Part shown: positions 1 through 64,000 of the stretch, in pieces
How the letters are laid out: each line of letters begins with the position of its first letter
How positions within the stretch are numbered: position 1 is the first letter of the stretch
Origin: Myxococcota bacterium
GTDB taxonomy: Bacteria; Myxococcota_A; Polyangia; Nannocystales; Nannocystaceae
Direction of reading: 5' to 3'
DNA: 64,000 nt
Assembly (NCBI GenBank): GCA_039028615.1
Contig: JBCCHT010000035.1
Coordinates: 64,001 to 128,000 of the forward strand
The notes under the pieces: generated by a model
The model's database searches: none
What the model saw: only the letters and a program-made list of their open reading frames with translations
Told to the model about the DNA's origin: nothing
Program-made: the position numbers and the translations under genes

Positions 1-1
1 G

Positions 2-1015
2 GCGCAGCAATGGCTCGCCAACGAGGCGGCCACTGGGCGTCGCGGCGACGACCTGTTCTTCGATATCAGCGCGCTGAGCCAACGGGTGGTCCTGGCGGTC
101 GGCTACAACCTCGACCCCGATGTGGCCTGCGTACGCGAGCTGGGCCGCGCTCTGCTCGAATACAAGTTTTGGTCGCTAAACTCCCACCCACGGGCCCGTA
201 TCGATGAATTCGGGTGGTCGCTGTCCAAGCTGGCCGACGTCCCCTGGGTGGTCCGACACCTCCGCAACCTCGGGCACCGCTTCGACCGAGTTCGACACGC
301 CGTCCAACGGGTCGTGCACGAACGACCGTGGCTCGACCCCGAACGCAAGGGCTGGGTCCAGAACCTCTTGGACGACGGCTTCGGTCTCGCCGAGCTCACC
401 CACGAGCTCAACCACCTCTATGGTGCCTACAACGCGGTGGACTTCGCGCTCACGGCCGGGCTCTACGAGCTGTTCGCACGCCCCGAGTGGCTGGCCAAGG
501 TCCGTGCCGAACGAACACGCCACCAGCCCGTGCTGCCTTCCATGCTCGAGAGCATGCCCGCCACCCGAGCGGTGATGCAAGAGACTCTGCGGCTCTACCC
601 CGCCGCCATGGTGATCTTCCGCAGATCTGGATCCACCATCCACATCGATGGCGAAGCGGTGGCACCGGGCACCACATTCATGATCATCACGGCCGGCCTG
701 CATCAAGACCGCGACCTGTGGGCGAACGCGGAAACCTTCGATCCTACGCGCTGGCTACCGTCCGCGCCGCCTCCACCTCGTTTCGCGTACATTCCGTTCC
801 TGCACGGCAATCGCAAGTGTATCGGGCAGCACCTCGCGGAGTGTGTGTTCATGACGGTGATGGGCACTCTCATCGATGACTACGATTTACACTGTGAGCG
901 GGCCGACGTTCGGTTGAGCCCCTTCATCATTCCTCGCTTCGACGGTCCGATCCCCTACCGGCTCAGCCGAAGATCGGACGAAGACACCCGTGCCCGGGGC
1001 CGTGCAACGGGATGA
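2..1015 (+). CDS. Cytochrome P450, 5'-truncated by the window edge
   Basis: Frame is open from base 2. ExxR (ETLR), FDPTRW meander and heme-ligand motif FLHGNRKCIG are present. The I-helix is atypical (HLYGAYNAV). Confidence 0.93.
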   Translation, partial: AQQWLANEAATGRRGDDLFFDISALSQRVVLAVGYNLDPDVACVRELGRALLEYKFWSLNSHPRARIDEFGWSLSKLADVPWVVRHLRNLGHRFDRVRHAVQRVVHERPWLDPERKGWVQNLLDDGFGLAELTHELNHLYGAYNAVDFALTAGLYELFARPEWLAKVRAERTRHQPVLPSMLESMPATRAVMQETLRLYPAAMVIFRRSGSTIHIDGEAVAPGTTFMIITAGLHQDRDLWANAETFDPTRWLPSAPPPPRFAYIPFLHGNRKCIGQHLAECVFMTVMGTLIDDYDLHCERADVRLSPFIIPRFDGPIPYRLSRRSDEDTRARGRATG

Positions 1016-1956
1016 CTGACGTCGGCGCTCGCGGTGGCGAGTGGCACCCTCGGCCCAAGTCCGTCATGTTGAATTCAATGGGAAACCTGCGTCATATGTT
1101 GCGAATCGGGTGGCTGATGGCTCGGCCCGGTCGTAAGAACCGAGCCTCCGAGCTGTATGAGCTCTTCTCCGAGGAACGCGTAATGGGGCGCGATAGCCTC
1201 TATCTCAACTTCGGCTGGTGGGAGGATGGGCAGACCAACTACGACACGGCCTGTGAGGCGCTCGCCATCGAACTCGGCGAGGCCGCCGGCATGAAGTCGG
1301 GGGAGCGCTTGCTCGATACCGGCTGTGGCTTCGGCGACCAGGACCTCCTGTGGCTGGAGCGATTCGGCCTCGAGCACATCACCGCGGTCAATATCAGCGA
1401 ACGGCAGGTTCGCCGGGCCCGTGAGCGGGTGGCCGAGCGGGAGCTCTCCGAGCAGATCGACGTGGTGCACGGTTCGGCCACGGCCACCGAGCTACCGTCG
1501 GCCAGCTACGACGTCGTGACCGCCCTCGAGACGGCGTTCCACTACGACACCCGCGAGGAGTTCTTTCGCGAGGCCTATCGGGTGCTCGCACCCGGGGGCC
1601 GCTTGGCGCTCGCCGACCCCATTCCTCAGGAAGGGTCGCTGTCGAGTCTGCGCTTTCGCATGGAGATGCGCGTCAATCGGGCGTTTTGGCAGATTCCCGC
1701 GGATAACGTCTACGAGCCCACCGCGTACCGCGACAAGCTCGCTCAGGCGGGTTTCGAGGGCATCGAGATGCGCTCGATCCGAGACCGTGTCTATCCCGGC
1801 TTGCTCGAGTTCATGCGCAATGCGGCCGACACTCCCGACTATCAGCAGCGCTTCGACCCCGTATTCCTCAAGGGCCTGCGTTCGGTGGGCGGCAGCACCA
1901 CCGCGTTCAACGGCATGGACTACTTCATCGTGACCGCGACCAAGCCGGCGGCTTGA
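1012..1956 (+). CDS. Class I SAM-dependent methyltransferase (EryG/McyJ-like O-methyltransferase type)
   Basis: LYLNFGWW, motif I LLDTGCGFGDQ, ALETAFHYDTREEFFREAYRVLAPGGRL. ATGA overlap with the P450 stop. Confidence 0.9.
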   Translation: MTDVGARGGEWHPRPKSVMLNSMGNLRHMLRIGWLMARPGRKNRASELYELFSEERVMGRDSLYLNFGWWEDGQTNYDTACEALAIELGEAAGMKSGERLLDTGCGFGDQDLLWLERFGLEHITAVNISERQVRRARERVAERELSEQIDVVHGSATATELPSASYDVVTALETAFHYDTREEFFREAYRVLAPGGRLALADPIPQEGSLSSLRFRMEMRVNRAFWQIPADNVYEPTAYRDKLAQAGFEGIEMRSIRDRVYPGLLEFMRNAADTPDYQQRFDPVFLKGLRSVGGSTTAFNGMDYFIVTATKPAA

Positions 1957-1984
1957 GTCGCGCGTTCGCCCCACGCCTCAGTCG

Positions 1985-2020
1985 AAACCTCCCGTGCCCC
2001 AGGGGCGCGGGAGGTTTTCT
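1985..2020 (+). terminator. Intrinsic terminator between convergent genes
   Basis: Inverted repeat aaacctcccgtgcccc / ggggcgcgggaggttt with one G-U pair, running into ttttct. Confidence 0.7.
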
Positions 2021-2056
2021 CGATCCGGGTTCCTCGTTCGCGAGCGCTCGGATCGA

Positions 2057-3394
2057 CTACGCGGCGGTCGCCGGGCTTCGACGGCTCACCGTGAGGGCGA
2101 GGGGATCGGCGAAACGAGACACCGCAAACTCGGTCATCCGACCGTGATCGGGGCGCACCTGCACCGCGAATTCGGCCGCAACTGCGGCGACAAAAGCAGT
2201 GAGAGCCGTCTCGGCCAAGTGACGCCCCACGCACTTGCGAGGGCCCCGAAGGAACGGAACGAAGGCAAACGACCGCGACAGATCCGGGTCGCGAAGCCAG
2301 CGATCGGGGTCGAACTCGTGTGGTCGGTCGAAGACCTCGGGATTGCGCTGAAGTGCCGACATGAGGATCAACGCCTCACTGCCCTTGGGCCACGTACGAC
2401 CGGCCACGACCATGGGCTCGCCGAGGCGACGCGCGACGGTCCACGTTGCCGGGTGGCACCGCAGCACCTCGAGAATGAACGCCTGCGTGAGAGGAATCTG
2501 CGGGAAATCGGGCCGAGACGGCACCGACCTCCCGCTGGCACTCCCCCACTCCTGAAGCTCCTCGGCGACGCGAGAGGCCAGGTCGGGATGTCGCGACAGT
2601 TCCAGCACGCACGCCGTAAACGAGAATGCCAGGGCGTCGAACGCCCAGTACAGATGCATCAGCTCGTCGGCGATGGCTCGGTCTTCCGACCCTGCCCGAG
2701 CGAGGCCCGCCACCCAGCTCGGGTCGGGCACATCGTCGTCTACGGGCCGCCGCCACCCCTGCGCCTGCACGAGCCGGGCGATGCGTCGGCGAACGACCTT
2801 GGCCGCACGGGACGTATGTCGACGATTGATGAAGAAGCGCAGGACTTCACGCAGCCCCATGCCGACCTGGTCGAGCCGTGTGTTCGGAGCTTCGCTTTCA
2901 TCCAACCAATCGGCCAGGGCCTCACCCAATGCCCGACCCTCACGATCTTCGGGACCCAGCCCGCAGGCGGCCTTGATGAACAACGCGCGCCCCACATGAC
3001 GGAGCTCGTCGGCCAAGTCCGCGGGCGGGCGGCCCGACCACCGCGCCAGCGCATCGGTGGTGAGACCGTGCACGAACGTGGAGAAGCCATCGACGTGGCT
3101 CCTCTTGAAGCCAGGCATCATCGCCACCGCGTGCGGGCGCCAGTCGGCATCGTCGACGAAGAGTAGCCCCCGGAGCCCGGGAAAGACGGTACGGACCAGC
3201 TGGTACCAACGACTACGGAGATGAGTGTGGGGTCGATGGGTGAGCAGAGTCTTCACGACTTCGGGGTCACTGGTCGCCATTGCTCCCGAGAACGCGAAGC
3301 TCTTGCCGTGGCGTTGTACCACTACGCTCCAACCTCGGGCGCCATGGGTCGCCAACAATTCCCGGACCTCGCGTACCCGAACCGACCTCACCAT
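2057..3394 (-). CDS. Cytochrome P450
   Basis: EVLR, FDPDRW and FLRGPRKCVG are present. The I-helix is atypical (HLYWAFDAL). Start moved from 3517 to the ATG at 3394 (uncertain). Confidence 0.9.
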   Translation of the reverse strand: MVRSVRVREVRELLATHGARGWSVVVQRHGKSFAFSGAMATSDPEVVKTLLTHRPHTHLRSRWYQLVRTVFPGLRGLLFVDDADWRPHAVAMMPGFKRSHVDGFSTFVHGLTTDALARWSGRPPADLADELRHVGRALFIKAACGLGPEDREGRALGEALADWLDESEAPNTRLDQVGMGLREVLRFFINRRHTSRAAKVVRRRIARLVQAQGWRRPVDDDVPDPSWVAGLARAGSEDRAIADELMHLYWAFDALAFSFTACVLELSRHPDLASRVAEELQEWGSASGRSVPSRPDFPQIPLTQAFILEVLRCHPATWTVARRLGEPMVVAGRTWPKGSEALILMSALQRNPEVFDRPHEFDPDRWLRDPDLSRSFAFVPFLRGPRKCVGRHLAETALTAFVAAVAAEFAVQVRPDHGRMTEFAVSRFADPLALTVSRRSPATAA

Positions 3395-3572
3395 TACCCT
3401 CGGGTCATAGCATGCAACTGCGGTCGAGACCCGTGCTGAAACGACATGGCATTTGACACGGTTGTTCGTGCTGCCATAGTCCGCACACCGGGGGAACTGC
3501 ATCGACGGAGCATTCATGCTCTCGTCCGAGCACTCTTCGGTCGTGCCCCGAAACTGCGAGCGGAAACATCAC

Positions 3573-4847
3573 ATGACTCGGACCAGTACCGTGCTCGACA
3601 AACCCCATCGCAGCCCAGCGATGCGCGTGGTCAATGGTGTCGGGCAACGGCTTCCATGGCTCAAGCGCGCCGCCTTCCCTCTGGAGGCCCAGGCGCTGAT
3701 CGCCCGGGCCGAGCGACAGGCGGGCGTGCGGGGTTCGGAGTTCCGACTCCCGCCTGAACACTACGCCGAAGGCTTGTCGCGACTCCTCGCCAGCCTTCGT
3801 GAAGAAGCCGAGCTCACCGCCACCGGGCAAGCACTTGCGCACACCATGGTGGTGGAATCTCTTGCCACCCGCATGCGCCTGGAACATCTGTGGAGCCGAA
3901 CTCCCCAGCGGCCCGAACCGATCCGCGCCCCCCTGTTCGTCGTGGGTCTGCCGCGCACGGGCACGACCTTTTTATACAAACTCCTCAACCAGGATCCCCG
4001 CAACCGGGCCCCCCTGACGTGGGAATTACGCTGGCCAGAGGCCCATTTGGCCGGTCAGGCGCAGGTTCGTAGGCGAATCCGCCAGACCCAGCGTGGCGTA
4101 GATCTGCTGTACCGCATGTGCCCCGGGCTGGATGCGATGCACTTTTCCAGTGCGACCACCCCCGAGGAGGACTTCTCCATCTTCCGGCTCGAGCTGTGCA
4201 GCACCTATTTCACCGTGTTCTTCCACGTGCCGAGCTACAACGAGTGGGTCGTCGACCAGACGAAACACCAATCATTCGGGATTCATCGGCGTGTTCTCGA
4301 GACGCTGTCTCGGCCCTCGACTCCGGCTCGCGCTCTGGGCGAGCGCTGGCTACTGAAGTCCCCCGAGTACCTGCGCCGCCTACCCGCTCTGTTTGAAACG
4401 TACCCGGACGCACGCATCATCCACTGCCATCGCAGCCCTGCCCACGTATGCGGATCCGAAGCCAGCCTGATCTCCATGGTCCAGGGCATGGCGTCGGACG
4501 TCGTCGACGTCGCGGCCAAGCGTAGGCAGCTCCAGGCGGTCTTTGCCGACATGTTGAGCGAAGGAATGCGAGCACGTCGAGCCCTGCCGAACGGGCGCGA
4601 GTGTGCATTCGACCTGCGCTATGCCGACCTCGTGGCCGACCCCATGGCGGCGGTCGAGCGCATCTACGACCACTTCGGTGATCCCCTGAGCGACGAAGCA
4701 CGACGGCGCATGCAGGCGTTCTTGGCCAGAAACCCCAAAGACCGACGCGGTAAGCACCAATACGAAGTGCCCCAGCTGACCGACCTCCGCGACGAGGAGG
4801 CCCGCGTGTTCTCCGAGTACTGCGACGAGGTCGGGATCCCGCTGTGA
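3573..4847 (+). CDS. PAPS-dependent sulfotransferase (Sulfotransfer_3 family)
   Basis: 5'-PSB loop FVVGLPRTGTTFL, WLLKSPEYL, 3'-PB region RIIHCHRSP, and LRYADLVADP. ATG at 3573 preferred. Confidence 0.9.
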   Translation: MTRTSTVLDKPHRSPAMRVVNGVGQRLPWLKRAAFPLEAQALIARAERQAGVRGSEFRLPPEHYAEGLSRLLASLREEAELTATGQALAHTMVVESLATRMRLEHLWSRTPQRPEPIRAPLFVVGLPRTGTTFLYKLLNQDPRNRAPLTWELRWPEAHLAGQAQVRRRIRQTQRGVDLLYRMCPGLDAMHFSSATTPEEDFSIFRLELCSTYFTVFFHVPSYNEWVVDQTKHQSFGIHRRVLETLSRPSTPARALGERWLLKSPEYLRRLPALFETYPDARIIHCHRSPAHVCGSEASLISMVQGMASDVVDVAAKRRQLQAVFADMLSEGMRARRALPNGRECAFDLRYADLVADPMAAVERIYDHFGDPLSDEARRRMQAFLARNPKDRRGKHQYEVPQLTDLRDEEARVFSEYCDEVGIPL

Positions 4848-4854
4848 TCCAACG

Positions 4855-5502
4855 GTGTTTCGCGAGAATCGACCGATGCTGGGCCTTCTGAGCGGAGTCG
4901 CCTGCGGCACGATGGCCTTTGCCGCCCGCCTGGGATTCGACCTTCGTCGGGCCCTGGGAAGACACGTGGTGCACCACCCTCATGGCTGGCGGGCGATCGT
5001 CGGCGTTGGCACCGAGCATACGCATCCGCGTGTCCGCGCCATGGCTGCGCCCGCATATCCCCTGCCCGAACAGCACGCGATCTACCTGTTCGCGAACAAT
5101 CCCGAGCAGCCCCATGCACGTTTCGGCGAGCTGCTCCGTGGTCGCCCGATGTTTCGGTTGCTACCGGGTGACGGGCACTTCCGAGTATCCGGCACCGTTG
5201 GCGAGCTGCAATGCGCGTGGTGGAGCCTGACCGCCTACGACGCCGAGGGCAGGCCGATGTCCGAGGACCAATCGGAGTGCTCCCTGCTCGACCGCGACCT
5301 GAAAGGCCCCGACGGAGCCTTCGAGATCGACGTGTGCGCGACCCGTCCGCGACCCCCCGCACCGGGGCGCCGTTGGCTTCGCGTACGCCCCGGAGAGCCC
5401 TTCCAGCTGGTCCTGCGCGTGTACGAGGCCCAGCACGACGGCGACGTCGCTCAATGGCCTGTACCGCTCATCCAGCACGCCCAGGGGGGCCCTGCGTGCT
5501 GA
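4855..5502 (+). CDS. DUF1214-like domain protein with N-terminal hydrophobic segment
   Basis: WWSLTAYD, DGAFEI and FQLVLRVY match the DUF1214 pattern. The start may be the ATG at 4876. Confidence 0.7.
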   Translation: MFRENRPMLGLLSGVACGTMAFAARLGFDLRRALGRHVVHHPHGWRAIVGVGTEHTHPRVRAMAAPAYPLPEQHAIYLFANNPEQPHARFGELLRGRPMFRLLPGDGHFRVSGTVGELQCAWWSLTAYDAEGRPMSEDQSECSLLDRDLKGPDGAFEIDVCATRPRPPAPGRRWLRVRPGEPFQLVLRVYEAQHDGDVAQWPVPLIQHAQGGPAC

Positions 5503-6002
5503 CCTTCCTCCCTGCGTTCGTGGCCACCTGGGGGGCTCTGAGCGCCGTCGACCGGCTGCTCACCTCCGCCGCGCCCCAGTGGCGATTGCGACGATCGTTG
5601 CACAAAAACCTCGGGCTGAATGGGGCGACGAACGTCCTGCACCATGTCGACGAGATCACCCCGATGGCGGCAGTCGACTTGCTGTACTCGGTGGCGGAAT
5701 TCGATCTGAGCGAGGGCCCGCTGCGGCTGCACGTCGCCCCCACCGACGACTATCGGGCGCTTCAGTGCGCGACAACGAGCACGGTCACCTTCGCGTACCG
5801 GAGCACGAATACGACCCCTCGTCTCGGCTCGACGACGACACTCGTCGGTCCACGAGACGCGGAACATGACGATCCGTCGGCCTTACGCTGCCCCGATTCG
5901 CGGGGGTTGCTGGTGTTGCGCTTTTTGGTCACAGATGCCGCTCATCGGGCTCGCATCGACGAAAAGCGCCGCGAGTGCCGACTCGAGATCGGCTCGCGGT
6001 AG
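5496..6002 (+). CDS. DUF1254-like domain protein
   Basis: DLLYSVAEFDLSEGPLRLHVAP and GLLVLRFLV. GTG start overlaps the upstream stop; this is the 3' part of track ORF 5211..6002. Confidence 0.7.
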   Translation: MLTFLPAFVATWGALSAVDRLLTSAAPQWRLRRSLHKNLGLNGATNVLHHVDEITPMAAVDLLYSVAEFDLSEGPLRLHVAPTDDYRALQCATTSTVTFAYRSTNTTPRLGSTTTLVGPRDAEHDDPSALRCPDSRGLLVLRFLVTDAAHRARIDEKRRECRLEIGSR

Positions 6003-6182
6003 CGCTCTGCGGACTCAACTTCACCGTCCAGTCGCGGCGGTTTGCGTCTGCGCACGTCGTTTTTTTTCAGATCGAGTGAACGGAATCGGCTTCGGTTGGA
6101 ATTCCCAATGTGCCGGGTGTTCTTCGAAACATGCGCATTCCATCGCATTTCGTGGTCACCCCTCTTATCGAACGGACATCGG

Positions 6183-8435
6183 ATGCAAATCATCGATCCA
6201 TCCCAAGCTGCCGCCGGCTCCCATATCGCCGAACGCTCTCGTTTCGCCCACGCGGTGGACCTTGCCGTCGAGGACCTTCCGCATGACGACGCAACACTGG
6301 AGTGGTGGTACGCCAATGGCCATATTCGTGACACTGAAGGCCGAGAATATTCGTTGTTCATGGCGATCTTCCGCACCGCGGTCGAGGAGCTCGAAGATGG
6401 GACCTATCGCTGGGGCCACGCGCTGACCTGGGGACTATCGAGCCTCGACGAGCGCCGCTATATCGCAGAATGTCTGGTCGATCAGGACTCGGCAGAGATC
6501 GGCCTCGATCGCCTGGATCGAGGCATTGGACCCCAAGATGAACGCCTACGAAAAGCGCTGCGAGAGGTCATGGAGCGGGGTGAAGTGCCACGACCCGACA
6601 TCCAGCTCTCACGGCCTCCAGTGTCCGCCTCCGACCGTCTACACCTCGACCTCGATGAGCGAGTATTCGAATCACTCGGCGGAGATCGCTACCGCCTACG
6701 CCTCCATCACACCGAGCTGGAGGCCGGCTGCGAGCTGATCTTCCAGCTCGAAAAACCCATCGTACTGCACGGTGACAACGGCGTAGTCACCGGATCGACC
6801 CTGGACGAGATGTTCTACTACTTCTGCCCGCGTTGTTCGGTGGAAGGCAGCATCGTCGTCGATGGCGAACGCCGTGAAATTGCGTCGGGATCGTTCTGGT
6901 ACGACCACGAGTACGGCCGCGGCGACGATCCCGACGACAAGGCCTGGGAAGCGCGCTGGAACTGGATCTCCGCCCAGTTCGACAACGGCTGGGAGATGAC
7001 GATCTACGACGTCTTCGACAGCGACGACGGCAGCCCCACCGACCATGTCGCCTTGCTGATCGACCCCGAGGGTCGACGCCACGAATATCGAGAGTTCTCG
7101 TTCACCGGCGATCGGCCCTGGGTCAGTGCGCGCACGTTCCAGAGCTACCCGACGCGCTGGAAGATCGACATCCCGGAGATCGAGCTGTCGCTCGAAGCCA
7201 CGGCCCCCTTCCCCGAGCAGGAGTTCGTCACGTACATCACCAAGGCCCCGTTCTGGGAGGGCCGGGTCGATGTCCGCGGCACCTTCGCGGGGCGCCCGGT
7301 GACTGGCCCGGGCTACGTCGAGCGAGCGGGCTTCGGCGGCGTCGACAGCCTCGAGGATTTCTTCGGTGCCGTCGGTGATGCCACCCGTCGCTCGGTCCGA
7401 GGGATCTTGCCGAACGAGCCCAGCCGTGACGACCTGCTTCGCATCACCGCGGACGAAGAGCATCGGCACTACACCGACTCGATCGATCCGGGCCGCTTCC
7501 GCGAGACGGTCATCGAGCCCATCCGAGGCGTCGTCGATCGCGGCGGCAAGGCATGGCGGTCCTACTGCTTGCTCGCCTGCTGCGACGCGGTCGGGGGAAA
7601 CTCGCAGGAGTACCTGCCCTGGCTCGCGCTGCCCGAGCTGCTGCACGTGGGCTCGCTCATCGTCGACGACGTGCAGGACGATTCGGAGAACCGCCGTGGC
7701 GGCCCCGCGTGTCACCTCGTGCACGGCGTGCCCTTGGCCATCAACGCGGGCAACCTCAGCTACTTCCTGCCCTACCTGGCCATGAGCACGGTCGAGCTCA
7801 CGGAGGGTCAGCGCCTCGAGATCTACGACGAGTACTTCCGCGCCGTGCGAGCCGGACACGTCGGGCAGGCGCTCGACCTCGCGGGGCTGCTCCCGCTCAT
7901 GGCCACCACGGTGGACAGCGGCGATGCGAGCGAACTCAAAGCGCAGGTCCTGTCGACCCATCGCCTCAAGTCCGCAGCACCCGCCGCCGCGCTGGCGCGC
8001 ATCGGTGCGATCCTGGGCGGCGGGTCTCGGGCCCAGATGGAAGCCCTCGGTACCTATCACGAGAGCCTCGGGCTCGCCTTCCAGATCATGGACGACGTGC
8101 TGAACCTCCGCGGCTTCGAGCGCGACCTCAAGGACCGCGGCGAGGACATCACCGCGGGCAAGGTCACCGTGCCCATCGCCATGGCCATGGCCGAGCTGGA
8201 GGCCTCACAGCGCGCTCGCGTTCACCGAGCGCTCGAGGCCCACACCAGCGACCCGGACGAGCTGTCGTGGGTCCTGCGCACGCTGGAGGACACGGGTGTG
8301 TTCGACCGAGCCGAGGCCGAAGCGCGCCAGCTCGTCGAAGAGGGCTGGGCCGCGGTGGCCCCCCTGCTCAAACCCTCGGTTCACTCCGTGCACCTGCGGG
8401 CGTTCGGTTCCTTCGTGCTCGACCGGCACTACTGA
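6183..8435 (+). CDS. Fusion: CrtC/AttH lipocalin-like domain + trans-polyprenyl diphosphate synthase
   Basis: N-half: EWWYANG, WYDHEYG, WNWISAQF, YPTRW, FWEG, GPGYVE. C-half: GGKAWR, FARM LIVDDVQD..RRG, SARM FQIMDDVLN, GEDITAGK. ATG at 6183 preferred. Confidence 0.9.
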   Translation: MQIIDPSQAAAGSHIAERSRFAHAVDLAVEDLPHDDATLEWWYANGHIRDTEGREYSLFMAIFRTAVEELEDGTYRWGHALTWGLSSLDERRYIAECLVDQDSAEIGLDRLDRGIGPQDERLRKALREVMERGEVPRPDIQLSRPPVSASDRLHLDLDERVFESLGGDRYRLRLHHTELEAGCELIFQLEKPIVLHGDNGVVTGSTLDEMFYYFCPRCSVEGSIVVDGERREIASGSFWYDHEYGRGDDPDDKAWEARWNWISAQFDNGWEMTIYDVFDSDDGSPTDHVALLIDPEGRRHEYREFSFTGDRPWVSARTFQSYPTRWKIDIPEIELSLEATAPFPEQEFVTYITKAPFWEGRVDVRGTFAGRPVTGPGYVERAGFGGVDSLEDFFGAVGDATRRSVRGILPNEPSRDDLLRITADEEHRHYTDSIDPGRFRETVIEPIRGVVDRGGKAWRSYCLLACCDAVGGNSQEYLPWLALPELLHVGSLIVDDVQDDSENRRGGPACHLVHGVPLAINAGNLSYFLPYLAMSTVELTEGQRLEIYDEYFRAVRAGHVGQALDLAGLLPLMATTVDSGDASELKAQVLSTHRLKSAAPAAALARIGAILGGGSRAQMEALGTYHESLGLAFQIMDDVLNLRGFERDLKDRGEDITAGKVTVPIAMAMAELEASQRARVHRALEAHTSDPDELSWVLRTLEDTGVFDRAEAEARQLVEEGWAAVAPLLKPSVHSVHLRAFGSFVLDRHY

Positions 8436-9775
8436 TGGCGCCGGCCAAGCAAAACAAGGGGTGGGGCCAGGTCAAGACGCTGGCCAAGCTCGCGGTGGGT
8501 GTCCCCGCCTTTGCGACCAGCATCGCGACCGAGGCTCGGCTGACGTCGCTGTTCAAGCTGCCCTTCCCCCGCGACGTCGACGAAATCCTCCATGCTCCCG
8601 AGCGATTCTTCAGCCTCCTGCAGGAGGCGGGAGCCCTGCCGGCCCGGGCCGAGCTGCTCGGGATCCAGCAGGGGGAGGGACTGCACAACGAGCCGGACAA
8701 GCAGCGAACCTCGGGAATCCTCGAGGTTCGTTGGTCCGATGGTCCGCTCGACGCAAGAGCACCGTCGACACCCGCGCGATCCCAGCGACTGTTCGTGAAA
8801 TTTCAAAACGGCCGCGGCCTGCCGCTGTGGCTGCAGGCGATGCGAGCCACCGTCGAGTGGGGCATCGCGCGCGAGGTCGACTTCTATCGTCGGCTGGCCC
8901 CCACCGCGCCCCTGCGGGTGCCCAAGGCCATGTACGCGAACTACCTGCCGGCCTTCAACCGCGTGTGTCTCGTGCTCGAGCACACCGAGGGCTACAACCT
9001 CGCCGACTGGCGTGGCTGCCCGATCACGGCGGTACGAGCCATGCTGCGCGACGTCAGCCGGCTCAACGCCACCTACTTCGGCCGGGTCGACACGGACTCT
9101 CGCTCGTCGTGGATCCCCGCGCGATCGGGCCTCGACTACGCGTCGTTCGTCGGAGACTTCATGGCGGGTGAAGCCGACTGGTACCGCCAGATCTGGGCCG
9201 CGTTGGTCGACTACTTCGCCGACCACCCGCTCACGCTCGTGCACGGCGATTGCCGCCCGGGCAACATGCTCTTCGTCGACGATGGCGACATTCAGCGCGC
9301 CGTGGAATCGGGAGACGACGATGATCGGCGCCGCTGGGACGACGACATCGACGACACCGAGGTCGTCTTCCTCGACTGGGAGGCGACCAATGCCGCGCCG
9401 CTGTGGTGGGATTTCACCTACTGCACCACGGTCGGCATCACCGTCGAAGACCGCCGCGCCCTGCGCCCACGCCTTCTCGACGAGCACAGAAGAAATCTCA
9501 TCAAAAATGGCGTGCCCGAATCCATGCTCGGTCCACAGCGTTGCCGCGTGGAAGTCGAGCTGCTCACCCTCGTGTTGGTGTTCGTCGCCAAGCTGGTGCG
9601 CACCAAGGGCTTCTGGGACCGCCAAGGCAATACGGCCGAGGACTTCGCCGCGTGGGACGAGAGAATCCGCGCCGTAATCGAAGACGCCGACATCCCCACG
9701 ATCACGAACGCACTAGGGCTTCCCGCCGAGCCGCTGCACGAGCTCAAGCGCGCCGCCGCGGATTGGCAGTTCTAG
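8435..9775 (+). CDS. APH/EcKinase-like small-molecule phosphotransferase
   Basis: LFVKF, EVDFYRRLA, Brenner motif HGDCRPGN, and FLDWE. The ATG overlaps the upstream TGA (tgatg); this is the 3' part of track ORF 7553..9775. Confidence 0.85.
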   Translation: MAPAKQNKGWGQVKTLAKLAVGVPAFATSIATEARLTSLFKLPFPRDVDEILHAPERFFSLLQEAGALPARAELLGIQQGEGLHNEPDKQRTSGILEVRWSDGPLDARAPSTPARSQRLFVKFQNGRGLPLWLQAMRATVEWGIAREVDFYRRLAPTAPLRVPKAMYANYLPAFNRVCLVLEHTEGYNLADWRGCPITAVRAMLRDVSRLNATYFGRVDTDSRSSWIPARSGLDYASFVGDFMAGEADWYRQIWAALVDYFADHPLTLVHGDCRPGNMLFVDDGDIQRAVESGDDDDRRRWDDDIDDTEVVFLDWEATNAAPLWWDFTYCTTVGITVEDRRALRPRLLDEHRRNLIKNGVPESMLGPQRCRVEVELLTLVLVFVAKLVRTKGFWDRQGNTAEDFAAWDERIRAVIEDADIPTITNALGLPAEPLHELKRAAADWQF

Positions 9776-9802
9776 GTCGCCCTGCACTCGACGAGGTCAA
9801 CG

Positions 9803-11125
9803 ATGGGCTCCGCTGCTGCTGCCATCCCTACCGTCACGCTGCCTCCGGTCACCGCTCGCTTTCCCGGGCCTCGCCTACCCGAGGCACTCTTTCGCTTCGC
9901 GCGTACGAACAACGCCGCCGAGTTCCTGCTCGAGATGCGGCGCAAGTACGGCGATGCTTTTGCGATCCGGGGCCCCGACCGGCTGTACGTCGTGCTGTCT
10001 CGCGAGGACCACTTCGACGAGATCCTGATCCGAGCCAAGGACCGATACACCAAGGACTACTCACTCGCTCCGCTGGAGCTTCTGTGTAATCCGAAGGTGC
10101 TCTATCCCAACGCGACCGAGCGAGCGCGGCTTCAACGGATCTTCCGACGTCGCCTGACTCGTCGCTCCCTCAGCGGCAACGATGAGCGAATCCAACGGCT
10201 GGCCCGCCAGGCATGCGGCTCGATCCCGTCGCGTTTCCTGCGCGGGGACGGAGTGCAGCTGATGCGGGTCATGTTGGACCTGCATTTTCGTGCCTGGATC
10301 TCCGCACTGCTGGGCACCGATCCCACTCGGGACCTCGGTGAGCTGCCGGACGAGTTGTTCTGGCTGGCGGAGTACCTGCCCCACGCGTGGTTCACCCGCC
10401 CCTTCCCCAGCCCGTGGCGAAACAAGAGCGACCGGCTGATACGGGCGGTCCGTGGATACCTCCATCACCTCGTCCGCACCCAAGCGCCGGATGCCGACGC
10501 GGCCATGGATTGTCATGCGCTCCGCAAAGAACTCAGCGACGACGAGATCGTCGACCACGTCGCGATCTTGTTGATGACCTCGGCGGCCGTCCCCGCTCAA
10601 CTCGCGACCGCGTTGCACTGCATCGTCCGCGACCCGCAGCGGGTCAACGCTCTGTGCGCAGTCGAATCCCCCGACGAAAAACAGACCCGTGAACACCAGC
10701 TCTCGCTACTTCTCAGCGAGAGCTTTCGCATGTATCCCGCGGCGTCGATCATCCTGCGAGACGCCACGGACGACCATGTCGTGGAAGGGTGCTCGATCCC
10801 CAAGGGCTCCGTGGTGCTGCTGCCCACGTACGTCCTCAACCGCGACCCGGGTCGTTGGTCCGAGCCCGACGTGTTTCGTCCCGAACGCTTCGACACCGAC
10901 GAGGCGCTCCCCGACTGTTTTCCCTTTGGGCGAGGGCCACGGTTTTGCATGGGCGCGAGCTACTCGCAGATCTTCATGCCCGCGGTGCTGGACCAGTTCA
11001 CCCGCAACTTCTCCATCGAGCTGCTGGAGCGAGACGAGCGGTACTCGCTGTCTCTCCCGCTGTCGTTTCGCTCGTCGAAGGTACGGCTGAGCCCGCGCCC
11101 CGCCATGGCGCTGTCGCGCGAGTAA
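9803..11125 (+). CDS. Cytochrome P450
   Basis: ESFR, FRPERF and FGRGPRFCMG are present. The I-helix is atypical (ILLMTSAAVP). Confidence 0.92.
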   Translation: MGSAAAAIPTVTLPPVTARFPGPRLPEALFRFARTNNAAEFLLEMRRKYGDAFAIRGPDRLYVVLSREDHFDEILIRAKDRYTKDYSLAPLELLCNPKVLYPNATERARLQRIFRRRLTRRSLSGNDERIQRLARQACGSIPSRFLRGDGVQLMRVMLDLHFRAWISALLGTDPTRDLGELPDELFWLAEYLPHAWFTRPFPSPWRNKSDRLIRAVRGYLHHLVRTQAPDADAAMDCHALRKELSDDEIVDHVAILLMTSAAVPAQLATALHCIVRDPQRVNALCAVESPDEKQTREHQLSLLLSESFRMYPAASIILRDATDDHVVEGCSIPKGSVVLLPTYVLNRDPGRWSEPDVFRPERFDTDEALPDCFPFGRGPRFCMGASYSQIFMPAVLDQFTRNFSIELLERDERYSLSLPLSFRSSKVRLSPRPAMALSRE

Positions 11126-11135
11126 ACCAACGCTT

Positions 11136-11168
11136 CGGTCGCGAGTCGAATCGTTCGACTCGCGACCG
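11136..11168. terminator. Perfect 15-bp hairpin, probable bidirectional terminator
   Basis: cggtcgcgagtcgaa-tcg-ttcgactcgcgaccg lies between the convergent P450 and FMO genes. Confidence 0.7.
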
Positions 11169-11186
11169 TGGATGCTCAGCGCCCTG

Positions 11187-12734
11187 CTACAGCCGCACGC
11201 TTCGCTGCAGCCGGCTCATGACCGCGAAGGCACGGGGCCGTACCCGCTCCGTACCGTGCAGCCGTAACTCGATCGCCTTGCAGAGGCGATCGAACTGCTG
11301 CTCATCTGCGAACTGCGTGTAGCTCTGCCGGGCCAGTCGGGCGGGGAGACCCAAGTCGCGGAACAAGCTCACCAGTGTGTCGATGATGTGGCTGACCTCG
11401 AAGCTGTAGGGCATGCCACCGCTGTCGTTGCGACCGGTGGCGCACCAGGGCGTCGTCGTGCCCTCTTCGCGAGCGAGCGCCTGCTCCATCTGGGCGACCG
11501 TCGGCTGACGATGCAGTCGATGGGCGTGGAAGCGGGCGAGCCACTCGGCCGCGATCGAGAAGCCGAACGCCTGCTGGGGAAAGATGATCTCGGCGCTGAA
11601 CAGCGAGACGGCCGGGATCACCGGATCGACCATCTGCCGGTGCAGCGAGGGCCGCAGGCGCGGGTCGTAGCCTTGCTCGCCGCCTTCGCGCACGATTCGA
11701 ATCTCGGGCAGGTTGGCGGCACGACGGTACCCTGTTGCCAGGATCACGTAGTCGGCGGGCAGGCGCTCGCCCTCGTCGGTGATCAATGCGTCGGGCTCCA
11801 GCCCTTGCACGCCCGCCTTGGTCCGCGCCACGGCCCGCAGCAGCTCGGCCTGGTCTGCGCGAAGCACCGCCCCGCGGTGCAAGAACACGTCCGAGTCGGG
11901 CTCGAAGGGGTTGACGATGAAGCCCTCCCGCACGAGCGGCCGACTGAGCCGGTGCATGAGTTCACTGTGGCCCATCGCCTTGCGAAGCTTGCCCAGCGCA
12001 AACGCATACGCGACCAACGCCGACTGACGCGGTCCCATACGTCCATACATGAACTCGTACGAGTAGGCCCATAGCGCCTTGCGGTAGACGCAGGCCATGC
12101 GTTGGTGGCCGCGACGAGCCAGGCTGCACAAGATGTCCTGCGCCGACTTGCCCGCGCCCACGACCACCGCCCGGCGATCGTTGTCGAGGATGTCCTCGAG
12201 CATCGCGCGGTCGAACTCACTCGAGTGCACGACGGTGCCGCGAAAGTCGGACTCGCCGGGGAGCTGCGGGCGATTGGGCGTACCGGCGTTGGAAAAACCC
12301 AGCGCGCACACCACGATGTCGCAGCGCAGCGGCTCCCGCTCGCCGGTCTCGGTGTCGACCACCGTCAGCTCGCACGCGGGAGACTGGCCCGGACGATACG
12401 CGATCGACTCGACCCGGACGCCGAAGCGAATGTGCTCACGGAGCGCGTGGTCGCGGGTGAAGTCGTGAAAGTACTGCAGCACCTCGTCGCGACTCGCCTG
12501 CTCGTTGCGGGTCGCGATGGGCCGATAGTCCGCGTAGCGATAATTGTGAGCGCGTGAGTGCGTGGTCAGGTCTGGATAGTCGACCTTGCTCCACACGCCG
12601 CCGACATCGGCGGCCATCTCGAGGCACTCGACTCGCCGGAAGCCAGCGCGTTGCATGGCCCGCAGCACGGCTAGGCCGCCTGCCCCCGCGCCGATCACGA
12701 CCACGTGTTTGTCAATCATCGTCTTTGTGCTCAT
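11187..12734 (-). CDS. Class B flavin-containing monooxygenase (FMO-type)
   Basis: GAGAGG (FAD), FMO fingerprint FRGTVVHSSEF, GAGKSAQD (NADPH), and ILATGY. Confidence 0.9.
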   Translation of the reverse strand: MSTKTMIDKHVVVIGAGAGGLAVLRAMQRAGFRRVECLEMAADVGGVWSKVDYPDLTTHSRAHNYRYADYRPIATRNEQASRDEVLQYFHDFTRDHALREHIRFGVRVESIAYRPGQSPACELTVVDTETGEREPLRCDIVVCALGFSNAGTPNRPQLPGESDFRGTVVHSSEFDRAMLEDILDNDRRAVVVGAGKSAQDILCSLARRGHQRMACVYRKALWAYSYEFMYGRMGPRQSALVAYAFALGKLRKAMGHSELMHRLSRPLVREGFIVNPFEPDSDVFLHRGAVLRADQAELLRAVARTKAGVQGLEPDALITDEGERLPADYVILATGYRRAANLPEIRIVREGGEQGYDPRLRPSLHRQMVDPVIPAVSLFSAEIIFPQQAFGFSIAAEWLARFHAHRLHRQPTVAQMEQALAREEGTTTPWCATGRNDSGGMPYSFEVSHIIDTLVSLFRDLGLPARLARQSYTQFADEQQFDRLCKAIELRLHGTERVRPRAFAVMSRLQRSVRL

Positions 12735-12746
12735 TCGCTGCGGGAC

Positions 12747-13592
12747 TCAAGCCGCCATCTCAGGCCGGTGAGCATGCACCATGATCGCCGGCCCTGCATC
12801 GGCGGCAGGCTTGACGACGAAGCCCTTGTCTTCGAGCAAGTCGACGATGAGCTGCCGATCCGGGAAGTGCCATTCCAGGGCGATCTTGCGAATCTTGGAC
12901 CACACCGAGGTCGGTAGGCTTGCCAAGACCTCTCGCTCCGCGCCTTCGATGTCCATTTTGAGGAAATCGATGCGCTCTACGCCCGAGCTCTCGAGGACCC
13001 GCTCCAGGGTATTGAACTTGCATCGTACGCGATCGCTCTTCTCGTAGAACGAGTACATCCTAGGGACGACGACGTGAAAGAGCGACGGGAAGGCCCGGAG
13101 GAGCTTGTGCAACATGGGAAACGCGACCTCGAGATAGACCATCGCATCGTCATAGGACGTCGATGCCTGGCGCTGCGTCTCCTGGAGTTCTCTGCAGTCG
13201 TTCGAAAACGCCGACATATTGCGGTAATAGTTGAGATCTCGCTCCTCGACCTTGTCGGACAGACCGAAGTTGTGGATATGAACCACGCCTTCGAGGTTCT
13301 TGACCGCGATGTTCTTCTTCAGGATGGAGAAGGTCTGGGGCACCGGCTCGAAGGTGAACACCTTGCCATTGGGTCCGCAGCGCTCGGCCGCGTAGCAGCT
13401 GAATAGCCCGATGTTGCCGCCCGCATCGAAGACCGTGTCTCCTTCTTCGATGGCGACTTCGTCCAGGGTATAGGTCTCGTTGACGAAGACTTCCTCGGCG
13501 ATGAGTTTGCAGGGCAGCCGATCGCGGCCGACGAAACATTCGCCCATGCCGGGAAGGTTGGCTTTGCGCATATAGTGTCGTTCTCGACTCAT
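12747..13592 (-). CDS. FkbM-family methyltransferase
   Basis: VFDAGGNIGLFS, VFTFEP, IDFLKMDIEGAE, ALEWH. ATG at 13592 overlaps the upstream P450 stop (ATGA); this is the 3' part of track ORF 12747..14906. Confidence 0.9.
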   Translation of the reverse strand: MSRERHYMRKANLPGMGECFVGRDRLPCKLIAEEVFVNETYTLDEVAIEEGDTVFDAGGNIGLFSCYAAERCGPNGKVFTFEPVPQTFSILKKNIAVKNLEGVVHIHNFGLSDKVEERDLNYYRNMSAFSNDCRELQETQRQASTSYDDAMVYLEVAFPMLHKLLRAFPSLFHVVVPRMYSFYEKSDRVRCKFNTLERVLESSGVERIDFLKMDIEGAEREVLASLPTSVWSKIRKIALEWHFPDRQLIVDLLEDKGFVVKPAADAGPAIMVHAHRPEMAA

Positions 13593-14887
13593 GGTGAATT
13601 CCTCGGCTTCAGGCGCGCAATGGGGCCTTGCAGGCGATAGGGCAGGCTCTGGCAGACCCGGCCGTCCAGCTCGGGTTGCTCGAAGCGAAAGTGCCGAAGC
13701 ACATGATCGAGCAGAGGCGCCATCACGGCTTCGGCAAAGCTCTTGCCGATGCAAAACCGCGGCCCCCGGCCATACGCGAAGATGTCTGGTCTCGCCGCTT
13801 CCGTTGCGAACCTCAGAGGGTCGAACCGCATCGGGTCGGGCCATATCGCGGGGTCTCGATTGACCAAGATCGTGGGGAGGACCACCACCGACCCCTGGGC
13901 AATGTGATACCCCGCGATCTCGCAGTCGAGGGTGGTATCGCGCAAGATCAGCGACGACACCGGATGTAGACGCAGAGTCTCTTGCAACGCCAATTGAAGG
14001 GCTTGGCGCCGCGCCTCTCCCGTCGATTGCTCGATACGCCGCAGTTCCTCTGGATTGGACAACAGCTCGTGCAAGCACGATTCGAGTAGCACGGGGACGT
14101 TGATCGACGAGTACAGCAGGATCAGCACATTTTCGCGGAGCTGCTCTTCGGTCAGCCGTTGGCGCAGCTCCCGACAATTCAATACCGCGTCCGTGTCGGC
14201 GGGCTGGGACTCGATGAGATCGCGGACATGGGCTCGCAGCTCGGAGATCGCCGTACGAGCACGCGAACGCCACGGTGTCGGCACGATCCGGGTCGGCCAG
14301 ACGCGTGGGAGCAGACCCGTGAGTTCGAGGCTGCGTTGTCCCATGTGCCTCGGATCCGCCGCGATGTCGGCCCCGAGGTAGAAATTCAGCAGCACTCGAT
14401 AGTGTAGATCCAAGAGTAGATCGATGACCGGACGGGGATGGCCGTCGACGAACCGCGCGGGAGTGGTGCTGCACGCCGCCTCGATGGCAGTCCCAAAGCC
14501 CCCGCCACGGGCCACGATGGGGGCGCGGGACAGCAGTGGCCGAAAGATGCCGCCGAGTCGACGGCGTTCCGCTTCGTCTGGATAGAGCAGTTCCTTGGAA
14601 CACATCAGCTCGAGCGGCTCGAGCGTGAAGCTCTTGGTGAAAAACCCCCGAGATCGGACGAGAACCTGCTCGAATTCTTCCGCGTGCCCGATCACGACGT
14701 AGGGTCGACCGGGGGCCGGAATCGAGAACACCGGACCATGACGGCGAGCCATGCTCGCGATCGCGTCGCAGACATTGCCGTGCCTGAACATCTGCATCAA
14801 CGCCGTGGTCGTCGACGGCCCTCGCGGCACCGGGGCAGTGCGAGTTCGGCTTTCGTACGCTCGAGAGGGCTGTGGTTCCACAGGCAT
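13589..14887 (-). CDS. Cytochrome P450
   Basis: ETLR, FDPLRF and YGRGPRFCIG are present. The I-helix is atypical (ILLYSSINVP). Confidence 0.92.
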   Translation of the reverse strand: MPVEPQPSRAYESRTRTAPVPRGPSTTTALMQMFRHGNVCDAIASMARRHGPVFSIPAPGRPYVVIGHAEEFEQVLVRSRGFFTKSFTLEPLELMCSKELLYPDEAERRRLGGIFRPLLSRAPIVARGGGFGTAIEAACSTTPARFVDGHPRPVIDLLLDLHYRVLLNFYLGADIAADPRHMGQRSLELTGLLPRVWPTRIVPTPWRSRARTAISELRAHVRDLIESQPADTDAVLNCRELRQRLTEEQLRENVLILLYSSINVPVLLESCLHELLSNPEELRRIEQSTGEARRQALQLALQETLRLHPVSSLILRDTTLDCEIAGYHIAQGSVVVLPTILVNRDPAIWPDPMRFDPLRFATEAARPDIFAYGRGPRFCIGKSFAEAVMAPLLDHVLRHFRFEQPELDGRVCQSLPYRLQGPIARLKPRNSP

Positions 14888-15976
14888 GAAAATGGCCGTA
14901 TTTCACCCGAATTTCGGGGGTTCGTCACACGTCTTCGCGACCCGGTATGCAGTCACTCCGAGTGCATGCCGGGGGCGAAAAAGCACTCCCTCGAGATCGA
15001 GACGGAGTCCCCCGCCAGTGGGAGTGCCCACCTCCCCTGATTCCTTTCACCCGGCTCTCAAATTTCGATGCGCTTCGAACCCGCGGACGGAACCGAATCA
15101 ACCGCACGCCAGCGCTTCCTACGCGGAGCCGTTTCGAGAGACTGTATTGGGCTTCTCACATGCGAATCGGCGCATGTTCATGGACTCGAAGTTCGAGTTC
15201 CACGCACCCGACTCAGTCACTTCAGTGGCACCCGCAGCGTGCATCACGTCCACATGCCCGTGGTCGACCCAGCTTCGGTAGCGGGGAAGGCCCGAGGCGG
15301 CTGAGGGATCGGTCGTTGCACACGTCTCGGGCAGGCAGGTGACGCTCGAGCCCCGCACCTGCGCCAGAGTCCGGCCGTGTTCTCGACGATTTCTACATTG
15401 ATGGAACTTGCCGTCGAGGTCGCCGAAACGATCGAAGAGGATCGCGACTTCGGGCCCAAGTGGCGTCCGTGGTGACGGCGTTGGCGGAGCCCACGGCGCT
15501 ACTTCGGCCTCCCCGCGGTCCAGGGAATTGCTCGATTCTCGCAGACCTCGTCTGCGATAGTGGGCGGTTGGCTTACCGAGGCATCCCGGATCCGGTGCTC
15601 GAATCGCCAAAGTGCGCCTCGCCGGTCTCCGCGGAGCAACCCGATGAAAGGCACAGACTAACGAGAAGGACGGCGCTCACGCCCACATGCGACGGGGATG
15701 ACGGAGACTCCATTTGAATGGTTCGACTGCAAACCGTCGCGGGATGTGACGCAGACGTGCCTCTTTTTCTCAACAGCAAAGATCGAGACCACAGCATTAC
15801 CCTTGGTCGCCGTCCCCACGGCATCGGCCATCTGTCACAAACGGGCCAACAATTCCCGAGACATTCCCCCGTCCAGTTGCTCCCTCCAACCCCTTTCGAA
15901 GCAACTACGCCCGGAAACAAGACATCGCGATTGGTACCCTAGCGTCGACCAACTCACGACGGGAGAGATCAGGCAG

Positions 15977-18900
15977 GTGACTTGGCTCGGATGGGAGTCT
16001 TTGGGAGGGGCGTTGACATCGGGCGCGGCGGTGAGTTTCCGAAAGCGAGGGGGCATCGACGTTTTCGCCCGAGGCAATGACTCCGCCGTATGGCACTGGC
16101 GTCGCGTGGAACGTGGCGCTGAATGGGTAAGCCTCGGCGGCGAGGTCCGAGGCAGCCCCGCGGCCGTATCTTGGGGCCGCAATCGCATCGATGTCTTCAT
16201 TCGCGGAGCTGATGATGCCCTGTGGCACAAATGGTGGAAAAACGGTTGGTACGGCTGGAAGAGCCTCGGCGGAACTCTGACCTCATCCCCCACGGTCGCT
16301 TCTTGGGGTAGAGGCCGGCTCGATGTTTTCGCCCGAGGTAGCAACGGTGGAGTCTGGCATCTCGCATACGACGGCAAGTGGTCCAAATGGAAAGACCTGG
16401 GGCACGAAATCAAGGGGGCTCCCTCAGCTGTATCTTGGGGTCGCAGCCGCATCGACATCGTAGTACGGGGCACGGACAACGCCCTGTGGCACAAGACTTG
16501 GAGGGACCGGTGGACAGCTTGGGTCAGTCGAGGGGGGAGCATGACGGCTGCACCTGCGATCGCCTCTGGTGGCCCTCGGCGCCTCGATGTCTTCACCCGA
16601 GGCAGCGACGGCGAACTCTGGCACCTGCGGCACGGAATGCGATGGGGGCACTGGGAGAAACTTCGCGGCCACTTCTGCGACCACCCCGGCGTCGTTTCGT
16701 GGGGGCCGAAGCACATAGAGGTGTTGGTTCGGGGCTGGGATGGGGCCTTATGGCGCAAGGTATGGGCTAGCCGCCGAATCAACCGTCGGTTGCACGGACG
16801 ACTTCCGTTCGCCGAACTCGGTGTCGAGGTCTTGGAGTCCATGCACGAACGTATGAAGGATCTCCAGGGATCCGCGTGCACTCCCACGGGTACGCTGGTA
16901 GTCACGGGCGAGACCACTTCGCTCGACTTGGGTGACCAGCGGCTCGTGCATCATCCCGACTCTGGAACTCACGATGTAGGTGGAGACATTCTCCAACGAT
17001 GGGAAAGCCTGGGCGGGGTCTCTGGTTTTCTCGGACAACCGATCTCGAATGAGGGCACCGCGGCCGACCGTATTGGCCGGTTCAACCACTTCCGCGGAGG
17101 CAGCATCTACTGGCACCCGCGGGCCGGCGCATTCGAGGTCCACGGCAAGCTCCACGCCAAGTGGGCATCTCTAGGTTCGGAACGGTCCTCGTTGGGCTAC
17201 CCCACATCCAACGAACGCCCCGCCCCCGCCGGAGGTCGAATCGGATGGTTCCAGAGCGGCGCCATCGTATGGCATTCGCAGCACGGCGCCCACGTCCTCG
17301 GTCCGGAGATCGTCGACCGGTGGCTCTCGCTCGGCGGTGGCCAAGGACGCCTCGGACACGCGACGGGTGATGAACAGACCGACGAAGCGGGTAGCAAGAC
17401 CGCGTTGTTCGAACGGGGGGTCATCTACTGGGACGAACGCAGCGGCGCATTGAGCCTCAGTTTGCCCATATTCAGCGGCTGGAAGGAAACCGGCGGGGTC
17501 GCCGGAGCACTCGGGGCACCGGTCGCCGACGAGAAAAATTTCAATGACGGCGGCCGCTTCGTTCGCTTCGCTCATGGCTATCTGTTCTGGCAACCCCGTA
17601 CCGGCGTGTACTCGCTACGCGAGCCGATCGTGGGCAAGTGGGAACGTGGAGGAGGCCTCGACGGCTCGCTAGGCCACCCCATCGGAAAAACGACGACGCT
17701 GGCTCAGGGGGTGACCTACGCCCGCTTCGTCGGCGGTGCGTTACTTTCTCACCCCTCGACCGGCACTTATTCCATGCCCAATGCGATGCTGAGGCGTTGG
17801 ATCTCAGCGGGCGGCCCAGCCGGCACCTTGGGCGGTCCGGTTGACGACGCCCGTCCGGTGGCTCAGGGGAGCACCTCCGTGGCAATGCAGTTCACCCGCG
17901 CTACCTTGCGGCAAGGTGAGGGCCCCGAGGAGTTCAGCCTCCACCAGGATCCCGACAGCCGGTGCCCTATCGTAGCAGCCGAGACAACTCTAGATCGAGA
18001 TCTCGACGGCGCGCTCGACAGCCCCATCGAGGACATCGACCAAGAGATGTGGATCCCGCTTCTCCACTGGCTCGAGCGTGCCCAGCAGCGAAAACGCTTC
18101 ACCCGCGACTCGTTCACGGTCGAGTTTTGGCACCGCCCGACGTCTTCGTCGACCATAGATCCGACCAGATTTCTTCCCGTCCGGCCGGGTTCGCTGCAAG
18201 CTCGCCTCCAAGGGCTGAACGGCTCCTTCGAACGCGAGATGACCGTCATCTGGCGACAGCCAAACGCACCTGGGCAACCACCGCACTTGAGCGCACGATT
18301 GGACTTCAGCGACGACCCGGACCTGGCCGGCAAGGTAAAAGGCGCCATCCAGAGCGACGGCAGCATCGAGATGTCCTGGCAGCATCACCTTGCCCGAGCC
18401 CGCACTCCCGGCCCGGGCGTAGACCCACTGGCTCCGAAGCAGAGCTTCGCTGACTCTATCTACTCGCATCCCGACGATCCGATGTGGCAGGACGGGCCCT
18501 CGCGTTGGCGGGAGATACGTACCGCTGAGCTGCCTCGCACGCTCTACTACCGACGGGTGGGTCGCGAGCCAATCTTCGAGCTCATCCCGACCTCGTTTCG
18601 TCTCGGCTTCGACGGTAGAGCGGGGATTCCCAGTGTACACCCCACATTGCTCGACCGAGGAGGAGACTCGACCAGCGACGAGCGTCATGTATTGGCACGC
18701 TTCGGGGGCTTGCCCTACATGCACGCGGAGGAACACACCGCGGCGCGCAAGTGGATCGAAGAGCACGAGTCGGTCCCCTTCGCTCACCTGATCTACTCCC
18801 CGATCATCGGCCGCTTCCAACAGCCCACGGGACTCCTCGGAGCGAAGGCCATCCAAATCGACGCCGTTCCCCTCAATGAGTACCTGTGGCTCGAGTGGGA

Positions 18901-19909
18901 CTTCGCGATCGAGCTTTGGATGACGGTCCTACGCAACCTGTCGGAGCCAGGAGGGAGCATCACCGGGGGAGTACTGGTCGAGCTCGACGTCGGTAGCGAT
19001 CGGAGTAAGATCACGCACCAGGTCCCGGTCGAACTCCACCTGGATCGGCTGCAGGCTGACGCCAGCGTGCAAGCGGAGTTGCTTCCCGTCGAGCCAGGCC
19101 AAAGCCCCGACCGGCTGCTACTCGGCAATCCAACCGACAAGGTCCTCCACGTTGGAGAACTTTCGGTCTTCCTGCTCCCCGCCCCGACCGATCGCGAAAC
19201 CTCCTCGCAAGTCCACGGAGCGAGCCAAGGCGCGCGCGGCTTCGTCTCGGAATGGGATGGCCAACTCGACCCCATGAGTTCGGTCGAGCTCGAGCTCAGC
19301 GCGCCCCCCGAGGTTGACCTCGATTGGGATGATGCCCTCGTCGAGATCCGGAACGTCGAGGTCGCCCCCCCCGCCGAGGGCTGGGAACGAGAGATTATCA
19401 CTCAGCGGGAAACCGGGCACACCTCGTTCGACATCCAGGTGCGGGCGCTGAATCTTGGCTCCGACCGGGACGTCCCCGAGAGCTTCGAAGAGATCAGGCT
19501 ACGGCTCCAGCCGTTGCGTTCGTCCATAGCAGATCCGCCTGATGGGCATCTAACGCATGGCAACGACACATGGGCGAGTCGCATTTACATCGGTATGGAA
19601 GAGCTGTGGAGGATCACGAGAGACCAGGACCGTACCCGACTGTACCGGCTGACGGCTCAGGCTCGTCACACTGACTTCGATGGACTCGAGCAGCACATGG
19701 TCTTGTCCGTTCGGTTCCCGAGTTTTCGCGCGCTACTCGACGAGCGCCCGGAGTCCCGATACGAACTGCTCGACGCAAACGAAGCTCTCATCTCTACCGG
19801 GTTGGATCGTCAACACGCGGCAGAACAAGTCGCAGAGCGAAGCAAGGCCGAAGAAACGACCTACCTCCGCGTCCACGACGATGAAGACAGTGACTCGACG
19901 AGGCGCTAG
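15977..19909 (+). CDS. Multidomain protein: Trp-rich lectin-like beta-propeller (DUF346/PLL-like) + LGFP repeats + unknown C-terminal region
   Basis: Six W-x-SLGG...IDVFxRG..LWH repeats and about six LG(x)P repeats (LGQPISNE, LGYPTSNE, LGAPVADE). GTG at 15977 follows a purine-rich gggagag. Confidence 0.8.
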   Translation: MTWLGWESLGGALTSGAAVSFRKRGGIDVFARGNDSAVWHWRRVERGAEWVSLGGEVRGSPAAVSWGRNRIDVFIRGADDALWHKWWKNGWYGWKSLGGTLTSSPTVASWGRGRLDVFARGSNGGVWHLAYDGKWSKWKDLGHEIKGAPSAVSWGRSRIDIVVRGTDNALWHKTWRDRWTAWVSRGGSMTAAPAIASGGPRRLDVFTRGSDGELWHLRHGMRWGHWEKLRGHFCDHPGVVSWGPKHIEVLVRGWDGALWRKVWASRRINRRLHGRLPFAELGVEVLESMHERMKDLQGSACTPTGTLVVTGETTSLDLGDQRLVHHPDSGTHDVGGDILQRWESLGGVSGFLGQPISNEGTAADRIGRFNHFRGGSIYWHPRAGAFEVHGKLHAKWASLGSERSSLGYPTSNERPAPAGGRIGWFQSGAIVWHSQHGAHVLGPEIVDRWLSLGGGQGRLGHATGDEQTDEAGSKTALFERGVIYWDERSGALSLSLPIFSGWKETGGVAGALGAPVADEKNFNDGGRFVRFAHGYLFWQPRTGVYSLREPIVGKWERGGGLDGSLGHPIGKTTTLAQGVTYARFVGGALLSHPSTGTYSMPNAMLRRWISAGGPAGTLGGPVDDARPVAQGSTSVAMQFTRATLRQGEGPEEFSLHQDPDSRCPIVAAETTLDRDLDGALDSPIEDIDQEMWIPLLHWLERAQQRKRFTRDSFTVEFWHRPTSSSTIDPTRFLPVRPGSLQARLQGLNGSFEREMTVIWRQPNAPGQPPHLSARLDFSDDPDLAGKVKGAIQSDGSIEMSWQHHLARARTPGPGVDPLAPKQSFADSIYSHPDDPMWQDGPSRWREIRTAELPRTLYYRRVGREPIFELIPTSFRLGFDGRAGIPSVHPTLLDRGGDSTSDERHVLARFGGLPYMHAEEHTAARKWIEEHESVPFAHLIYSPIIGRFQQPTGLLGAKAIQIDAVPLNEYLWLEWDFAIELWMTVLRNLSEPGGSITGGVLVELDVGSDRSKITHQVPVELHLDRLQADASVQAELLPVEPGQSPDRLLLGNPTDKVLHVGELSVFLLPAPTDRETSSQVHGASQGARGFVSEWDGQLDPMSSVELELSAPPEVDLDWDDALVEIRNVEVAPPAEGWEREIITQRETGHTSFDIQVRALNLGSDRDVPESFEEIRLRLQPLRSSIADPPDGHLTHGNDTWASRIYIGMEELWRITRDQDRTRLYRLTAQARHTDFDGLEQHMVLSVRFPSFRALLDERPESRYELLDANEALISTGLDRQHAAEQVAERSKAEETTYLRVHDDEDSDSTRR

Positions 19910-21105
19910 TTCTTTAGTTTGCCCGCGGGTGCGAGGGGAGTGGAGGGCGTAAAACTTCGATGTAGTTCGAGTTCCACCGCCAGCCCTTCGGGCAGCGGCA
20001 GCTCCACGCTGACGGAGCCCGGCTTGTATCCCATTTTTTTCGCCCAGACGGTCAGTTCATCCGGTAGTTCGTCGGCCCGCACCTTCCACTCATAGCGCCC
20101 ATTGGAATTTACCCGCTCCTTATCCAGGTGCCGCCCCCGCGAGCCGATACGAACCAGGGCATGCGGGATCGGCTCGCCATGCTCGTTCGAAACTCGAATT
20201 GGAATGAAATAGAAGAGGCGCTCCGGCTCCGGGAGTGCACCGGTCGTCGAAGCCGTAGCGGAGGACGCTTCTTCCCCGGTCGAGTCCAAAGTCGAAGCAG
20301 GAACCTCCTGGGTCGCACCTGTGTCGGGGACGGGCTCCGTGCCGGTCGAACCGGTTTCTCCCCCCTGTGGTGTATCGGCCTGAACCGGCACGGATGGATC
20401 CACTTCATCTCTTGCCGGTTTAACTGGGCGCTGGATAGCGAGGTCGACCGAGAGTTCTTCCTCATCGTCAAACTCGATTCGCTTCACGACCGATTTCACC
20501 GAGTCCTTCTTTGCCCACACGGTAATTTCACCGGGCGGCGATATTTCAAGCAGGAGTTCGTAGTCGCCATGCTCCTGCGTAGTCGTCTCTTGAATCTGAT
20601 CGGCGTTGTGAACGACGACGAGTGCGTCCGCGATTCCCATGGAAGGATCCCCGTCCTCCAGCACACGGCCGTAGATTTTCAGGACTCGCCCCCCACAAGA
20701 GCCACTGCTCGCCACCAGGCCTTCCTGAGACGAGAAGTGAACGATGAGAAAGAGCGCCGCCACGCCGCCGGCAGTCACTTCACCCAGGGCTCGAAACTTG
20801 AACCGAAGGCCGATCTTGAGGCCGCCAACCAGCCCCCATAACAAAGCCGCTGAAGCAAGCGCCAGAACAACCGCAAGCACATGGGCTTGGCCACTGTTGT
20901 CTACACACATGGTGAAGACCAGTACGATTGCAGTTACGAGCAACACGCCCCCTACGCCACATGCGATCCATCGTCCAATCGCGGCTGGACGTTCAGAGTC
21001 TTTTCTCGCTGGCTCCACGGGACTACTCCTGTCGACCAGCGCAACTCGTGGCCGGTTTCGAATCGTACCGACGCGGTTGCTGGCTGACCACCCTAGGTGC
21101 ACCAC
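19906..21105 (-). CDS. Membrane protein with two carboxypeptidase-regulatory-like (transthyretin-like) beta-sandwich domains
   Basis: About three N-terminal hydrophobic helices. GRVLEDG..IADALV..GDYEL and GEPIPHALVRI..NGRY..KMGY are separated by a T/S/P/E-rich linker. Start uncertain. Confidence 0.6.
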   Translation of the reverse strand: MVHLGWSASNRVGTIRNRPRVALVDRSSPVEPARKDSERPAAIGRWIACGVGGVLLVTAIVLVFTMCVDNSGQAHVLAVVLALASAALLWGLVGGLKIGLRFKFRALGEVTAGGVAALFLIVHFSSQEGLVASSGSCGGRVLKIYGRVLEDGDPSMGIADALVVVHNADQIQETTTQEHGDYELLLEISPPGEITVWAKKDSVKSVVKRIEFDDEEELSVDLAIQRPVKPARDEVDPSVPVQADTPQGGETGSTGTEPVPDTGATQEVPASTLDSTGEEASSATASTTGALPEPERLFYFIPIRVSNEHGEPIPHALVRIGSRGRHLDKERVNSNGRYEWKVRADELPDELTVWAKKMGYKPGSVSVELPLPEGLAVELELHRSFTPSTPLAPAGKLKN

Positions 21106-21280
21106 ATGATGGTTGACCTGTCCTCGGCACGAACCGGACTCCGCCTACGCACGAGTATTGGCTTGGTTGTCGACGACCATCACCACGAGACCTCTTGGAA
21201 CGAACGTGCCAAGAGACACTCGATGCCCGCCCCTAAGGCGTCACAGCTCTAGGCTCCCGAAGAACAACCTGGTGGCGGCG

Positions 21281-24265
21281 CTACAGCGTCGCCCGGAAGG
21301 CCTCGGCGTCGGTGAGGTCCAGCAACGCGACCGCTCCGGCCTCATGCAGCAATGTCAGCGCCTGCTCGGTCCGCTCGAGCACCTCTTCGGAACCTCCGCC
21401 GCTCGCACGCAGTGCCTTGGCGAGGAGCAGGCTCACCTGCCCCTGTTCGTGGGGAAGCGTGGTCTCGAAGCCCTCCAGGATCTCGAGGGTCTGTCGGGCC
21501 AGCTCGACCGCTCGCGCGGGCTGCTCTGCGCCGAGTTCGTTCTCGGCGAGGGCCTGGAGCGCAGCCGCGGTGACGCCATGGTGGAGGCCGAGCTTCTCCT
21601 CGAGCGCCTCGCGGGAAGTGGTGAGGATGGATCGGGCGTCGTCGTGCCGTGCCAAGGCGATCAGGGCTTGGCCCTGACGAAGGCGAGCCAGGTTCACGCT
21701 GAGATGGCGAGCACCGAGCTTGCCCTCGAGTACTGCGATGGCCGGTTCGACGTGTCGCAGGGTCTGCTCGGGCTGGCGTAGGTGGTGGTAGACGCCCGCG
21801 ATGTTGACCCGCACCTGGGCGACCTTGGGGTGGTCCTCGCCCAGCAGCTCTCGACGCAACCGCAGCGCGTTCTCGTAGTGCCGCAGCGCCTCTCGATGCT
21901 GGCCCTGCTCGACCAACACGGTGCCCATGTTGTTGGAGACGGAGGCGAGGTTGGGGTGATCGGGGCCGAGGGTGCGCTCCATCTGCGCTCGAGCACGACG
22001 CAGGTACTCCAGCGCCTCCGCGTGCCGTTGCTGACGACGCAGGGTCGTGCCGAGGTTGTTGAGCAAGGTGGCGCGCAGCGGGTGGTCGGGGCCCCGGTAG
22101 GCCATCACCAGTCGCAGCGCGCGATCGAACATGGCCTGTGCCCGCGAGTACTCCATCTGCGCCATGAGGACGGAGGCAACGTTGTTGAGCGGGTTCAGCA
22201 GCAACGGGTGCTCGGCTCCGTACTGCTCCTCGAGACGAGTCAGGGCCAGCTCCGCCGCCCGCCGGGCTTCGGCGAAGTCGCCCTGGCGGAGATGTGCGTT
22301 CGACAGGTTGCTCAGAGACTCGGCCACCCGCGGATCGGTGGGCGGGAGGTGCTCTTCGCGAAGGCTCAGCGCTTCACCGTAGTAGCCGCGCGCCTGGTCG
22401 TAGTGCCCCTGACTCAGAGTGATGGCGCCGTGGAGGCTGAGGCACGCGGCCCGCTGCAGCGCGCCCTTGCTTCGCTCGGCCAACCCCTGGCATTGCCGGA
22501 CCCACGCCAGGCCATCGTCGTGCCGCTTCAAACGTACGCCGACCATGAGCCCGAGGGACTGCACGGCGATCGCCGACTGTCGGTCGTAGGCCAGCGCGGC
22601 GGCGCCGAAATAGGCGTCCTCGAGCGCGGGCTCGGCCCGCTGATAGTCGCCCGCCTCGAAGAGTGCACGGCCAAGGGCCACCTGTGATTCGACGACCAGG
22701 GGCGGGTAGCCGACCTCGTCGGCTGCCGACAGCGTCGATTCGGCCAAGGCGATGGCCTCGTCCATCTTGCCCATGCGGGTGCGAGCCTCCACGAGGGCGA
22801 GGCGCTCCCGTTGCTGACGAACGAGCGCGACGACCTCGGGATCGACCGGAGGGGCGAGCTCGGATTGGAGCCACTGCGGGTTGGAGCAGCGGGCGATCGC
22901 GGGGAGCTCGGCCGCGGCATCGAGCGCGTGGTCGAGGACGTCGGTATCGGGCTCGGCCAACACCGTCACCAGGGAGCTGAAGGCGTCGAGGTTGGACTCG
23001 AGGCAGGTCATCCTGCGATCGAGCTCGGCGGGCGACTGTCGTTGCTCCACCACGGTGGCTTCGCAGGCCTGTCGATGTGCAGTCGCCCAGGCGTCGGCAT
23101 ACGCATCGGCCATGGGCTCCAGCCGAGCCCAGGTCTCCGATGCGTGGGGCGCCTCGCTGCCCAACACCAGCGCATGGAGTTCCTGCTTGCGCTGCGCGTC
23201 CCAGACCCCCTCCAGCTTGTGCGACGCATCCGTGCACTGGGGCCCCGAGGACGAGCCGCCCCACAGGCCCACGCCGACCGCCGTCGCCGCCAGGCCGGCT
23301 CCTCCCAGCCACCACCAGCGGGACCGTCGACCCTCGCGTTGGTCACCGAGCGCGTCGAGCAGCGCCTCCATCGAGGGCCATCGCGCCCGGTTCTCGGTAC
23401 ACAGGCCGCGAAGCAATACGCTGCGGAGCCGAGTGGAAACCTGCCGATCCGCGTTGATCGGTGGCGACCGAACCTCCCCCGCGAGCACCTGCACGGCGAG
23501 CGTATCCCAGTCCTCGCCCGCGAACGGATGCTCGTCGTACAGCGCCTCGTACAGGGCGACGCAGAACGCATACTGATCGCTGAGTGGGTCCGCCGGCTTC
23601 GAGGAATACAGCTCAGGGGCCATGTACGCGGGGGTGCCCGCGAGGTTGCTGTGCTTGGTCTGCGAGCCCGACGCAGTGGATGACGCCGGGCCCTCGGGCG
23701 CACCGCCCGAGCTCGGTGCCTCGACGTCGTCGAAGTCTGCCGCGCGAGCGAGACCGAAGTCGACGACCTGCACCCGCCCCTCACGACCCACCATCACATT
23801 GGAGGGCTTGAAGTCGCGATGGACCACCGAGCGCGCGTGCACAGCCGCCAGCCCCCGCCCGGCCTGGGTGAAGACCTCGAGGATCTCGTCGACCGAGCGC
23901 GGGGCTTCGTCCAGCCACGCATTGAGGGTCAGCCCGTCGACCCACTCCATGGCAATGAACAGGTGCTCACCATCGACGCCGACCTCGAAGACTTGCACGA
24001 CGTTGGGATGCGAGAGGCGAGCGAGCGCTTGGGACTCGCGACGGATCCGTCGTTCGCTGACTTCGTCGATGCGCCGCCGCAGCACCTTGAGCGCGACGGG
24101 TCGGTCAGCGCGGGTGTCGTGGGCTAGGTACACCACCCCCGCCGCACCAGAGCCCTGCCGGGACCTCAGCGTATATCGACCGATGCGCCCAGGGGGCTCG
24201 TCGAGATCGAGAATCCGAATGTTGGGGTTCGACCCTTGTTCGGTCTCGTGAAGACTCGATGGCAT
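21281..24265 (-). CDS. Hanks-type Ser/Thr kinase with TM segment and TPR repeats
   Basis: VALKVL, HRDFKPSN, DFGLA, GTPAYMAPE; TM WWWLGGAGLAATAVGVGLW; many LGxDHP..NNLG TPRs. Start 24265 preferred over 24373. Confidence 0.93.
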   Translation of the reverse strand: MPSSLHETEQGSNPNIRILDLDEPPGRIGRYTLRSRQGSGAAGVVYLAHDTRADRPVALKVLRRRIDEVSERRIRRESQALARLSHPNVVQVFEVGVDGEHLFIAMEWVDGLTLNAWLDEAPRSVDEILEVFTQAGRGLAAVHARSVVHRDFKPSNVMVGREGRVQVVDFGLARAADFDDVEAPSSGGAPEGPASSTASGSQTKHSNLAGTPAYMAPELYSSKPADPLSDQYAFCVALYEALYDEHPFAGEDWDTLAVQVLAGEVRSPPINADRQVSTRLRSVLLRGLCTENRARWPSMEALLDALGDQREGRRSRWWWLGGAGLAATAVGVGLWGGSSSGPQCTDASHKLEGVWDAQRKQELHALVLGSEAPHASETWARLEPMADAYADAWATAHRQACEATVVEQRQSPAELDRRMTCLESNLDAFSSLVTVLAEPDTDVLDHALDAAAELPAIARCSNPQWLQSELAPPVDPEVVALVRQQRERLALVEARTRMGKMDEAIALAESTLSAADEVGYPPLVVESQVALGRALFEAGDYQRAEPALEDAYFGAAALAYDRQSAIAVQSLGLMVGVRLKRHDDGLAWVRQCQGLAERSKGALQRAACLSLHGAITLSQGHYDQARGYYGEALSLREEHLPPTDPRVAESLSNLSNAHLRQGDFAEARRAAELALTRLEEQYGAEHPLLLNPLNNVASVLMAQMEYSRAQAMFDRALRLVMAYRGPDHPLRATLLNNLGTTLRRQQRHAEALEYLRRARAQMERTLGPDHPNLASVSNNMGTVLVEQGQHREALRHYENALRLRRELLGEDHPKVAQVRVNIAGVYHHLRQPEQTLRHVEPAIAVLEGKLGARHLSVNLARLRQGQALIALARHDDARSILTTSREALEEKLGLHHGVTAAALQALAENELGAEQPARAVELARQTLEILEGFETTLPHEQGQVSLLLAKALRASGGGSEEVLERTEQALTLLHEAGAVALLDLTDAEAFRATL

Positions 24266-24489
24266 CGAGTCTGGATGGAGTTTGTCCGAAGGCACCAACG
24301 CAGCGGTCCGGGAGGACGTCCTCGTCAATTCGTAACGAGTCGGTGGTCGCCTCGATGCAATCCAGGGCACCAACCTCGGCCGGTTTGCATCTCGCTCTTC
24401 ACGCAGGGAACGACCGGCCCATATTGAAGCGAGGGCGATTTAGTCGGGAAGGAACGGTCCGCCGTTGGAGTTGGTGGTGACCGTCCACG

Positions 24490-25122
24490 ATGTACGATGC
24501 CCCCGTGTCCAACCTGCCCGCACTCGTCCACGCTCAGAGCCTCGTCGTTCAGCAGCAAAAGGAGATGCTCGAGGTCTTCACCGACTTCGAAACGGCAAAT
24601 CGTTACACCATCCTCGACCCCAACGGGCGCACGCTCTTACATGCGGCGGAGACCAGCGAAGGCGCGATGGCCTTCCTTTCGCGCAGCTTCCTGAAGGCCA
24701 AGCGACCCTTCACGATGCGCCTGGTCGATCCCGCGGGTACGGTCGTTTTCACGCTTCATCGGCCCTGGACCTGGTTTTTCTCGGAGATCCACGTCGAAGA
24801 CGCCCAGGGCCAGAAGCTGGGGATGATCGACCAGCGTTTCGCGTTCTTCGCCCGCAAGTTCGCCGTCCTCGGTCCCAACGGGGAGGAGCTCGCCGAGCTG
24901 AACGGCCCCTTCTTTCGACCGTGGACCTTCAAGGTGGTCAAAGGTGGCCAAGAGGTCGGGGCGATCAAGAAAAAGTGGAGCGGGCTGATGAAAGAGGCGT
25001 TCACCGACGCCGACAACTTCGGCCTCGAGCTCGGGCCCGCCATGGATCCTCAGCTCCGGTCGCTGGCCCTGGCCGCTACGTTCCTCATCGATTTCTTGTA
25101 CTTCGAGGACACGGGCGACTGA
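24490..25122 (+). CDS. Phospholipid scramblase / LURP-one-like protein
   Basis: QQKEMLEVFTDFETANRY, RPF, IKKKWSGLMKEAFTDADNF, and C-terminal ATFLIDFLYFE, typical of the scramblase family. Confidence 0.85.
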   Translation: MYDAPVSNLPALVHAQSLVVQQQKEMLEVFTDFETANRYTILDPNGRTLLHAAETSEGAMAFLSRSFLKAKRPFTMRLVDPAGTVVFTLHRPWTWFFSEIHVEDAQGQKLGMIDQRFAFFARKFAVLGPNGEELAELNGPFFRPWTFKVVKGGQEVGAIKKKWSGLMKEAFTDADNFGLELGPAMDPQLRSLALAATFLIDFLYFEDTGD

Positions 25123-25149
25123 GCGCGCCGCGATTTCAGCCCTGACTCG

Positions 25150-26013
25150 GTGCCCGCGAGTCACTATGCTGAACCGGTGACCGCGGGCGAGGGACGGCGA
25201 GGAGACGGGAGCGGCGACGCATCGCCTCGGCCCCGCGCGCCCGGTGTCGCCCCGTTAGCGGGCTCCGGGGTGCTGCTCGTCGCGACGATGCTCGCCAGCC
25301 CCCTCCCCCTGCGCTGGCAACCACGGTGGCTGCAGCAGCAAGGCCTGCCCGCCGCCCATGGGATTGCCGCCATCGCCCAAGGGCTCGTGCTCGGTGGGAT
25401 CTTGGCTCTGCTCTACGTCGAGGCCGTGCGAGCGGGGACTCCGTCGGCGACGACGGAGATGTGGAACGCGGCCCAGCGCAGCGAGACCGACCTGAGCTAC
25501 GGCATGCTGACGACGATGGGCATGGGGGTGGTGGCTCAGTTCGCGCTGCGGCCGAGCACCTGGGTGCTGACGTGGCTGGCCATCGATGGCTTCGTCCGGG
25601 GGCTCGATGCCTTGCTCAACAACCGCCGCACGCCGAGTTCGCCGCTGTGGCTCTTCGACGCGGTCGCGGGCTCGATCGTTCGTTTCGCACGAGCCCGGCT
25701 GCTGCTGTGGCGCCTGGGGCCGCCGCGGCCCCCAGAGCTGTGGCTCCCGAGCGATCAAGAGGTCGACGTGCTCGACCTGTATTGTTCGCGATTGCAGCCC
25801 TTCGACGTCGACTCGACGCTTCAGGTCGGCAACGACTTCTTCCGCGTGCAGCAGCGAGTGCTGCGTCGGCGGCGAGACCGATCCGTGTGGCACTACCGGG
25901 CGCTGCCGCTAGTGGCCAACGAGTCGCTGCGAGGGCAGATATGGCCGATCGATCCGAGTGAGTGCGTGCGACCCGAGCCTCCGGCGCGAGACCGGACGGA
26001 CACCGCGAGCTGA
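25150..26013 (+). CDS. Hypothetical membrane protein
   Basis: Long ORF with several hydrophobic segments, co-oriented with the scramblase. Start uncertain. Confidence 0.55.
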   Translation: MPASHYAEPVTAGEGRRGDGSGDASPRPRAPGVAPLAGSGVLLVATMLASPLPLRWQPRWLQQQGLPAAHGIAAIAQGLVLGGILALLYVEAVRAGTPSATTEMWNAAQRSETDLSYGMLTTMGMGVVAQFALRPSTWVLTWLAIDGFVRGLDALLNNRRTPSSPLWLFDAVAGSIVRFARARLLLWRLGPPRPPELWLPSDQEVDVLDLYCSRLQPFDVDSTLQVGNDFFRVQQRVLRRRRDRSVWHYRALPLVANESLRGQIWPIDPSECVRPEPPARDRTDTAS

Positions 26014-26067
26014 GGCGGCGATGAGCATGGCCAGCGCGAGCGCCCGTCGTCTCCCTCGACTCGCCTG

Positions 26068-28662
26068 TCAGGCGCCGGATGCCTCGAGTTGCTCGAGGAT
26101 CTCGCGCGCCTTGGTCAGCTCTGGCCGCTCGGTCCCGTCCCACGCCTCGATCGCCGCTTGCACGCTCGCCTTCGCCTCGGTGGGTCGGCCGAGTCGCAGC
26201 AGCGAGTCCGTTCGGTACCACGCGGCGGTCCCCGCATTCGGACGATCGTCCTGCGCTCGCAGTCCGGCGTGGGCCTCACCCAGGGTGGTCTCTGCTCGCT
26301 CGAGCTGGCCTCGCTCCCACTCGAGCAGGCCGAGGTTGAGCCGAGGATGCGCGGTCAGGGCCTCGATGTCATGCTCCTCGGCCACGCGAATGGCCTCGAG
26401 GTACGCCCGCTCCGCCTGGCCCAGGTCTTTGCGAACCTTGGCGATGTTGGCGAGGTTGGCCAACGAACGCACGATGACCGGAACGGCGCCGAGCGTGGTG
26501 GCGGTGGCAATGACCTGCTCGTAGCCCTTGGCCGCGTCGTCGAGTCGGCCTTGGCGATAGCGGAGGTTGGCGAGGTTGCCCTCGGCCATCATCATCAGGC
26601 GAGGGATGCCCAGCTCCTTGGAGAGCTCGTGCCCACGCTCGTACTGCTCGGCCGCACGATCGAGCTGCCCGGACGACTCGTGGGCGATGCCGACGTTGAC
26701 GTGAAGCTTGGCCTGCTGTGAGAGCAGGCCGGCCTTGCTTGCAGTGGCGAGCCCCGCCTCCGCCTCGGTGATGGCCCCCGCGAAGTCCCCTTGCGTGGCG
26801 AGCAGGCCCACCAGGCTCACCGCCGCGTCGACTCGCCCTCGAGCATCGTGAGTGGCTTCGAGACGCTCGGCGGAGCGACGGAGCTCGGCCACCGCCTCCC
26901 GATAGTCCCCCACGTGCGCCAACAAAGCGGCTCGTTGCAACCCGAGATGAGCGACCAGCTGCTCGTCACCGATCTCGGCCGCAATCGCGAGGCCCTCGGC
27001 GATTCGCTGGTGAGCATCGTCGTAGCTGCCCAGGTACCCGAGGCTCCCCGCCTGCTGGCACAGGTTGTAGCCCAGCGGCCTCAGCTGGCCGAGGCGGCGG
27101 CGCACCTGCTCGGCTTCGCCGTAGAGCGCCAGGGCCTCGTCGCGTCGGGCGAACTCGGCGAGCATCATGGCCCGCCCCTCGAGCGCGGCCGCACGGGCCG
27201 TTTCATCACCCGCCCCGACCGCGATGGCATGGGCCCGCTCGAGCAACTCCAGCGCTTCGCGGTGGCGACCGAGGGCCGCCACCACGTGGGCCAACCGCTG
27301 CCATCGCATCACCCGCTCTTCGTCTCCCTCGAATTGCTCAGAGACCTCGAGCGATTGGCGATACATTTTCTCGGCGTCGGCCAGCTGGTTGACCTCCTTG
27401 AGGATGGCCGCCAGCGCGGCCATCGCGTCGTCATAGGCGGCCCCCACCTCGAGCTCGAAGAAGATCGCCATCGCCTGGCGGGCATGCTCGAGGGCCTCCC
27501 GTACGCGACCGGCGATGCGCAGCTGCCCCGATGCCTGCAAGTGGGCAATGCCGTGCGACAGGGTGCCCACCGCATTGTCCTCGGCCCAGGCGAGCGCCCG
27601 CAGGCACGACTCGAGCAGCGGAGCTTCGACCCGCTCCCCCAGGTTGTGGACGATGTACGAGCAGGACAAGGGCCCGAGCTCGGCTCCCCACGCACGCGCT
27701 TGTCGATGAAGCGAGCGCCGTGCCGCCTCGCGCTGCTCGGCCTGAGCGGTCGCATCCCCCGGGTCGATGTGGGGTGGCTCGACTCCCGTTCCGTCGAGCG
27801 CGGGGGACCATGCCTCGAGCCACTCCGGCAGCCTGCCCGGGATGATGCGGGCGCGCCCCGAGTCGCCGTAGCACGCCGCCACCTGCTCCACGGCCTCGAG
27901 CACCTCGGAGTCGGGAAGCACCAGCCAGTCGAAACCGGGCGTGTCGGGGCGCGACGCCATCTGGCGCAGAAACAAGTAGTTGGGCTCCGCCTCGAGGTCG
28001 GCCCCCGAATAGCCGAGGATGCACATCCTCGTGTGGGCGACGAGCGCCTGCAGGGCCAGCCCGACCTGCGGGGCCAGGCCACGCTTGCGCTGCGCCAGCG
28101 TGTCGATGCAGGTGGTCGGCTGCGTCGCCGTCCCGTGGAGCTTGAGCAACAACGTGGGGGCGTCGGGGTCCTCGAGCTGCGCGCGGATATCCAAGCCCTC
28201 GTAGTCCCCCGCGGTCACCAGCACCCGCAGGGGCGCCCCAATGGCCTCGCACGCGCGCTCGATGAGCGTGTCGAAGTTGGTGGTGACGATCGCGGGCAGG
28301 CGCTTGGCCTTGGCCAGCGCGGCGAGCCAACCGTGCACGGCGTTGATGCGGGTGCCCTCGAGACACCGCAAGACCTCGAAGTACTCTTCGGCGATCGAGA
28401 GGGTGATGACCTCCGAGGTGTACTCGGGCGGCATCGACCCCGCGTCTTGCTTGGCCTTGACCGTCTCGATGATCGACGCCGCATGGTCGGTGATCACGGC
28501 CGCCTGCTCCTCGAGAGCGTCGAGCACCGCATGATTGAGCTGCCACCACGAAGGCAACCCGGCGGGCGGCACCATGGAGATGCCGGCCCCCGCGAGCACG
28601 GTGAGGCGCCGCGACTCCAGCAGCGGCAGGAGACCGGAGGCATCGCAGGGCTCGTCGACCAT
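26068..28662 (-). CDS. SIR2-like domain protein with C-terminal TPR array
   Basis: VLAGAGIS..GLPSW, IVTTNFDTLIE, LLKLHG and ILGYSGAD, followed by about 500 aa of TPR-like helices (NLANL, NVGI, NLGLL). Confidence 0.88.
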   Translation of the reverse strand: MVDEPCDASGLLPLLESRRLTVLAGAGISMVPPAGLPSWWQLNHAVLDALEEQAAVITDHAASIIETVKAKQDAGSMPPEYTSEVITLSIAEEYFEVLRCLEGTRINAVHGWLAALAKAKRLPAIVTTNFDTLIERACEAIGAPLRVLVTAGDYEGLDIRAQLEDPDAPTLLLKLHGTATQPTTCIDTLAQRKRGLAPQVGLALQALVAHTRMCILGYSGADLEAEPNYLFLRQMASRPDTPGFDWLVLPDSEVLEAVEQVAACYGDSGRARIIPGRLPEWLEAWSPALDGTGVEPPHIDPGDATAQAEQREAARRSLHRQARAWGAELGPLSCSYIVHNLGERVEAPLLESCLRALAWAEDNAVGTLSHGIAHLQASGQLRIAGRVREALEHARQAMAIFFELEVGAAYDDAMAALAAILKEVNQLADAEKMYRQSLEVSEQFEGDEERVMRWQRLAHVVAALGRHREALELLERAHAIAVGAGDETARAAALEGRAMMLAEFARRDEALALYGEAEQVRRRLGQLRPLGYNLCQQAGSLGYLGSYDDAHQRIAEGLAIAAEIGDEQLVAHLGLQRAALLAHVGDYREAVAELRRSAERLEATHDARGRVDAAVSLVGLLATQGDFAGAITEAEAGLATASKAGLLSQQAKLHVNVGIAHESSGQLDRAAEQYERGHELSKELGIPRLMMMAEGNLANLRYRQGRLDDAAKGYEQVIATATTLGAVPVIVRSLANLANIAKVRKDLGQAERAYLEAIRVAEEHDIEALTAHPRLNLGLLEWERGQLERAETTLGEAHAGLRAQDDRPNAGTAAWYRTDSLLRLGRPTEAKASVQAAIEAWDGTERPELTKAREILEQLEASGA

Positions 28663-28923
28663 GGCTCGACGCTACCAGAGACGCGAGCGCGTCGGCGCGC
28701 ATCGCAAACGTACCTCCGAACGGCCCACAACGGGTTGAATCGGCATGAAAAAGAAAATTCGAACGAGCTGAAGAATTGATCGGCCGGGGGGTGACTACCT
28801 GGTGTCCTGCTGTCAAAGCGGTGTGCTTGACGGCCCGAGGTCACGTAGGTGGCGTGACGAGCCGCTGTCGCTTTCGGTTCGTGGTTTCGAACGCGGCAGC
28901 TTCCAAAACGAGTCGAGGATCCA

Positions 28924-29475
28924 ATGCTCTCAGTGAAACGAGTCTTTAGCCCAGTTGCCGTTCTCCTGTCCTTGGGCGCGCCGCTTGCCTGCACCGCGGA
29001 CATCGACTCGCGCGATGGATCCGGGTCCGACGACCGTCAGCTCCCCGTCTGCAACGAGCGCTACCAGGCCGAAGGCGACAACGCCAACGGCCCCGATGTC
29101 GACTTCGACGACTGGAGCGTCCGCAAGGACCACGAGGGATACGAGGGCGACTCCTATATGGACGCGGGCGGCCTCGATGCCTGGCTCCGGTGGGACTACA
29201 TGAACTTCGCCCCCGGCAAGTACACATTGAGCATCCGCTACGCCAACGGCAGCGGGAACACTCGACCGACGATGATCCGGCTCAACGACGACGACGAGAC
29301 CGAGTTCGAGATGTCCTTCCCGCCCACGGGGCGATGGACCCACTGGCAGACGGTGACCAAGGAAATCGACGCGCGGTACGGGATCCGCAACCTCAACATC
29401 GAGGTCGTCACCGGTCGCGGCGGGCCCAACATCGACGCCATCGAGGTGAATGCGGTCGAAGTCAACGGGTGTTGA
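28924..29475 (+). CDS. Lipoprotein with CBM35/CBM6-like carbohydrate-binding module
   Basis: Lipobox PLAC; YQAE, GKYTLSIRYANG, FPPTGRWTHW, GPNIDAI. Confidence 0.8.
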   Translation: MLSVKRVFSPVAVLLSLGAPLACTADIDSRDGSGSDDRQLPVCNERYQAEGDNANGPDVDFDDWSVRKDHEGYEGDSYMDAGGLDAWLRWDYMNFAPGKYTLSIRYANGSGNTRPTMIRLNDDDETEFEMSFPPTGRWTHWQTVTKEIDARYGIRNLNIEVVTGRGGPNIDAIEVNAVEVNGC

Positions 29476-29531
29476 GCCCCCTTCATGGCCACAGAAACTG
29501 AACGTGATCGGGTCCGAGCCCCTGCCCCATC

Positions 29532-32500
29532 ATGCCCGCCGAGCGCGAAAGCCCCCCGACCGTCGGCCGCCCCCGCGCGCCTCGTAGCGTCGCGGGTGGC
29601 GTTCCCGTCTCCGATATCTGTGACAACCTGAAGATCGACGCGGGGGCGTACGACGACTGGCAGCGTCGATTGCTCGACGGTTTGTTCGGACGAGACCGCG
29701 ACGCATCGTCGGACGCGGATGCGCCGAGCGACCCCTTCGACGCCCCGACCCGCAACGATGGTGGCCCGCCGCCGGTTGCGGGTCTCTTGCGTACGCGCCA
29801 CACGACTCGTTTTCCCCGGCCCCCGACGGGCGGTCCGCCCCTGCCCGCCGATCCGGTGGTGGGCACGCTGATCGGCGCCTACGTGATCAACGACAGCCTG
29901 GGCGAAGGCGGGATGGGCCGGGTGTTTCGAGCCTTCGACCGCCGGCTCAATCGCCAGGTCGCGCTCAAGGTGCTCCACCACGACCTCGGAGCCAGCGAGC
30001 AGCAGCGGCTGGTCCGCGAAGCGCAGGCGATGGCCCAGCTCGCGCATCCGAACGTGGTGCAGGTCTACGAGGTCGGCCATCACGAAGACCGCGCGTTCGT
30101 CGTGATGGAGATGGTGGAGGGGCAGACCCTCAGTGCGTGGCAGCGGCAACAGCCTCGGCCGGACTGGCGCGCGTGTGTGCAGGCGTATCTGCAAGCCGGC
30201 GCCGGGCTGGCGAGCGCGCACGAGCAGGGTCTCGTGCACCGTGACTTCAAGCCGAGCAACGCCCTCATCGACGAACGCGGCCGGGTTCGGGTCATGGATT
30301 TCGGCCTGGTCGGCACCATGTCGGACATGGACGACTCCGCGGAGATGACCGCGAACGACCAGGTCCTGCGCAGCCGCTCCGGGTCGGCCGAGAGCCTCGA
30401 CTGGGTGAGCGAGCGACTGACGCAGACGGGCACGGTGATGGGCACCCCCGCCTATATGGCTCCCGAGCAGATCTTCGGGGAGGACGTGGGGGCGCGGGGC
30501 GACCAGTTCAGCTTCTGCGTGTCGCTATACGAAGCGGTGTGTGGCCATCGTCCGTTCCCGGGCGACGACCTGTATACGCTCGCGGGTGCGATCCGAGACG
30601 GGACGATCACCCCGATGGCCTCTCAGCTCGGCGTTCCGGGTCGGCTCGAGGCCGCGATCGCCCGCGGGCTCTCCTTCGATGCCAACGAGCGATGGCCTTC
30701 GATGGAGGCGCTGCTGGCCGAGCTACGCCGATTGGTGACTCCGCCCCGGGTGCGGCGCTGGGTCGCCGGGGTCGGCCTGGGGATCGCCGTGGTCGCGGGG
30801 TCGGTGGCGCTCGGGCTGGGCGTGCAGGTCAGCGAACAGGGAGAGCAGCTCACCGAGAAGGAAGCGCAGCTCGCCGAGAAGGTGGTCGAGCTGAGCGAGC
30901 AGCTCGCAGCGCAGAAGGGCCTGCGGGCCAAGGACGCGGCACGAGAAGGGGGCCGAGAGATCGAGGCGATCCGGCTCGGCGTGCAGGCCTTCGAGGGTCT
31001 CGACCCGCAGGCTCATCTGGCGACTGCGATGTTCGAAGGCCTGACCTACGCGCTGGCGGGCATGGACCGCGGGATCCCGCTTCGGGGCCACACGGCTCGG
31101 GTCTATGCGGTCGCGACATCGCCCGATGGCGAGCGCATCGCCACCGGGAGTCAGGACCACACGGTTCGACTCTGGAGTGCACACACGGGCGCCCCCATGC
31201 AGACCCTCGAGGGCCACGCGATGACGGTCCGCTCCGTCGCTTTTTCGTCCGATGGAGGCCGGCTCGCAACGGGGAGTGACGACCGGACGGCGCGTCTGTG
31301 GGACGCGACGACGGGCGACGAGATCGAGTCGCTGCGGCACGGCGCCGCGGTGACGAGCGTGGCACTCGCTCCCGACGGTACTCGGCTGGCCACCACGAGC
31401 GGAGACTCGGTGTGGCTGTGGACCCTCGACGACGATGCGGTGGTCGTGCCCCTGCTCGGACACACGGCGCGCGTGCGAAGCGTGGCGTGGTCACCCGACG
31501 GCGAGCGGCTGTACACGGGGAGCGACGACCACACCGTGCGCATCTGGGACGTGGCGATGAGGACCACCATCAAGACGCTGCACGGCCACACGGACGACGT
31601 CTTGGATGTGGCGGTCACGGATGACGGGTCGCATATCGCCACCGGGAGTCGTGACGAAACGGCGAGGGTATGGGATGCGCGCACGGGGACGCAGGTCGTC
31701 GTGCTCGAGCCCGCCCAGGTCGTCCACGCGGTCGAGTTCTCGCCCGACGGATCGAGCCTGGCCACGGGGACCTTCGACGACGGAACGGCGCGCCTATGGG
31801 ACATCGATACCGGCCGGACTTCGACCGTCGTTCACCACGATGATGCCGTCGTCGACGTGACGTTTTCGCCGAGCGGTGACCGGCTGCTCACGGGAGGCTG
31901 GGACGGGACCGCGCGCTCGTGGGACCTGCAGTCCAGCGCGGCCCTGGTGGCGTTGCCGCACCCGCGCCGAGTCGACGCGGTCGCGTTCTCACCCGATGGC
32001 ACCCGATTGGCGACCGGTAGCGGCGACGGCTCGACGCGGCTATGGGACGCAGGTTCGGGGGCCCCGATCATGACGCTCGAGGGCCACCGCATCGACGTCA
32101 CGACGGTCGCGTGGTCCCCCGATGGAGGGGCCTTGGCCACGGCCAGCTGGGACGGCAGCGTACGACTATGGGATGCCCGCTCGGGTGCCCACGAAGGCAC
32201 GCTGCCAGGGCACCGCGAGCCCGTGCGGATGGTCGGGTGGTCGCAGGACGGCCGGCGTGTACTCACGGCGGGCCGGGACGGCACGGCTCGAGTCTGGAAT
32301 GCACGCACCACGTTCGAAGAGCATGCGGTGGAGCACGGTGCGGCGCTGTTCGGGGCGGTATTCAGCCCGAGCGAGCGAGGCATCCTGACCGTGGGTGCGA
32401 ACGAGCAGGTCTACGGCTGGAACCTGAAGACGGAGCAGCGTCGAGCGGACCTGGACATCGAAGGCTCGAGCACTGCCCTCGTCTACTCCCCCGATGGCAT

Positions 32501-33800
32501 GCGAATCGCCATCGCATCGCGGGACGGCTCGGTGTCGCTGCGGGATGCCGAGTCTGGGCGACAGCGGGTGAGCCTCGAGGGCCATACTGATGCGGTCACC
32601 ACGATGGCCTTCTCCGCCGACGGTACGCGGCTGGCCACGGGTAGCGAGGATGGGACGGCGCGGGTCTGGGACGCCGACACAGGGCAGCGACAGAGCGTAT
32701 TCCCGCATCAGGGCGCAGTGACGAGCGTATCGTTGTCCCCCGACGGCCGGCGCCTGGCGACGGCGAGCGGAGACCGACGAGCGCGGATCTGGACGCTCGA
32801 TCCGTCGCCGTGGCTGGCATGGGGGTGCGCCGTGCTCGAGCGACGCGATGGGCACGACGAATCGAGCGAGACCGCATGCAGCGGTGCCATCGGGTCTCTC
32901 GGAGCGGCGCCGGGCTCGGCTCGCTCGCACACCGAATTCGGCACACCCGAAATCTCCACCGCCCCCGACCTCGAGACGCAGCCGAGCGTCACCGTGCATG
33001 GCGTCGAGCTGGTGCTCATTCCGGGCGGTACGTTCACGATGGGCTCCCCTGCCGACGAGCGAGACCGGCACGGGAACGAAGGTCCCCCGCACGAGGTGAC
33101 ACTGGACAGCTTCTATCTGGCGAAGACCGAGCTGACGAACGGGCAGTACGCCCGCTACCTCGAGGCCAACCCCGATGCCTACCGACCGCTGTCGTGGAAC
33201 AACGAGCGCATCGGTCACGAAGACCAGCCCGTCACCGGGCTGAGCTGGCACGACGCAAAAGCATACTGCGACTGGGCGGGGCTGGTGATGCCGACGGAAG
33301 CCCAATGGGAGTACGCCGCACGAGCGGGCACCACCACGGCCTACTGGTTCGGAGACGACCCCGAGGACCTGGCGAGATTCGGCTGGTACGAGGGCAATAC
33401 CGGCGCCCGAGAGCGAGGCTTCAGCCAGACCCGCAGCCACGCGGTGGCGACCAAGGGCTCGAACCCGTGGGGCCTGTTCGACGTCCACGGCAACGCCTTC
33501 GAGTGGACGCAGGATGCATTCACCAGCTATGCCACGGACGTCCGACCGGGCGACGGTCTGAGGAAACCGACCGGCGACGAGCACAGCGTCCTACGGGGCG
33601 GCGGCTGGGGCTACACCTCGAGTGCCGCGCGAGCCGCCTACCGGGACCGGTCCCCGCCCTCGTATCGCGCGGCGACGCTCAGCCTCCGCCCCGCGCTGCC
33701 CGTCCGCGACCTCGGCCGATCTGCCGACGAGATCCCATCGAGACGTCAGTCTGCGCCCGCGCTGGGGATGGTGGGCAGCGCGCCCGAGAAATCCCACTGA
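29532..33800 (+). CDS. Ser/Thr kinase - TM - WD40 repeats - FGE/SUMF1-like domain
   Basis: LGEGGMG, HRDFKPSN, DFG, GTPAYMAPE; many GH..V..VAFSPDG..LATGS.D.T.RLWD repeats; FTMGS, PTEAQWEYAARAG, NPWGLFDVHGNAFEW, RGGGW. Confidence 0.92.
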   Translation: MPAERESPPTVGRPRAPRSVAGGVPVSDICDNLKIDAGAYDDWQRRLLDGLFGRDRDASSDADAPSDPFDAPTRNDGGPPPVAGLLRTRHTTRFPRPPTGGPPLPADPVVGTLIGAYVINDSLGEGGMGRVFRAFDRRLNRQVALKVLHHDLGASEQQRLVREAQAMAQLAHPNVVQVYEVGHHEDRAFVVMEMVEGQTLSAWQRQQPRPDWRACVQAYLQAGAGLASAHEQGLVHRDFKPSNALIDERGRVRVMDFGLVGTMSDMDDSAEMTANDQVLRSRSGSAESLDWVSERLTQTGTVMGTPAYMAPEQIFGEDVGARGDQFSFCVSLYEAVCGHRPFPGDDLYTLAGAIRDGTITPMASQLGVPGRLEAAIARGLSFDANERWPSMEALLAELRRLVTPPRVRRWVAGVGLGIAVVAGSVALGLGVQVSEQGEQLTEKEAQLAEKVVELSEQLAAQKGLRAKDAAREGGREIEAIRLGVQAFEGLDPQAHLATAMFEGLTYALAGMDRGIPLRGHTARVYAVATSPDGERIATGSQDHTVRLWSAHTGAPMQTLEGHAMTVRSVAFSSDGGRLATGSDDRTARLWDATTGDEIESLRHGAAVTSVALAPDGTRLATTSGDSVWLWTLDDDAVVVPLLGHTARVRSVAWSPDGERLYTGSDDHTVRIWDVAMRTTIKTLHGHTDDVLDVAVTDDGSHIATGSRDETARVWDARTGTQVVVLEPAQVVHAVEFSPDGSSLATGTFDDGTARLWDIDTGRTSTVVHHDDAVVDVTFSPSGDRLLTGGWDGTARSWDLQSSAALVALPHPRRVDAVAFSPDGTRLATGSGDGSTRLWDAGSGAPIMTLEGHRIDVTTVAWSPDGGALATASWDGSVRLWDARSGAHEGTLPGHREPVRMVGWSQDGRRVLTAGRDGTARVWNARTTFEEHAVEHGAALFGAVFSPSERGILTVGANEQVYGWNLKTEQRRADLDIEGSSTALVYSPDGMRIAIASRDGSVSLRDAESGRQRVSLEGHTDAVTTMAFSADGTRLATGSEDGTARVWDADTGQRQSVFPHQGAVTSVSLSPDGRRLATASGDRRARIWTLDPSPWLAWGCAVLERRDGHDESSETACSGAIGSLGAAPGSARSHTEFGTPEISTAPDLETQPSVTVHGVELVLIPGGTFTMGSPADERDRHGNEGPPHEVTLDSFYLAKTELTNGQYARYLEANPDAYRPLSWNNERIGHEDQPVTGLSWHDAKAYCDWAGLVMPTEAQWEYAARAGTTTAYWFGDDPEDLARFGWYEGNTGARERGFSQTRSHAVATKGSNPWGLFDVHGNAFEWTQDAFTSYATDVRPGDGLRKPTGDEHSVLRGGGWGYTSSAARAAYRDRSPPSYRAATLSLRPALPVRDLGRSADEIPSRRQSAPALGMVGSAPEKSH

Positions 33801-35653
33801 GTCGCACTCTGCGGCCAGCCCATGAACATCGGTGCGTCGTTGGGCTCCTGAAAATCTCCCGCCACCGCACTCGCTGGTTGAGCGCCGAAGCCGAAACCGC
33901 CCGGCCATACGTCCTCGTTGAAAAAGTTCGAGGAGGACACGAACGAATTGCTGAACGGCACCCCGCCCCAGGGGTCTCCGAGCACGACCGCGGTGCCGAA
34001 GCTGAAGCTGTTGGTGATGTCGGGCGGGACCCACTCGGGAAAGGCCGCGAACGCCCCCGCCGACCCGTTGATCCCCGGCGCGACCAAGGACCCCTCGACA
34101 TTTCCGCTGGCGTAGCAGTGGTCGATGGTCTGCTCGAAGGGATCGAGGATGAAGGGGTTGTGCGCCACCGTGAAGCCGCCCGCGATGCCGCCCTTGACGT
34201 TGCCCCGCGCAAAGCAGTTGCTGACGTCGTAGTAGCCCAGATCGCCCACGTTCCCGATGAATCCCCCCGCGAGGCTCCACCCGTCGGCGGTGAGCTTGGC
34301 GTTGACGTTGCCCGTGGCGTACGACCAGCTCACCGAGCTGAGGCTGAGCTGCCCGAGCAGGCCGCCCGCGATCCGATCGACATTGACCGTGCCGGTCGCG
34401 AAGCACCGCTCCACGGTCGAATTGTTCAGCGTGCCGATCAGGCCCCCGCCTACGAGCAAGGCCTCCTCACCGGTGCTCACATTTCCGTGCGCCTCACACT
34501 TGCGCACGAGCGAGTTCGACACCATCCGCCCCACCAGGCCGCCGATGTCGTTGTTGATCCCCTCCAGGCCCGGCCGTGCCGACACGTCGCCGAACGCGGC
34601 GACGCTGGACAGGTTCGCTTCGGCGACGCTTCCGATGAGGCCCCCCGTGCGATCGCCACCGAAGACTTCGACGTTCGACTCCGCGTGGGACATCGTGCCT
34701 CCGTAGGCCCCCGCGAGCCCGCCGACGATGCGCTTGCCCGTGATCGTGCCCCCTTCGACGCTCACGTGCTCGACCAAGCCATTGCCCGAGCCGATCAGCG
34801 CCCCGACCCCCACCGCGTCGGGCATGTCGACGATGACGTCGGTGAGGTGGAGGTTGCGGATCACCGCGCCTTGGGTCTGGCCGAAGAGCGCCCGTCCGGT
34901 GTTCTGGCTGATGGCCTCGAGGCGGAAGCCGTCGATCGTGTGGCCGAGGCCATCGTAGCTCCCCGTGAACTTGGGCGCCCCGGCCCCGATGAAGAACTCG
35001 GACCCGCCGTACTGGTAGTGAACGTTCAGGTCGATGTCTCGGCACTGCACGAAGTCGCTGCCCCACGAGCCGGGGTTCGCGGCGAGGTCGGCGAGCTGGT
35101 GATGGTTCGAGATCTCGTAGGGGTCGAGCGGCGTGCCAGAGCCGATGGCATCATGGGCAATGGGGCTGTAGGTTGCCTGGCAGGCCACACAGGCGCAGCC
35201 ACACTCGGTGCCGTCGTCGCCCTCCCACGTGATGAACTCGATCTGATCTGCGGTCAGGCCGAGCGGGCCCGCCACCGTACCGTCGCACAAGACCTCGCCC
35301 TGGCTGTCGCCCTTGGGTGGATCGCCCAGCACCGCCTGTAGGTCCTCACACGCGTCCGCGGACTCCGGCAGGCGCAGCACACCATCGACCTCGAGGGTCG
35401 AGCCGGGCATGACCGAGGGCCCCCCGAGCTCCAGCGCCTCGTCGCAGTCGTCGTAGTCGACGGTGCCCCCTTCTCCTCCGCCCGAGTCGCCCGGCGTCGC
35501 CCCACCGCCATCCCCCGGATCCGGGTCTGCCGCAGGACCATCGGTTCCGCGAAAGGCGATGGCGTCGCTTCCGGCGTCGTCGCATCCAGCGAGCACGAGA
35601 AACACTGCCGCGCCCGCAGGCGCAGCGCCGAGGAAACACCAACGACGACTCAC
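33746..35653 (-). CDS. Lipoprotein with GLUG-type beta-helix repeats
   Basis: Lipobox LAGC; GSGTPLDPYEI, FTGSYDGLGHTI, repeated GGLVG/GGLIG...C.A.GNV units. Confidence 0.8.
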   Translation of the reverse strand: MSRRWCFLGAAPAGAAVFLVLAGCDDAGSDAIAFRGTDGPAADPDPGDGGGATPGDSGGGEGGTVDYDDCDEALELGGPSVMPGSTLEVDGVLRLPESADACEDLQAVLGDPPKGDSQGEVLCDGTVAGPLGLTADQIEFITWEGDDGTECGCACVACQATYSPIAHDAIGSGTPLDPYEISNHHQLADLAANPGSWGSDFVQCRDIDLNVHYQYGGSEFFIGAGAPKFTGSYDGLGHTIDGFRLEAISQNTGRALFGQTQGAVIRNLHLTDVIVDMPDAVGVGALIGSGNGLVEHVSVEGGTITGKRIVGGLAGAYGGTMSHAESNVEVFGGDRTGGLIGSVAEANLSSVAAFGDVSARPGLEGINNDIGGLVGRMVSNSLVRKCEAHGNVSTGEEALLVGGGLIGTLNNSTVERCFATGTVNVDRIAGGLLGQLSLSSVSWSYATGNVNAKLTADGWSLAGGFIGNVGDLGYYDVSNCFARGNVKGGIAGGFTVAHNPFILDPFEQTIDHCYASGNVEGSLVAPGINGSAGAFAAFPEWVPPDITNSFSFGTAVVLGDPWGGVPFSNSFVSSSNFFNEDVWPGGFGFGAQPASAVAGDFQEPNDAPMFMGWPQSATQWDFSGALPTIPSAGAD

Positions 35654-36089
35654 CCGCCGATCTTAGGGCACATCGAGACACCCGACTCGAGGCCGCGAAA
35701 CTGTGCCGCGGACGTTGTTGCCTTCGGACTCCGGGGCTTCGATTCAGGATCGCGCGGCGACTCCTCTCGTTCGTGCCCACGACGGACACGCCCGATATCG
35801 CTCGACGCTCACGGAGACCGACTCGGGTTCGGAGACCCACTCACACTCGATCGATCGGGGGCCGCAGCCCCGTGACGTCATTGTCCTAGGCCGTACCGGC
35901 ATCACGACATCGATGTCATGCCGCCTGCTGCTCGACCCTCGTCAGCCCGGAAAAGTACTCGGTCTGCCCTTGGCGAGCGGTTTGCAAACGGGAGGGGCGT
36001 CGCCGATCGAGGCGCATACGGTAGGGCCCACTGTTGTTGGAAACCCACGCCCTGCCGCTGCTTGGACTTAGTTAGGACTTCACTTGCAC

Positions 36090-37730
36090 ATGAAACGACA
36101 AACCCTCCTCATCGCTTCGCTGGTCGCGTTGGGATGCCCCTCGGACGACACCGCGGGCACTGCGGATACCACCGACGGTTCGACGACGGACGCCGGCTCG
36201 ACCACGAACGAAGACTCCACCACGGGCAACGTCGAGACGACCGAGGACTCGACCTCCATCGGGTCGGTCGACTCTTCCTCGGGCTCGACCACGGACGACG
36301 AGGAGTGTGACGGCGAGCAGCTCGTCTGCGATGGCGACTGCATCGATCCCCTCACCGACGCGGAGTTCTGTGGCGCCTCGGGAGACTGCGAGGGCGACAA
36401 TGCGGGCACCGCGTGCGAGCGCGGGGCCGAGTGCATCGACGGAGATTGCGTCGACGGTGCCCAAGGGTGGGGCACAGAGGAGATCATCGACGCCGGGGGC
36501 TCATCGTTCTACCCGCGCATCGCCATGAACGCGCTGGGGCAGGCGATCGTGGTGTTCGAGGAAGAAGGGCCGCCCGTCTCCAACGGCCTGGCCAATCGCT
36601 TCGACCCCGATGCGTCGAGCTGGAGCGGAGCCGAACCTTTCGAGCTGGACGACATGGGAGACGTGTCGGACCCGGAGGTGGCCATCGATCCGGCCGGCAA
36701 TGCAGTCGCGGTGTGGGCGAGAAACGACGGGCCCAACCCGAGCCAGGCCCGCGCTGCCCGCTGGGACGAGGCCATGCAGACGTGGTCAGACGCAGCTCAG
36801 CTCGCCGCCCATACCAGCGAGCTCGACACTGGGGTGCTCATCGATGCCGACGGCAACGCGACCGCCGTCTACCGCCAGCAAGGCGGTGCCACCTCGACGG
36901 CCTTCGCTCGTCGTTTCGAGGCCGGAGGCAAGGGCTGGGACGCCCCCACCGACCTGGGCAGCATCTTCCCCGCCGACCTTCCGCAGCTGGCCGTGGACCC
37001 CGATGGCAACGTGACCACCGCCTGGACCCGGATCGCGGGCGGGCCGACCCTCGCGACACGACGGTGGGACGCCGCGACCTCGAGCTGGGCCGACGAGGCC
37101 CTGATGGACATGGCCGCTTCGGCCGATGCTCGTACCGCCCGGCTCACCGCGGATGCGCAAGGCAACGTCTTCGCCGTGTGGCAGTCCTTTGGCGACGACC
37201 ACATCATGGCCAACCGCTGGGATGCGGACGACGAAAGCTGGGGCACGAGCGAGATCATCAGCGATCCCACGCAGACGATCGCGGCGTTCCCCGAGGTCGC
37301 GACCGATGCGGCGGGCAACGCCATCGCCGTCTGGCACCATCGCGAGTCGAGCAACAAGGACCCGGCGCACGTGTACGCCAGCCGCTGGGATGCCGGCTCC
37401 GAGACGTGGAGTGCAGCCGAACCTGTCGATGGAGAGGAGGTCGCGACCGCGGCTCCCGACGTGGCCATGGATCCCGCTGGTAATGCGCTGGTGGTGTGGA
37501 TTGCTCGCGACGCCGCGGGAGCCCTGAACGTGGGGGGAGCGCGCTGGGACTCTGCGACCGGGGCCTGGGACGATCCCGAGACCATCGAGGACACTCCCGG
37601 CGACGTGTACGTGAACACCGAACTCGACCCCGGGCCGCAGGTGGCCATGGATGACGCAGGTCGAGGCTTGGTGGTCTGGTCGCAAGACGTCGACGGCACG
37701 CTGCGGGTCCTGGCTAACCGCTACGAATAG
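36090..37730 (+). CDS. Lipoprotein with S/T/D linker, Cys-rich module and repeated beta-propeller-like blades
   Basis: Lipobox ALGC; CDGDCIDPLTDAEFCG; repeated P.VA.D..GNA.AVW...ARWD units. Confidence 0.8.
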   Translation: MKRQTLLIASLVALGCPSDDTAGTADTTDGSTTDAGSTTNEDSTTGNVETTEDSTSIGSVDSSSGSTTDDEECDGEQLVCDGDCIDPLTDAEFCGASGDCEGDNAGTACERGAECIDGDCVDGAQGWGTEEIIDAGGSSFYPRIAMNALGQAIVVFEEEGPPVSNGLANRFDPDASSWSGAEPFELDDMGDVSDPEVAIDPAGNAVAVWARNDGPNPSQARAARWDEAMQTWSDAAQLAAHTSELDTGVLIDADGNATAVYRQQGGATSTAFARRFEAGGKGWDAPTDLGSIFPADLPQLAVDPDGNVTTAWTRIAGGPTLATRRWDAATSSWADEALMDMAASADARTARLTADAQGNVFAVWQSFGDDHIMANRWDADDESWGTSEIISDPTQTIAAFPEVATDAAGNAIAVWHHRESSNKDPAHVYASRWDAGSETWSAAEPVDGEEVATAAPDVAMDPAGNALVVWIARDAAGALNVGGARWDSATGAWDDPETIEDTPGDVYVNTELDPGPQVAMDDAGRGLVVWSQDVDGTLRVLANRYE

Positions 37731-37743
37731 AATGGGGCCCCAC

Positions 37744-37776
37744 CGTCACCGCCGCGGTGGGTCCGGGGCGGTGACG
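37744..37776 (+). terminator. Possible terminator hairpin
   Basis: 10-bp stem cgtcaccgcc / ggcggtgacg just after the stop at 37730. No U-tract. Confidence 0.4.
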
Positions 37777-37884
37777 AGCAGGCGCATGCGCGAAGGAACC
37801 AGAGGGGTCGCCAGCCCCCGTGCCTTCGTGCATCCCGACGCGATATGCTGAAACCCGGGACCCCGACCGGAGCACTCAATCATC

Positions 37885-38763
37885 ATGGTTCGTCGATCGA
37901 TCGGCACGGGTATCGGCTCGTGGCTCCTCCTGGCAGCATGCTCGGGCACGCCCGCGGCCAGCGACGCCCAGCCGCCCGCCGAGCCCGCTGCCCCTGAGCG
38001 AAGCTCCGGCGACGAAGCGGCGGCCATCCTCGTCGCTCGCATCGACTCCGCCTTGGACACGTGGAACGCCTCGTGCCCCAAGGCCAACGCCTACGGTGTG
38101 TGTGTCGAGTTCGTACCCGCGGAGTCGGCCGCCAGCCGATGCGAGCCGCCCCTCCTCGAAGCGGTCGTCGTCCACCCACGAGATGAACAGCGTGCCGCCG
38201 TCGCGCTGACCGAGCTGACCGAGGCAATGTCGATGGCTGGCTGTGAGTCGGAGCTCAGCTGCAGTCGCGAGGTTCTCGACCTGCAACCCGACGACCCCGA
38301 GCAAGCCCGCGCCCTGGGGCGGGCCCTGGCTGCCGCCCGGTTGGCTCGGGCCGACGCCGATCTCGAGGCCTACTTCTCGCTCGTGCGCCCGCGCGATCCA
38401 GCGGAGCACGAGGCGTACTACGAGACGATGTTTGCCCACGCCGATCGACTCCGCAACGACCTCACGCTGGTGAAGTCCTACGAGCGCGCCGACCAGGCCT
38501 CGACCGCACACGCAGCCCTGCGCCTCACCTGGGCCTTCCTGCACCTGGCCGATCAGCTGATGGACACCCCGTCGAGCGAGAGCGGGGCCGAAGACCCGGC
38601 CGCCCGCACCACGCAGTGCGACTCGAAGCGGGAGCGCGCGCAGGTCCTTCGTGGGTTCGCGTACGAGGCGGCGAAGTACTGCCGAGTGCGCGGCGACTCT
38701 TCGGGAGCGGCCGCCACGGCGCGCGCATGCGAAGACCTGCTGCAGCGGTTCGTCGTCGATTGA
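37885..38763 (+). CDS. Hypothetical lipoprotein
   Basis: Signal peptide with lipobox LAAC; helical, with several Cys residues. Confidence 0.7.
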   Translation: MVRRSIGTGIGSWLLLAACSGTPAASDAQPPAEPAAPERSSGDEAAAILVARIDSALDTWNASCPKANAYGVCVEFVPAESAASRCEPPLLEAVVVHPRDEQRAAVALTELTEAMSMAGCESELSCSREVLDLQPDDPEQARALGRALAAARLARADADLEAYFSLVRPRDPAEHEAYYETMFAHADRLRNDLTLVKSYERADQASTAHAALRLTWAFLHLADQLMDTPSSESGAEDPAARTTQCDSKRERAQVLRGFAYEAAKYCRVRGDSSGAAATARACEDLLQRFVVD

Positions 38764-38788
38764 GTTCACATGTTAGAAGCACGGTCGC

Positions 38789-39499
38789 GTGAGCGAGCCG
38801 GCCGCTTCGGATCGACCAACGCCGACCTCCCCCTCGGGTCGGGCCTGGCCGCACGTGCGCGCGCTGTTGGTCGCTCTGCACATCGTGGCCGTGCTGCTGC
38901 TGGCGATCCCAGACGCGGGCGGCGTGGCGCTCGAGCGCGCCTCGTGGAAGAACCCGACGGTACAAGCGGAGCTGTCGGCCTGGGCCGAACGCTTGAGCAC
39001 CCTCGGCTACCACACCGACACGGCGACGCTCGAGGGCGACGTGTACGCGGTGGCGAAGTCGTGGACGGGCACGCTGAAGGCCTTGCGCGTGCCCGTCCGG
39101 CCGTACTCGGACTATCTCGGGGTTCGGCAGACCTGGCGGATGTTCGTCGCCCCCCATCGGCACCCGGCCACGCTGCACGTGGACATCGAAGAGGATGGCC
39201 AATGGCGCCCCATCCACGTCGCTCGCTCCGATGAGTACGACTGGCGTCGCGGACAGCTCGATCACCCGCGCATGCGCTCGATGCTCTTTCGCTACGGCTG
39301 GAAGCGCTACGACCGGTACTACCGCGGGCTCACCCGCTGGCTGGCGACCCAGGCCGCCGGGGATTTCCCGCAGGCCACCCGCGTGCGCATCCGTATGTAC
39401 GGCTTTCGCACGCCCACGCCCGAAGAAGTTCGTGCCGACGCCATCCCCGAGGGCAAGTTCAAGCAGCAGCGGGTGTTCGCGGCGGAGGACCTGCGATGA
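38789..39499 (+). CDS. SdpA/DUF5819-like membrane-anchored protein
   Basis: One N-terminal TM helix; Q-T-W-R-M-F-V-A-P motif; ATGA-coupled to the HTTM gene. Confidence 0.6.
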   Translation: MSEPAASDRPTPTSPSGRAWPHVRALLVALHIVAVLLLAIPDAGGVALERASWKNPTVQAELSAWAERLSTLGYHTDTATLEGDVYAVAKSWTGTLKALRVPVRPYSDYLGVRQTWRMFVAPHRHPATLHVDIEEDGQWRPIHVARSDEYDWRRGQLDHPRMRSMLFRYGWKRYDRYYRGLTRWLATQAAGDFPQATRVRIRMYGFRTPTPEEVRADAIPEGKFKQQRVFAAEDLR

Positions 39500-40479
39500 G
39501 CGATGGCGGCGGGCGCCTGGCGAGGGCGTGGTCGCGCTGGGTCGCGCGGATCGATCGGCGCGAGCCCGGCACCGCACTGGCGCTGTTTCGCATCCTCACC
39601 GGTCTGTCGCTGTTGCTCGCGGTGGGCTCGGTGCTCGCCTCCGACCTGGTCACAGTGCTGTGGGTCGACGGCGGGCACGGGGGCTATCGCCCGCTGAAGG
39701 GCAACTGGCTCGTCCAGAGCCTCGGCGGGGCCACTCCGGGGGTCATCGGATGGCTGGTCGCCCTCGCGATGGCCGGCGGCGTCCTGCTCACCGTGGGCAT
39801 CCTGGCGCGCCCCAGCGCACTCGTGGCGGGGCAGGCCCTGATCGCGCTGTCGACCCTCAACGTGCACGGCCGCAGCAGCTACGACCCGCTGCTCATCAAC
39901 TCGTTGTGGCTGCTGGTGCTCGCCGACTCCACCGCCACGCACTCGCTCCGCTGCCGCCTGCGTTCCGACGGCTGGACCAGCGACGCCCTCGTCACCGCCT
40001 GGCCTCGCTATCTGGTCGTGCTGCAGCTGGCCGTGCTCTACACCTTCACCGGCCTGCACAAGATCTCGATCCACTGGACTCCGGCGGGCGGGTTCTCGGC
40101 GCTCTACTACATCCTGCAGCAACCCTCGTGGCAGCGCGGGGACATGACCTGGTTGGCCTCGGTCTACCCGCTGACGCAGCTCGGCACCGCGGTCACCTGG
40201 CTGTTCGAGTTGAGCTGGCCTGTGGTGCCGCTGGCGCTGTGGTGGCGGTCCACGGCCGATCGCGGGGGACGCCTGCGGCGATTGTTCAATCGGCTCCCGA
40301 TCCGTGCCGTCTATGTTGCAGTCGGCCTGGTGATGCACCTTTCGATCTTCGCGCTGATGGAGGTCGGCCCCTTCAGCTGGGTCACCCTGGCCTACTACCC
40401 CTGCCTGTTTCGCGCCTCCGAGCTGGCGAACGGATGGGCACGGCTGACCGGGCGTCTTCGGCGGCGAGCGTCCGCCTGA
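39496..40479 (+). CDS. HTTM-domain (SdpB / gamma-carboxylase-like) membrane protein
   Basis: LALFRI, LQLAVLYTFTGLHK..W..G..LYY, TWLFEL, MHLSIFALMEVGPFSW; multiple TM helices. Confidence 0.85.
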   Translation: MSDGGGRLARAWSRWVARIDRREPGTALALFRILTGLSLLLAVGSVLASDLVTVLWVDGGHGGYRPLKGNWLVQSLGGATPGVIGWLVALAMAGGVLLTVGILARPSALVAGQALIALSTLNVHGRSSYDPLLINSLWLLVLADSTATHSLRCRLRSDGWTSDALVTAWPRYLVVLQLAVLYTFTGLHKISIHWTPAGGFSALYYILQQPSWQRGDMTWLASVYPLTQLGTAVTWLFELSWPVVPLALWWRSTADRGGRLRRLFNRLPIRAVYVAVGLVMHLSIFALMEVGPFSWVTLAYYPCLFRASELANGWARLTGRLRRRASA

Positions 40480-40501
40480 GGCCGGCTATACTGAGTCGTC
40501 G

Positions 40502-42883
40502 ATGCGCCTGCCCCCGCTCCTTCGACGGGCCGTCACCGAGCCCCGACTCCGCCGCCGTGTGTTCGTCACTGCGCTGGCGATCGCGGTGAGCCCCCTGCCC
40601 TTGGTCGGCACGCTGGGCTACGAGCACGGCTTACTGTTCACCGCCCCGATGTCGTTGCTCGGCCTGGGGGCGGGTGTCGATGCGGCGCGGCGGGTCCAAG
40701 CCTCGAACGATTCCGAAGAAGAACTGGCCTCGTTCGTGAACCGGGCGGGCCCGCTGATGCTCATGGAAGTGCTGGCGCTGGTGGGCCTCGTACTCGCCGT
40801 GCAGCTCGTCGCTCAGCTGTACAACCCCACCTGCGACCTCCTCGAGGGGTTGGCCTTCTTTGGACTGGGGCCCGTGCTCTCCGGGCTGCTGGGAGGCGTG
40901 TGCGGACTCTGGGGTGCGGTCGTAGCCTCGAAACGCCACCGCCGACGTCAGCTGCTGATCGGGTCGTTGCCGATGGTGGCCAGCCTGATCATCGGCGTGC
41001 GCCGGATCTATGCCGACCCGGTGGTCTTCGTCCACGATCCCTTCTGGGCGTACTTTGCCGGTCCCCTCTACGACGAGGCCGTGGCCGTCACTCCGCGCTA
41101 CGTGTGGTTTCGCGTCTACAACGTGGCCACCGCTCTCGCGGCCGTGCTCGCCCTGCACCTGTGGGCGCTCCCCTCCGGCCGTCTCGGGTCGCTCGGGCGG
41201 GTGAAGTCGCGCCCGTGGTCCGCCGCCGCCTTGGCCACGCTCGTGACCGTGAGCGGATGGTTCGGCCTGCAGCCGGAGCGGCACCACTTCCATGCCACCG
41301 TCGACAGCCTCGCCACCGAGCTTCCCGGCACGCTCACCACCGAGCACTTCGTGATCCACTACGACCCGCGGGGTCCCGCTGCGCAGCACCTCGAGCTGGT
41401 CGCCGCCGAGCACGAATTCGCGTGGCATCGCCTGGCCTCTCGGCTCGGCCGCGAACCCGAGGTCCCCGTGCACAGCTTCGTGTTCCCCGATTCCGACCGC
41501 AAACGGGTGCTGATGGGCGCGGGCCGGACCGAGGTCTCCCCTCCGTGGCGTGGGCACCTGTACCTCAACGACAGCCCGTTTCCGCATCGGGTGCTGCACC
41601 ACGAGCTCGCGCATTCGTTCTCGGCCCCCCTGGGCGATCCGCTGCTCGGCATCGCCGGGGACATCGGCCTTGGGGGCGTGCGCATCAACTTGGCGCTGGT
41701 CGAAGGCTTCGCCGAAGCGCTCGCCCAGCGCCCGCGCGTGGGACTCGACCTGCACGACCAGGCGGCCGTGCTGCACCGCCTCGAGAAGCGCCCGCCGCTC
41801 GAGTCGTTGATGGGTCTCTCGTTCTGGGGAAAGTCCTCTCGGCATGCCTACGCCGCGGCCGGCTCGTTCTGCCTGTGGCTCGCCGAGACCCGCGGCATCG
41901 ATCGGCTGGCCACGCTGTACGGCAACGCGGGGGACTTCGAGCCCGCCTATGGGGTGCCGCTGTCCGAGCTCGAAGCCGAGTGGATCGAGTTCCTCGAGCA
42001 GCGACCCATCCGCCCGCGCGACATCGAGGCCCAGCGTCAGCGCTACAAGAAGCGAGCGATCTTCCAACGGCCCTGTGCGCACCGTTCGGCCAACCTCCGC
42101 AAGGAAGCCCGCCACGCCACGGCTCGGGGCGATCACGAGGGCAGCGTCGAGCGGCTGGAGACGGTGTGCGCCATCGAGCCGCAGCGCACGCAGCATCGAA
42201 TCACCCTCGCGATGGCACAGGCGCGAGCCGGTCATGCCGACGACGCCCTCGCCACCCTCGAGGATGCCGCCCAGACCCCGGACCTGACCCACACCCTGGC
42301 CTCGGCCATCGACGAGCGTCTCGGTGATCTGGCCGCCAGCTCCGGCGACCTCGCCTCGGCCCGCGCCTACTATCAGCAGGCCCAGTCGCGCAGCGTCTCG
42401 GAGCGAGTCGCCCGCACGCTGCAGGTCAAAGAACGCAGCACTCGGGACCCGCAGCTGGCCGCGTTGGTGCTCGAGTACTTCGGTCCCTTCGAGGCGACCC
42501 AGAGCCCTGCCGCTCGGGCAGCGCTGAAGGTGTACATGGCCACTCGGATCGCCGAGCTCGAATCACAGGCCCCGCTGGGCTCGTACCTGCTCGGGCAGCA
42601 GTTGCTCTCGCTGCATCGCGGGCCCGAGGCCGCCGAAGCGTTCGGACGTGCGCTGGCTCCCGCTGACGGAGACGAGCCGCTGCACACCGCCGAGCTGCGT
42701 CGCGCCGCACGAGAGGGCCTGCTCAACGCTCACGTGCGCAATCGAGACTACGCCGAGGCCGAGGCCGTGCTCGAGCCGCTGGTGGCCGACCCCGAGATCG
42801 GCAACGGCCATCGCTACACCTACCAGCTGTGGTCCGAGCGCATCGAGTTCTTCCGCGAGTATCGGCCCCCAACCACGCGCTAG
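40502..42883 (+). CDS. Polytopic membrane protein with gluzincin (peptidase MA-like) domain and TPRs
   Basis: About seven TM helices, HELAH plus downstream EGFAE, and C-terminal TPR-like helices. Confidence 0.8.
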   Translation: MRLPPLLRRAVTEPRLRRRVFVTALAIAVSPLPLVGTLGYEHGLLFTAPMSLLGLGAGVDAARRVQASNDSEEELASFVNRAGPLMLMEVLALVGLVLAVQLVAQLYNPTCDLLEGLAFFGLGPVLSGLLGGVCGLWGAVVASKRHRRRQLLIGSLPMVASLIIGVRRIYADPVVFVHDPFWAYFAGPLYDEAVAVTPRYVWFRVYNVATALAAVLALHLWALPSGRLGSLGRVKSRPWSAAALATLVTVSGWFGLQPERHHFHATVDSLATELPGTLTTEHFVIHYDPRGPAAQHLELVAAEHEFAWHRLASRLGREPEVPVHSFVFPDSDRKRVLMGAGRTEVSPPWRGHLYLNDSPFPHRVLHHELAHSFSAPLGDPLLGIAGDIGLGGVRINLALVEGFAEALAQRPRVGLDLHDQAAVLHRLEKRPPLESLMGLSFWGKSSRHAYAAAGSFCLWLAETRGIDRLATLYGNAGDFEPAYGVPLSELEAEWIEFLEQRPIRPRDIEAQRQRYKKRAIFQRPCAHRSANLRKEARHATARGDHEGSVERLETVCAIEPQRTQHRITLAMAQARAGHADDALATLEDAAQTPDLTHTLASAIDERLGDLAASSGDLASARAYYQQAQSRSVSERVARTLQVKERSTRDPQLAALVLEYFGPFEATQSPAARAALKVYMATRIAELESQAPLGSYLLGQQLLSLHRGPEAAEAFGRALAPADGDEPLHTAELRRAAREGLLNAHVRNRDYAEAEAVLEPLVADPEIGNGHRYTYQLWSERIEFFREYRPPTTR

Positions 42884-42979
42884 CGCCCTTGTCGGGGTCA
42901 TGAGTTCACTCGCCGGGGCCGAATCCGCGCCGCTCACAATTTCTGCAATCGAATTCGCGACGGGTGTGACGAGCCCGGC

Positions 42980-44482
42980 GTGAGAACCAAGACCCCCACG
43001 TTGTTGTGCGCCGCCATCGCCGTACTCGGCTCGATCACGGCGTGCGACACCCCCCTCGATGGCGAGCTCGACGCGGGCATCGAGGTCGGGCCCCGACTCT
43101 ACGGCAACACCAGCTACTACTGGCCGGGCGAGCCCCCGATGATCCCCGTGTGCTGGGAGAACCCCGCGGCCGCCAGCGCAGAGCGACGCGGCTGGGTACG
43201 CGACGCCATCCAGTCGAACTGGACTCGATACGCCCGCGTCAACTTCGTGCAGTGGGACACCTGCACCTCGGACGAGGCCGGCCTGCACATCAACATCCAA
43301 GACGCGCGCTCGTCTGCGCCCGGCGGCGTGCTCCTGGACGGAGTCGACGACGGCATGACCCTCAACCTGTCCTACGACAGCTGGGGCCCAGACTGGTGCC
43401 GACAGAACGAGGCCAACCGCGAGCACTGCGTTCGTGCCGTCGCCCTCCACGAGTTCGGACACGTGCTCGGCTTCCATCACGAGGAAGAGCGACCCGACTA
43501 CGTCGAGCCGCCCGGGCTCCCCGCCGGTCACGCTTGCGAGGACCAAGACTGGGACAACCCCAACCCCCACCCCCTCGGGGCCTACGACGTCGACTCGGTC
43601 ATGAGCTACTGCGGGCAGCCCTTCGACGACCCCGCCTCGTGGAAGACCACCCTCTCGCCCGGCGACATCGCAGCCGTGCAGAGTGCGTATGGTCGACGCA
43701 TCGCCGGGAGCACCGTCTCCACACGCGGCGCCTGCATGGCCGCCCACGCCGACGCCCCCAACGGCGCAGACGTCTTCATGTGGGACTGCGACGAAGCCCA
43801 CGACGACCAGGAGTGGATCCGCGACGGCGACCACCTCATGCTCGCTCCCAATCGCTGCATGGAGACCGGGGGCGGCGTCGGTTCCGACGGTCGCCTGTGG
43901 AGCTGCGACTCCTTCTCCATGCAGGACTGGGCCTTCGAGAACATCCAGGTCCGCGGTTGGGGCGGCCTGTGCCTCGACCTGCAAAACGGCGACACCACCC
44001 CGTGGACCAACATCCAGATGTGGGACTGCGACGCGCTGGGTGGCGCCAACCAGGAGTGGACGATCACCGACAGCGGCGAGATTCGCTTCGGCGGCCCCGG
44101 CTCCGACAGCTGCGTGACCGCCTACGCCGGCCAAGTCTTCATCCACAGCTGCGACTACCCCTACTACCAGCAGTTCGACTTCCTGCCCGGCGGAGAGATT
44201 CGCCCCCGAAACCAAGCCGGCCTCTGCCTCGACGTACAGGCCTGGACCACCGCCGAGTACCTCGCGGGCAACGGCCTGCCCGGCAACGGCGACAACGTCC
44301 AGACCTTCTCGTGCTGGGCCGACCAGCTCAACCAGAAGTGGAACTTCACCGGTCGCGTGCACCAGTCGAGCTCCAACCTGTGCCTCGACCGCGAGAACAA
44401 CGGCACGCACAACGGCACGCGGGTGCAGTCGTTTACGTGTAACGAGACCTCCGCGCAGGTCTGGGACTACTACTTCAAGTAG
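42980..44482 (+). CDS. Lipoprotein zinc metalloprotease (metzincin) with ricin-B lectin domains
   Basis: Lipobox ITAC; HEFGHVLGFHHE, Met-turn SVMSY; CLDL, QMWDC, NQEW and NQKW ricin motifs. Confidence 0.9.
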   Translation: MRTKTPTLLCAAIAVLGSITACDTPLDGELDAGIEVGPRLYGNTSYYWPGEPPMIPVCWENPAAASAERRGWVRDAIQSNWTRYARVNFVQWDTCTSDEAGLHINIQDARSSAPGGVLLDGVDDGMTLNLSYDSWGPDWCRQNEANREHCVRAVALHEFGHVLGFHHEEERPDYVEPPGLPAGHACEDQDWDNPNPHPLGAYDVDSVMSYCGQPFDDPASWKTTLSPGDIAAVQSAYGRRIAGSTVSTRGACMAAHADAPNGADVFMWDCDEAHDDQEWIRDGDHLMLAPNRCMETGGGVGSDGRLWSCDSFSMQDWAFENIQVRGWGGLCLDLQNGDTTPWTNIQMWDCDALGGANQEWTITDSGEIRFGGPGSDSCVTAYAGQVFIHSCDYPYYQQFDFLPGGEIRPRNQAGLCLDVQAWTTAEYLAGNGLPGNGDNVQTFSCWADQLNQKWNFTGRVHQSSSNLCLDRENNGTHNGTRVQSFTCNETSAQVWDYYFK

Positions 44483-44601
44483 CCGCTCGTGGGCGTGAGC
44501 CGCCCCGCGGTTACGCACGAGAAGCAGTGGGTGTCAGAGACGATCGAGGGCCGACTTGCGCCGAGCAGGCCGGCCCTCGACGGCGCGTTCGCAAACGGGG
44601 C

Positions 44602-45342
44602 TCAAAGCTCGATGCTGGCGTCCTTCGGGCGGTCTATGGCCAGTAAGGCCTGTCGTTCTTCCGCGCGCACGAGCGACTGGCGGAAGGACACCTGTCGGAG
44701 CGCGGAGTCTCGCATCGAGGCGATGATCGTGGCCGCGCCCTTGGCCGTCAGGTACGTGCTGGATAGGTCCACCATCGTCAGGGATTCGAGTTTCGCGCTC
44801 GCAATGACGGCGGCCGCGCCATCCTGCACGAAGTTGCCGCACAGGTTGAGGAGCCGCAGGCCAGCAGCGCAGGGCGCCTCGGCGAGGGCCTCGACGGTGG
44901 CCTCCGTGACTCCACTCTTCCACAGGTGGAGCCCTTCCAGGCCGCTCAGGTGTGGCGAGGTGACGAGAGCGCGAGTCGCATCGTCGCCGAACTCGGCCAG
45001 GCTCATGTCGAGAGTCCGGACGTGCTGTAGCTGGGGCGCGCGTCCGAGGGCGGCCACTTCCTGCTCCTCGAGAGACTGACACTGCAAGCTGAAGTAGACG
45101 TGAGCGTCACGGGGGAGCTCGGGGGCGACGAGCTCGAGTTCGGCCAAACTCCGGACCTCGAACACCGCGCTGCCCTTTGCCGCCGTATGGGCCAGACGCA
45201 TCGGCGATGGGCTCCGAGATGCCTGGAACCCGTCGGTGCATGCCTGCAAGGCCGAGGGATCGAGCTCGGAGCTCCCGTCCCGTTCGGAGCGAAGGGCAGC
45301 AATGGCTGCCGCCAGCCTCTCGATCTCGTCGTCGGAACTCAC
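44602..45342 (-). CDS. Leucine-rich repeat protein (ribonuclease-inhibitor-like)
   Basis: Repeats such as VRTLDMS..FGDD, LEGLHLWKSGVT, LRLLNLCGNFVQDG, LTMVDLSSTYLT. Confidence 0.75.
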   Translation of the reverse strand: MSSDDEIERLAAAIAALRSERDGSSELDPSALQACTDGFQASRSPSPMRLAHTAAKGSAVFEVRSLAELELVAPELPRDAHVYFSLQCQSLEEQEVAALGRAPQLQHVRTLDMSLAEFGDDATRALVTSPHLSGLEGLHLWKSGVTEATVEALAEAPCAAGLRLLNLCGNFVQDGAAAVIASAKLESLTMVDLSSTYLTAKGAATIIASMRDSALRQVSFRQSLVRAEERQALLAIDRPKDASIEL

Positions 45343-45409
45343 GGTGAAGGACTATAGCGTTCTTCGTACAGCCCGCGACGGTTCCGCTCCCATAGCGACG
45401 GTTCGTCGT

Positions 45410-46033
45410 TCACGGCATGCCCCACGCCTTCTCGAACGAGGGGCGCTGTTGGAATCGCGCGAGCCATTTCTCGACGTGGTCATGCCCCTCGGTGCTCACA
45501 CCAACGAACGCCGCATGGCTGACGCCCCCGGCCACGATGAGATCGACGAGCGTGAAGTGGTCTCCCACCAGATGGTCACGCGTGGCGAGGCGTGCATCGA
45601 GGATCGCGAGGAGGTCCTGCAGCTCACGACGCGCCAGCTCGGCCTGGCCTTCGTGGCGGAACGAGGCATCGACCCGTTCGCCGGTCGCCAGGTGTAGCTG
45701 CTTGAACGCGCTGGAGAAGGTCACATACATCCACGTGCTCCACGAAAGCGCCTCGAGTCGTTCGGGCGCGTTCGGGGCCGGCCACAGGCCGCGCTCCACC
45801 CCGTAGCGGTCGCCGAGCCATTGCAGGATCGCCAGCGCCTCGAACATCGGCGTACCGTCTACGACCAGCGTGGGCACCTTGCCGTTGGGATTTCGCGCCA
45901 GGAACTCCGCCTTCTTCTGATCGCCGGCCTGTAGATCGAGCAGCACCAGCTCGTGGGGCACCTGGAGTTCCTCCATCGCGTGAACGACGGGGATGGCGCT
46001 GGACATGGGGGCGGCATAGAGGGTGATGGTCAT
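45410..46033 (-). CDS. Glutathione S-transferase family protein
   Basis: NPNGKVPTL, FEALAILQWL, GDHFTLVDL. ATG at 46033 preferred. Confidence 0.92.
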   Translation of the reverse strand: MTITLYAAPMSSAIPVVHAMEELQVPHELVLLDLQAGDQKKAEFLARNPNGKVPTLVVDGTPMFEALAILQWLGDRYGVERGLWPAPNAPERLEALSWSTWMYVTFSSAFKQLHLATGERVDASFRHEGQAELARRELQDLLAILDARLATRDHLVGDHFTLVDLIVAGGVSHAAFVGVSTEGHDHVEKWLARFQQRPSFEKAWGMP

Positions 46034-46067
46034 TTTCGGGTTCTCCTCGGCCGCCACGCTACGACCA

Positions 46068-46092
46068 ATTGCGGACAGAATCGGTCCTCAAT
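46068..46092. promoter_or_regulatory. Putative operator of the WYL regulator
   Basis: Inverted repeat ATTGCGGAC-N7-GTCCTCAAT (8/9 match) in the 78-bp gap between the divergent GST and WYL genes. Confidence 0.6.
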
Positions 46093-46111
46093 CGATCGTA
46101 GACTTCGCACC

Positions 46112-47113
46112 ATGCTCGACACCTCCGCCCGCTTGCTCCGCCTGCTGTCGCTGCTGCAAGCGCGACGCTTCTGGACGGGCGCCGAGCTGGCGGAACGACT
46201 GGAGGTGACGCAGCGAACCGTGCGTCGCGACGTGGATCGACTGCGCACACTCGGCTACCCGGTGTCATCCAGCGTGGGCGTCGCGGGCGGGTACCAGCTC
46301 GACGTGGGGGCGACCCTCCCTCCCCTGCTCCTCGACGACGACGAGGCGTTGGCCATCGCCATCGGGTTGCGGACGGCTGCGACGAGCACGGTCAGCGGCA
46401 CGGAGGCGGCGGCCGTGCGCGCGCTGGTCAAGCTCGAGCGCATCCTCCCGCCTCGGCTCCGACGGCGGTTCCGCACCATGCGAAACGCCGTGGTCCCGCT
46501 GCATGCTGGAGCACCACAGGTCGACGCCGCGCTGCTCACCACGCTGGCGGGGGCCAGTCGGGACCATGAAACGGTTCGCTTCCGGTATCTCGACCGTCAG
46601 GCGAAGAGTACCCGTCGTCGCGTCGAGCCCCACGGGTTGGTGCACACGGGTTCGCGTTGGTACCTGGTCGCGTACGACCTCGAGCGGGAGGACTGGCGCA
46701 CGTTCCGGGTCGATCGCGTCGACGGCAAAGCGGTGGTCGGCGAGCGCTTCAGGCCGCGCCCGCTGCCCGACGGGGATGTTGCCGCGTTCGTGTCACGTTC
46801 CATCGGCCCGGGCACGTACGCGCATCAGGCCCGCGTGCTCATCCACGCGCCGCTCGAGCACGTCGCGGCGAAGCTGCATCCTTCTGCCGGGGAGTTGACT
46901 GCCGTCAGCAAACGGCGGTGCCTGCTCGAATCGGGGGCAAACTCGCTGCCTGGGCTTGCGTTGTATGTCGCGTCGCTCGGCGAGGACTTCACCGTTCAGA
47001 GTCCACCGCAGCTCGCCGAGGAAGTTACTGCGCTCGCCGAGCGCTTGTCGCGGGCAGCGGCTCGTACACGACCGTCTGCAGGGCCGACCTCAGGTCGAAC
47101 TAACCGTGGGTAG
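46112..47113 (+). CDS. HTH-WYL-WCX transcriptional regulator (YafY family)
   Basis: RLLRLLSLLQ, ELAERLEVTQRTVRRDVDRLR, GGYQL, RWYLVAYD..DWRTFRVDR. ATG at 46112. Confidence 0.93.
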   Translation: MLDTSARLLRLLSLLQARRFWTGAELAERLEVTQRTVRRDVDRLRTLGYPVSSSVGVAGGYQLDVGATLPPLLLDDDEALAIAIGLRTAATSTVSGTEAAAVRALVKLERILPPRLRRRFRTMRNAVVPLHAGAPQVDAALLTTLAGASRDHETVRFRYLDRQAKSTRRRVEPHGLVHTGSRWYLVAYDLEREDWRTFRVDRVDGKAVVGERFRPRPLPDGDVAAFVSRSIGPGTYAHQARVLIHAPLEHVAAKLHPSAGELTAVSKRRCLLESGANSLPGLALYVASLGEDFTVQSPPQLAEEVTALAERLSRAAARTRPSAGPTSGRTNRG

Positions 47114-47116
47114 CGC

Positions 47117-47905
47117 TCAGGACGAGAAGTCATAGAGTCCTCGAACCCGCTGGGCGTCCTCACCGGTCACGGTCCGTCGCTGCCCCCGGTAACAAGGGAA
47201 CATCAGCGCGCCCTCCACCGAGCTATGCTCCAATCCCAAGCAGTGGCCAATCTCGTGGGCAGCCACGGTCACGAGATCGAACTTGCCGTCAGGAACGGGC
47301 AAATCAATCGTCCAGTCTCTGGCGTCGTCGAAGTGAATTCGAGCGGGCTGGGTCACGGTCGTCGCAGGAATGAGCGAATGGGCGAGGTCGCCGTCTCTGC
47401 CACCGAAAGGAAATCCATCTCCATGCGAGCCAGTCTCGAAGCCGATCCAGATATCGGGCTCTTCGTGCAGTTCTCGCTTCTCGAAGGTGAAGGGCGACGC
47501 GTCAGCCCACAAGCGAAATGCCTCCTCGATGGCATCATCCACCATGTCACTGGAAATTGAGTGCGACGGTTCCGTAATCGCGTAGCTGACCGTAGAGTGG
47601 AACCAAACCCGTTCGTCGGCCCTCGCATTTAGCAGATCGTGGTTGCCGCAGCGTGGCGCCGACATCCGCTCAACCGTTACGTCATCGAGCACCCCCGTGG
47701 CCGGCAACGCGTTCCGCTGCTGGTACACGCGCAGCGCTTTCTCGACATCTGGCTCACGAAACCCTTGGGTGCTCGAGTGCCCGCTGCCGCCTCCAGAGCG
47801 CTCTAGGTAGCCGTACCGCACGAGAAACGTGCAGACATCGGGTTCCAGCAGCCCCGCCGGCTCACGGTCAACAGAACCGGGGGCTCTAGATCTCTGTTTC
47901 GACAT
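47117..47905 (-). CDS. Matrixin-family (M10A) metalloprotease with peptidoglycan-binding-like pro-domain
   Basis: YQQRNALPATGVLD, cysteine switch PRCG, HGDGFPF, HFDD, HEIGHCLGLEHS, ALMFP. Start 47905 preferred. Confidence 0.9.
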   Translation of the reverse strand: MSKQRSRAPGSVDREPAGLLEPDVCTFLVRYGYLERSGGGSGHSSTQGFREPDVEKALRVYQQRNALPATGVLDDVTVERMSAPRCGNHDLLNARADERVWFHSTVSYAITEPSHSISSDMVDDAIEEAFRLWADASPFTFEKRELHEEPDIWIGFETGSHGDGFPFGGRDGDLAHSLIPATTVTQPARIHFDDARDWTIDLPVPDGKFDLVTVAAHEIGHCLGLEHSSVEGALMFPCYRGQRRTVTGEDAQRVRGLYDFSS

Positions 47906-48046
47906 CGCAGTCGGTTGGTGACCGAGCCACTCGATTCCGTCACGCAAAATGGAAAGGAAAAGGGCAACGGATCCAGGCCCCCTCGTCACCACCCCTTCCG
48001 AGGGTCGAGATACCAGCGGCCCAGAATGCCGAGGAGTGGTGGTCTG

Positions 48047-50479
48047 ATGATGATCCAACGAACCTTTTTGCCCTTGACCACCGCACTATTGGCGGTGGCA
48101 CTGGCGTCTCCCGCCGCTGCACATGCAAACCTGGCCGACGATTCCAATGCCTCGACTGACACAGACGGGGCGAAGCCGCAGGCAGCAAAGTCCGCCGCGC
48201 AACGCCGCCATGACCAATACGTCGAGGCCGTTCAAAAACGCATATCGGACCTCAAGGTCTCGATCGCGGACATTGAAGATGGCCCTGGGCATTTTTCGAA
48301 AAAAATCACCGAGATCGAGAAAGAGCGGGAGCAAATCGACGAGACCAGAGGAACACAAGCCGAGCGCGCCAAGCAGAAGGCGAAGATCGATGAACAACTG
48401 AAGCGACTCGAGTCTAACAAAGAGCAGGCAGAACAGAAATCAAAGGCGTGGTCGAAAATCAAGAGTGACTTCATGAAACGGCCCGTCCTTGCATTGACGG
48501 CCTGTGCTTCATGCGAGCTGAACGCGGTCGGACACGCGTGGATCCTCGCGGACCGCCAGGAGCTCAACAAGCAACTCGAAGAAGCCGAGCTGCAGTTCCG
48601 AAAAGACGTCACCGGGCCGGATAGGCCCATCAAGGGACCTGGCCAGGTACTCGCATCCACTGCTGCTGCCTTCGGATCATCACTCACGGCTTCAATCACT
48701 TCGTTCATCGACCCCCTCTCGGAAGCCGCCACCAAGGCCATCAAGCGACGTCTCCAGCGTGAGGCAGTCCTCGCCCTCGTCGATCGTCTCACGAACGAGA
48801 TGTGCGGGGACGACGACACCAAGAACCTGATGCCATCCACGTGCTCCTTGACGAGCGAAGAAGCCCTGCACCATGCCGCTTCGGGCACAGCGCAGCTCGA
48901 CATCGTGCGCGCCGCCGTACGGGCGGATCTGAAGCGTTTGCCGGCCAGTGACGCCGTTGTCTCCGATGGGCTCATTGCATCGGAGGCCCACGCGTCGACT
49001 CGCAAGACCCTGGTGGAAGGCCTCCAACGGGGGGAATCGCCCATGATCTTGCTCCGCGACGTCGCAGCTCGGCTCCACGAGGAGAAGTCGTTGCACGCCT
49101 GCGTCGTCGACCTCGGCCCGAGGGCCATGGGCTACGCGGACGCGCTGGGTAGCGTCGAAGACGAGACTGCCGTCGCGGCGGCGTTCATCGCAGCATCGGT
49201 CACATCGCCCATCTGCAACCCGGACCGAGCCCGCGGCGTCACCCGCTGGCTCGCTCACTACCCCACGCTCGAAACGATGGCCACCTCTTGGAGGATCGCA
49301 AAGGGAGCGGACGCCAACTACCGCCAGTCGATCGAACGGATCACGAAGCCTACGCCAGTCACTCCGTCGCCCAGCGGAAACAGCGGAAATGACACGGACG
49401 GCGGGGGCAACGAGAACAAGAAGGGCGACGACAACAAGGGCGACAACGACAAGGGCGACGACGACAAGGGCGACGACAACAAGGGCGACGACGACGAAAA
49501 GAAGCGGGCGCAGGACCACGCGAGAGCTTCGATCCGCTTCGCTCACGCTCTGGTGGGCGTCAGCATCGCCAGCGCCGAACTTCCACCCGACGCGAAGAAT
49601 TTGCTGGGCCTGATCAAGACCGGCTCGAAGCTCAAAGAAGGCGAAGGCCCTTGTGAGGACAAGAAACTCTCCGAAGGCAGAGTCTCCTGTAGTAGCAACG
49701 AAACGGACTCCAAGGGGCTCCGTGCACTGGACCGCAGAATCCGCCTGGTGGAGTCCACCGTCAATGAAGACTGGCTGCGCGTCGTCACCGAAACCTTGGA
49801 GGAACTCCCCTCTCAGAAACCCGATCCATACGCGGGATTCCGTCGGTTCTCGGGCACGCTGACCGCTATCGCTGCGGAACGAGATCAGAAAGAAGTGTTC
49901 CAGGCTGTCAGCGCAGCCGCACTCCCGGCTGCCAGCTGGAGGATCAAACAACGCGCCGACTCATTCACCGCCTCCATTGGCACTCATGTCGGCTTCACCG
50001 CAGGCTACGAGCTTCGCTTCGGCACCTACGGTGCGACCCACAACTTTGGACGAGGGGCAGTCGTGGCCCCCACGCTATTTGCCCCCATCGGTCTCGATCT
50101 CGCATGGAAGCGGAAGAAGAGCACGTGGGGCTTGTTCTTACCCGCGGTGGATCCGGCCGCGTTCCTCCAGTACGACGCAAGCGAGGACGGACGGCTTCCT
50201 GGACCACGAGTGACCACAGCACTCTCACCGGGTCTGGCCGCCCGAGTTTCTCTCGGAGAAAGCCCGCTCTCGCTGATGGTCTACGGGGTCGTTCGACCTC
50301 AACTCCGCACGCGGGAGGCGACCGTCTCTGGGCCCGGAGCAACGGCGATTCAGTTTGGTGCCGCAATTACTTGGGATATCCCGCTCCACATCTTCCGAAG
50401 CAAGACCCGTGGGCGCCCCTTTAGCAAGGCCAACCGCGAGGCGCGTCGGCGGCAACGCCGAATTAAACGATCGAAATAA
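48047..50479 (+). CDS. Large secreted hypothetical protein (coiled coil, acidic repeat, beta-rich C-terminus)
   Basis: gaggag RBS-like sequence; signal peptide ending AAAHA; charged coiled-coil segment; alternating-hydrophobic strands at the C-terminus. Confidence 0.75.
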   Translation: MMIQRTFLPLTTALLAVALASPAAAHANLADDSNASTDTDGAKPQAAKSAAQRRHDQYVEAVQKRISDLKVSIADIEDGPGHFSKKITEIEKEREQIDETRGTQAERAKQKAKIDEQLKRLESNKEQAEQKSKAWSKIKSDFMKRPVLALTACASCELNAVGHAWILADRQELNKQLEEAELQFRKDVTGPDRPIKGPGQVLASTAAAFGSSLTASITSFIDPLSEAATKAIKRRLQREAVLALVDRLTNEMCGDDDTKNLMPSTCSLTSEEALHHAASGTAQLDIVRAAVRADLKRLPASDAVVSDGLIASEAHASTRKTLVEGLQRGESPMILLRDVAARLHEEKSLHACVVDLGPRAMGYADALGSVEDETAVAAAFIAASVTSPICNPDRARGVTRWLAHYPTLETMATSWRIAKGADANYRQSIERITKPTPVTPSPSGNSGNDTDGGGNENKKGDDNKGDNDKGDDDKGDDNKGDDDEKKRAQDHARASIRFAHALVGVSIASAELPPDAKNLLGLIKTGSKLKEGEGPCEDKKLSEGRVSCSSNETDSKGLRALDRRIRLVESTVNEDWLRVVTETLEELPSQKPDPYAGFRRFSGTLTAIAAERDQKEVFQAVSAAALPAASWRIKQRADSFTASIGTHVGFTAGYELRFGTYGATHNFGRGAVVAPTLFAPIGLDLAWKRKKSTWGLFLPAVDPAAFLQYDASEDGRLPGPRVTTALSPGLAARVSLGESPLSLMVYGVVRPQLRTREATVSGPGATAIQFGAAITWDIPLHIFRSKTRGRPFSKANREARRRQRRIKRSK
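49421..49495 (+). repeat. Five tandem 15-bp units encoding KGD(D/N)(D/N)
   Basis: aagggcgacRacRac x5, read directly from the sequence. Confidence 0.95.
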
Positions 50480-50497
50480 GGAACCGAGGAAAAGTAG

Positions 50498-51352
<855 letters not shown>

Positions 51353-51430
51353 GACGCCGGATCTTCGACACGTATCGGAAGTACGCGCGTAGCCGGCGCC
51401 CGCAACCGCCGCGGCGGCTTCTAGGTCCCG

Positions 51431-54400
51431 CTACTCGGCGGGCGAGGCAGCAGCCCCGCCCTCGGGCCGCGGCCCGGCCAGCGCAGGCCACGGCTTCGGC
51501 TCCCGCCACTGCTCCAGCAAGATCGCCAGCTCGATCCGCGGCTCTTCCCCCCGCCGCACCGCAGCGAGATTGTCCCGCGCCAACCCCAACGAAGGCTCAC
51601 TCGGCCCGAGCTCTCGCTCCAAGTACGTCAGCGCCCGCGCATACGCAGCCTTCGCCTCGTCATCCTTGCCCACTCGCCGCAGCACGGTGCCGAAGTTCGT
51701 GAGCGCACGAACCATCGCAGCCCACCCGGGATCATGCTCCTCCCACAGCTCGATCGCCTCGCGAAGCTTCGCCTCGGCCTCCGCCAGCCGCCCCTGCTCG
51801 GCGAGCAACAACCCGAGGTTGTGCCGCGCCATCGAGACGTCTCGCGACATCGCGATCGACCCCGTGCTCCACCCCTCGATCGCCTTCAGGTACTCGGCCT
51901 CGGCTTCTTCGTAGCGCCCCTGCATGTGGAAGATCTGTCCGAGGTAGTGGCGCGACTGGGCGACCTCGGGATGGTCGGCACCGAGCGCCTCGACCCGAAC
52001 GCCCATGGCCTCGCGATGCTTGGCAATCGACTCCTCGAAGCGCTGGAGCCGAGCCAGGGCGTTGCCGAGGCCGGTGAGGCCATGGGCGCGCATGGAGTGG
52101 CGCCGCCCCATCGCGCGCTCGAGGACCGCGGCGGCCTGCGTTTGCTGCTCCACGGCCTCTTCGAATCGCCCCTCGGCTTCGAGCAAATTCCCGAGCGCGT
52201 TGTGGGCCCGGCCGACCTCCACGGTGTCGGGGCCCAGACCGTTGCGAAACCCCTCGAGGGCGGCGCGGAGGTGAAACTCGCCTTCTTCGTGATCGAGCAT
52301 TCGGCCCAGGGCGTAGCGCGTGCGCACGACCTGGGGATGGTCGGGGCCGAGCTGCCGCTCCAAGATGGCCAGCGCGCGACGCTGATGACCGACGCCCTCT
52401 TCGTAGGCCCAGGGCACTTCGCCGAGCGCTCCGCCGAGGTCACGCAGCACGGCCGCGACGCGCAGGTCGTCGGGTCCGTAGAGCTCTTCGCGAATCTCCA
52501 GCACGCGGCGGTGCTCGGCGGCGGACTCCTCGAAACGCCACTGCCAGGCGTTGAGGTACCCGAGGATTTCATGCACGGCGGCGCGCGCCTCGGGGTCGTC
52601 CTTGGACAAGCCCATCGCAGCGGGTCGGTACTGGCGAGCGACGTCGAACTTCTGCTGGCCGAGGCCCACCACGAGCATGAGACCCCGAAGCGCTCGCCCC
52701 ATGAGCGGCCATTGCTTCCACTCCGCGGCCGATTCCTCGGCACGCTGGAAGGCGACGACCGCATCGTCGTAGTTGCCGAGCGCGTTTTGGACGTGCCCTT
52801 CGGCGAGGGATAGTTCGGTCTCGATCGGGCCGTAGTCGACGTCGGCGACCAGGGCACGAGCGGCCTCGACCTTGCCCAGCGCCAAGGAGGCTCGGCTGAC
52901 CTCGAGGTGGGTGTACGCCTCGACGAGGCGGGCCCGGGCTTGCTCGACGACGGGCGCGACTTCGGGAGGGGGCGGCTCGACGTCCTTCTTGAGGGTGGAG
53001 ACGTCGGCACAGCGCGCGATGGGCCGCAGGCGCCCGACGATGTCACCCGCCACCTCGACCACCTGTCCGTCCGCAGAGGCGAGGACCTCGACGACCGCCC
53101 CCAGATCGACGCGCGCGTCGTTGAGGCACGCCATGCGTAGATCCATCACTTCCTCGGATTGCTCGCCGCGGATGGTGGTGGCCTCGCAGGCGTCGGTGTA
53201 CATGGTGGCCCACGCGTCGCCGTAGTCGTCGAGGGCGAGCTCGGTGTCCTGCCAGACGCGCGCCGCGAAGGGGAAGCCGGTGCCGAGGATTGAAGTCTTC
53301 ACCTCGGTGCGCGACTGTTCGTCCCAGACGCCGTGGAGTCGCTCGGCGCCTCCGGTGCACGGCTCGGTGCGGGCCTGAAGCCAGCCGGAAAGCGACAGCG
53401 ACACGGCGGCCACGGCCGCCGCGGCCCCCATGCCGAGCCAGACACGGTGCCGAGTCGGCTTGGGCGTGAGGGCATCGAGCAGCGCCCGCATGGATGGCCA
53501 CCGCTCGGCGGGCTCGGCCGCGAGCCCGCGCACGACGGCATTGCGGACCCACGAAGGCACTTTGGAGCTCGGCGGAGCAGAGCGGCGTCGACCCGACCGC
53601 ACGGCGTCGACGAGCTCGGACGAGGAGACCCCAGGGAAGGGACGCTCGCCGTAGAGCCCTTCCCATAGCGACACGGACAGCGAGAACTGATCGGCGGCGG
53701 CATCGACGGTGGCGCTCTCGAATTGCTCGGGGGCCATATAGGCCGGCGTGCCCAGCAGTCGCCCCGTGCGGGTGAGGTGCAGCTCTTGTTCGGGGGTGAG
53801 CGAGCCGCGAGGGCCACGCTCGACGTCTCGGCCGAGCCCCGCCTGCCGCACGAGGCCGAAGTCGACGACCTTCACCACCACTCGACCGCCTTGCTCCTGG
53901 ACCATGGCGTTTTGCGGCTTGAAATCGCGATGGATCAGCCCGGCATCGTGGGCCGCACACAGCCCCTCGGCGGCTTGGCGGTAGGCATCGAGGATCTCCG
54001 GCCAGGGACGGTCTTGCTGCCAGTCTTCGAGGGTGCCGCCCTGGATGAACTCCATGGCGATGTACGTCTGGCCGTGATCTCGACCGACCTCGTACACCTG
54101 CACGACATTCGGATGAGCCAGCTTGGCCAGGCCTTTGGCCTCGCGTTCGAAGCGATGATCGCCCGACCCCGCCAGCTCGCGGTGCAGTCGCTTGATCGCC
54201 ACGCGACGGTCGAGCTGCTCGTCGTAGGCGGAGAAGACCTCGCCCATGCCACCCGCCCCGAGCCGCTGCAGGATCTGAAAGCGACCGACCCGAGGCAGCT
54301 CACGAGATTGCCCGAACAACGACCCGAAGAGGCGGGCACGAATGGCCTGGGCCTCGATGTCGGGGGCGCGCTCGCTGGGGGACACCGTCTTCGATGCCGC

Positions 54401-54439
54401 CCAGTCGGACGCGCCTTGCTCGTCGAGCGTCTGCTTCAC
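51431..54439 (-). CDS. Hanks-type Ser/Thr kinase with TM segment and TPR repeats
   Basis: LGAGGMG, VAIKRL, HRDFKPQN, DFGL, GTPAYMAPE; TM helix; LGPDHP TPRs. Paralogous to 21281..24265. Confidence 0.93.
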   Translation of the reverse strand: MKQTLDEQGASDWAASKTVSPSERAPDIEAQAIRARLFGSLFGQSRELPRVGRFQILQRLGAGGMGEVFSAYDEQLDRRVAIKRLHRELAGSGDHRFEREAKGLAKLAHPNVVQVYEVGRDHGQTYIAMEFIQGGTLEDWQQDRPWPEILDAYRQAAEGLCAAHDAGLIHRDFKPQNAMVQEQGGRVVVKVVDFGLVRQAGLGRDVERGPRGSLTPEQELHLTRTGRLLGTPAYMAPEQFESATVDAAADQFSLSVSLWEGLYGERPFPGVSSSELVDAVRSGRRRSAPPSSKVPSWVRNAVVRGLAAEPAERWPSMRALLDALTPKPTRHRVWLGMGAAAAVAAVSLSLSGWLQARTEPCTGGAERLHGVWDEQSRTEVKTSILGTGFPFAARVWQDTELALDDYGDAWATMYTDACEATTIRGEQSEEVMDLRMACLNDARVDLGAVVEVLASADGQVVEVAGDIVGRLRPIARCADVSTLKKDVEPPPPEVAPVVEQARARLVEAYTHLEVSRASLALGKVEAARALVADVDYGPIETELSLAEGHVQNALGNYDDAVVAFQRAEESAAEWKQWPLMGRALRGLMLVVGLGQQKFDVARQYRPAAMGLSKDDPEARAAVHEILGYLNAWQWRFEESAAEHRRVLEIREELYGPDDLRVAAVLRDLGGALGEVPWAYEEGVGHQRRALAILERQLGPDHPQVVRTRYALGRMLDHEEGEFHLRAALEGFRNGLGPDTVEVGRAHNALGNLLEAEGRFEEAVEQQTQAAAVLERAMGRRHSMRAHGLTGLGNALARLQRFEESIAKHREAMGVRVEALGADHPEVAQSRHYLGQIFHMQGRYEEAEAEYLKAIEGWSTGSIAMSRDVSMARHNLGLLLAEQGRLAEAEAKLREAIELWEEHDPGWAAMVRALTNFGTVLRRVGKDDEAKAAYARALTYLERELGPSEPSLGLARDNLAAVRRGEEPRIELAILLEQWREPKPWPALAGPRPEGGAAASPAE

Positions 54440-54602
54440 TCCGTGGTTCCCGGCTTGCCTTCCCGGGAGATTTACACATTATCCGCCCGCGAGCAGCCAG
54501 CTCGGTCGCCTGCGGCCCCGTCGCGGTGAGCGCACGCACCCGCCTTTTTTGGCCGCCCGCATCGACGAGAACAGATTGATCCGTAGAGTACTCTGAGACT
54601 CC

Positions 54603-55226
54603 GTGACCGCCGACGAGGAACTCTACCGCGCCTGGTGCAACGGCGACCGCGAGGCGGGGGCGCAGCTGTTCGAACGGTACTTCACGACCGTCCTGCGTTT
54701 CTTCCGAAACAAGGTTCCCGACGGCACGGAAGACCTGGTGCAGCAGACCTTCCTCGCGTGCCTGGAGAGCCGGGGGCGCTTCGCCGCTCGCGGACACTTC
54801 CGCGCCTTCCTGCTCGGCATCGCGAAGAACCTTCTGTACCGCCGCTATCGCGCCAAGGCGTCCGATCGGGAGACGGACCTGGGCAGTCTGTCCGTGATGC
54901 AGCTGGCTCCAGGCATGAGCACCGCGCTGCATGAACGCAACGAGCACCGCCTGCTGCTCGACGGCCTGCGGGCGCTCCCGCTCGACGAGCAAGTGGTGCT
55001 CGAGCTGTACTTCTGGGAGCGCATGACGGCCGGTGAGATCGCCACTGCGCTCGACGAACCGGAGGGCACCATCCGCACGCGGATCCGTCGGGCCAAGCAG
55101 CGGCTGAGCAAGGCCGTGCCTCGCCTCGCTCGCGCCACGCCCAACCTCAGCCGAGAGCCGGCCGACCTCGAGCGCTGGGCCGAGTCCGTGCGCGAGGCGT
55201 GGGCCGACGATGCGCTCGGGGCCTGA
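54603..55226 (+). CDS. ECF sigma-70 factor
   Basis: Region 2 EDLVQQTFL..FRAFLLGIAKN; region 4 EIATALDEPEGTIRTRIRRAK. Confidence 0.92.
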   Translation: MTADEELYRAWCNGDREAGAQLFERYFTTVLRFFRNKVPDGTEDLVQQTFLACLESRGRFAARGHFRAFLLGIAKNLLYRRYRAKASDRETDLGSLSVMQLAPGMSTALHERNEHRLLLDGLRALPLDEQVVLELYFWERMTAGEIATALDEPEGTIRTRIRRAKQRLSKAVPRLARATPNLSREPADLERWAESVREAWADDALGA

Positions 55227-55238
55227 GCGGCCGCTCGC

Positions 55239-58200
55239 CTAGCGCCCGCAGTCGGGCTCGTCGACGGGGCGGAAGACCATGACCCCGACCGGGAAGGCGC
55301 CGCCGCTGAACCGCAGCACGGCGACGACCTCGGACGCGTTGTTGATCGTGGCGCGCGGACCCTGCTCGAGGGTCCCCATGCTGTTGCCGAAGTCGTCGAT
55401 CGACTGAGGTGTCTGCGACAAGCCCGGCAAGACGTCCAGCGGCCGCCCGGTTCGCGCCATCTCCCACGCGCGCGCGGGCATGCCGTCGTCTTCGGGCGGC
55501 GTGTCGACGAAGATCAGCGATTGCGCTCCGCCGTCGCCGTGAACGAGCGCCGCAAACTGACCGGAGCCGCTCACCGCCACCGATGCGAGGCGCTGGATGG
55601 CGCCCGTGGGTGGCTCGGCGCTCTGCCAATCCAGCGCATCGAAGGCCATGCCCTCCCACAGCACGGGACGCGGCAATCCATCGGCGGCGCCCTCGATGAG
55701 CAGCGCTTCCCCGTCACCCACGATGGACGGCCCGGAGAGCCGACCGCGGAGGTAGACCTCCCCCTGGGCATCGATGGTCATGTTGCGTTGGTTGTCGTCG
55801 GTGAGCCCGACGAACGTGGTGTCCGGGAGCCCTTCGACCCCGCCGCCCGTGGTCGCGATGCGTCGTAGATCGCCCACCGTGCCCGTGAACACGGCACTCC
55901 CCGTCTCGGAGAAGCCGTTGCCGAGCCGACCGAGGAAAGCGAGGGGCGTCTCGCCCACCGGGCTCGGCCATTCCGACGGATAGCCGATGGCAACCGGTTC
56001 GAAGGCGGAGACGGGCGAGAAGAACACGTCACCGTCGCCCGCATCCTCGCCCTCGCGAACGACGAGCTGTCGCGGAAAGTCGGTGGTGCCGATGTACAGC
56101 ATCGCGTTGGTGGACGCTTCGATCCCCGGGCCGCCATCGATCGAGGGAAACACGATCTGCCCCGCGGAGTTCGACTCGCCCCGTCCCACGTAGCCGTGAA
56201 TCTGCACCCCGGGCGGGTTGGTGACGCAGTTGACGGTATTGCCATCGGCGGGACACCCCTCGATGGCGTACGGCACCCGGATCGGAGCCCGCACGGCGGG
56301 GTCGTGGCGGAAGGCCCACAGCCCCCGTTCGTCGAGCGAAGGATTCTCGGGCCAGGCCGCGGTCAGCTGGGCCAACGCCCCATGCCCGGTGGTGGCCAGC
56401 GGCCCCCCGCTGGAGCTGCCCCAGTCGCCGCCAAAGCCCGTAAACGCCAAGTCAGCCACGATGGGACCGCTGAGGCGGGTGATGCCGCTGAAGTCCCCGC
56501 GCGTCGCTGCGACCTCCATGACCAGCTCGCCCGAGACCTCGGGGCTCTCGAGCAACAAGGAGCTGCTGGGCTCCCCGCGGTCGAGATGCGACACGGTGTA
56601 CCCCACCCGGCCGCACTCGGTGAGCGCATAGCTCCCGAGGGCCGCGCTGCCGTCGTCGACGATCGACTCGACTCCGGGCACGGCGGCGCCCTCCCGCACG
56701 AATCGATGGTGAACCCCATCGCGCTCGACGAACCCGGCATCGTCGCTGGCAGTGTCGTTGCCCGCAACGCCGCGGTACGACACTTGGCCGAAGCGGTCGA
56801 TGCCCGGCTGAAAAAGATCGGAGATCGTCTCGCCATCGAAGCCCGGCGCTTCATCGCCGCTCGCCGCCACCAGTCGATACTCGACCTTGGCCTCCGGGTG
56901 CCACTCGAAGCGCTCCTCGACGACCGAGGTCGACAGGCACAGGCCGCAGGTGAACGACTCCGCGGGGCACCGGTCGCACGCATCGCCGTAGCCGTCGCCA
57001 TCGAAGTCGAGCTGCAGGGCATTGTAGTGCGAGGGGCAGTTGTCGATGATGTCCATCAGGCCATCGCCATCCTGGTCTCCGGCGATCGGGGCTCCGCCGC
57101 ACGCATTGGGCCCGCCCGGCGGAGCCGGCTCGCATGCGCAGGTACTCGGGTTGCACGCGTCTGCGCCGTCGCATCGGCCTCCTTCGTCGCACTCGGCCCC
57201 CGCCGCCACGTCGCAGGTGCACTGGCAGGTGTCGGCGTCGCAGCTCGTCGGCCCCTCGCAGGTCGTGGTGGCATCGCAGGTCGCCCCATCGGCCCCGGCC
57301 ACACAGACGTGGTCTTCGTCGTCGGAGCACTGGGGGCGGTTCAACGCGACGGTGCCCGGTTTGACCTTCTCCGGTGCCCCGTGGACGATCTGCGGGCGGG
57401 TGTCTCCGCGCAGGGCCATGACGTCCAGCGCCTGCGCCTCGGCAAACGCTTCATCGACCAGCGCCTCCCAAAACCCGGTCCCGTTTTCGGCGGCCTCCTC
57501 CGCGATGCGCTGCCGCTGCCCGGCCACGGTGATGAGTTCCTGCATCGCCGTGCACAACGAGCTGGTGAACTCCGAGCCCTCGTCGTTGGGGTTGGGGTCG
57601 TCCGCCGGATCGAGGTCGCCGTAGGCGGTGGTCGTATCGTCGGTGGCACTCACGGCCACGTCGGCCACGCATGTCAGCGAGTCCAACATCCCGCCCGAGT
57701 GACTCCCGTTGAACACGAGGATGATCTCCACATCGGGGTCGAACGCGGACAGCCAGTCCGCCAGGGTACGCTCTTCGACCCAACCGATCGCGGTGCTGCC
57801 GAGCCCGGTGGGGGCCCCATGCCCGCCCACGTACACAAAGATCGTCTCGCCCGGCATGGTCACCGAGGCCTGCAGCTCGAACCAGGTCGCGATGGAGAGG
57901 TAGTCGTTGGTGCCGTCGATCCCCGGATCGCCGAGGACTCCAAAGTACGTCGCCTGGAAGCCGCCGACCTCCAGCGCGGACTTCATGGCCTGCGCATCGT
58001 CCCGGCCCGTCGCGCGCATCGGCTCTCCCGTACGCCACCCGTCGATGACCAAGGCCCGGCCCCGCGTGCCGCCGCAGGTCACGTCCTCGGCAACGGGATC
58101 GGCCGACGACACGAGCGTGGCACTGCGCGGAGTCAGCTCGCCCGAGTGGTAGACCCAGTGCTCCTCGTTCCAGTACTGCTCTTCCGTCGCCCAGGGGTGC

Positions 58201-58583
58201 TCGCCGTCCACCTGCGGCCAGGCCACCTCGTCGTGCACGGTCAGTGCTCCGGTCGCGCGCTCGACCAACGCGACGCGGTTGGGGTGAGCGAAGAGCCCAC
58301 CGGGGCGATCGTCGAGCCAGAACATCCAAGCATCACCGCCGACCGGCTCGGGCTCGCTCGGCTCACCCGCGGCCAGGTCGTAGCTGCCGAGTTCGTTGGC
58401 CGAGGTGAGACGCTCGGGGTACGCGAACACGATCACGTCCGCCGCATCGTCGACCAGCGTGTCGATCACCCGCTGCGCCGCACGCTCTCGGTCGAAGGGC
58501 GCAGCGTCGTCGCCGCAGGCCGCCACCGACAGCGACAGTGAAAGAGCGACAAAAAGCGGGCGCGAGGACGGGCAACGATGCAT
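55239..58583 (-). CDS. Large lipoprotein: caspase/legumain-fold domain (Cys replaced by Ser), Cys-rich repeats, thrombospondin type-3 repeat, repetitive beta-rich C-terminus
   Basis: Lipobox VAAC; YVGGHG and [23 protein letters not shown]...[20 protein letters not shown] repeats. ATG at 58583 preferred. Confidence 0.75.
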
Positions 58584-58865
58584 GGTGGTCGGCTCCGAGC
58601 GGGGGCATGGCCCCGGTTGCGGGCTTAGGTGCTCGGCCCACCGAACCGATTGCGAACTTCCGACAGGGCGCGTTCCGAGGCCTCCAATCGCCGATCTACG
58701 CGTCTGTGGGTCTCGCGTCGGCCCGGCGCGCCGCGGCCTCGGTACCGCCACGCGGGCTCTCGGTTCCCGGGCGCGTCGACCTTTTCCTCACCAGGCTGAG
58801 GTCCCGAGAAAACTGCCCTCGCATGTAGCCTTTTCGGTTTCGGGTGCCACTAGCAAAGGGCAACC

Positions 58866-60608
58866 ATGTCCGACTCTGCCGTCGCCGCCCCCAAGACTCT
58901 GCGGCCCGCGTCTGCCAAAGTCGCGGCCGCACTCCCCGACCTGCTCAACGACCAGCCCAGCGTCGCGCTCGATCACGCGGGTGTACGGCGAGCGCTGTGC
59001 ATCGCGTTCTCCACGGGCGACGCGGAACAGAGCCTCGAGCGCGTCATGGACCACGCGCTGCTGTGCGAGTCCACGTGGGGGGGTTCTTCGTTCCGCGAGG
59101 GCCTGTACATGGACGTCCTGCTGTCGCGCTGCATGGCCATTCGCATCGATGGCCTGCGCCCCCGCACCAATCAGGCCTACCTGCTGCGACTGCTCGCCAA
59201 CCCGCCCAAGGACCCGCGCACGGTCGATTTCCGCCGGGCCATCTTCGACGAGCTCATCTCCGACGCCGAGCTCCGCGAGTCCTTCGAGAACATCTACGTG
59301 CGCGTGCACGAGATCCGCACGGAGCTCCAGGCGCTGGACAACATCGGCTACTACGACTCGCGGGTGCGGCGGCTGCATGTGCTCTCGATGTTCCGCGAGC
59401 TGTTCGCCGACCTCCAGACACCCTTCGCCGAGGCGCACAGCGGGCTACGCCGCATCAGCGCCTACGCCCGCCACGTCTGCGAGTCGTCCGGGTTCCGCCA
59501 CCTGTGCGACCTGCTGCAGTACGAGGGCCACCTGTCCACGGTCCAGTTCAAGATGCGCCTGGGCTCCGACGGCACCCTGCGTCGCTTCGAGGTCGTCGAC
59601 GTGGCCGAAAATCGCACCAACCGCTTCTATCAACGCCCCATCCGGCGGCTATGGTCGAAGATGGGCATGTGGTGGCGCGGCTACCAAACGGGCGCATCCG
59701 GCCTGCTCGACGCCTGGCTCGACGAGGTCTTCAACGGCATCGTCGCCCACCTCCCCTCGCTGCTGCGGCTATTCGGCGACCAAGAGTTCTACCTCGCCGG
59801 TCTGTCGTTCTACGACGAGTGCCGACGCCGGGGCCTGCCCACCTGCTTTCCCACCCTCATGCCGGCCGGCACCGGGCCGAGCCAGCTGCACGTCGAGGGC
59901 CTGTTCAATCCCCTGCTCTTCGGCAACGACGCGTCTCCCGTGCCGTGTCGCCTCGAGGGCGAGAGCATCGCGGGCAAGACCATCCTCACCGGGCCCAACT
60001 CGGGCGGCAAGACCCGGGTGCTCCAAGCCATCGGCATCGCGCAGGTCCTCGCGGAGTCCGGCCTGCACGCCCCCGTAGCCTCCGCCACCATCGCGCGTGC
60101 GCACGGGCTATTCGTCTCCCTCATCGAAGAGGGCCAGGTCGATCAGTCCGAGGGTCGTCTCGGCATGGAGCTCCTGCGCATTCGTCAGCTCTTCGAACAC
60201 GCTCAGGTGGGCTCCCTCGTGTTGCTCGACGAGCTATGCTCCGGCACCAACCCCAGCGAGGGCGAGGAAATCTTCCTGCTGGTGCTGTCCCTGCTCGAAG
60301 AGCTCGGCGCCCGGGCGGTCATCGCCACTCACTTCCTCGACTTTGCGCGCGGCCTCGAGAGCGAGACGGGCACCGAGCGGCTCCCCGTTCATCTCGCGTT
60401 CATGCAGGTCGACGTCGGCGAGAACGAGCGCCCCACCTATCAGTTCCGCCGGGGCGTCGCGGAGACTTCCATGGCCCACCAGACGGCGCAGCGCCTCGGG
60501 GTCACCGACACCGTCCTGCGAGCGCTGGTGCACAAACGGCTCGCATCACGCTCCGTGCCCGCGACCTACCACGCCCCCGCGAACCTGGACCACGCGGCCG
60601 CGCAGTGA
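58866..60608 (+). CDS. Short MutS-family ATPase (domain V; no mismatch-binding or Smr domain)
   Basis: Walker A TGPNSGGKT, Walker B LVLLDELCSGT, IATHF, and C-terminal PTYQFRRG. Confidence 0.88.
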   Translation: MSDSAVAAPKTLRPASAKVAAALPDLLNDQPSVALDHAGVRRALCIAFSTGDAEQSLERVMDHALLCESTWGGSSFREGLYMDVLLSRCMAIRIDGLRPRTNQAYLLRLLANPPKDPRTVDFRRAIFDELISDAELRESFENIYVRVHEIRTELQALDNIGYYDSRVRRLHVLSMFRELFADLQTPFAEAHSGLRRISAYARHVCESSGFRHLCDLLQYEGHLSTVQFKMRLGSDGTLRRFEVVDVAENRTNRFYQRPIRRLWSKMGMWWRGYQTGASGLLDAWLDEVFNGIVAHLPSLLRLFGDQEFYLAGLSFYDECRRRGLPTCFPTLMPAGTGPSQLHVEGLFNPLLFGNDASPVPCRLEGESIAGKTILTGPNSGGKTRVLQAIGIAQVLAESGLHAPVASATIARAHGLFVSLIEEGQVDQSEGRLGMELLRIRQLFEHAQVGSLVLLDELCSGTNPSEGEEIFLLVLSLLEELGARAVIATHFLDFARGLESETGTERLPVHLAFMQVDVGENERPTYQFRRGVAETSMAHQTAQRLGVTDTVLRALVHKRLASRSVPATYHAPANLDHAAAQ

Positions 60609-60732
60609 CGGGCCAGCGACCCATGGTTTCAAACGGCGACCGCTCCGGGGACGGAGCGGCGCCAGCGAGGCCACCGGGGCGAGGCCCTCGACGACGTAAA
60701 ACCGCATCGAGGGTCTCTGCCCCGGTCGCAGT

Positions 60733-61521
60733 TCACGAAGGGACCGGGCCGCCCCCAATGGGCGCACACAGGGTCGGTTTGCCAGTACACACGCCGCCGC
60801 CGAGACAGCGGTCCATCGCCGTGCATGGGTCACCGTCGTCGCACGGAGTTCCTCGCGGGGCGTAACCCGTGGTCGCGCAGCCGCCCCCGAAGCACTCACC
60901 GATGGTGCACTGGAAGCCGGTGTCACAGGTCGCTCCGATGAACACGGGCGCGTAGCTGCACGACGCCGAGCCGCCGAAGGGGTCGACCACGCACACGCCC
61001 GGGCCCTGCTGGCACACGGGCGGATCGTCGCAGCCCCCGGGGCAGGCGACCGTGCCTTCGCAGGCACCCAGCGCGTTGCACTCGTCGTCGACGGTCGCCG
61101 AGTCGCCGTCGTCGCAGGCCTGACCGGTGAAGCTCCACAGGCTCGTGCAGTAGCCTTCGATGCACTCCGAGAAGGTGCACTCGTTGCCGTCGTCGCACCC
61201 CGAGCCGTTGAACACGGGCGGGTACCAGCACGTGGGGCCCGAGAAGGGATCGTTTTGGCACACACCCGGGCCGGTCCGACACGGCGGCGGGTTGTTACAG
61301 CCTCCCGGGCACCCGAGGCTAGGCGGAAGGTTCGGAGGCTCGGCATCGGAGGCCAAGGCGGACGCTCCCGGCGGGAGTTCCAGCGGGTCACCGTCGTCCG
61401 CCGACTCGTCGCTCGCCGCTTCGAGTTCGTCGTCTGCACGATCGTCGGAGGGCTCGACGACACAGCTGATGCCGACCCCGACGAGCGTGGCCAGCAAGGA
61501 CATCGTGAAGGTTGTTCGCAT
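60733..61521 (-). CDS. Cys-rich repeat lipoprotein
   Basis: Lipobox GISC; repeated CDDGNECT / CDDGDSAT / CDDGDPCT and CPGGC..PP.C units. Confidence 0.8.
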   Translation of the reverse strand: MRTTFTMSLLATLVGVGISCVVEPSDDRADDELEAASDESADDGDPLELPPGASALASDAEPPNLPPSLGCPGGCNNPPPCRTGPGVCQNDPFSGPTCWYPPVFNGSGCDDGNECTFSECIEGYCTSLWSFTGQACDDGDSATVDDECNALGACEGTVACPGGCDDPPVCQQGPGVCVVDPFGGSASCSYAPVFIGATCDTGFQCTIGECFGGGCATTGYAPRGTPCDDGDPCTAMDRCLGGGVCTGKPTLCAPIGGGPVPS

Positions 61522-61658
61522 GACTCGGGTCGTGCCCGGGGAAACGTCCGGGCACGCCTTTCGTAAGCGGAACACTTACAAGCACTCAAAACACTGTCAA
61601 CAGCGTTCAGAGCGGGATTCAGCGCGATATCGACCCCTGGCACGACTCGACGCCCAGG

Positions 61659-63539
61659 CTAGACCCGGGCGTCGAACGCTGCCGGCTTCGCTAGCGAGCG
61701 GGGCTTTCGTCGGCGCCGCAGACCCAGCAGGCCGAGCAACGCCAGACCCCAGACCGCCCCCGGGCGCGGGGTCGCGGAGCAGCCACAGCCACCCCCGTCA
61801 TCGGCCCCGTCGAGACCGGCCGACGCCGAGCCTCCGCTGCCCCCGGTGGCCTGGCCATCCGTGTCGGAGTCACCCGCGGCATCGCCACCGCCACCGCCAC
61901 CGGTTCCCGTATCGTCGGCGCCACCGGTCGCTCCTTCGCCGGAGCACACCACCACGCTGGGATAATCGTACTGGCAGTTGTGCTCGAAGAGCATGGTGTC
62001 GATGAGCTCGGTGTTGTCGACCAGCGAGATCGGTCCCCCGCGCTCGGCGATCTCCTGCACCTCCTCCTCCCAGGGCAGCTCATCGGGGAAGGTCGGCCAG
62101 GTGCCGGAGCTGGGTGCGTAGACTTCTCGCCCGTCGGGCAAGGTCCACACCGCCCCGCCTTCGCACAGCACGTTGCGACTCGCCAGTTGGTTGGTGAGGT
62201 CGACGTCGGGCAGGTCCGCGTTCTGATAGAAGAACGGGTCCTCGGTCATCTCGCCGGGCGAGATGGTCGTGTACATGCGCGTGAGCGTGGGATAGCCGTC
62301 GAGCAGGTCGACCGCGTGCTGCCCGGGGTCGATGATGCGCTCCTGGAGCGCGTCGCCGAAGGCCGTGCCGTCCCACGCCACCATGTCGATCATCCCGGCG
62401 TAGCAGGACAAGCAGCCGTAGAAGTCGCCCTCGTCGATGCCCGCGGGCACGGGCAGGTACTGGGCGAGCAGGCCACGGATGAGCGTGTGGTCGTAGTCGC
62501 AGATGGTGCCGCCTCGACCATCCTCGAAGCACGTCACCAGTCCCTGAAACTCGAGCAGATCGATGATGGTGGTGGGGTCGGCCGCAGCAAAGGGCGCGGA
62601 GTCCCACTCGTTGCTGAACAGCCCGTTCTGAGCGACCACGTCGCTGGGGCCGGCGTACTCGGTGACAAAGGCCCGACCGTTGGCCTCGTCGGCATCCACC
62701 GCCAGCGTGATGACCTCTTTATAGTTGTTGGCGAGGTTGTTCCAGTCGAGCCGCAGCGGGTTGACGAGCACGTGCTGGTAGTTCTGCGGCACGACCCGGT
62801 TGTCGGCGAGGAAGAACGTCCGCACGTCCATGTCCTCTTGCGCCGCGATGCGGGTGAGCCGGAGGGGAATGCAGGCCTCGTCGTTGTCGAAGATGAGCGA
62901 GATGGGGTGAATCTCGGCCACTTCCGCGCCATTGGTCAGGCGGAACGCGGCAAAGAGGTACCCCTCGGCCAGGTATTCCTCGAGGATGGGCTGCGCTTCG
63001 GGGTCTTGCTCGTAGGAGTTGGCCGCGAGCCAGTCCATCACCTCTTGTGCGGTGCCGCCCTGCAGCACCACCACGTCGAAGGCCCCGACCGTATCCTCGA
63101 AGACCACCTTTGGGCCGCCACCGCCCCCATCCGGGGGCCCGCCGGCATCGAGGACGATCGGACCACCGCCTTCTCCGGCCCCATCGTCGTCGCCGCAGCC
63201 CTCGAAGGTCGACGTGAACCCGTAGGAGGGCACGGTGCCGTTGAGCACATTGATGAACAGCTGATCGGAGCTGACCTCGAAGGCGGGGATCTGGGTGACG
63301 GGCACCACCCATGCGAACTCGCTGGCCTCGGTATCGGGGTCGTACTGGATCTGGATATGCGCCTCGATGGTGGTCTCCCCCATCGCGAACAGAATGTTCT
63401 CTCCCGTCTGATCGACCGGCATCGCCTGCGGACCCGCGTCGCAGAAGGTCCCTCCGCAGGCCTCGGCCTCGCTCGGAAGGGCCATGGCCACCGCGAACAT
63501 GCCCACGCCCAGCACTCCACTCCAAACCGTGTATTTCAT
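61659..63539 (-). CDS. DUF2330 domain protein with MYXO-CTERM sorting signal
   Basis: AEACGGTFC, FAWVVPV, IPLRLT, LTRMYTT; C-terminal GCGCS..WGLALLGLLGLRRRR. Confidence 0.88.
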   Translation of the reverse strand: MKYTVWSGVLGVGMFAVAMALPSEAEACGGTFCDAGPQAMPVDQTGENILFAMGETTIEAHIQIQYDPDTEASEFAWVVPVTQIPAFEVSSDQLFINVLNGTVPSYGFTSTFEGCGDDDGAGEGGGPIVLDAGGPPDGGGGGPKVVFEDTVGAFDVVVLQGGTAQEVMDWLAANSYEQDPEAQPILEEYLAEGYLFAAFRLTNGAEVAEIHPISLIFDNDEACIPLRLTRIAAQEDMDVRTFFLADNRVVPQNYQHVLVNPLRLDWNNLANNYKEVITLAVDADEANGRAFVTEYAGPSDVVAQNGLFSNEWDSAPFAAADPTTIIDLLEFQGLVTCFEDGRGGTICDYDHTLIRGLLAQYLPVPAGIDEGDFYGCLSCYAGMIDMVAWDGTAFGDALQERIIDPGQHAVDLLDGYPTLTRMYTTISPGEMTEDPFFYQNADLPDVDLTNQLASRNVLCEGGAVWTLPDGREVYAPSSGTWPTFPDELPWEEEVQEIAERGGPISLVDNTELIDTMLFEHNCQYDYPSVVVCSGEGATGGADDTGTGGGGGGDAAGDSDTDGQATGGSGGSASAGLDGADDGGGCGCSATPRPGAVWGLALLGLLGLRRRRKPRSLAKPAAFDARV

Positions 63540-63800
63540 GACTCGATCCAATCTCAGTTGCAGTTCATTCCAACCGACGGACCCAAGTTATCACGACAGG
63601 TGAAGGAAACCGTGTCCGCTACCATGAACCAATATGCGTCACCGGACTCCCCCGAGTTCGCGTGTGTGTCGTGGTGCCGTCACCCCAATGACGGGGCAAC
63701 GGCCCCCATGCACGGGACGCTCCGAGGCACGACGCTGCGCGTAAGGAGTCGTGCTCCGTTGGAGCACCTGCCGTCCGTGATGCGACAACGGGACACTCGG

Positions 63801-64000
63801 TCACGAGCGAGATCGATGGCGGTTGCTAGGCTGCATGGGCATGGCCTCATCCTCGGCCCGTCGACCGCTCCTTCCGATGCTGCTCGGCATCTCGGGGTGC
63901 ATCGCGATCCCCGAGGTCCCCGACGCGAGCGGTAGCACCGGGCCCGTGACACTCGGCTCGACCGCGGCGAACTCGACCGTCGCGCACTCCACGGGGCTAG
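63801..64000 (-). CDS. Possible 3' end of a gene entering from beyond the window
   Basis: Frame is open from the window edge to a stop at 63801. No motif recognised. Confidence 0.25.
   Translation of the reverse strand, partial: SPVECATVEFAAVEPSVTGPVLPLASGTSGIAMHPEMPSSIGRSGRRAEDEAMPMQPSNRHRSRS

Follow-up and report, generated by a model that had tools for sequence, protein, structure and literature searches.

A 14-gene cluster that appears to build and decorate an isoprenoid chain was found in a myxobacterial genome of the Nannocystaceae. Its core gene encodes an AttH/CrtC-fold domain fused to a trans-prenyl diphosphate synthase, and it is not accompanied by a terpene cyclase gene. It is proposed, with moderate confidence, that a terminally hydrated chain of GGPP type is converted into a linear diterpenoid that is oxidised, methylated, and anionic, through a cyclase-free and likely acquired pathway. 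A description of the fusion or of the cluster was not found in the literature searched, outside which most subscription journals fell. This agrees with the preliminary description, in which the locus was called an undescribed isoprenoid cluster.

Gene content and organization

Twelve of the genes occupy positions 2-14887 of the window, which is the whole 64,000-nucleotide stretch analysed (contig JBCCHT010000035.1, here C35, positions 64,001 to 128,000). Two more lie wholly upstream of it (Table 1). The 12 ORFs have codon bias of coding type, and their Pfam families are those first reported: four P450s (E 1e-30 to 1e-40), a class I methyltransferase, an FkbM methyltransferase, Sulfotransfer_3, DUF1214, DUF1254, a CrtC+Lipocalin_9+polyprenyl_synt fusion, an APH phosphotransferase, and an FMO-like protein. 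The catalytic motifs are intact. These are the heme Cys and ExxR (4/4 P450s), HGDCRPGN and DWE (kinase), GLPRTGTT (sulfotransferase), GAGAGG (FMO), and the SAM loops (methyltransferases). Stop codons and frameshifts are absent from the cluster genes. Translational coupling was borne out by four start/stop overlaps in the window (1012-1015, 5496-5502, 8433-8437, and 13589-13592), with one more upstream. The cluster is not one operon, because its genes occupy both strands in about five blocks.

Table 1. Genes of the cluster, with window positions unless contig C35 is named.
Feature	Position	Strand	Remarks
MT0, class I methyltransferase	C35 60975-61961, upstream of window	+	33% identical to MT1
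Stand-alone AttH/CrtC-fold gene	C35 61958-63415, upstream of window	+	WxD Asp missing (WWQHAW)
P450a, 3' part	2..1015	+	Whole ORF 456 aa, C35 63645-65015, starts about 355 bases before window
MT1, class I methyltransferase	1012..1956	+	ATGA overlap with P450a
P450b	2057..3517	-	Probable start near 3394; 31% to P450a
Sulfotransferase	3516..4847	+	Sulfotransfer_3; probable start 3573
DUF1214 protein	4855..5502	+	Pfam
DUF1254 protein	5496..6002	+	Pfam; overlaps DUF1214 stop
Core fusion, 750 aa	6183..8435	+	AttH/CrtC double-barrel domain and trans-prenyl diphosphate synthase
APH-fold small-molecule kinase	8435..9775	+	Coupled to fusion by TGATG
P450c	9803..11125	+	36% to P450d; canonical acid-alcohol pair absent
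Flavin monooxygenase, FMO/BVMO-like	11187..12734	-	Pfam
FkbM-family methyltransferase	12747..13592	-	TIGR01444 over cut-off; ATGA overlap with P450d
P450d	13589..14887	-	Canonical acid-alcohol pair absent

The earlier suggestion that core genes might lie beyond the cut left end did not hold. The upstream sequence supplied MT0, the stand-alone AttH/CrtC-fold gene, and the N-terminus of P450a, and nothing else of the cluster. Therefore, no hidden core gene adjoins it, and none was seen in the 13 kb of genes listed. Further upstream, the genes listed are lipoprotein-like ORFs and a cobalamin-type gene set (names from reading the sequences).

As had been stated for positions 2-14887, genes for PKS, NRPS, or cyclases were not found by Pfam among the 14, the upstream genes included. 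The cluster encodes no terpene cyclase of class I or II; matches to PF19086, PF03936, and TIGR01787 are confined to other contigs. Phytoene synthase and desaturase are absent from the 14 genes and, by reading, from the listed flanking genes, and no phosphatase, ferredoxin, or exporter is encoded in the cluster. There is no tRNA in the cluster or in 20 kb upstream, flanking repeats do not exceed 13 bp, and a promoter/terminator scan of the cluster did no better than chance. RNA runs with the locus were not listed. One marine metagenome DNA run matched and is possibly the source.

The fusion protein and the second AttH fold

The AttH/CrtC domain of the fusion (about 25-390) carries E40-W41-W42, W239-Y-D241-H242, and W259-x-W261. 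The prenyl synthase domain (about 390-750) carries DDVQD (495-499), H559, and DDVLN (637-641). The predicted structure (pLDDT 92.2, pTM 0.90) has two domains, and the N-terminal one is a double lipocalin barrel that matches AttH 2ICH (Z 35.2, rmsd 3.2, 314 aligned) and kievitone hydratase (Z 32.6) better than the pericyclase CghA (Z 24.2). Asp241 aligns with the WxD Asp of AttH (WLD in 2ICH) and of kievitone hydratase (WYD). It is kept in 142 of 145 homologs, as are W259/W261, with W41 kept in 140. CrtC requires D268 plus W110/W283/W285 and hydrates C12-C20 terpenes at the terminal prenyl unit (PMC12402844; PMC4717167). The likeness to the RgCrtC residues is one of motif pattern, not of alignment to the RgCrtC sequence. 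Another AttH protein hydrates the isoprene chains of archaeal lipids (bioRxiv 2025.10.20.683597). By analogy to CrtC, kievitone hydratase, and Hgs, the fusion likely hydrates the terminal double bond of its chain.

The C-terminal domain is a trans-isoprenyl diphosphate synthase (PF00348, E 1.5e-44) and matches GGPP synthase 3QQV in fold (Z 35.1). Both Asp-rich motifs and H559 are kept in 145/145 homologs. It did not attain any NCBIfam equivalog, the best score being 127.8 bits against 468. Small residues precede the first Asp-rich motif, and these and the invariant H559 presumably fit the chain-length rule of type III GGPP synthases. By that rule, a GGPP-length (C20) chain is predicted.

The stand-alone AttH protein has the same double-barrel fold, again nearer to hydratase-type proteins (Z 30.9/28.4) than to the pericyclase (Z 21.9). 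It reads WWQHAW at the WxD site, where all nine other aligned rows have Asp, and its best full-length relatives are 28% identical; the gene appears degenerate.

P450s and other tailoring enzymes

The four P450s are of unusual type. In P450a, GAYNA replaces AGxET in the I-helix, and P450b has Asp-Ala where Glu-Thr is expected. The I-helix pairs of P450a to P450d are NA, DA, AV, and NV, with the register less sure for P450c and P450d. The Thr is thus missing from 4/4, while 16/20 other P450s in the host genome keep it. Given this, the chemistry may be substrate-assisted or non-standard. P450a belongs to a rare family that was not found in 300 genomes of the class nor in 400 further genomes of a Bacteroidota sample.

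The best solved relatives of MT1 are RebM-like 3BUS, MitM, and 4PNE, with the longest match to 4PNE. Against the GPP-methyltransferase model it reached 42 bits of 400, and the FPP-, IPP-, and GGPP-methyltransferase models did not appear among its matches. A homoterpene pathway would pair such a prenyl-diphosphate C-methyltransferase with a terpene synthase, which the cluster lacks. The solved relatives of the sulfotransferase are 2ZQ5 and 2Z6V, presumably of mycobacterial origin, and the host encodes APS kinase, which serves sulfation. No solved sequence relative was found for the kinase or the FkbM enzyme. A kinase acting on tertiary isoprenoid alcohols, 25-HSK, has been described (PMC8449060).

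Proposed pathway

In the proposed pathway, the fusion would build a C20 (GGPP-length) chain, and its AttH domain would add water to the far-end double bond to give a tertiary alcohol. The diphosphate would be removed by a host phosphatase, the cluster having none. The neighbouring enzymes could then oxidise, methylate, phosphorylate, and sulfate this scaffold into an anionic diterpenoid. Both the order of steps and the service of all 14 genes to one product are presumed. Against this pathway, four P450s and an FMO exceed the needs of a simple linear product, the full gene set is unique among the 89 locus records compared, genes for a phosphatase, a ferredoxin, and an exporter are lacking in the cluster, and geranylgeraniol is a poor CrtC substrate, with 4% conversion (PMC12402844).

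A bolder form of the proposal is tentative and rather improbable. AttH-fold and prenyl-synthase fusions would be unrecognised, widespread terpene scaffold synthases that replace the cyclase (at least six bacterial phyla, with PX-domain versions in protists). Here a cation cascade, or hydration, phosphorylation, and elimination with the kinase and the Asp-less AttH protein, could act with Thr-less P450s that rearrange the skeleton, giving a new class of sulfated diterpenoids.

It is unlikely that the AttH domain is instead a new protonation-initiated terpene cyclase, or the Asp-less AttH protein a pericyclase, leading to a polycyclic diterpenoid whose rings the four P450s remodel. The [4+2] cyclases CghA, Fsa2, and Phm7 do share the fold (Z 20.7-24.2), the architecture resembles fungal prenyltransferase-cyclase fusions, and 4PNE is taken here to be the cyclase SpnF. 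CrtC chemistry has also been proposed to start like that of squalene-hopene cyclase, with Asp protonating the terminal alkene (PMC4717167), and the P450s without Thr recall the gibberellin ring contraction that loss of a P450 acid residue enables (PMC10293830). However, both AttH domains lie nearer to hydratases than to pericyclases, and the characterised members cited (CrtC, kievitone hydratase, and Hgs) are 3/3 hydratases. In addition, the core at loci L207 and L226 is joined directly to glycosyl- and sulfotransferases, enzymes that need a hydroxyl.

Recurrence and probable acquisition

The AttH part of the fusion is present in 53/400 sampled genomes of the host phylum, and full fusions were seen in further bacterial phyla as well as on protist-like contigs. 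The co-occurrence of the genes expected from the preliminary description was seen for single tailoring classes and not for the set. The whole cluster was not found in 89 locus records (some duplicates), 40 relatives, or, by DNA search, 60 family genomes. Matches were obtained in nine of the latter, in eight of them within the fusion gene and in the ninth over 70 bp of MT1. At most two of the tailoring genes occur at any other locus among the 89 records.

Each of the kinase, P450a family, FkbM, FMO, and sulfotransferase classes accompanies the fusion in one or more further genomes. In a Polyangiales MAG (L026), the gene immediately before the fusion homolog joins a kinase part (52%) to a domain of the P450a family (40%), and L032 has the order glycosyltransferase-fusion-LMF1-P450-P450. 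Both loci were located via the fusion, so their linkage to it carries an ascertainment bias. A Bacteroidota MAG has two P450a-family genes together with the fusion. Other arrangements are fusion-FkbM-UGT (L110) and fusion-FMO-methyltransferase (a Nitrosomonas plasmid). On a Tolypothrix plasmid, sulfotransferase, glycosyltransferase, and fusion form a single 1,500-aa protein adjoined by an ABC exporter and cysC; the same architecture is found in L226. The fused sulfotransferases are of the same Pfam family as that of the cluster and gave no tblastn match to it. Close homologs of P450c, MT1, the sulfotransferase, and the stand-alone AttH gene were not found in the five fusion-bearing genomes tested for each. 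The kinase had only two weak matches in 400 genomes, on contigs other than those bearing the fusion. Most Myxococcota copies of the fusion have as neighbours an unknown gene of 200 aa, seen in 33 records of which 28 are distinct, and a membrane protein, seen in 27 records, without oxidases. Therefore, the usual job of the fusion may be housekeeping.

The cluster was likely acquired horizontally, because grouping of its fusion copy with those of the same family is rejected (p-AU 0.0007) and its GC3 is low (0.80 against 0.884 +/- 0.038). That GC3, the five blocks on both strands, the occurrence of the full set nowhere else, and the degenerate stand-alone AttH gene with its distant relatives could also point to a small genuine module (fusion, kinase, and P450a/b) among unrelated or decaying detoxification and tailoring genes. 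Sulfotransferase-DUF1214-DUF1254 might then be one cassette and P450d-FkbM-FMO another. Such a mosaic is very unlikely in view of the open reading frames and retained catalytic motifs, the paralog pairs that tie the blocks (P450a/b, P450c/d on opposite strands, MT0/MT1, and the two AttH folds), and the missing Thr common to both P450 pairs. The FkbM, FMO, and sulfotransferase classes also accompany the fusion elsewhere, and mobile-element genes number 0/14.

Slightly less probable still is the decoration of a host sterol, an early suggestion that has weakened, or of a terpene from a cyclase encoded elsewhere. The AttH domain would hydrate the side-chain double bond, the kinase phosphorylate the resulting tertiary alcohol in the manner of 25-HSK, the stand-alone AttH protein remove the phosphate, and the P450s and FMO cut or oxidise the skeleton, giving degraded sterols like salimyxin. 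An oxidosqualene-cyclase-like gene with DCTAE is present in the host, as are nine class I terpene-synthase loci on contigs other than C35. A triterpene cyclase also occurs in the genome that bears the kinase-P450 fusion, and the sterol-modifying genes for salimyxin are called elusive (PMC6226438). However, a prenyl synthase fused to AttH would serve no purpose here. A triterpene cyclase over cut-off is missing from 4/5 other tailored-locus genomes (MAGs, which may be incomplete), and none was found in the Bacteroidota MAG with P450a family and fusion. Sterol_MT_C matched neither MT0 nor MT1 at E 0.01. The AttH fold of 25-phosphosteroid lyase matches the stand-alone protein (Z 21.9) only in a tie with CghA, and this lyase is absent from its profile search matches at E 10. 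Enhygromic acid was also considered as the product and was rejected: a class I cyclase route is proposed for it (PMC5408255), and a link to the cluster was not found.

Terpene clusters are normally located via their cyclase. A core of prenyl synthase and AttH fold would, if true, define a pathway family missed by such mining. The locus is the most elaborated fusion example seen here and a candidate source for orphan myxobacterial terpenoids. Also notable are its four P450s, which lack the usual catalytic Thr, and a kinase family for which no solved sequence relative was found.

Comparison with known systems

Among the closest known systems are CrtC, kievitone hydratase, and Hgs (PF07143+PF17186), which share the double-barrel fold, WxD Asp, and conserved Trp pair and all hydrate an isoprene double bond (PMC4717167, PMC12402844, bioRxiv 2025.10.20.683597). 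Unlike these, the cluster domain is fused to a prenyl synthase. It also has FYY for the HxW motif of CrtC, and no phytoene synthase or desaturase stands beside it.

The fungal chimeras (fusicoccadiene, variediene, and copalyl diphosphate synthases) also join a chain-building trans-prenyltransferase and a chain-modifying domain in one polypeptide, and their prenyltransferase domains are among the fold matches of the fusion (Z 21-27). Their partner is an alpha-helical class I/II cyclase, whereas here it is the all-beta AttH domain, and the cluster-type fusion is distributed in bacteria and protists.

The bacterial gibberellin operon contains a GGPP synthase, two cyclases, and several CYPs besides CYP114/Fd. 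It resembles the cluster in combining a GGPP synthase, as predicted for the fusion, with several P450s, one without the normal acid-alcohol pair (PMC10293830). The cluster lacks the cyclases and ferredoxin and has a kinase, a sulfotransferase, three methyltransferases, and an FMO.

In Sterolibacterium, a tertiary isoprenoid alcohol is phosphorylated by 25-hydroxysteroid kinase, and its partner 25-phosphosteroid lyase has the AttH fold (PMC8449060, PMC11061730). That pair is catabolic, anaerobic, and encoded by unlinked genes, and the fold match is unspecific. The mycobacterial sulfomenaquinone pathway (CYP128A1 and Stf3) is similar in that a P450 hydroxylates a polyprenyl-bearing lipid that is then sulfated (PMC7404182). 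There, two enzymes act on an existing quinone, whereas the cluster would make the chain itself.

Gene content and left end of the cluster

All 12 cluster genes in the window are real, and their Pfam assignments bear out the names in the preliminary description. They comprise four P450s, a class I methyltransferase (MT1), an FkbM methyltransferase, Sulfotransfer_3, DUF1214, DUF1254, APH kinase, and FMO genes, and the core gene, which carries CrtC, Lipocalin_9, and polyprenyl_synt on one polypeptide. The catalytic motifs of the cluster enzymes are intact. The translational coupling reported for several genes is seen as start/stop overlap in four gene pairs inside the window. Core genes had been suspected beyond the cut left end, and none lie in the 13 kb of upstream DNA surveyed. 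The retrieved DNA adds the N-terminus of one P450 (P450a) and two genes, a stand-alone AttH/CrtC-fold gene and a third methyltransferase. Farther upstream are lipoprotein-like ORFs and cobalamin-type genes, named by reading of the sequences. The full cluster has 14 genes at 60975-78887 of contig C35, approximately 18 kb of a 12.3 Mb host genome with 68% GC; the window covers 64001-128000 of this contig. The absence of PKS, NRPS, and cyclase genes, first stated for the 12 genes, holds for this extended set. Because both strands carry genes, arranged in about five blocks, the set is a cluster rather than a single operon.

Coordinates of cluster genes outside the window, flanking genes, and related loci in the host and other genomes
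Feature	Record	Position	Strand	Remark
Third methyltransferase (MT0)	cluster contig (C35)	60975-61961		upstream of window
Stand-alone AttH/CrtC-fold gene	cluster contig (C35)	61958-63415		upstream of window
Core fusion	window	6183-8435	+	750 aa
LGFP-repeat protein, large	window	15698-19909	+	right flank; GC3 0.74
Carboxypeptidase-regulatory-domain protein	window	19906-21105	-	right flank; GC3 0.66
SIR2-like + TPR protein	window	26071-28662	-	possible anti-phage defence
Kinase-WD40-FGE-sulfatase-domain protein	window	29532-33797	+	
Triterpene cyclase	host C5	41410-43338		DCTAE motif
P450	host C52	31113-32537		AGHHT motif, as in CYP51
200-aa partner (example)	L005	9224-9829		
590-aa membrane partner (example)	L005	12296-14047		
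LMF1-like protein	L026	4412-6643		after fusion
LMF1-like protein	L032	12484-14526		after fusion
LMF1-like protein	L116	3950-5137		after fusion
Four-part protein	L207	12622-17151		Tolypothrix plasmid
Four-part protein	L226	7105-11601		same-class genome
Stand-alone prenyl synthase	L102	6166-7236		same-genus genome
AttH-domain piece	L103	3-740		same-genus genome; cut by contig end
Fusion	L119	1525-4305		eukaryotic-looking contig
Fusion	L121	589-3348		eukaryotic-looking contig
Fusion	L125	4884-7706		eukaryotic-looking contig
Fusion	L127	9530-12397		eukaryotic-looking contig

The core fusion enzyme

The predicted structure of the fusion has a pLDDT of 92.2 and a pTM of 0.90. Its N-terminal domain model best matches the AttH protein NE1406 (Z 35.2, rmsd 3.2, 314 aligned) and kievitone hydratase (Z 32.6), and its C-terminal domain model matches GGPP synthases at Z of about 35. 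Across 145 aligned fusion homologs, H559 and the aspartates of the two Asp-rich motifs never vary; D241, W259, and W261 are each retained in 142 and W41 in 140. All three homologs that lack D241 belong to a single divergent clade. D241 falls at the WxD motif when aligned with AttH and kievitone hydratase. In CrtC, D268 is reported as the protonating residue, assisted by W110, W283, and W285, and the enzyme is described as hydrating C12-C20 terpenes at their terminal prenyl unit, with geranylgeraniol conversion at just 4% (PMC12402844, PMC4717167). The correspondence between fusion and CrtC residues is one of motif pattern. An archaeal AttH protein is reported to make hydroxy-GDGTs (bioRxiv 2025.10.20.683597). 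The fusion reaches no equivalog model in an NCBIfam search.

A divergent fusion clade (L028-L031) has lost the WxDHE motif and retained the prenyl synthase. Among the genes nearby are one for a lysylphosphatidylglycerol-synthase-like membrane protein and one for a phosphodiesterase.

Proposed pathway

The most likely working of the cluster, held with slightly more than even confidence, is a five-step pathway in which a chain is hydrated and then tailored. The prenyl-synthase domain probably builds a GGPP-type chain, whose predicted C20 length follows a motif rule for type III GGPP synthases. D241 of the AttH domain would protonate the far-end alkene, and addition of water would give a tertiary alcohol. 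A host phosphatase might possibly remove the diphosphate. The P450s and FMO, using host redox partners, would oxidise the chain, and methyltransferases would cap hydroxyls or acids. The kinase and sulfotransferase would add phosphate and sulfate; the host genome encodes an APS kinase, which is relevant to sulfation.

Alternatively, the AttH fold could act as a cyclase or pericyclase. Pericyclases (CghA, Z 24.2) and the 25-phosphosteroid lyase (Z 21.8) are lower-ranked matches of the N-terminal domain model. Cyclase or pericyclase activity is considered unlikely and is the foremost competitor of the hydration pathway.

Co-occurrence of tailoring genes with the fusion

The 14 cluster proteins were compared with 89 locus records (31 + 35 + 23, some duplicates), and Pfam scans of selected neighbours covered 84, 37, and 56 proteins. 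In none of the 89 records do more than two of the cluster's tailoring genes occur, which makes the complete cluster unique within the loci searched. Conserved co-occurrence in other genomes, whose absence the preliminary description named as a refuting result, was not seen for the whole set, but each tailoring class recurs with the fusion. That the genes instead make up a mosaic island appears improbable.

In a Polyangiales MAG (L026), a kinase (52% identical to the cluster kinase) is fused to a P450 (40% identical to P450a) immediately before the fusion. The order in a Bacteroidota MAG (L032) is glycosyltransferase, fusion, LMF1-like protein, and two P450a-family genes. Other loci combine the fusion with FkbM (29%), UGT, and FAD oxidase (L110) or with FMO (24%) and a methyltransferase (L209). 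In two records, sulfotransferase, glycosyltransferase, AttH, and prenyl synthase form a single protein. On the Tolypothrix plasmid its gene adjoins ABC exporter (devBCA-type) genes and cysC, and in the same-class genome it adjoins sulfatase, methyltransferase, and cis-prenyltransferase genes. These sulfotransferases share the Pfam family of the cluster enzyme and are not close homologs. An LMF1-like membrane protein follows the fusion in three tailored loci; tblastn of the host genome gave no match to it.

The P450a family is rare, with four other proteins at E 1e-40 and none in 300 class genomes or in 400 further genomes of a Bacteroidota sample. It adjoins the fusion in all three genomes where it was located, two of which were found via the fusion. 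Kinases of the cluster type form a small family (43 representatives at 1e-30) with some cyanobacterial members. Evidence against linking all tailoring genes to the core is that five genomes tested for each of P450c, MT1, the sulfotransferase, and the stand-alone AttH held no close homolog.

The host triterpene cyclase is oxidosqualene-cyclase-like, lies off the cluster contig, and scores over the cut-off for TIGR01787 and 688.6 bits against the TIGR03463 cut-off of 851. Nine class I terpene-synthase loci (PF19086) are also all on other contigs. Sterol decoration by the cluster is the least probable explanation, as four of five genomes with tailored loci have no triterpene cyclase over the cut-off.

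Unusual P450s and the stand-alone AttH protein

The I-helix threonine is missing in all four cluster P450s (aligned pairs NA, DA, AV, and NV) and is kept in 16 of 20 other host P450s. The cluster P450s are two paralog pairs, so the loss counts as two independent cases. The I-helix register is less sure in P450c and P450d, where a Thr/Ser lies a few residues earlier. A P450 without this threonine can serve substrate-assisted catalysis by a hydroxylated substrate, as in EryF. Another use is found in gibberellin synthesis, where a broken acid-alcohol pair is reported to enable ring contraction (PMC10293830).

The stand-alone AttH protein is missing the Asp as well as several motifs. In structural comparison its model (pLDDT 66) comes closest to AttH and kievitone hydratase, followed by 25-phosphosteroid lyase and CghA at equal rank. 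In Sterolibacterium, a kinase for tertiary isoprenoid alcohols is reportedly paired with an AttH-like lyase (PMC8449060, PMC11061730). This pair is an analogy for the cluster kinase and stand-alone AttH.

Distribution and origin

The three domains are present in all of the best 120 of 1,055 fusion matches, and 53 of the 400 genomes sampled from the phylum contain the AttH part. Full fusions also occur in Legionella, Bacteroidota, Verrucomicrobiota, and Burkholderiales, on plasmids of Tolypothrix and Streptomyces (a Nitrosomonas plasmid has a shorter match), and on eukaryotic-looking contigs. Two eukaryotic-type fusions bear an N-terminal PX (phosphoinositide-binding) domain, and two sit amid AP-4 adaptin, tubulin-tyrosine ligase, armadillo, and ankyrin genes. 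Trees place them among Myxococcota copies.

Oxidase genes are lacking near most Myxococcota copies. The usual partners of these copies are a 200-aa protein without a Pfam match (33 records, 28 distinct), which has no match in the host genome, and a 590-aa membrane protein (27 records). The latter is possibly GT-C-like; PMT_2 on 11% of one similar cluster is a lead only. These conserved partners hint that the fusion may have a housekeeping function connected with lipids or lipid carriers. In a same-genus genome, a stand-alone prenyl synthase of the fusion family (43%) adjoins FAD monooxygenase, acyltransferase, epimerase, and methyltransferase genes.

Fusion trees had 71 and 32 rows, with six duplicate loci excluded. 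The window's fusion does not group with two same-family copies (p-AU 0.0007, for a group chosen after the first tree was seen) and falls outside the clade of partner-bearing copies. A 16-row clade joining it with most tailored copies has a FastTree support of 92 and is absent in IQ-TREE. Mean GC3 is 0.80 in the cluster, against 0.884 +/- 0.038 in 445 genes of three large contigs and 0.837 in the remainder of the cluster contig. DNA matches in 60 family genomes were to the fusion gene alone, plus one 70-bp piece. Neither an att site nor a tRNA gene was detected. It appears likely that the cluster was acquired by horizontal transfer. Both right-flank genes have low GC3, so the acquired stretch may extend to a point approximately 21 kb into the window.

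Comparison with known systems

No account of the fusion or cluster was found in the titles and abstract openings of a literature library with few subscription journals; passages of PMC10881772 yielded nothing on such a pathway. Enhygromic acid (PMC5408255) and the salimyxins (PMC6226438) are described as terpenoids of marine myxobacteria and are orphans; no link between them and the cluster was found. Carotenoid cluster and canonical terpene cluster were both rejected as classes for the locus. The cluster is a real, uncharacterised elaboration, apparently strain-specific, of a widespread unstudied core enzyme. By prediction, this core resembles a hydratase of the CrtC/kievitone type attached to a GGPP synthase, an arrangement that parallels fungal prenyltransferase-cyclase fusions. 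The predicted tailoring brings to mind both the gibberellin operon and the reported CYP128/Stf3 sulfation (PMC7404182).
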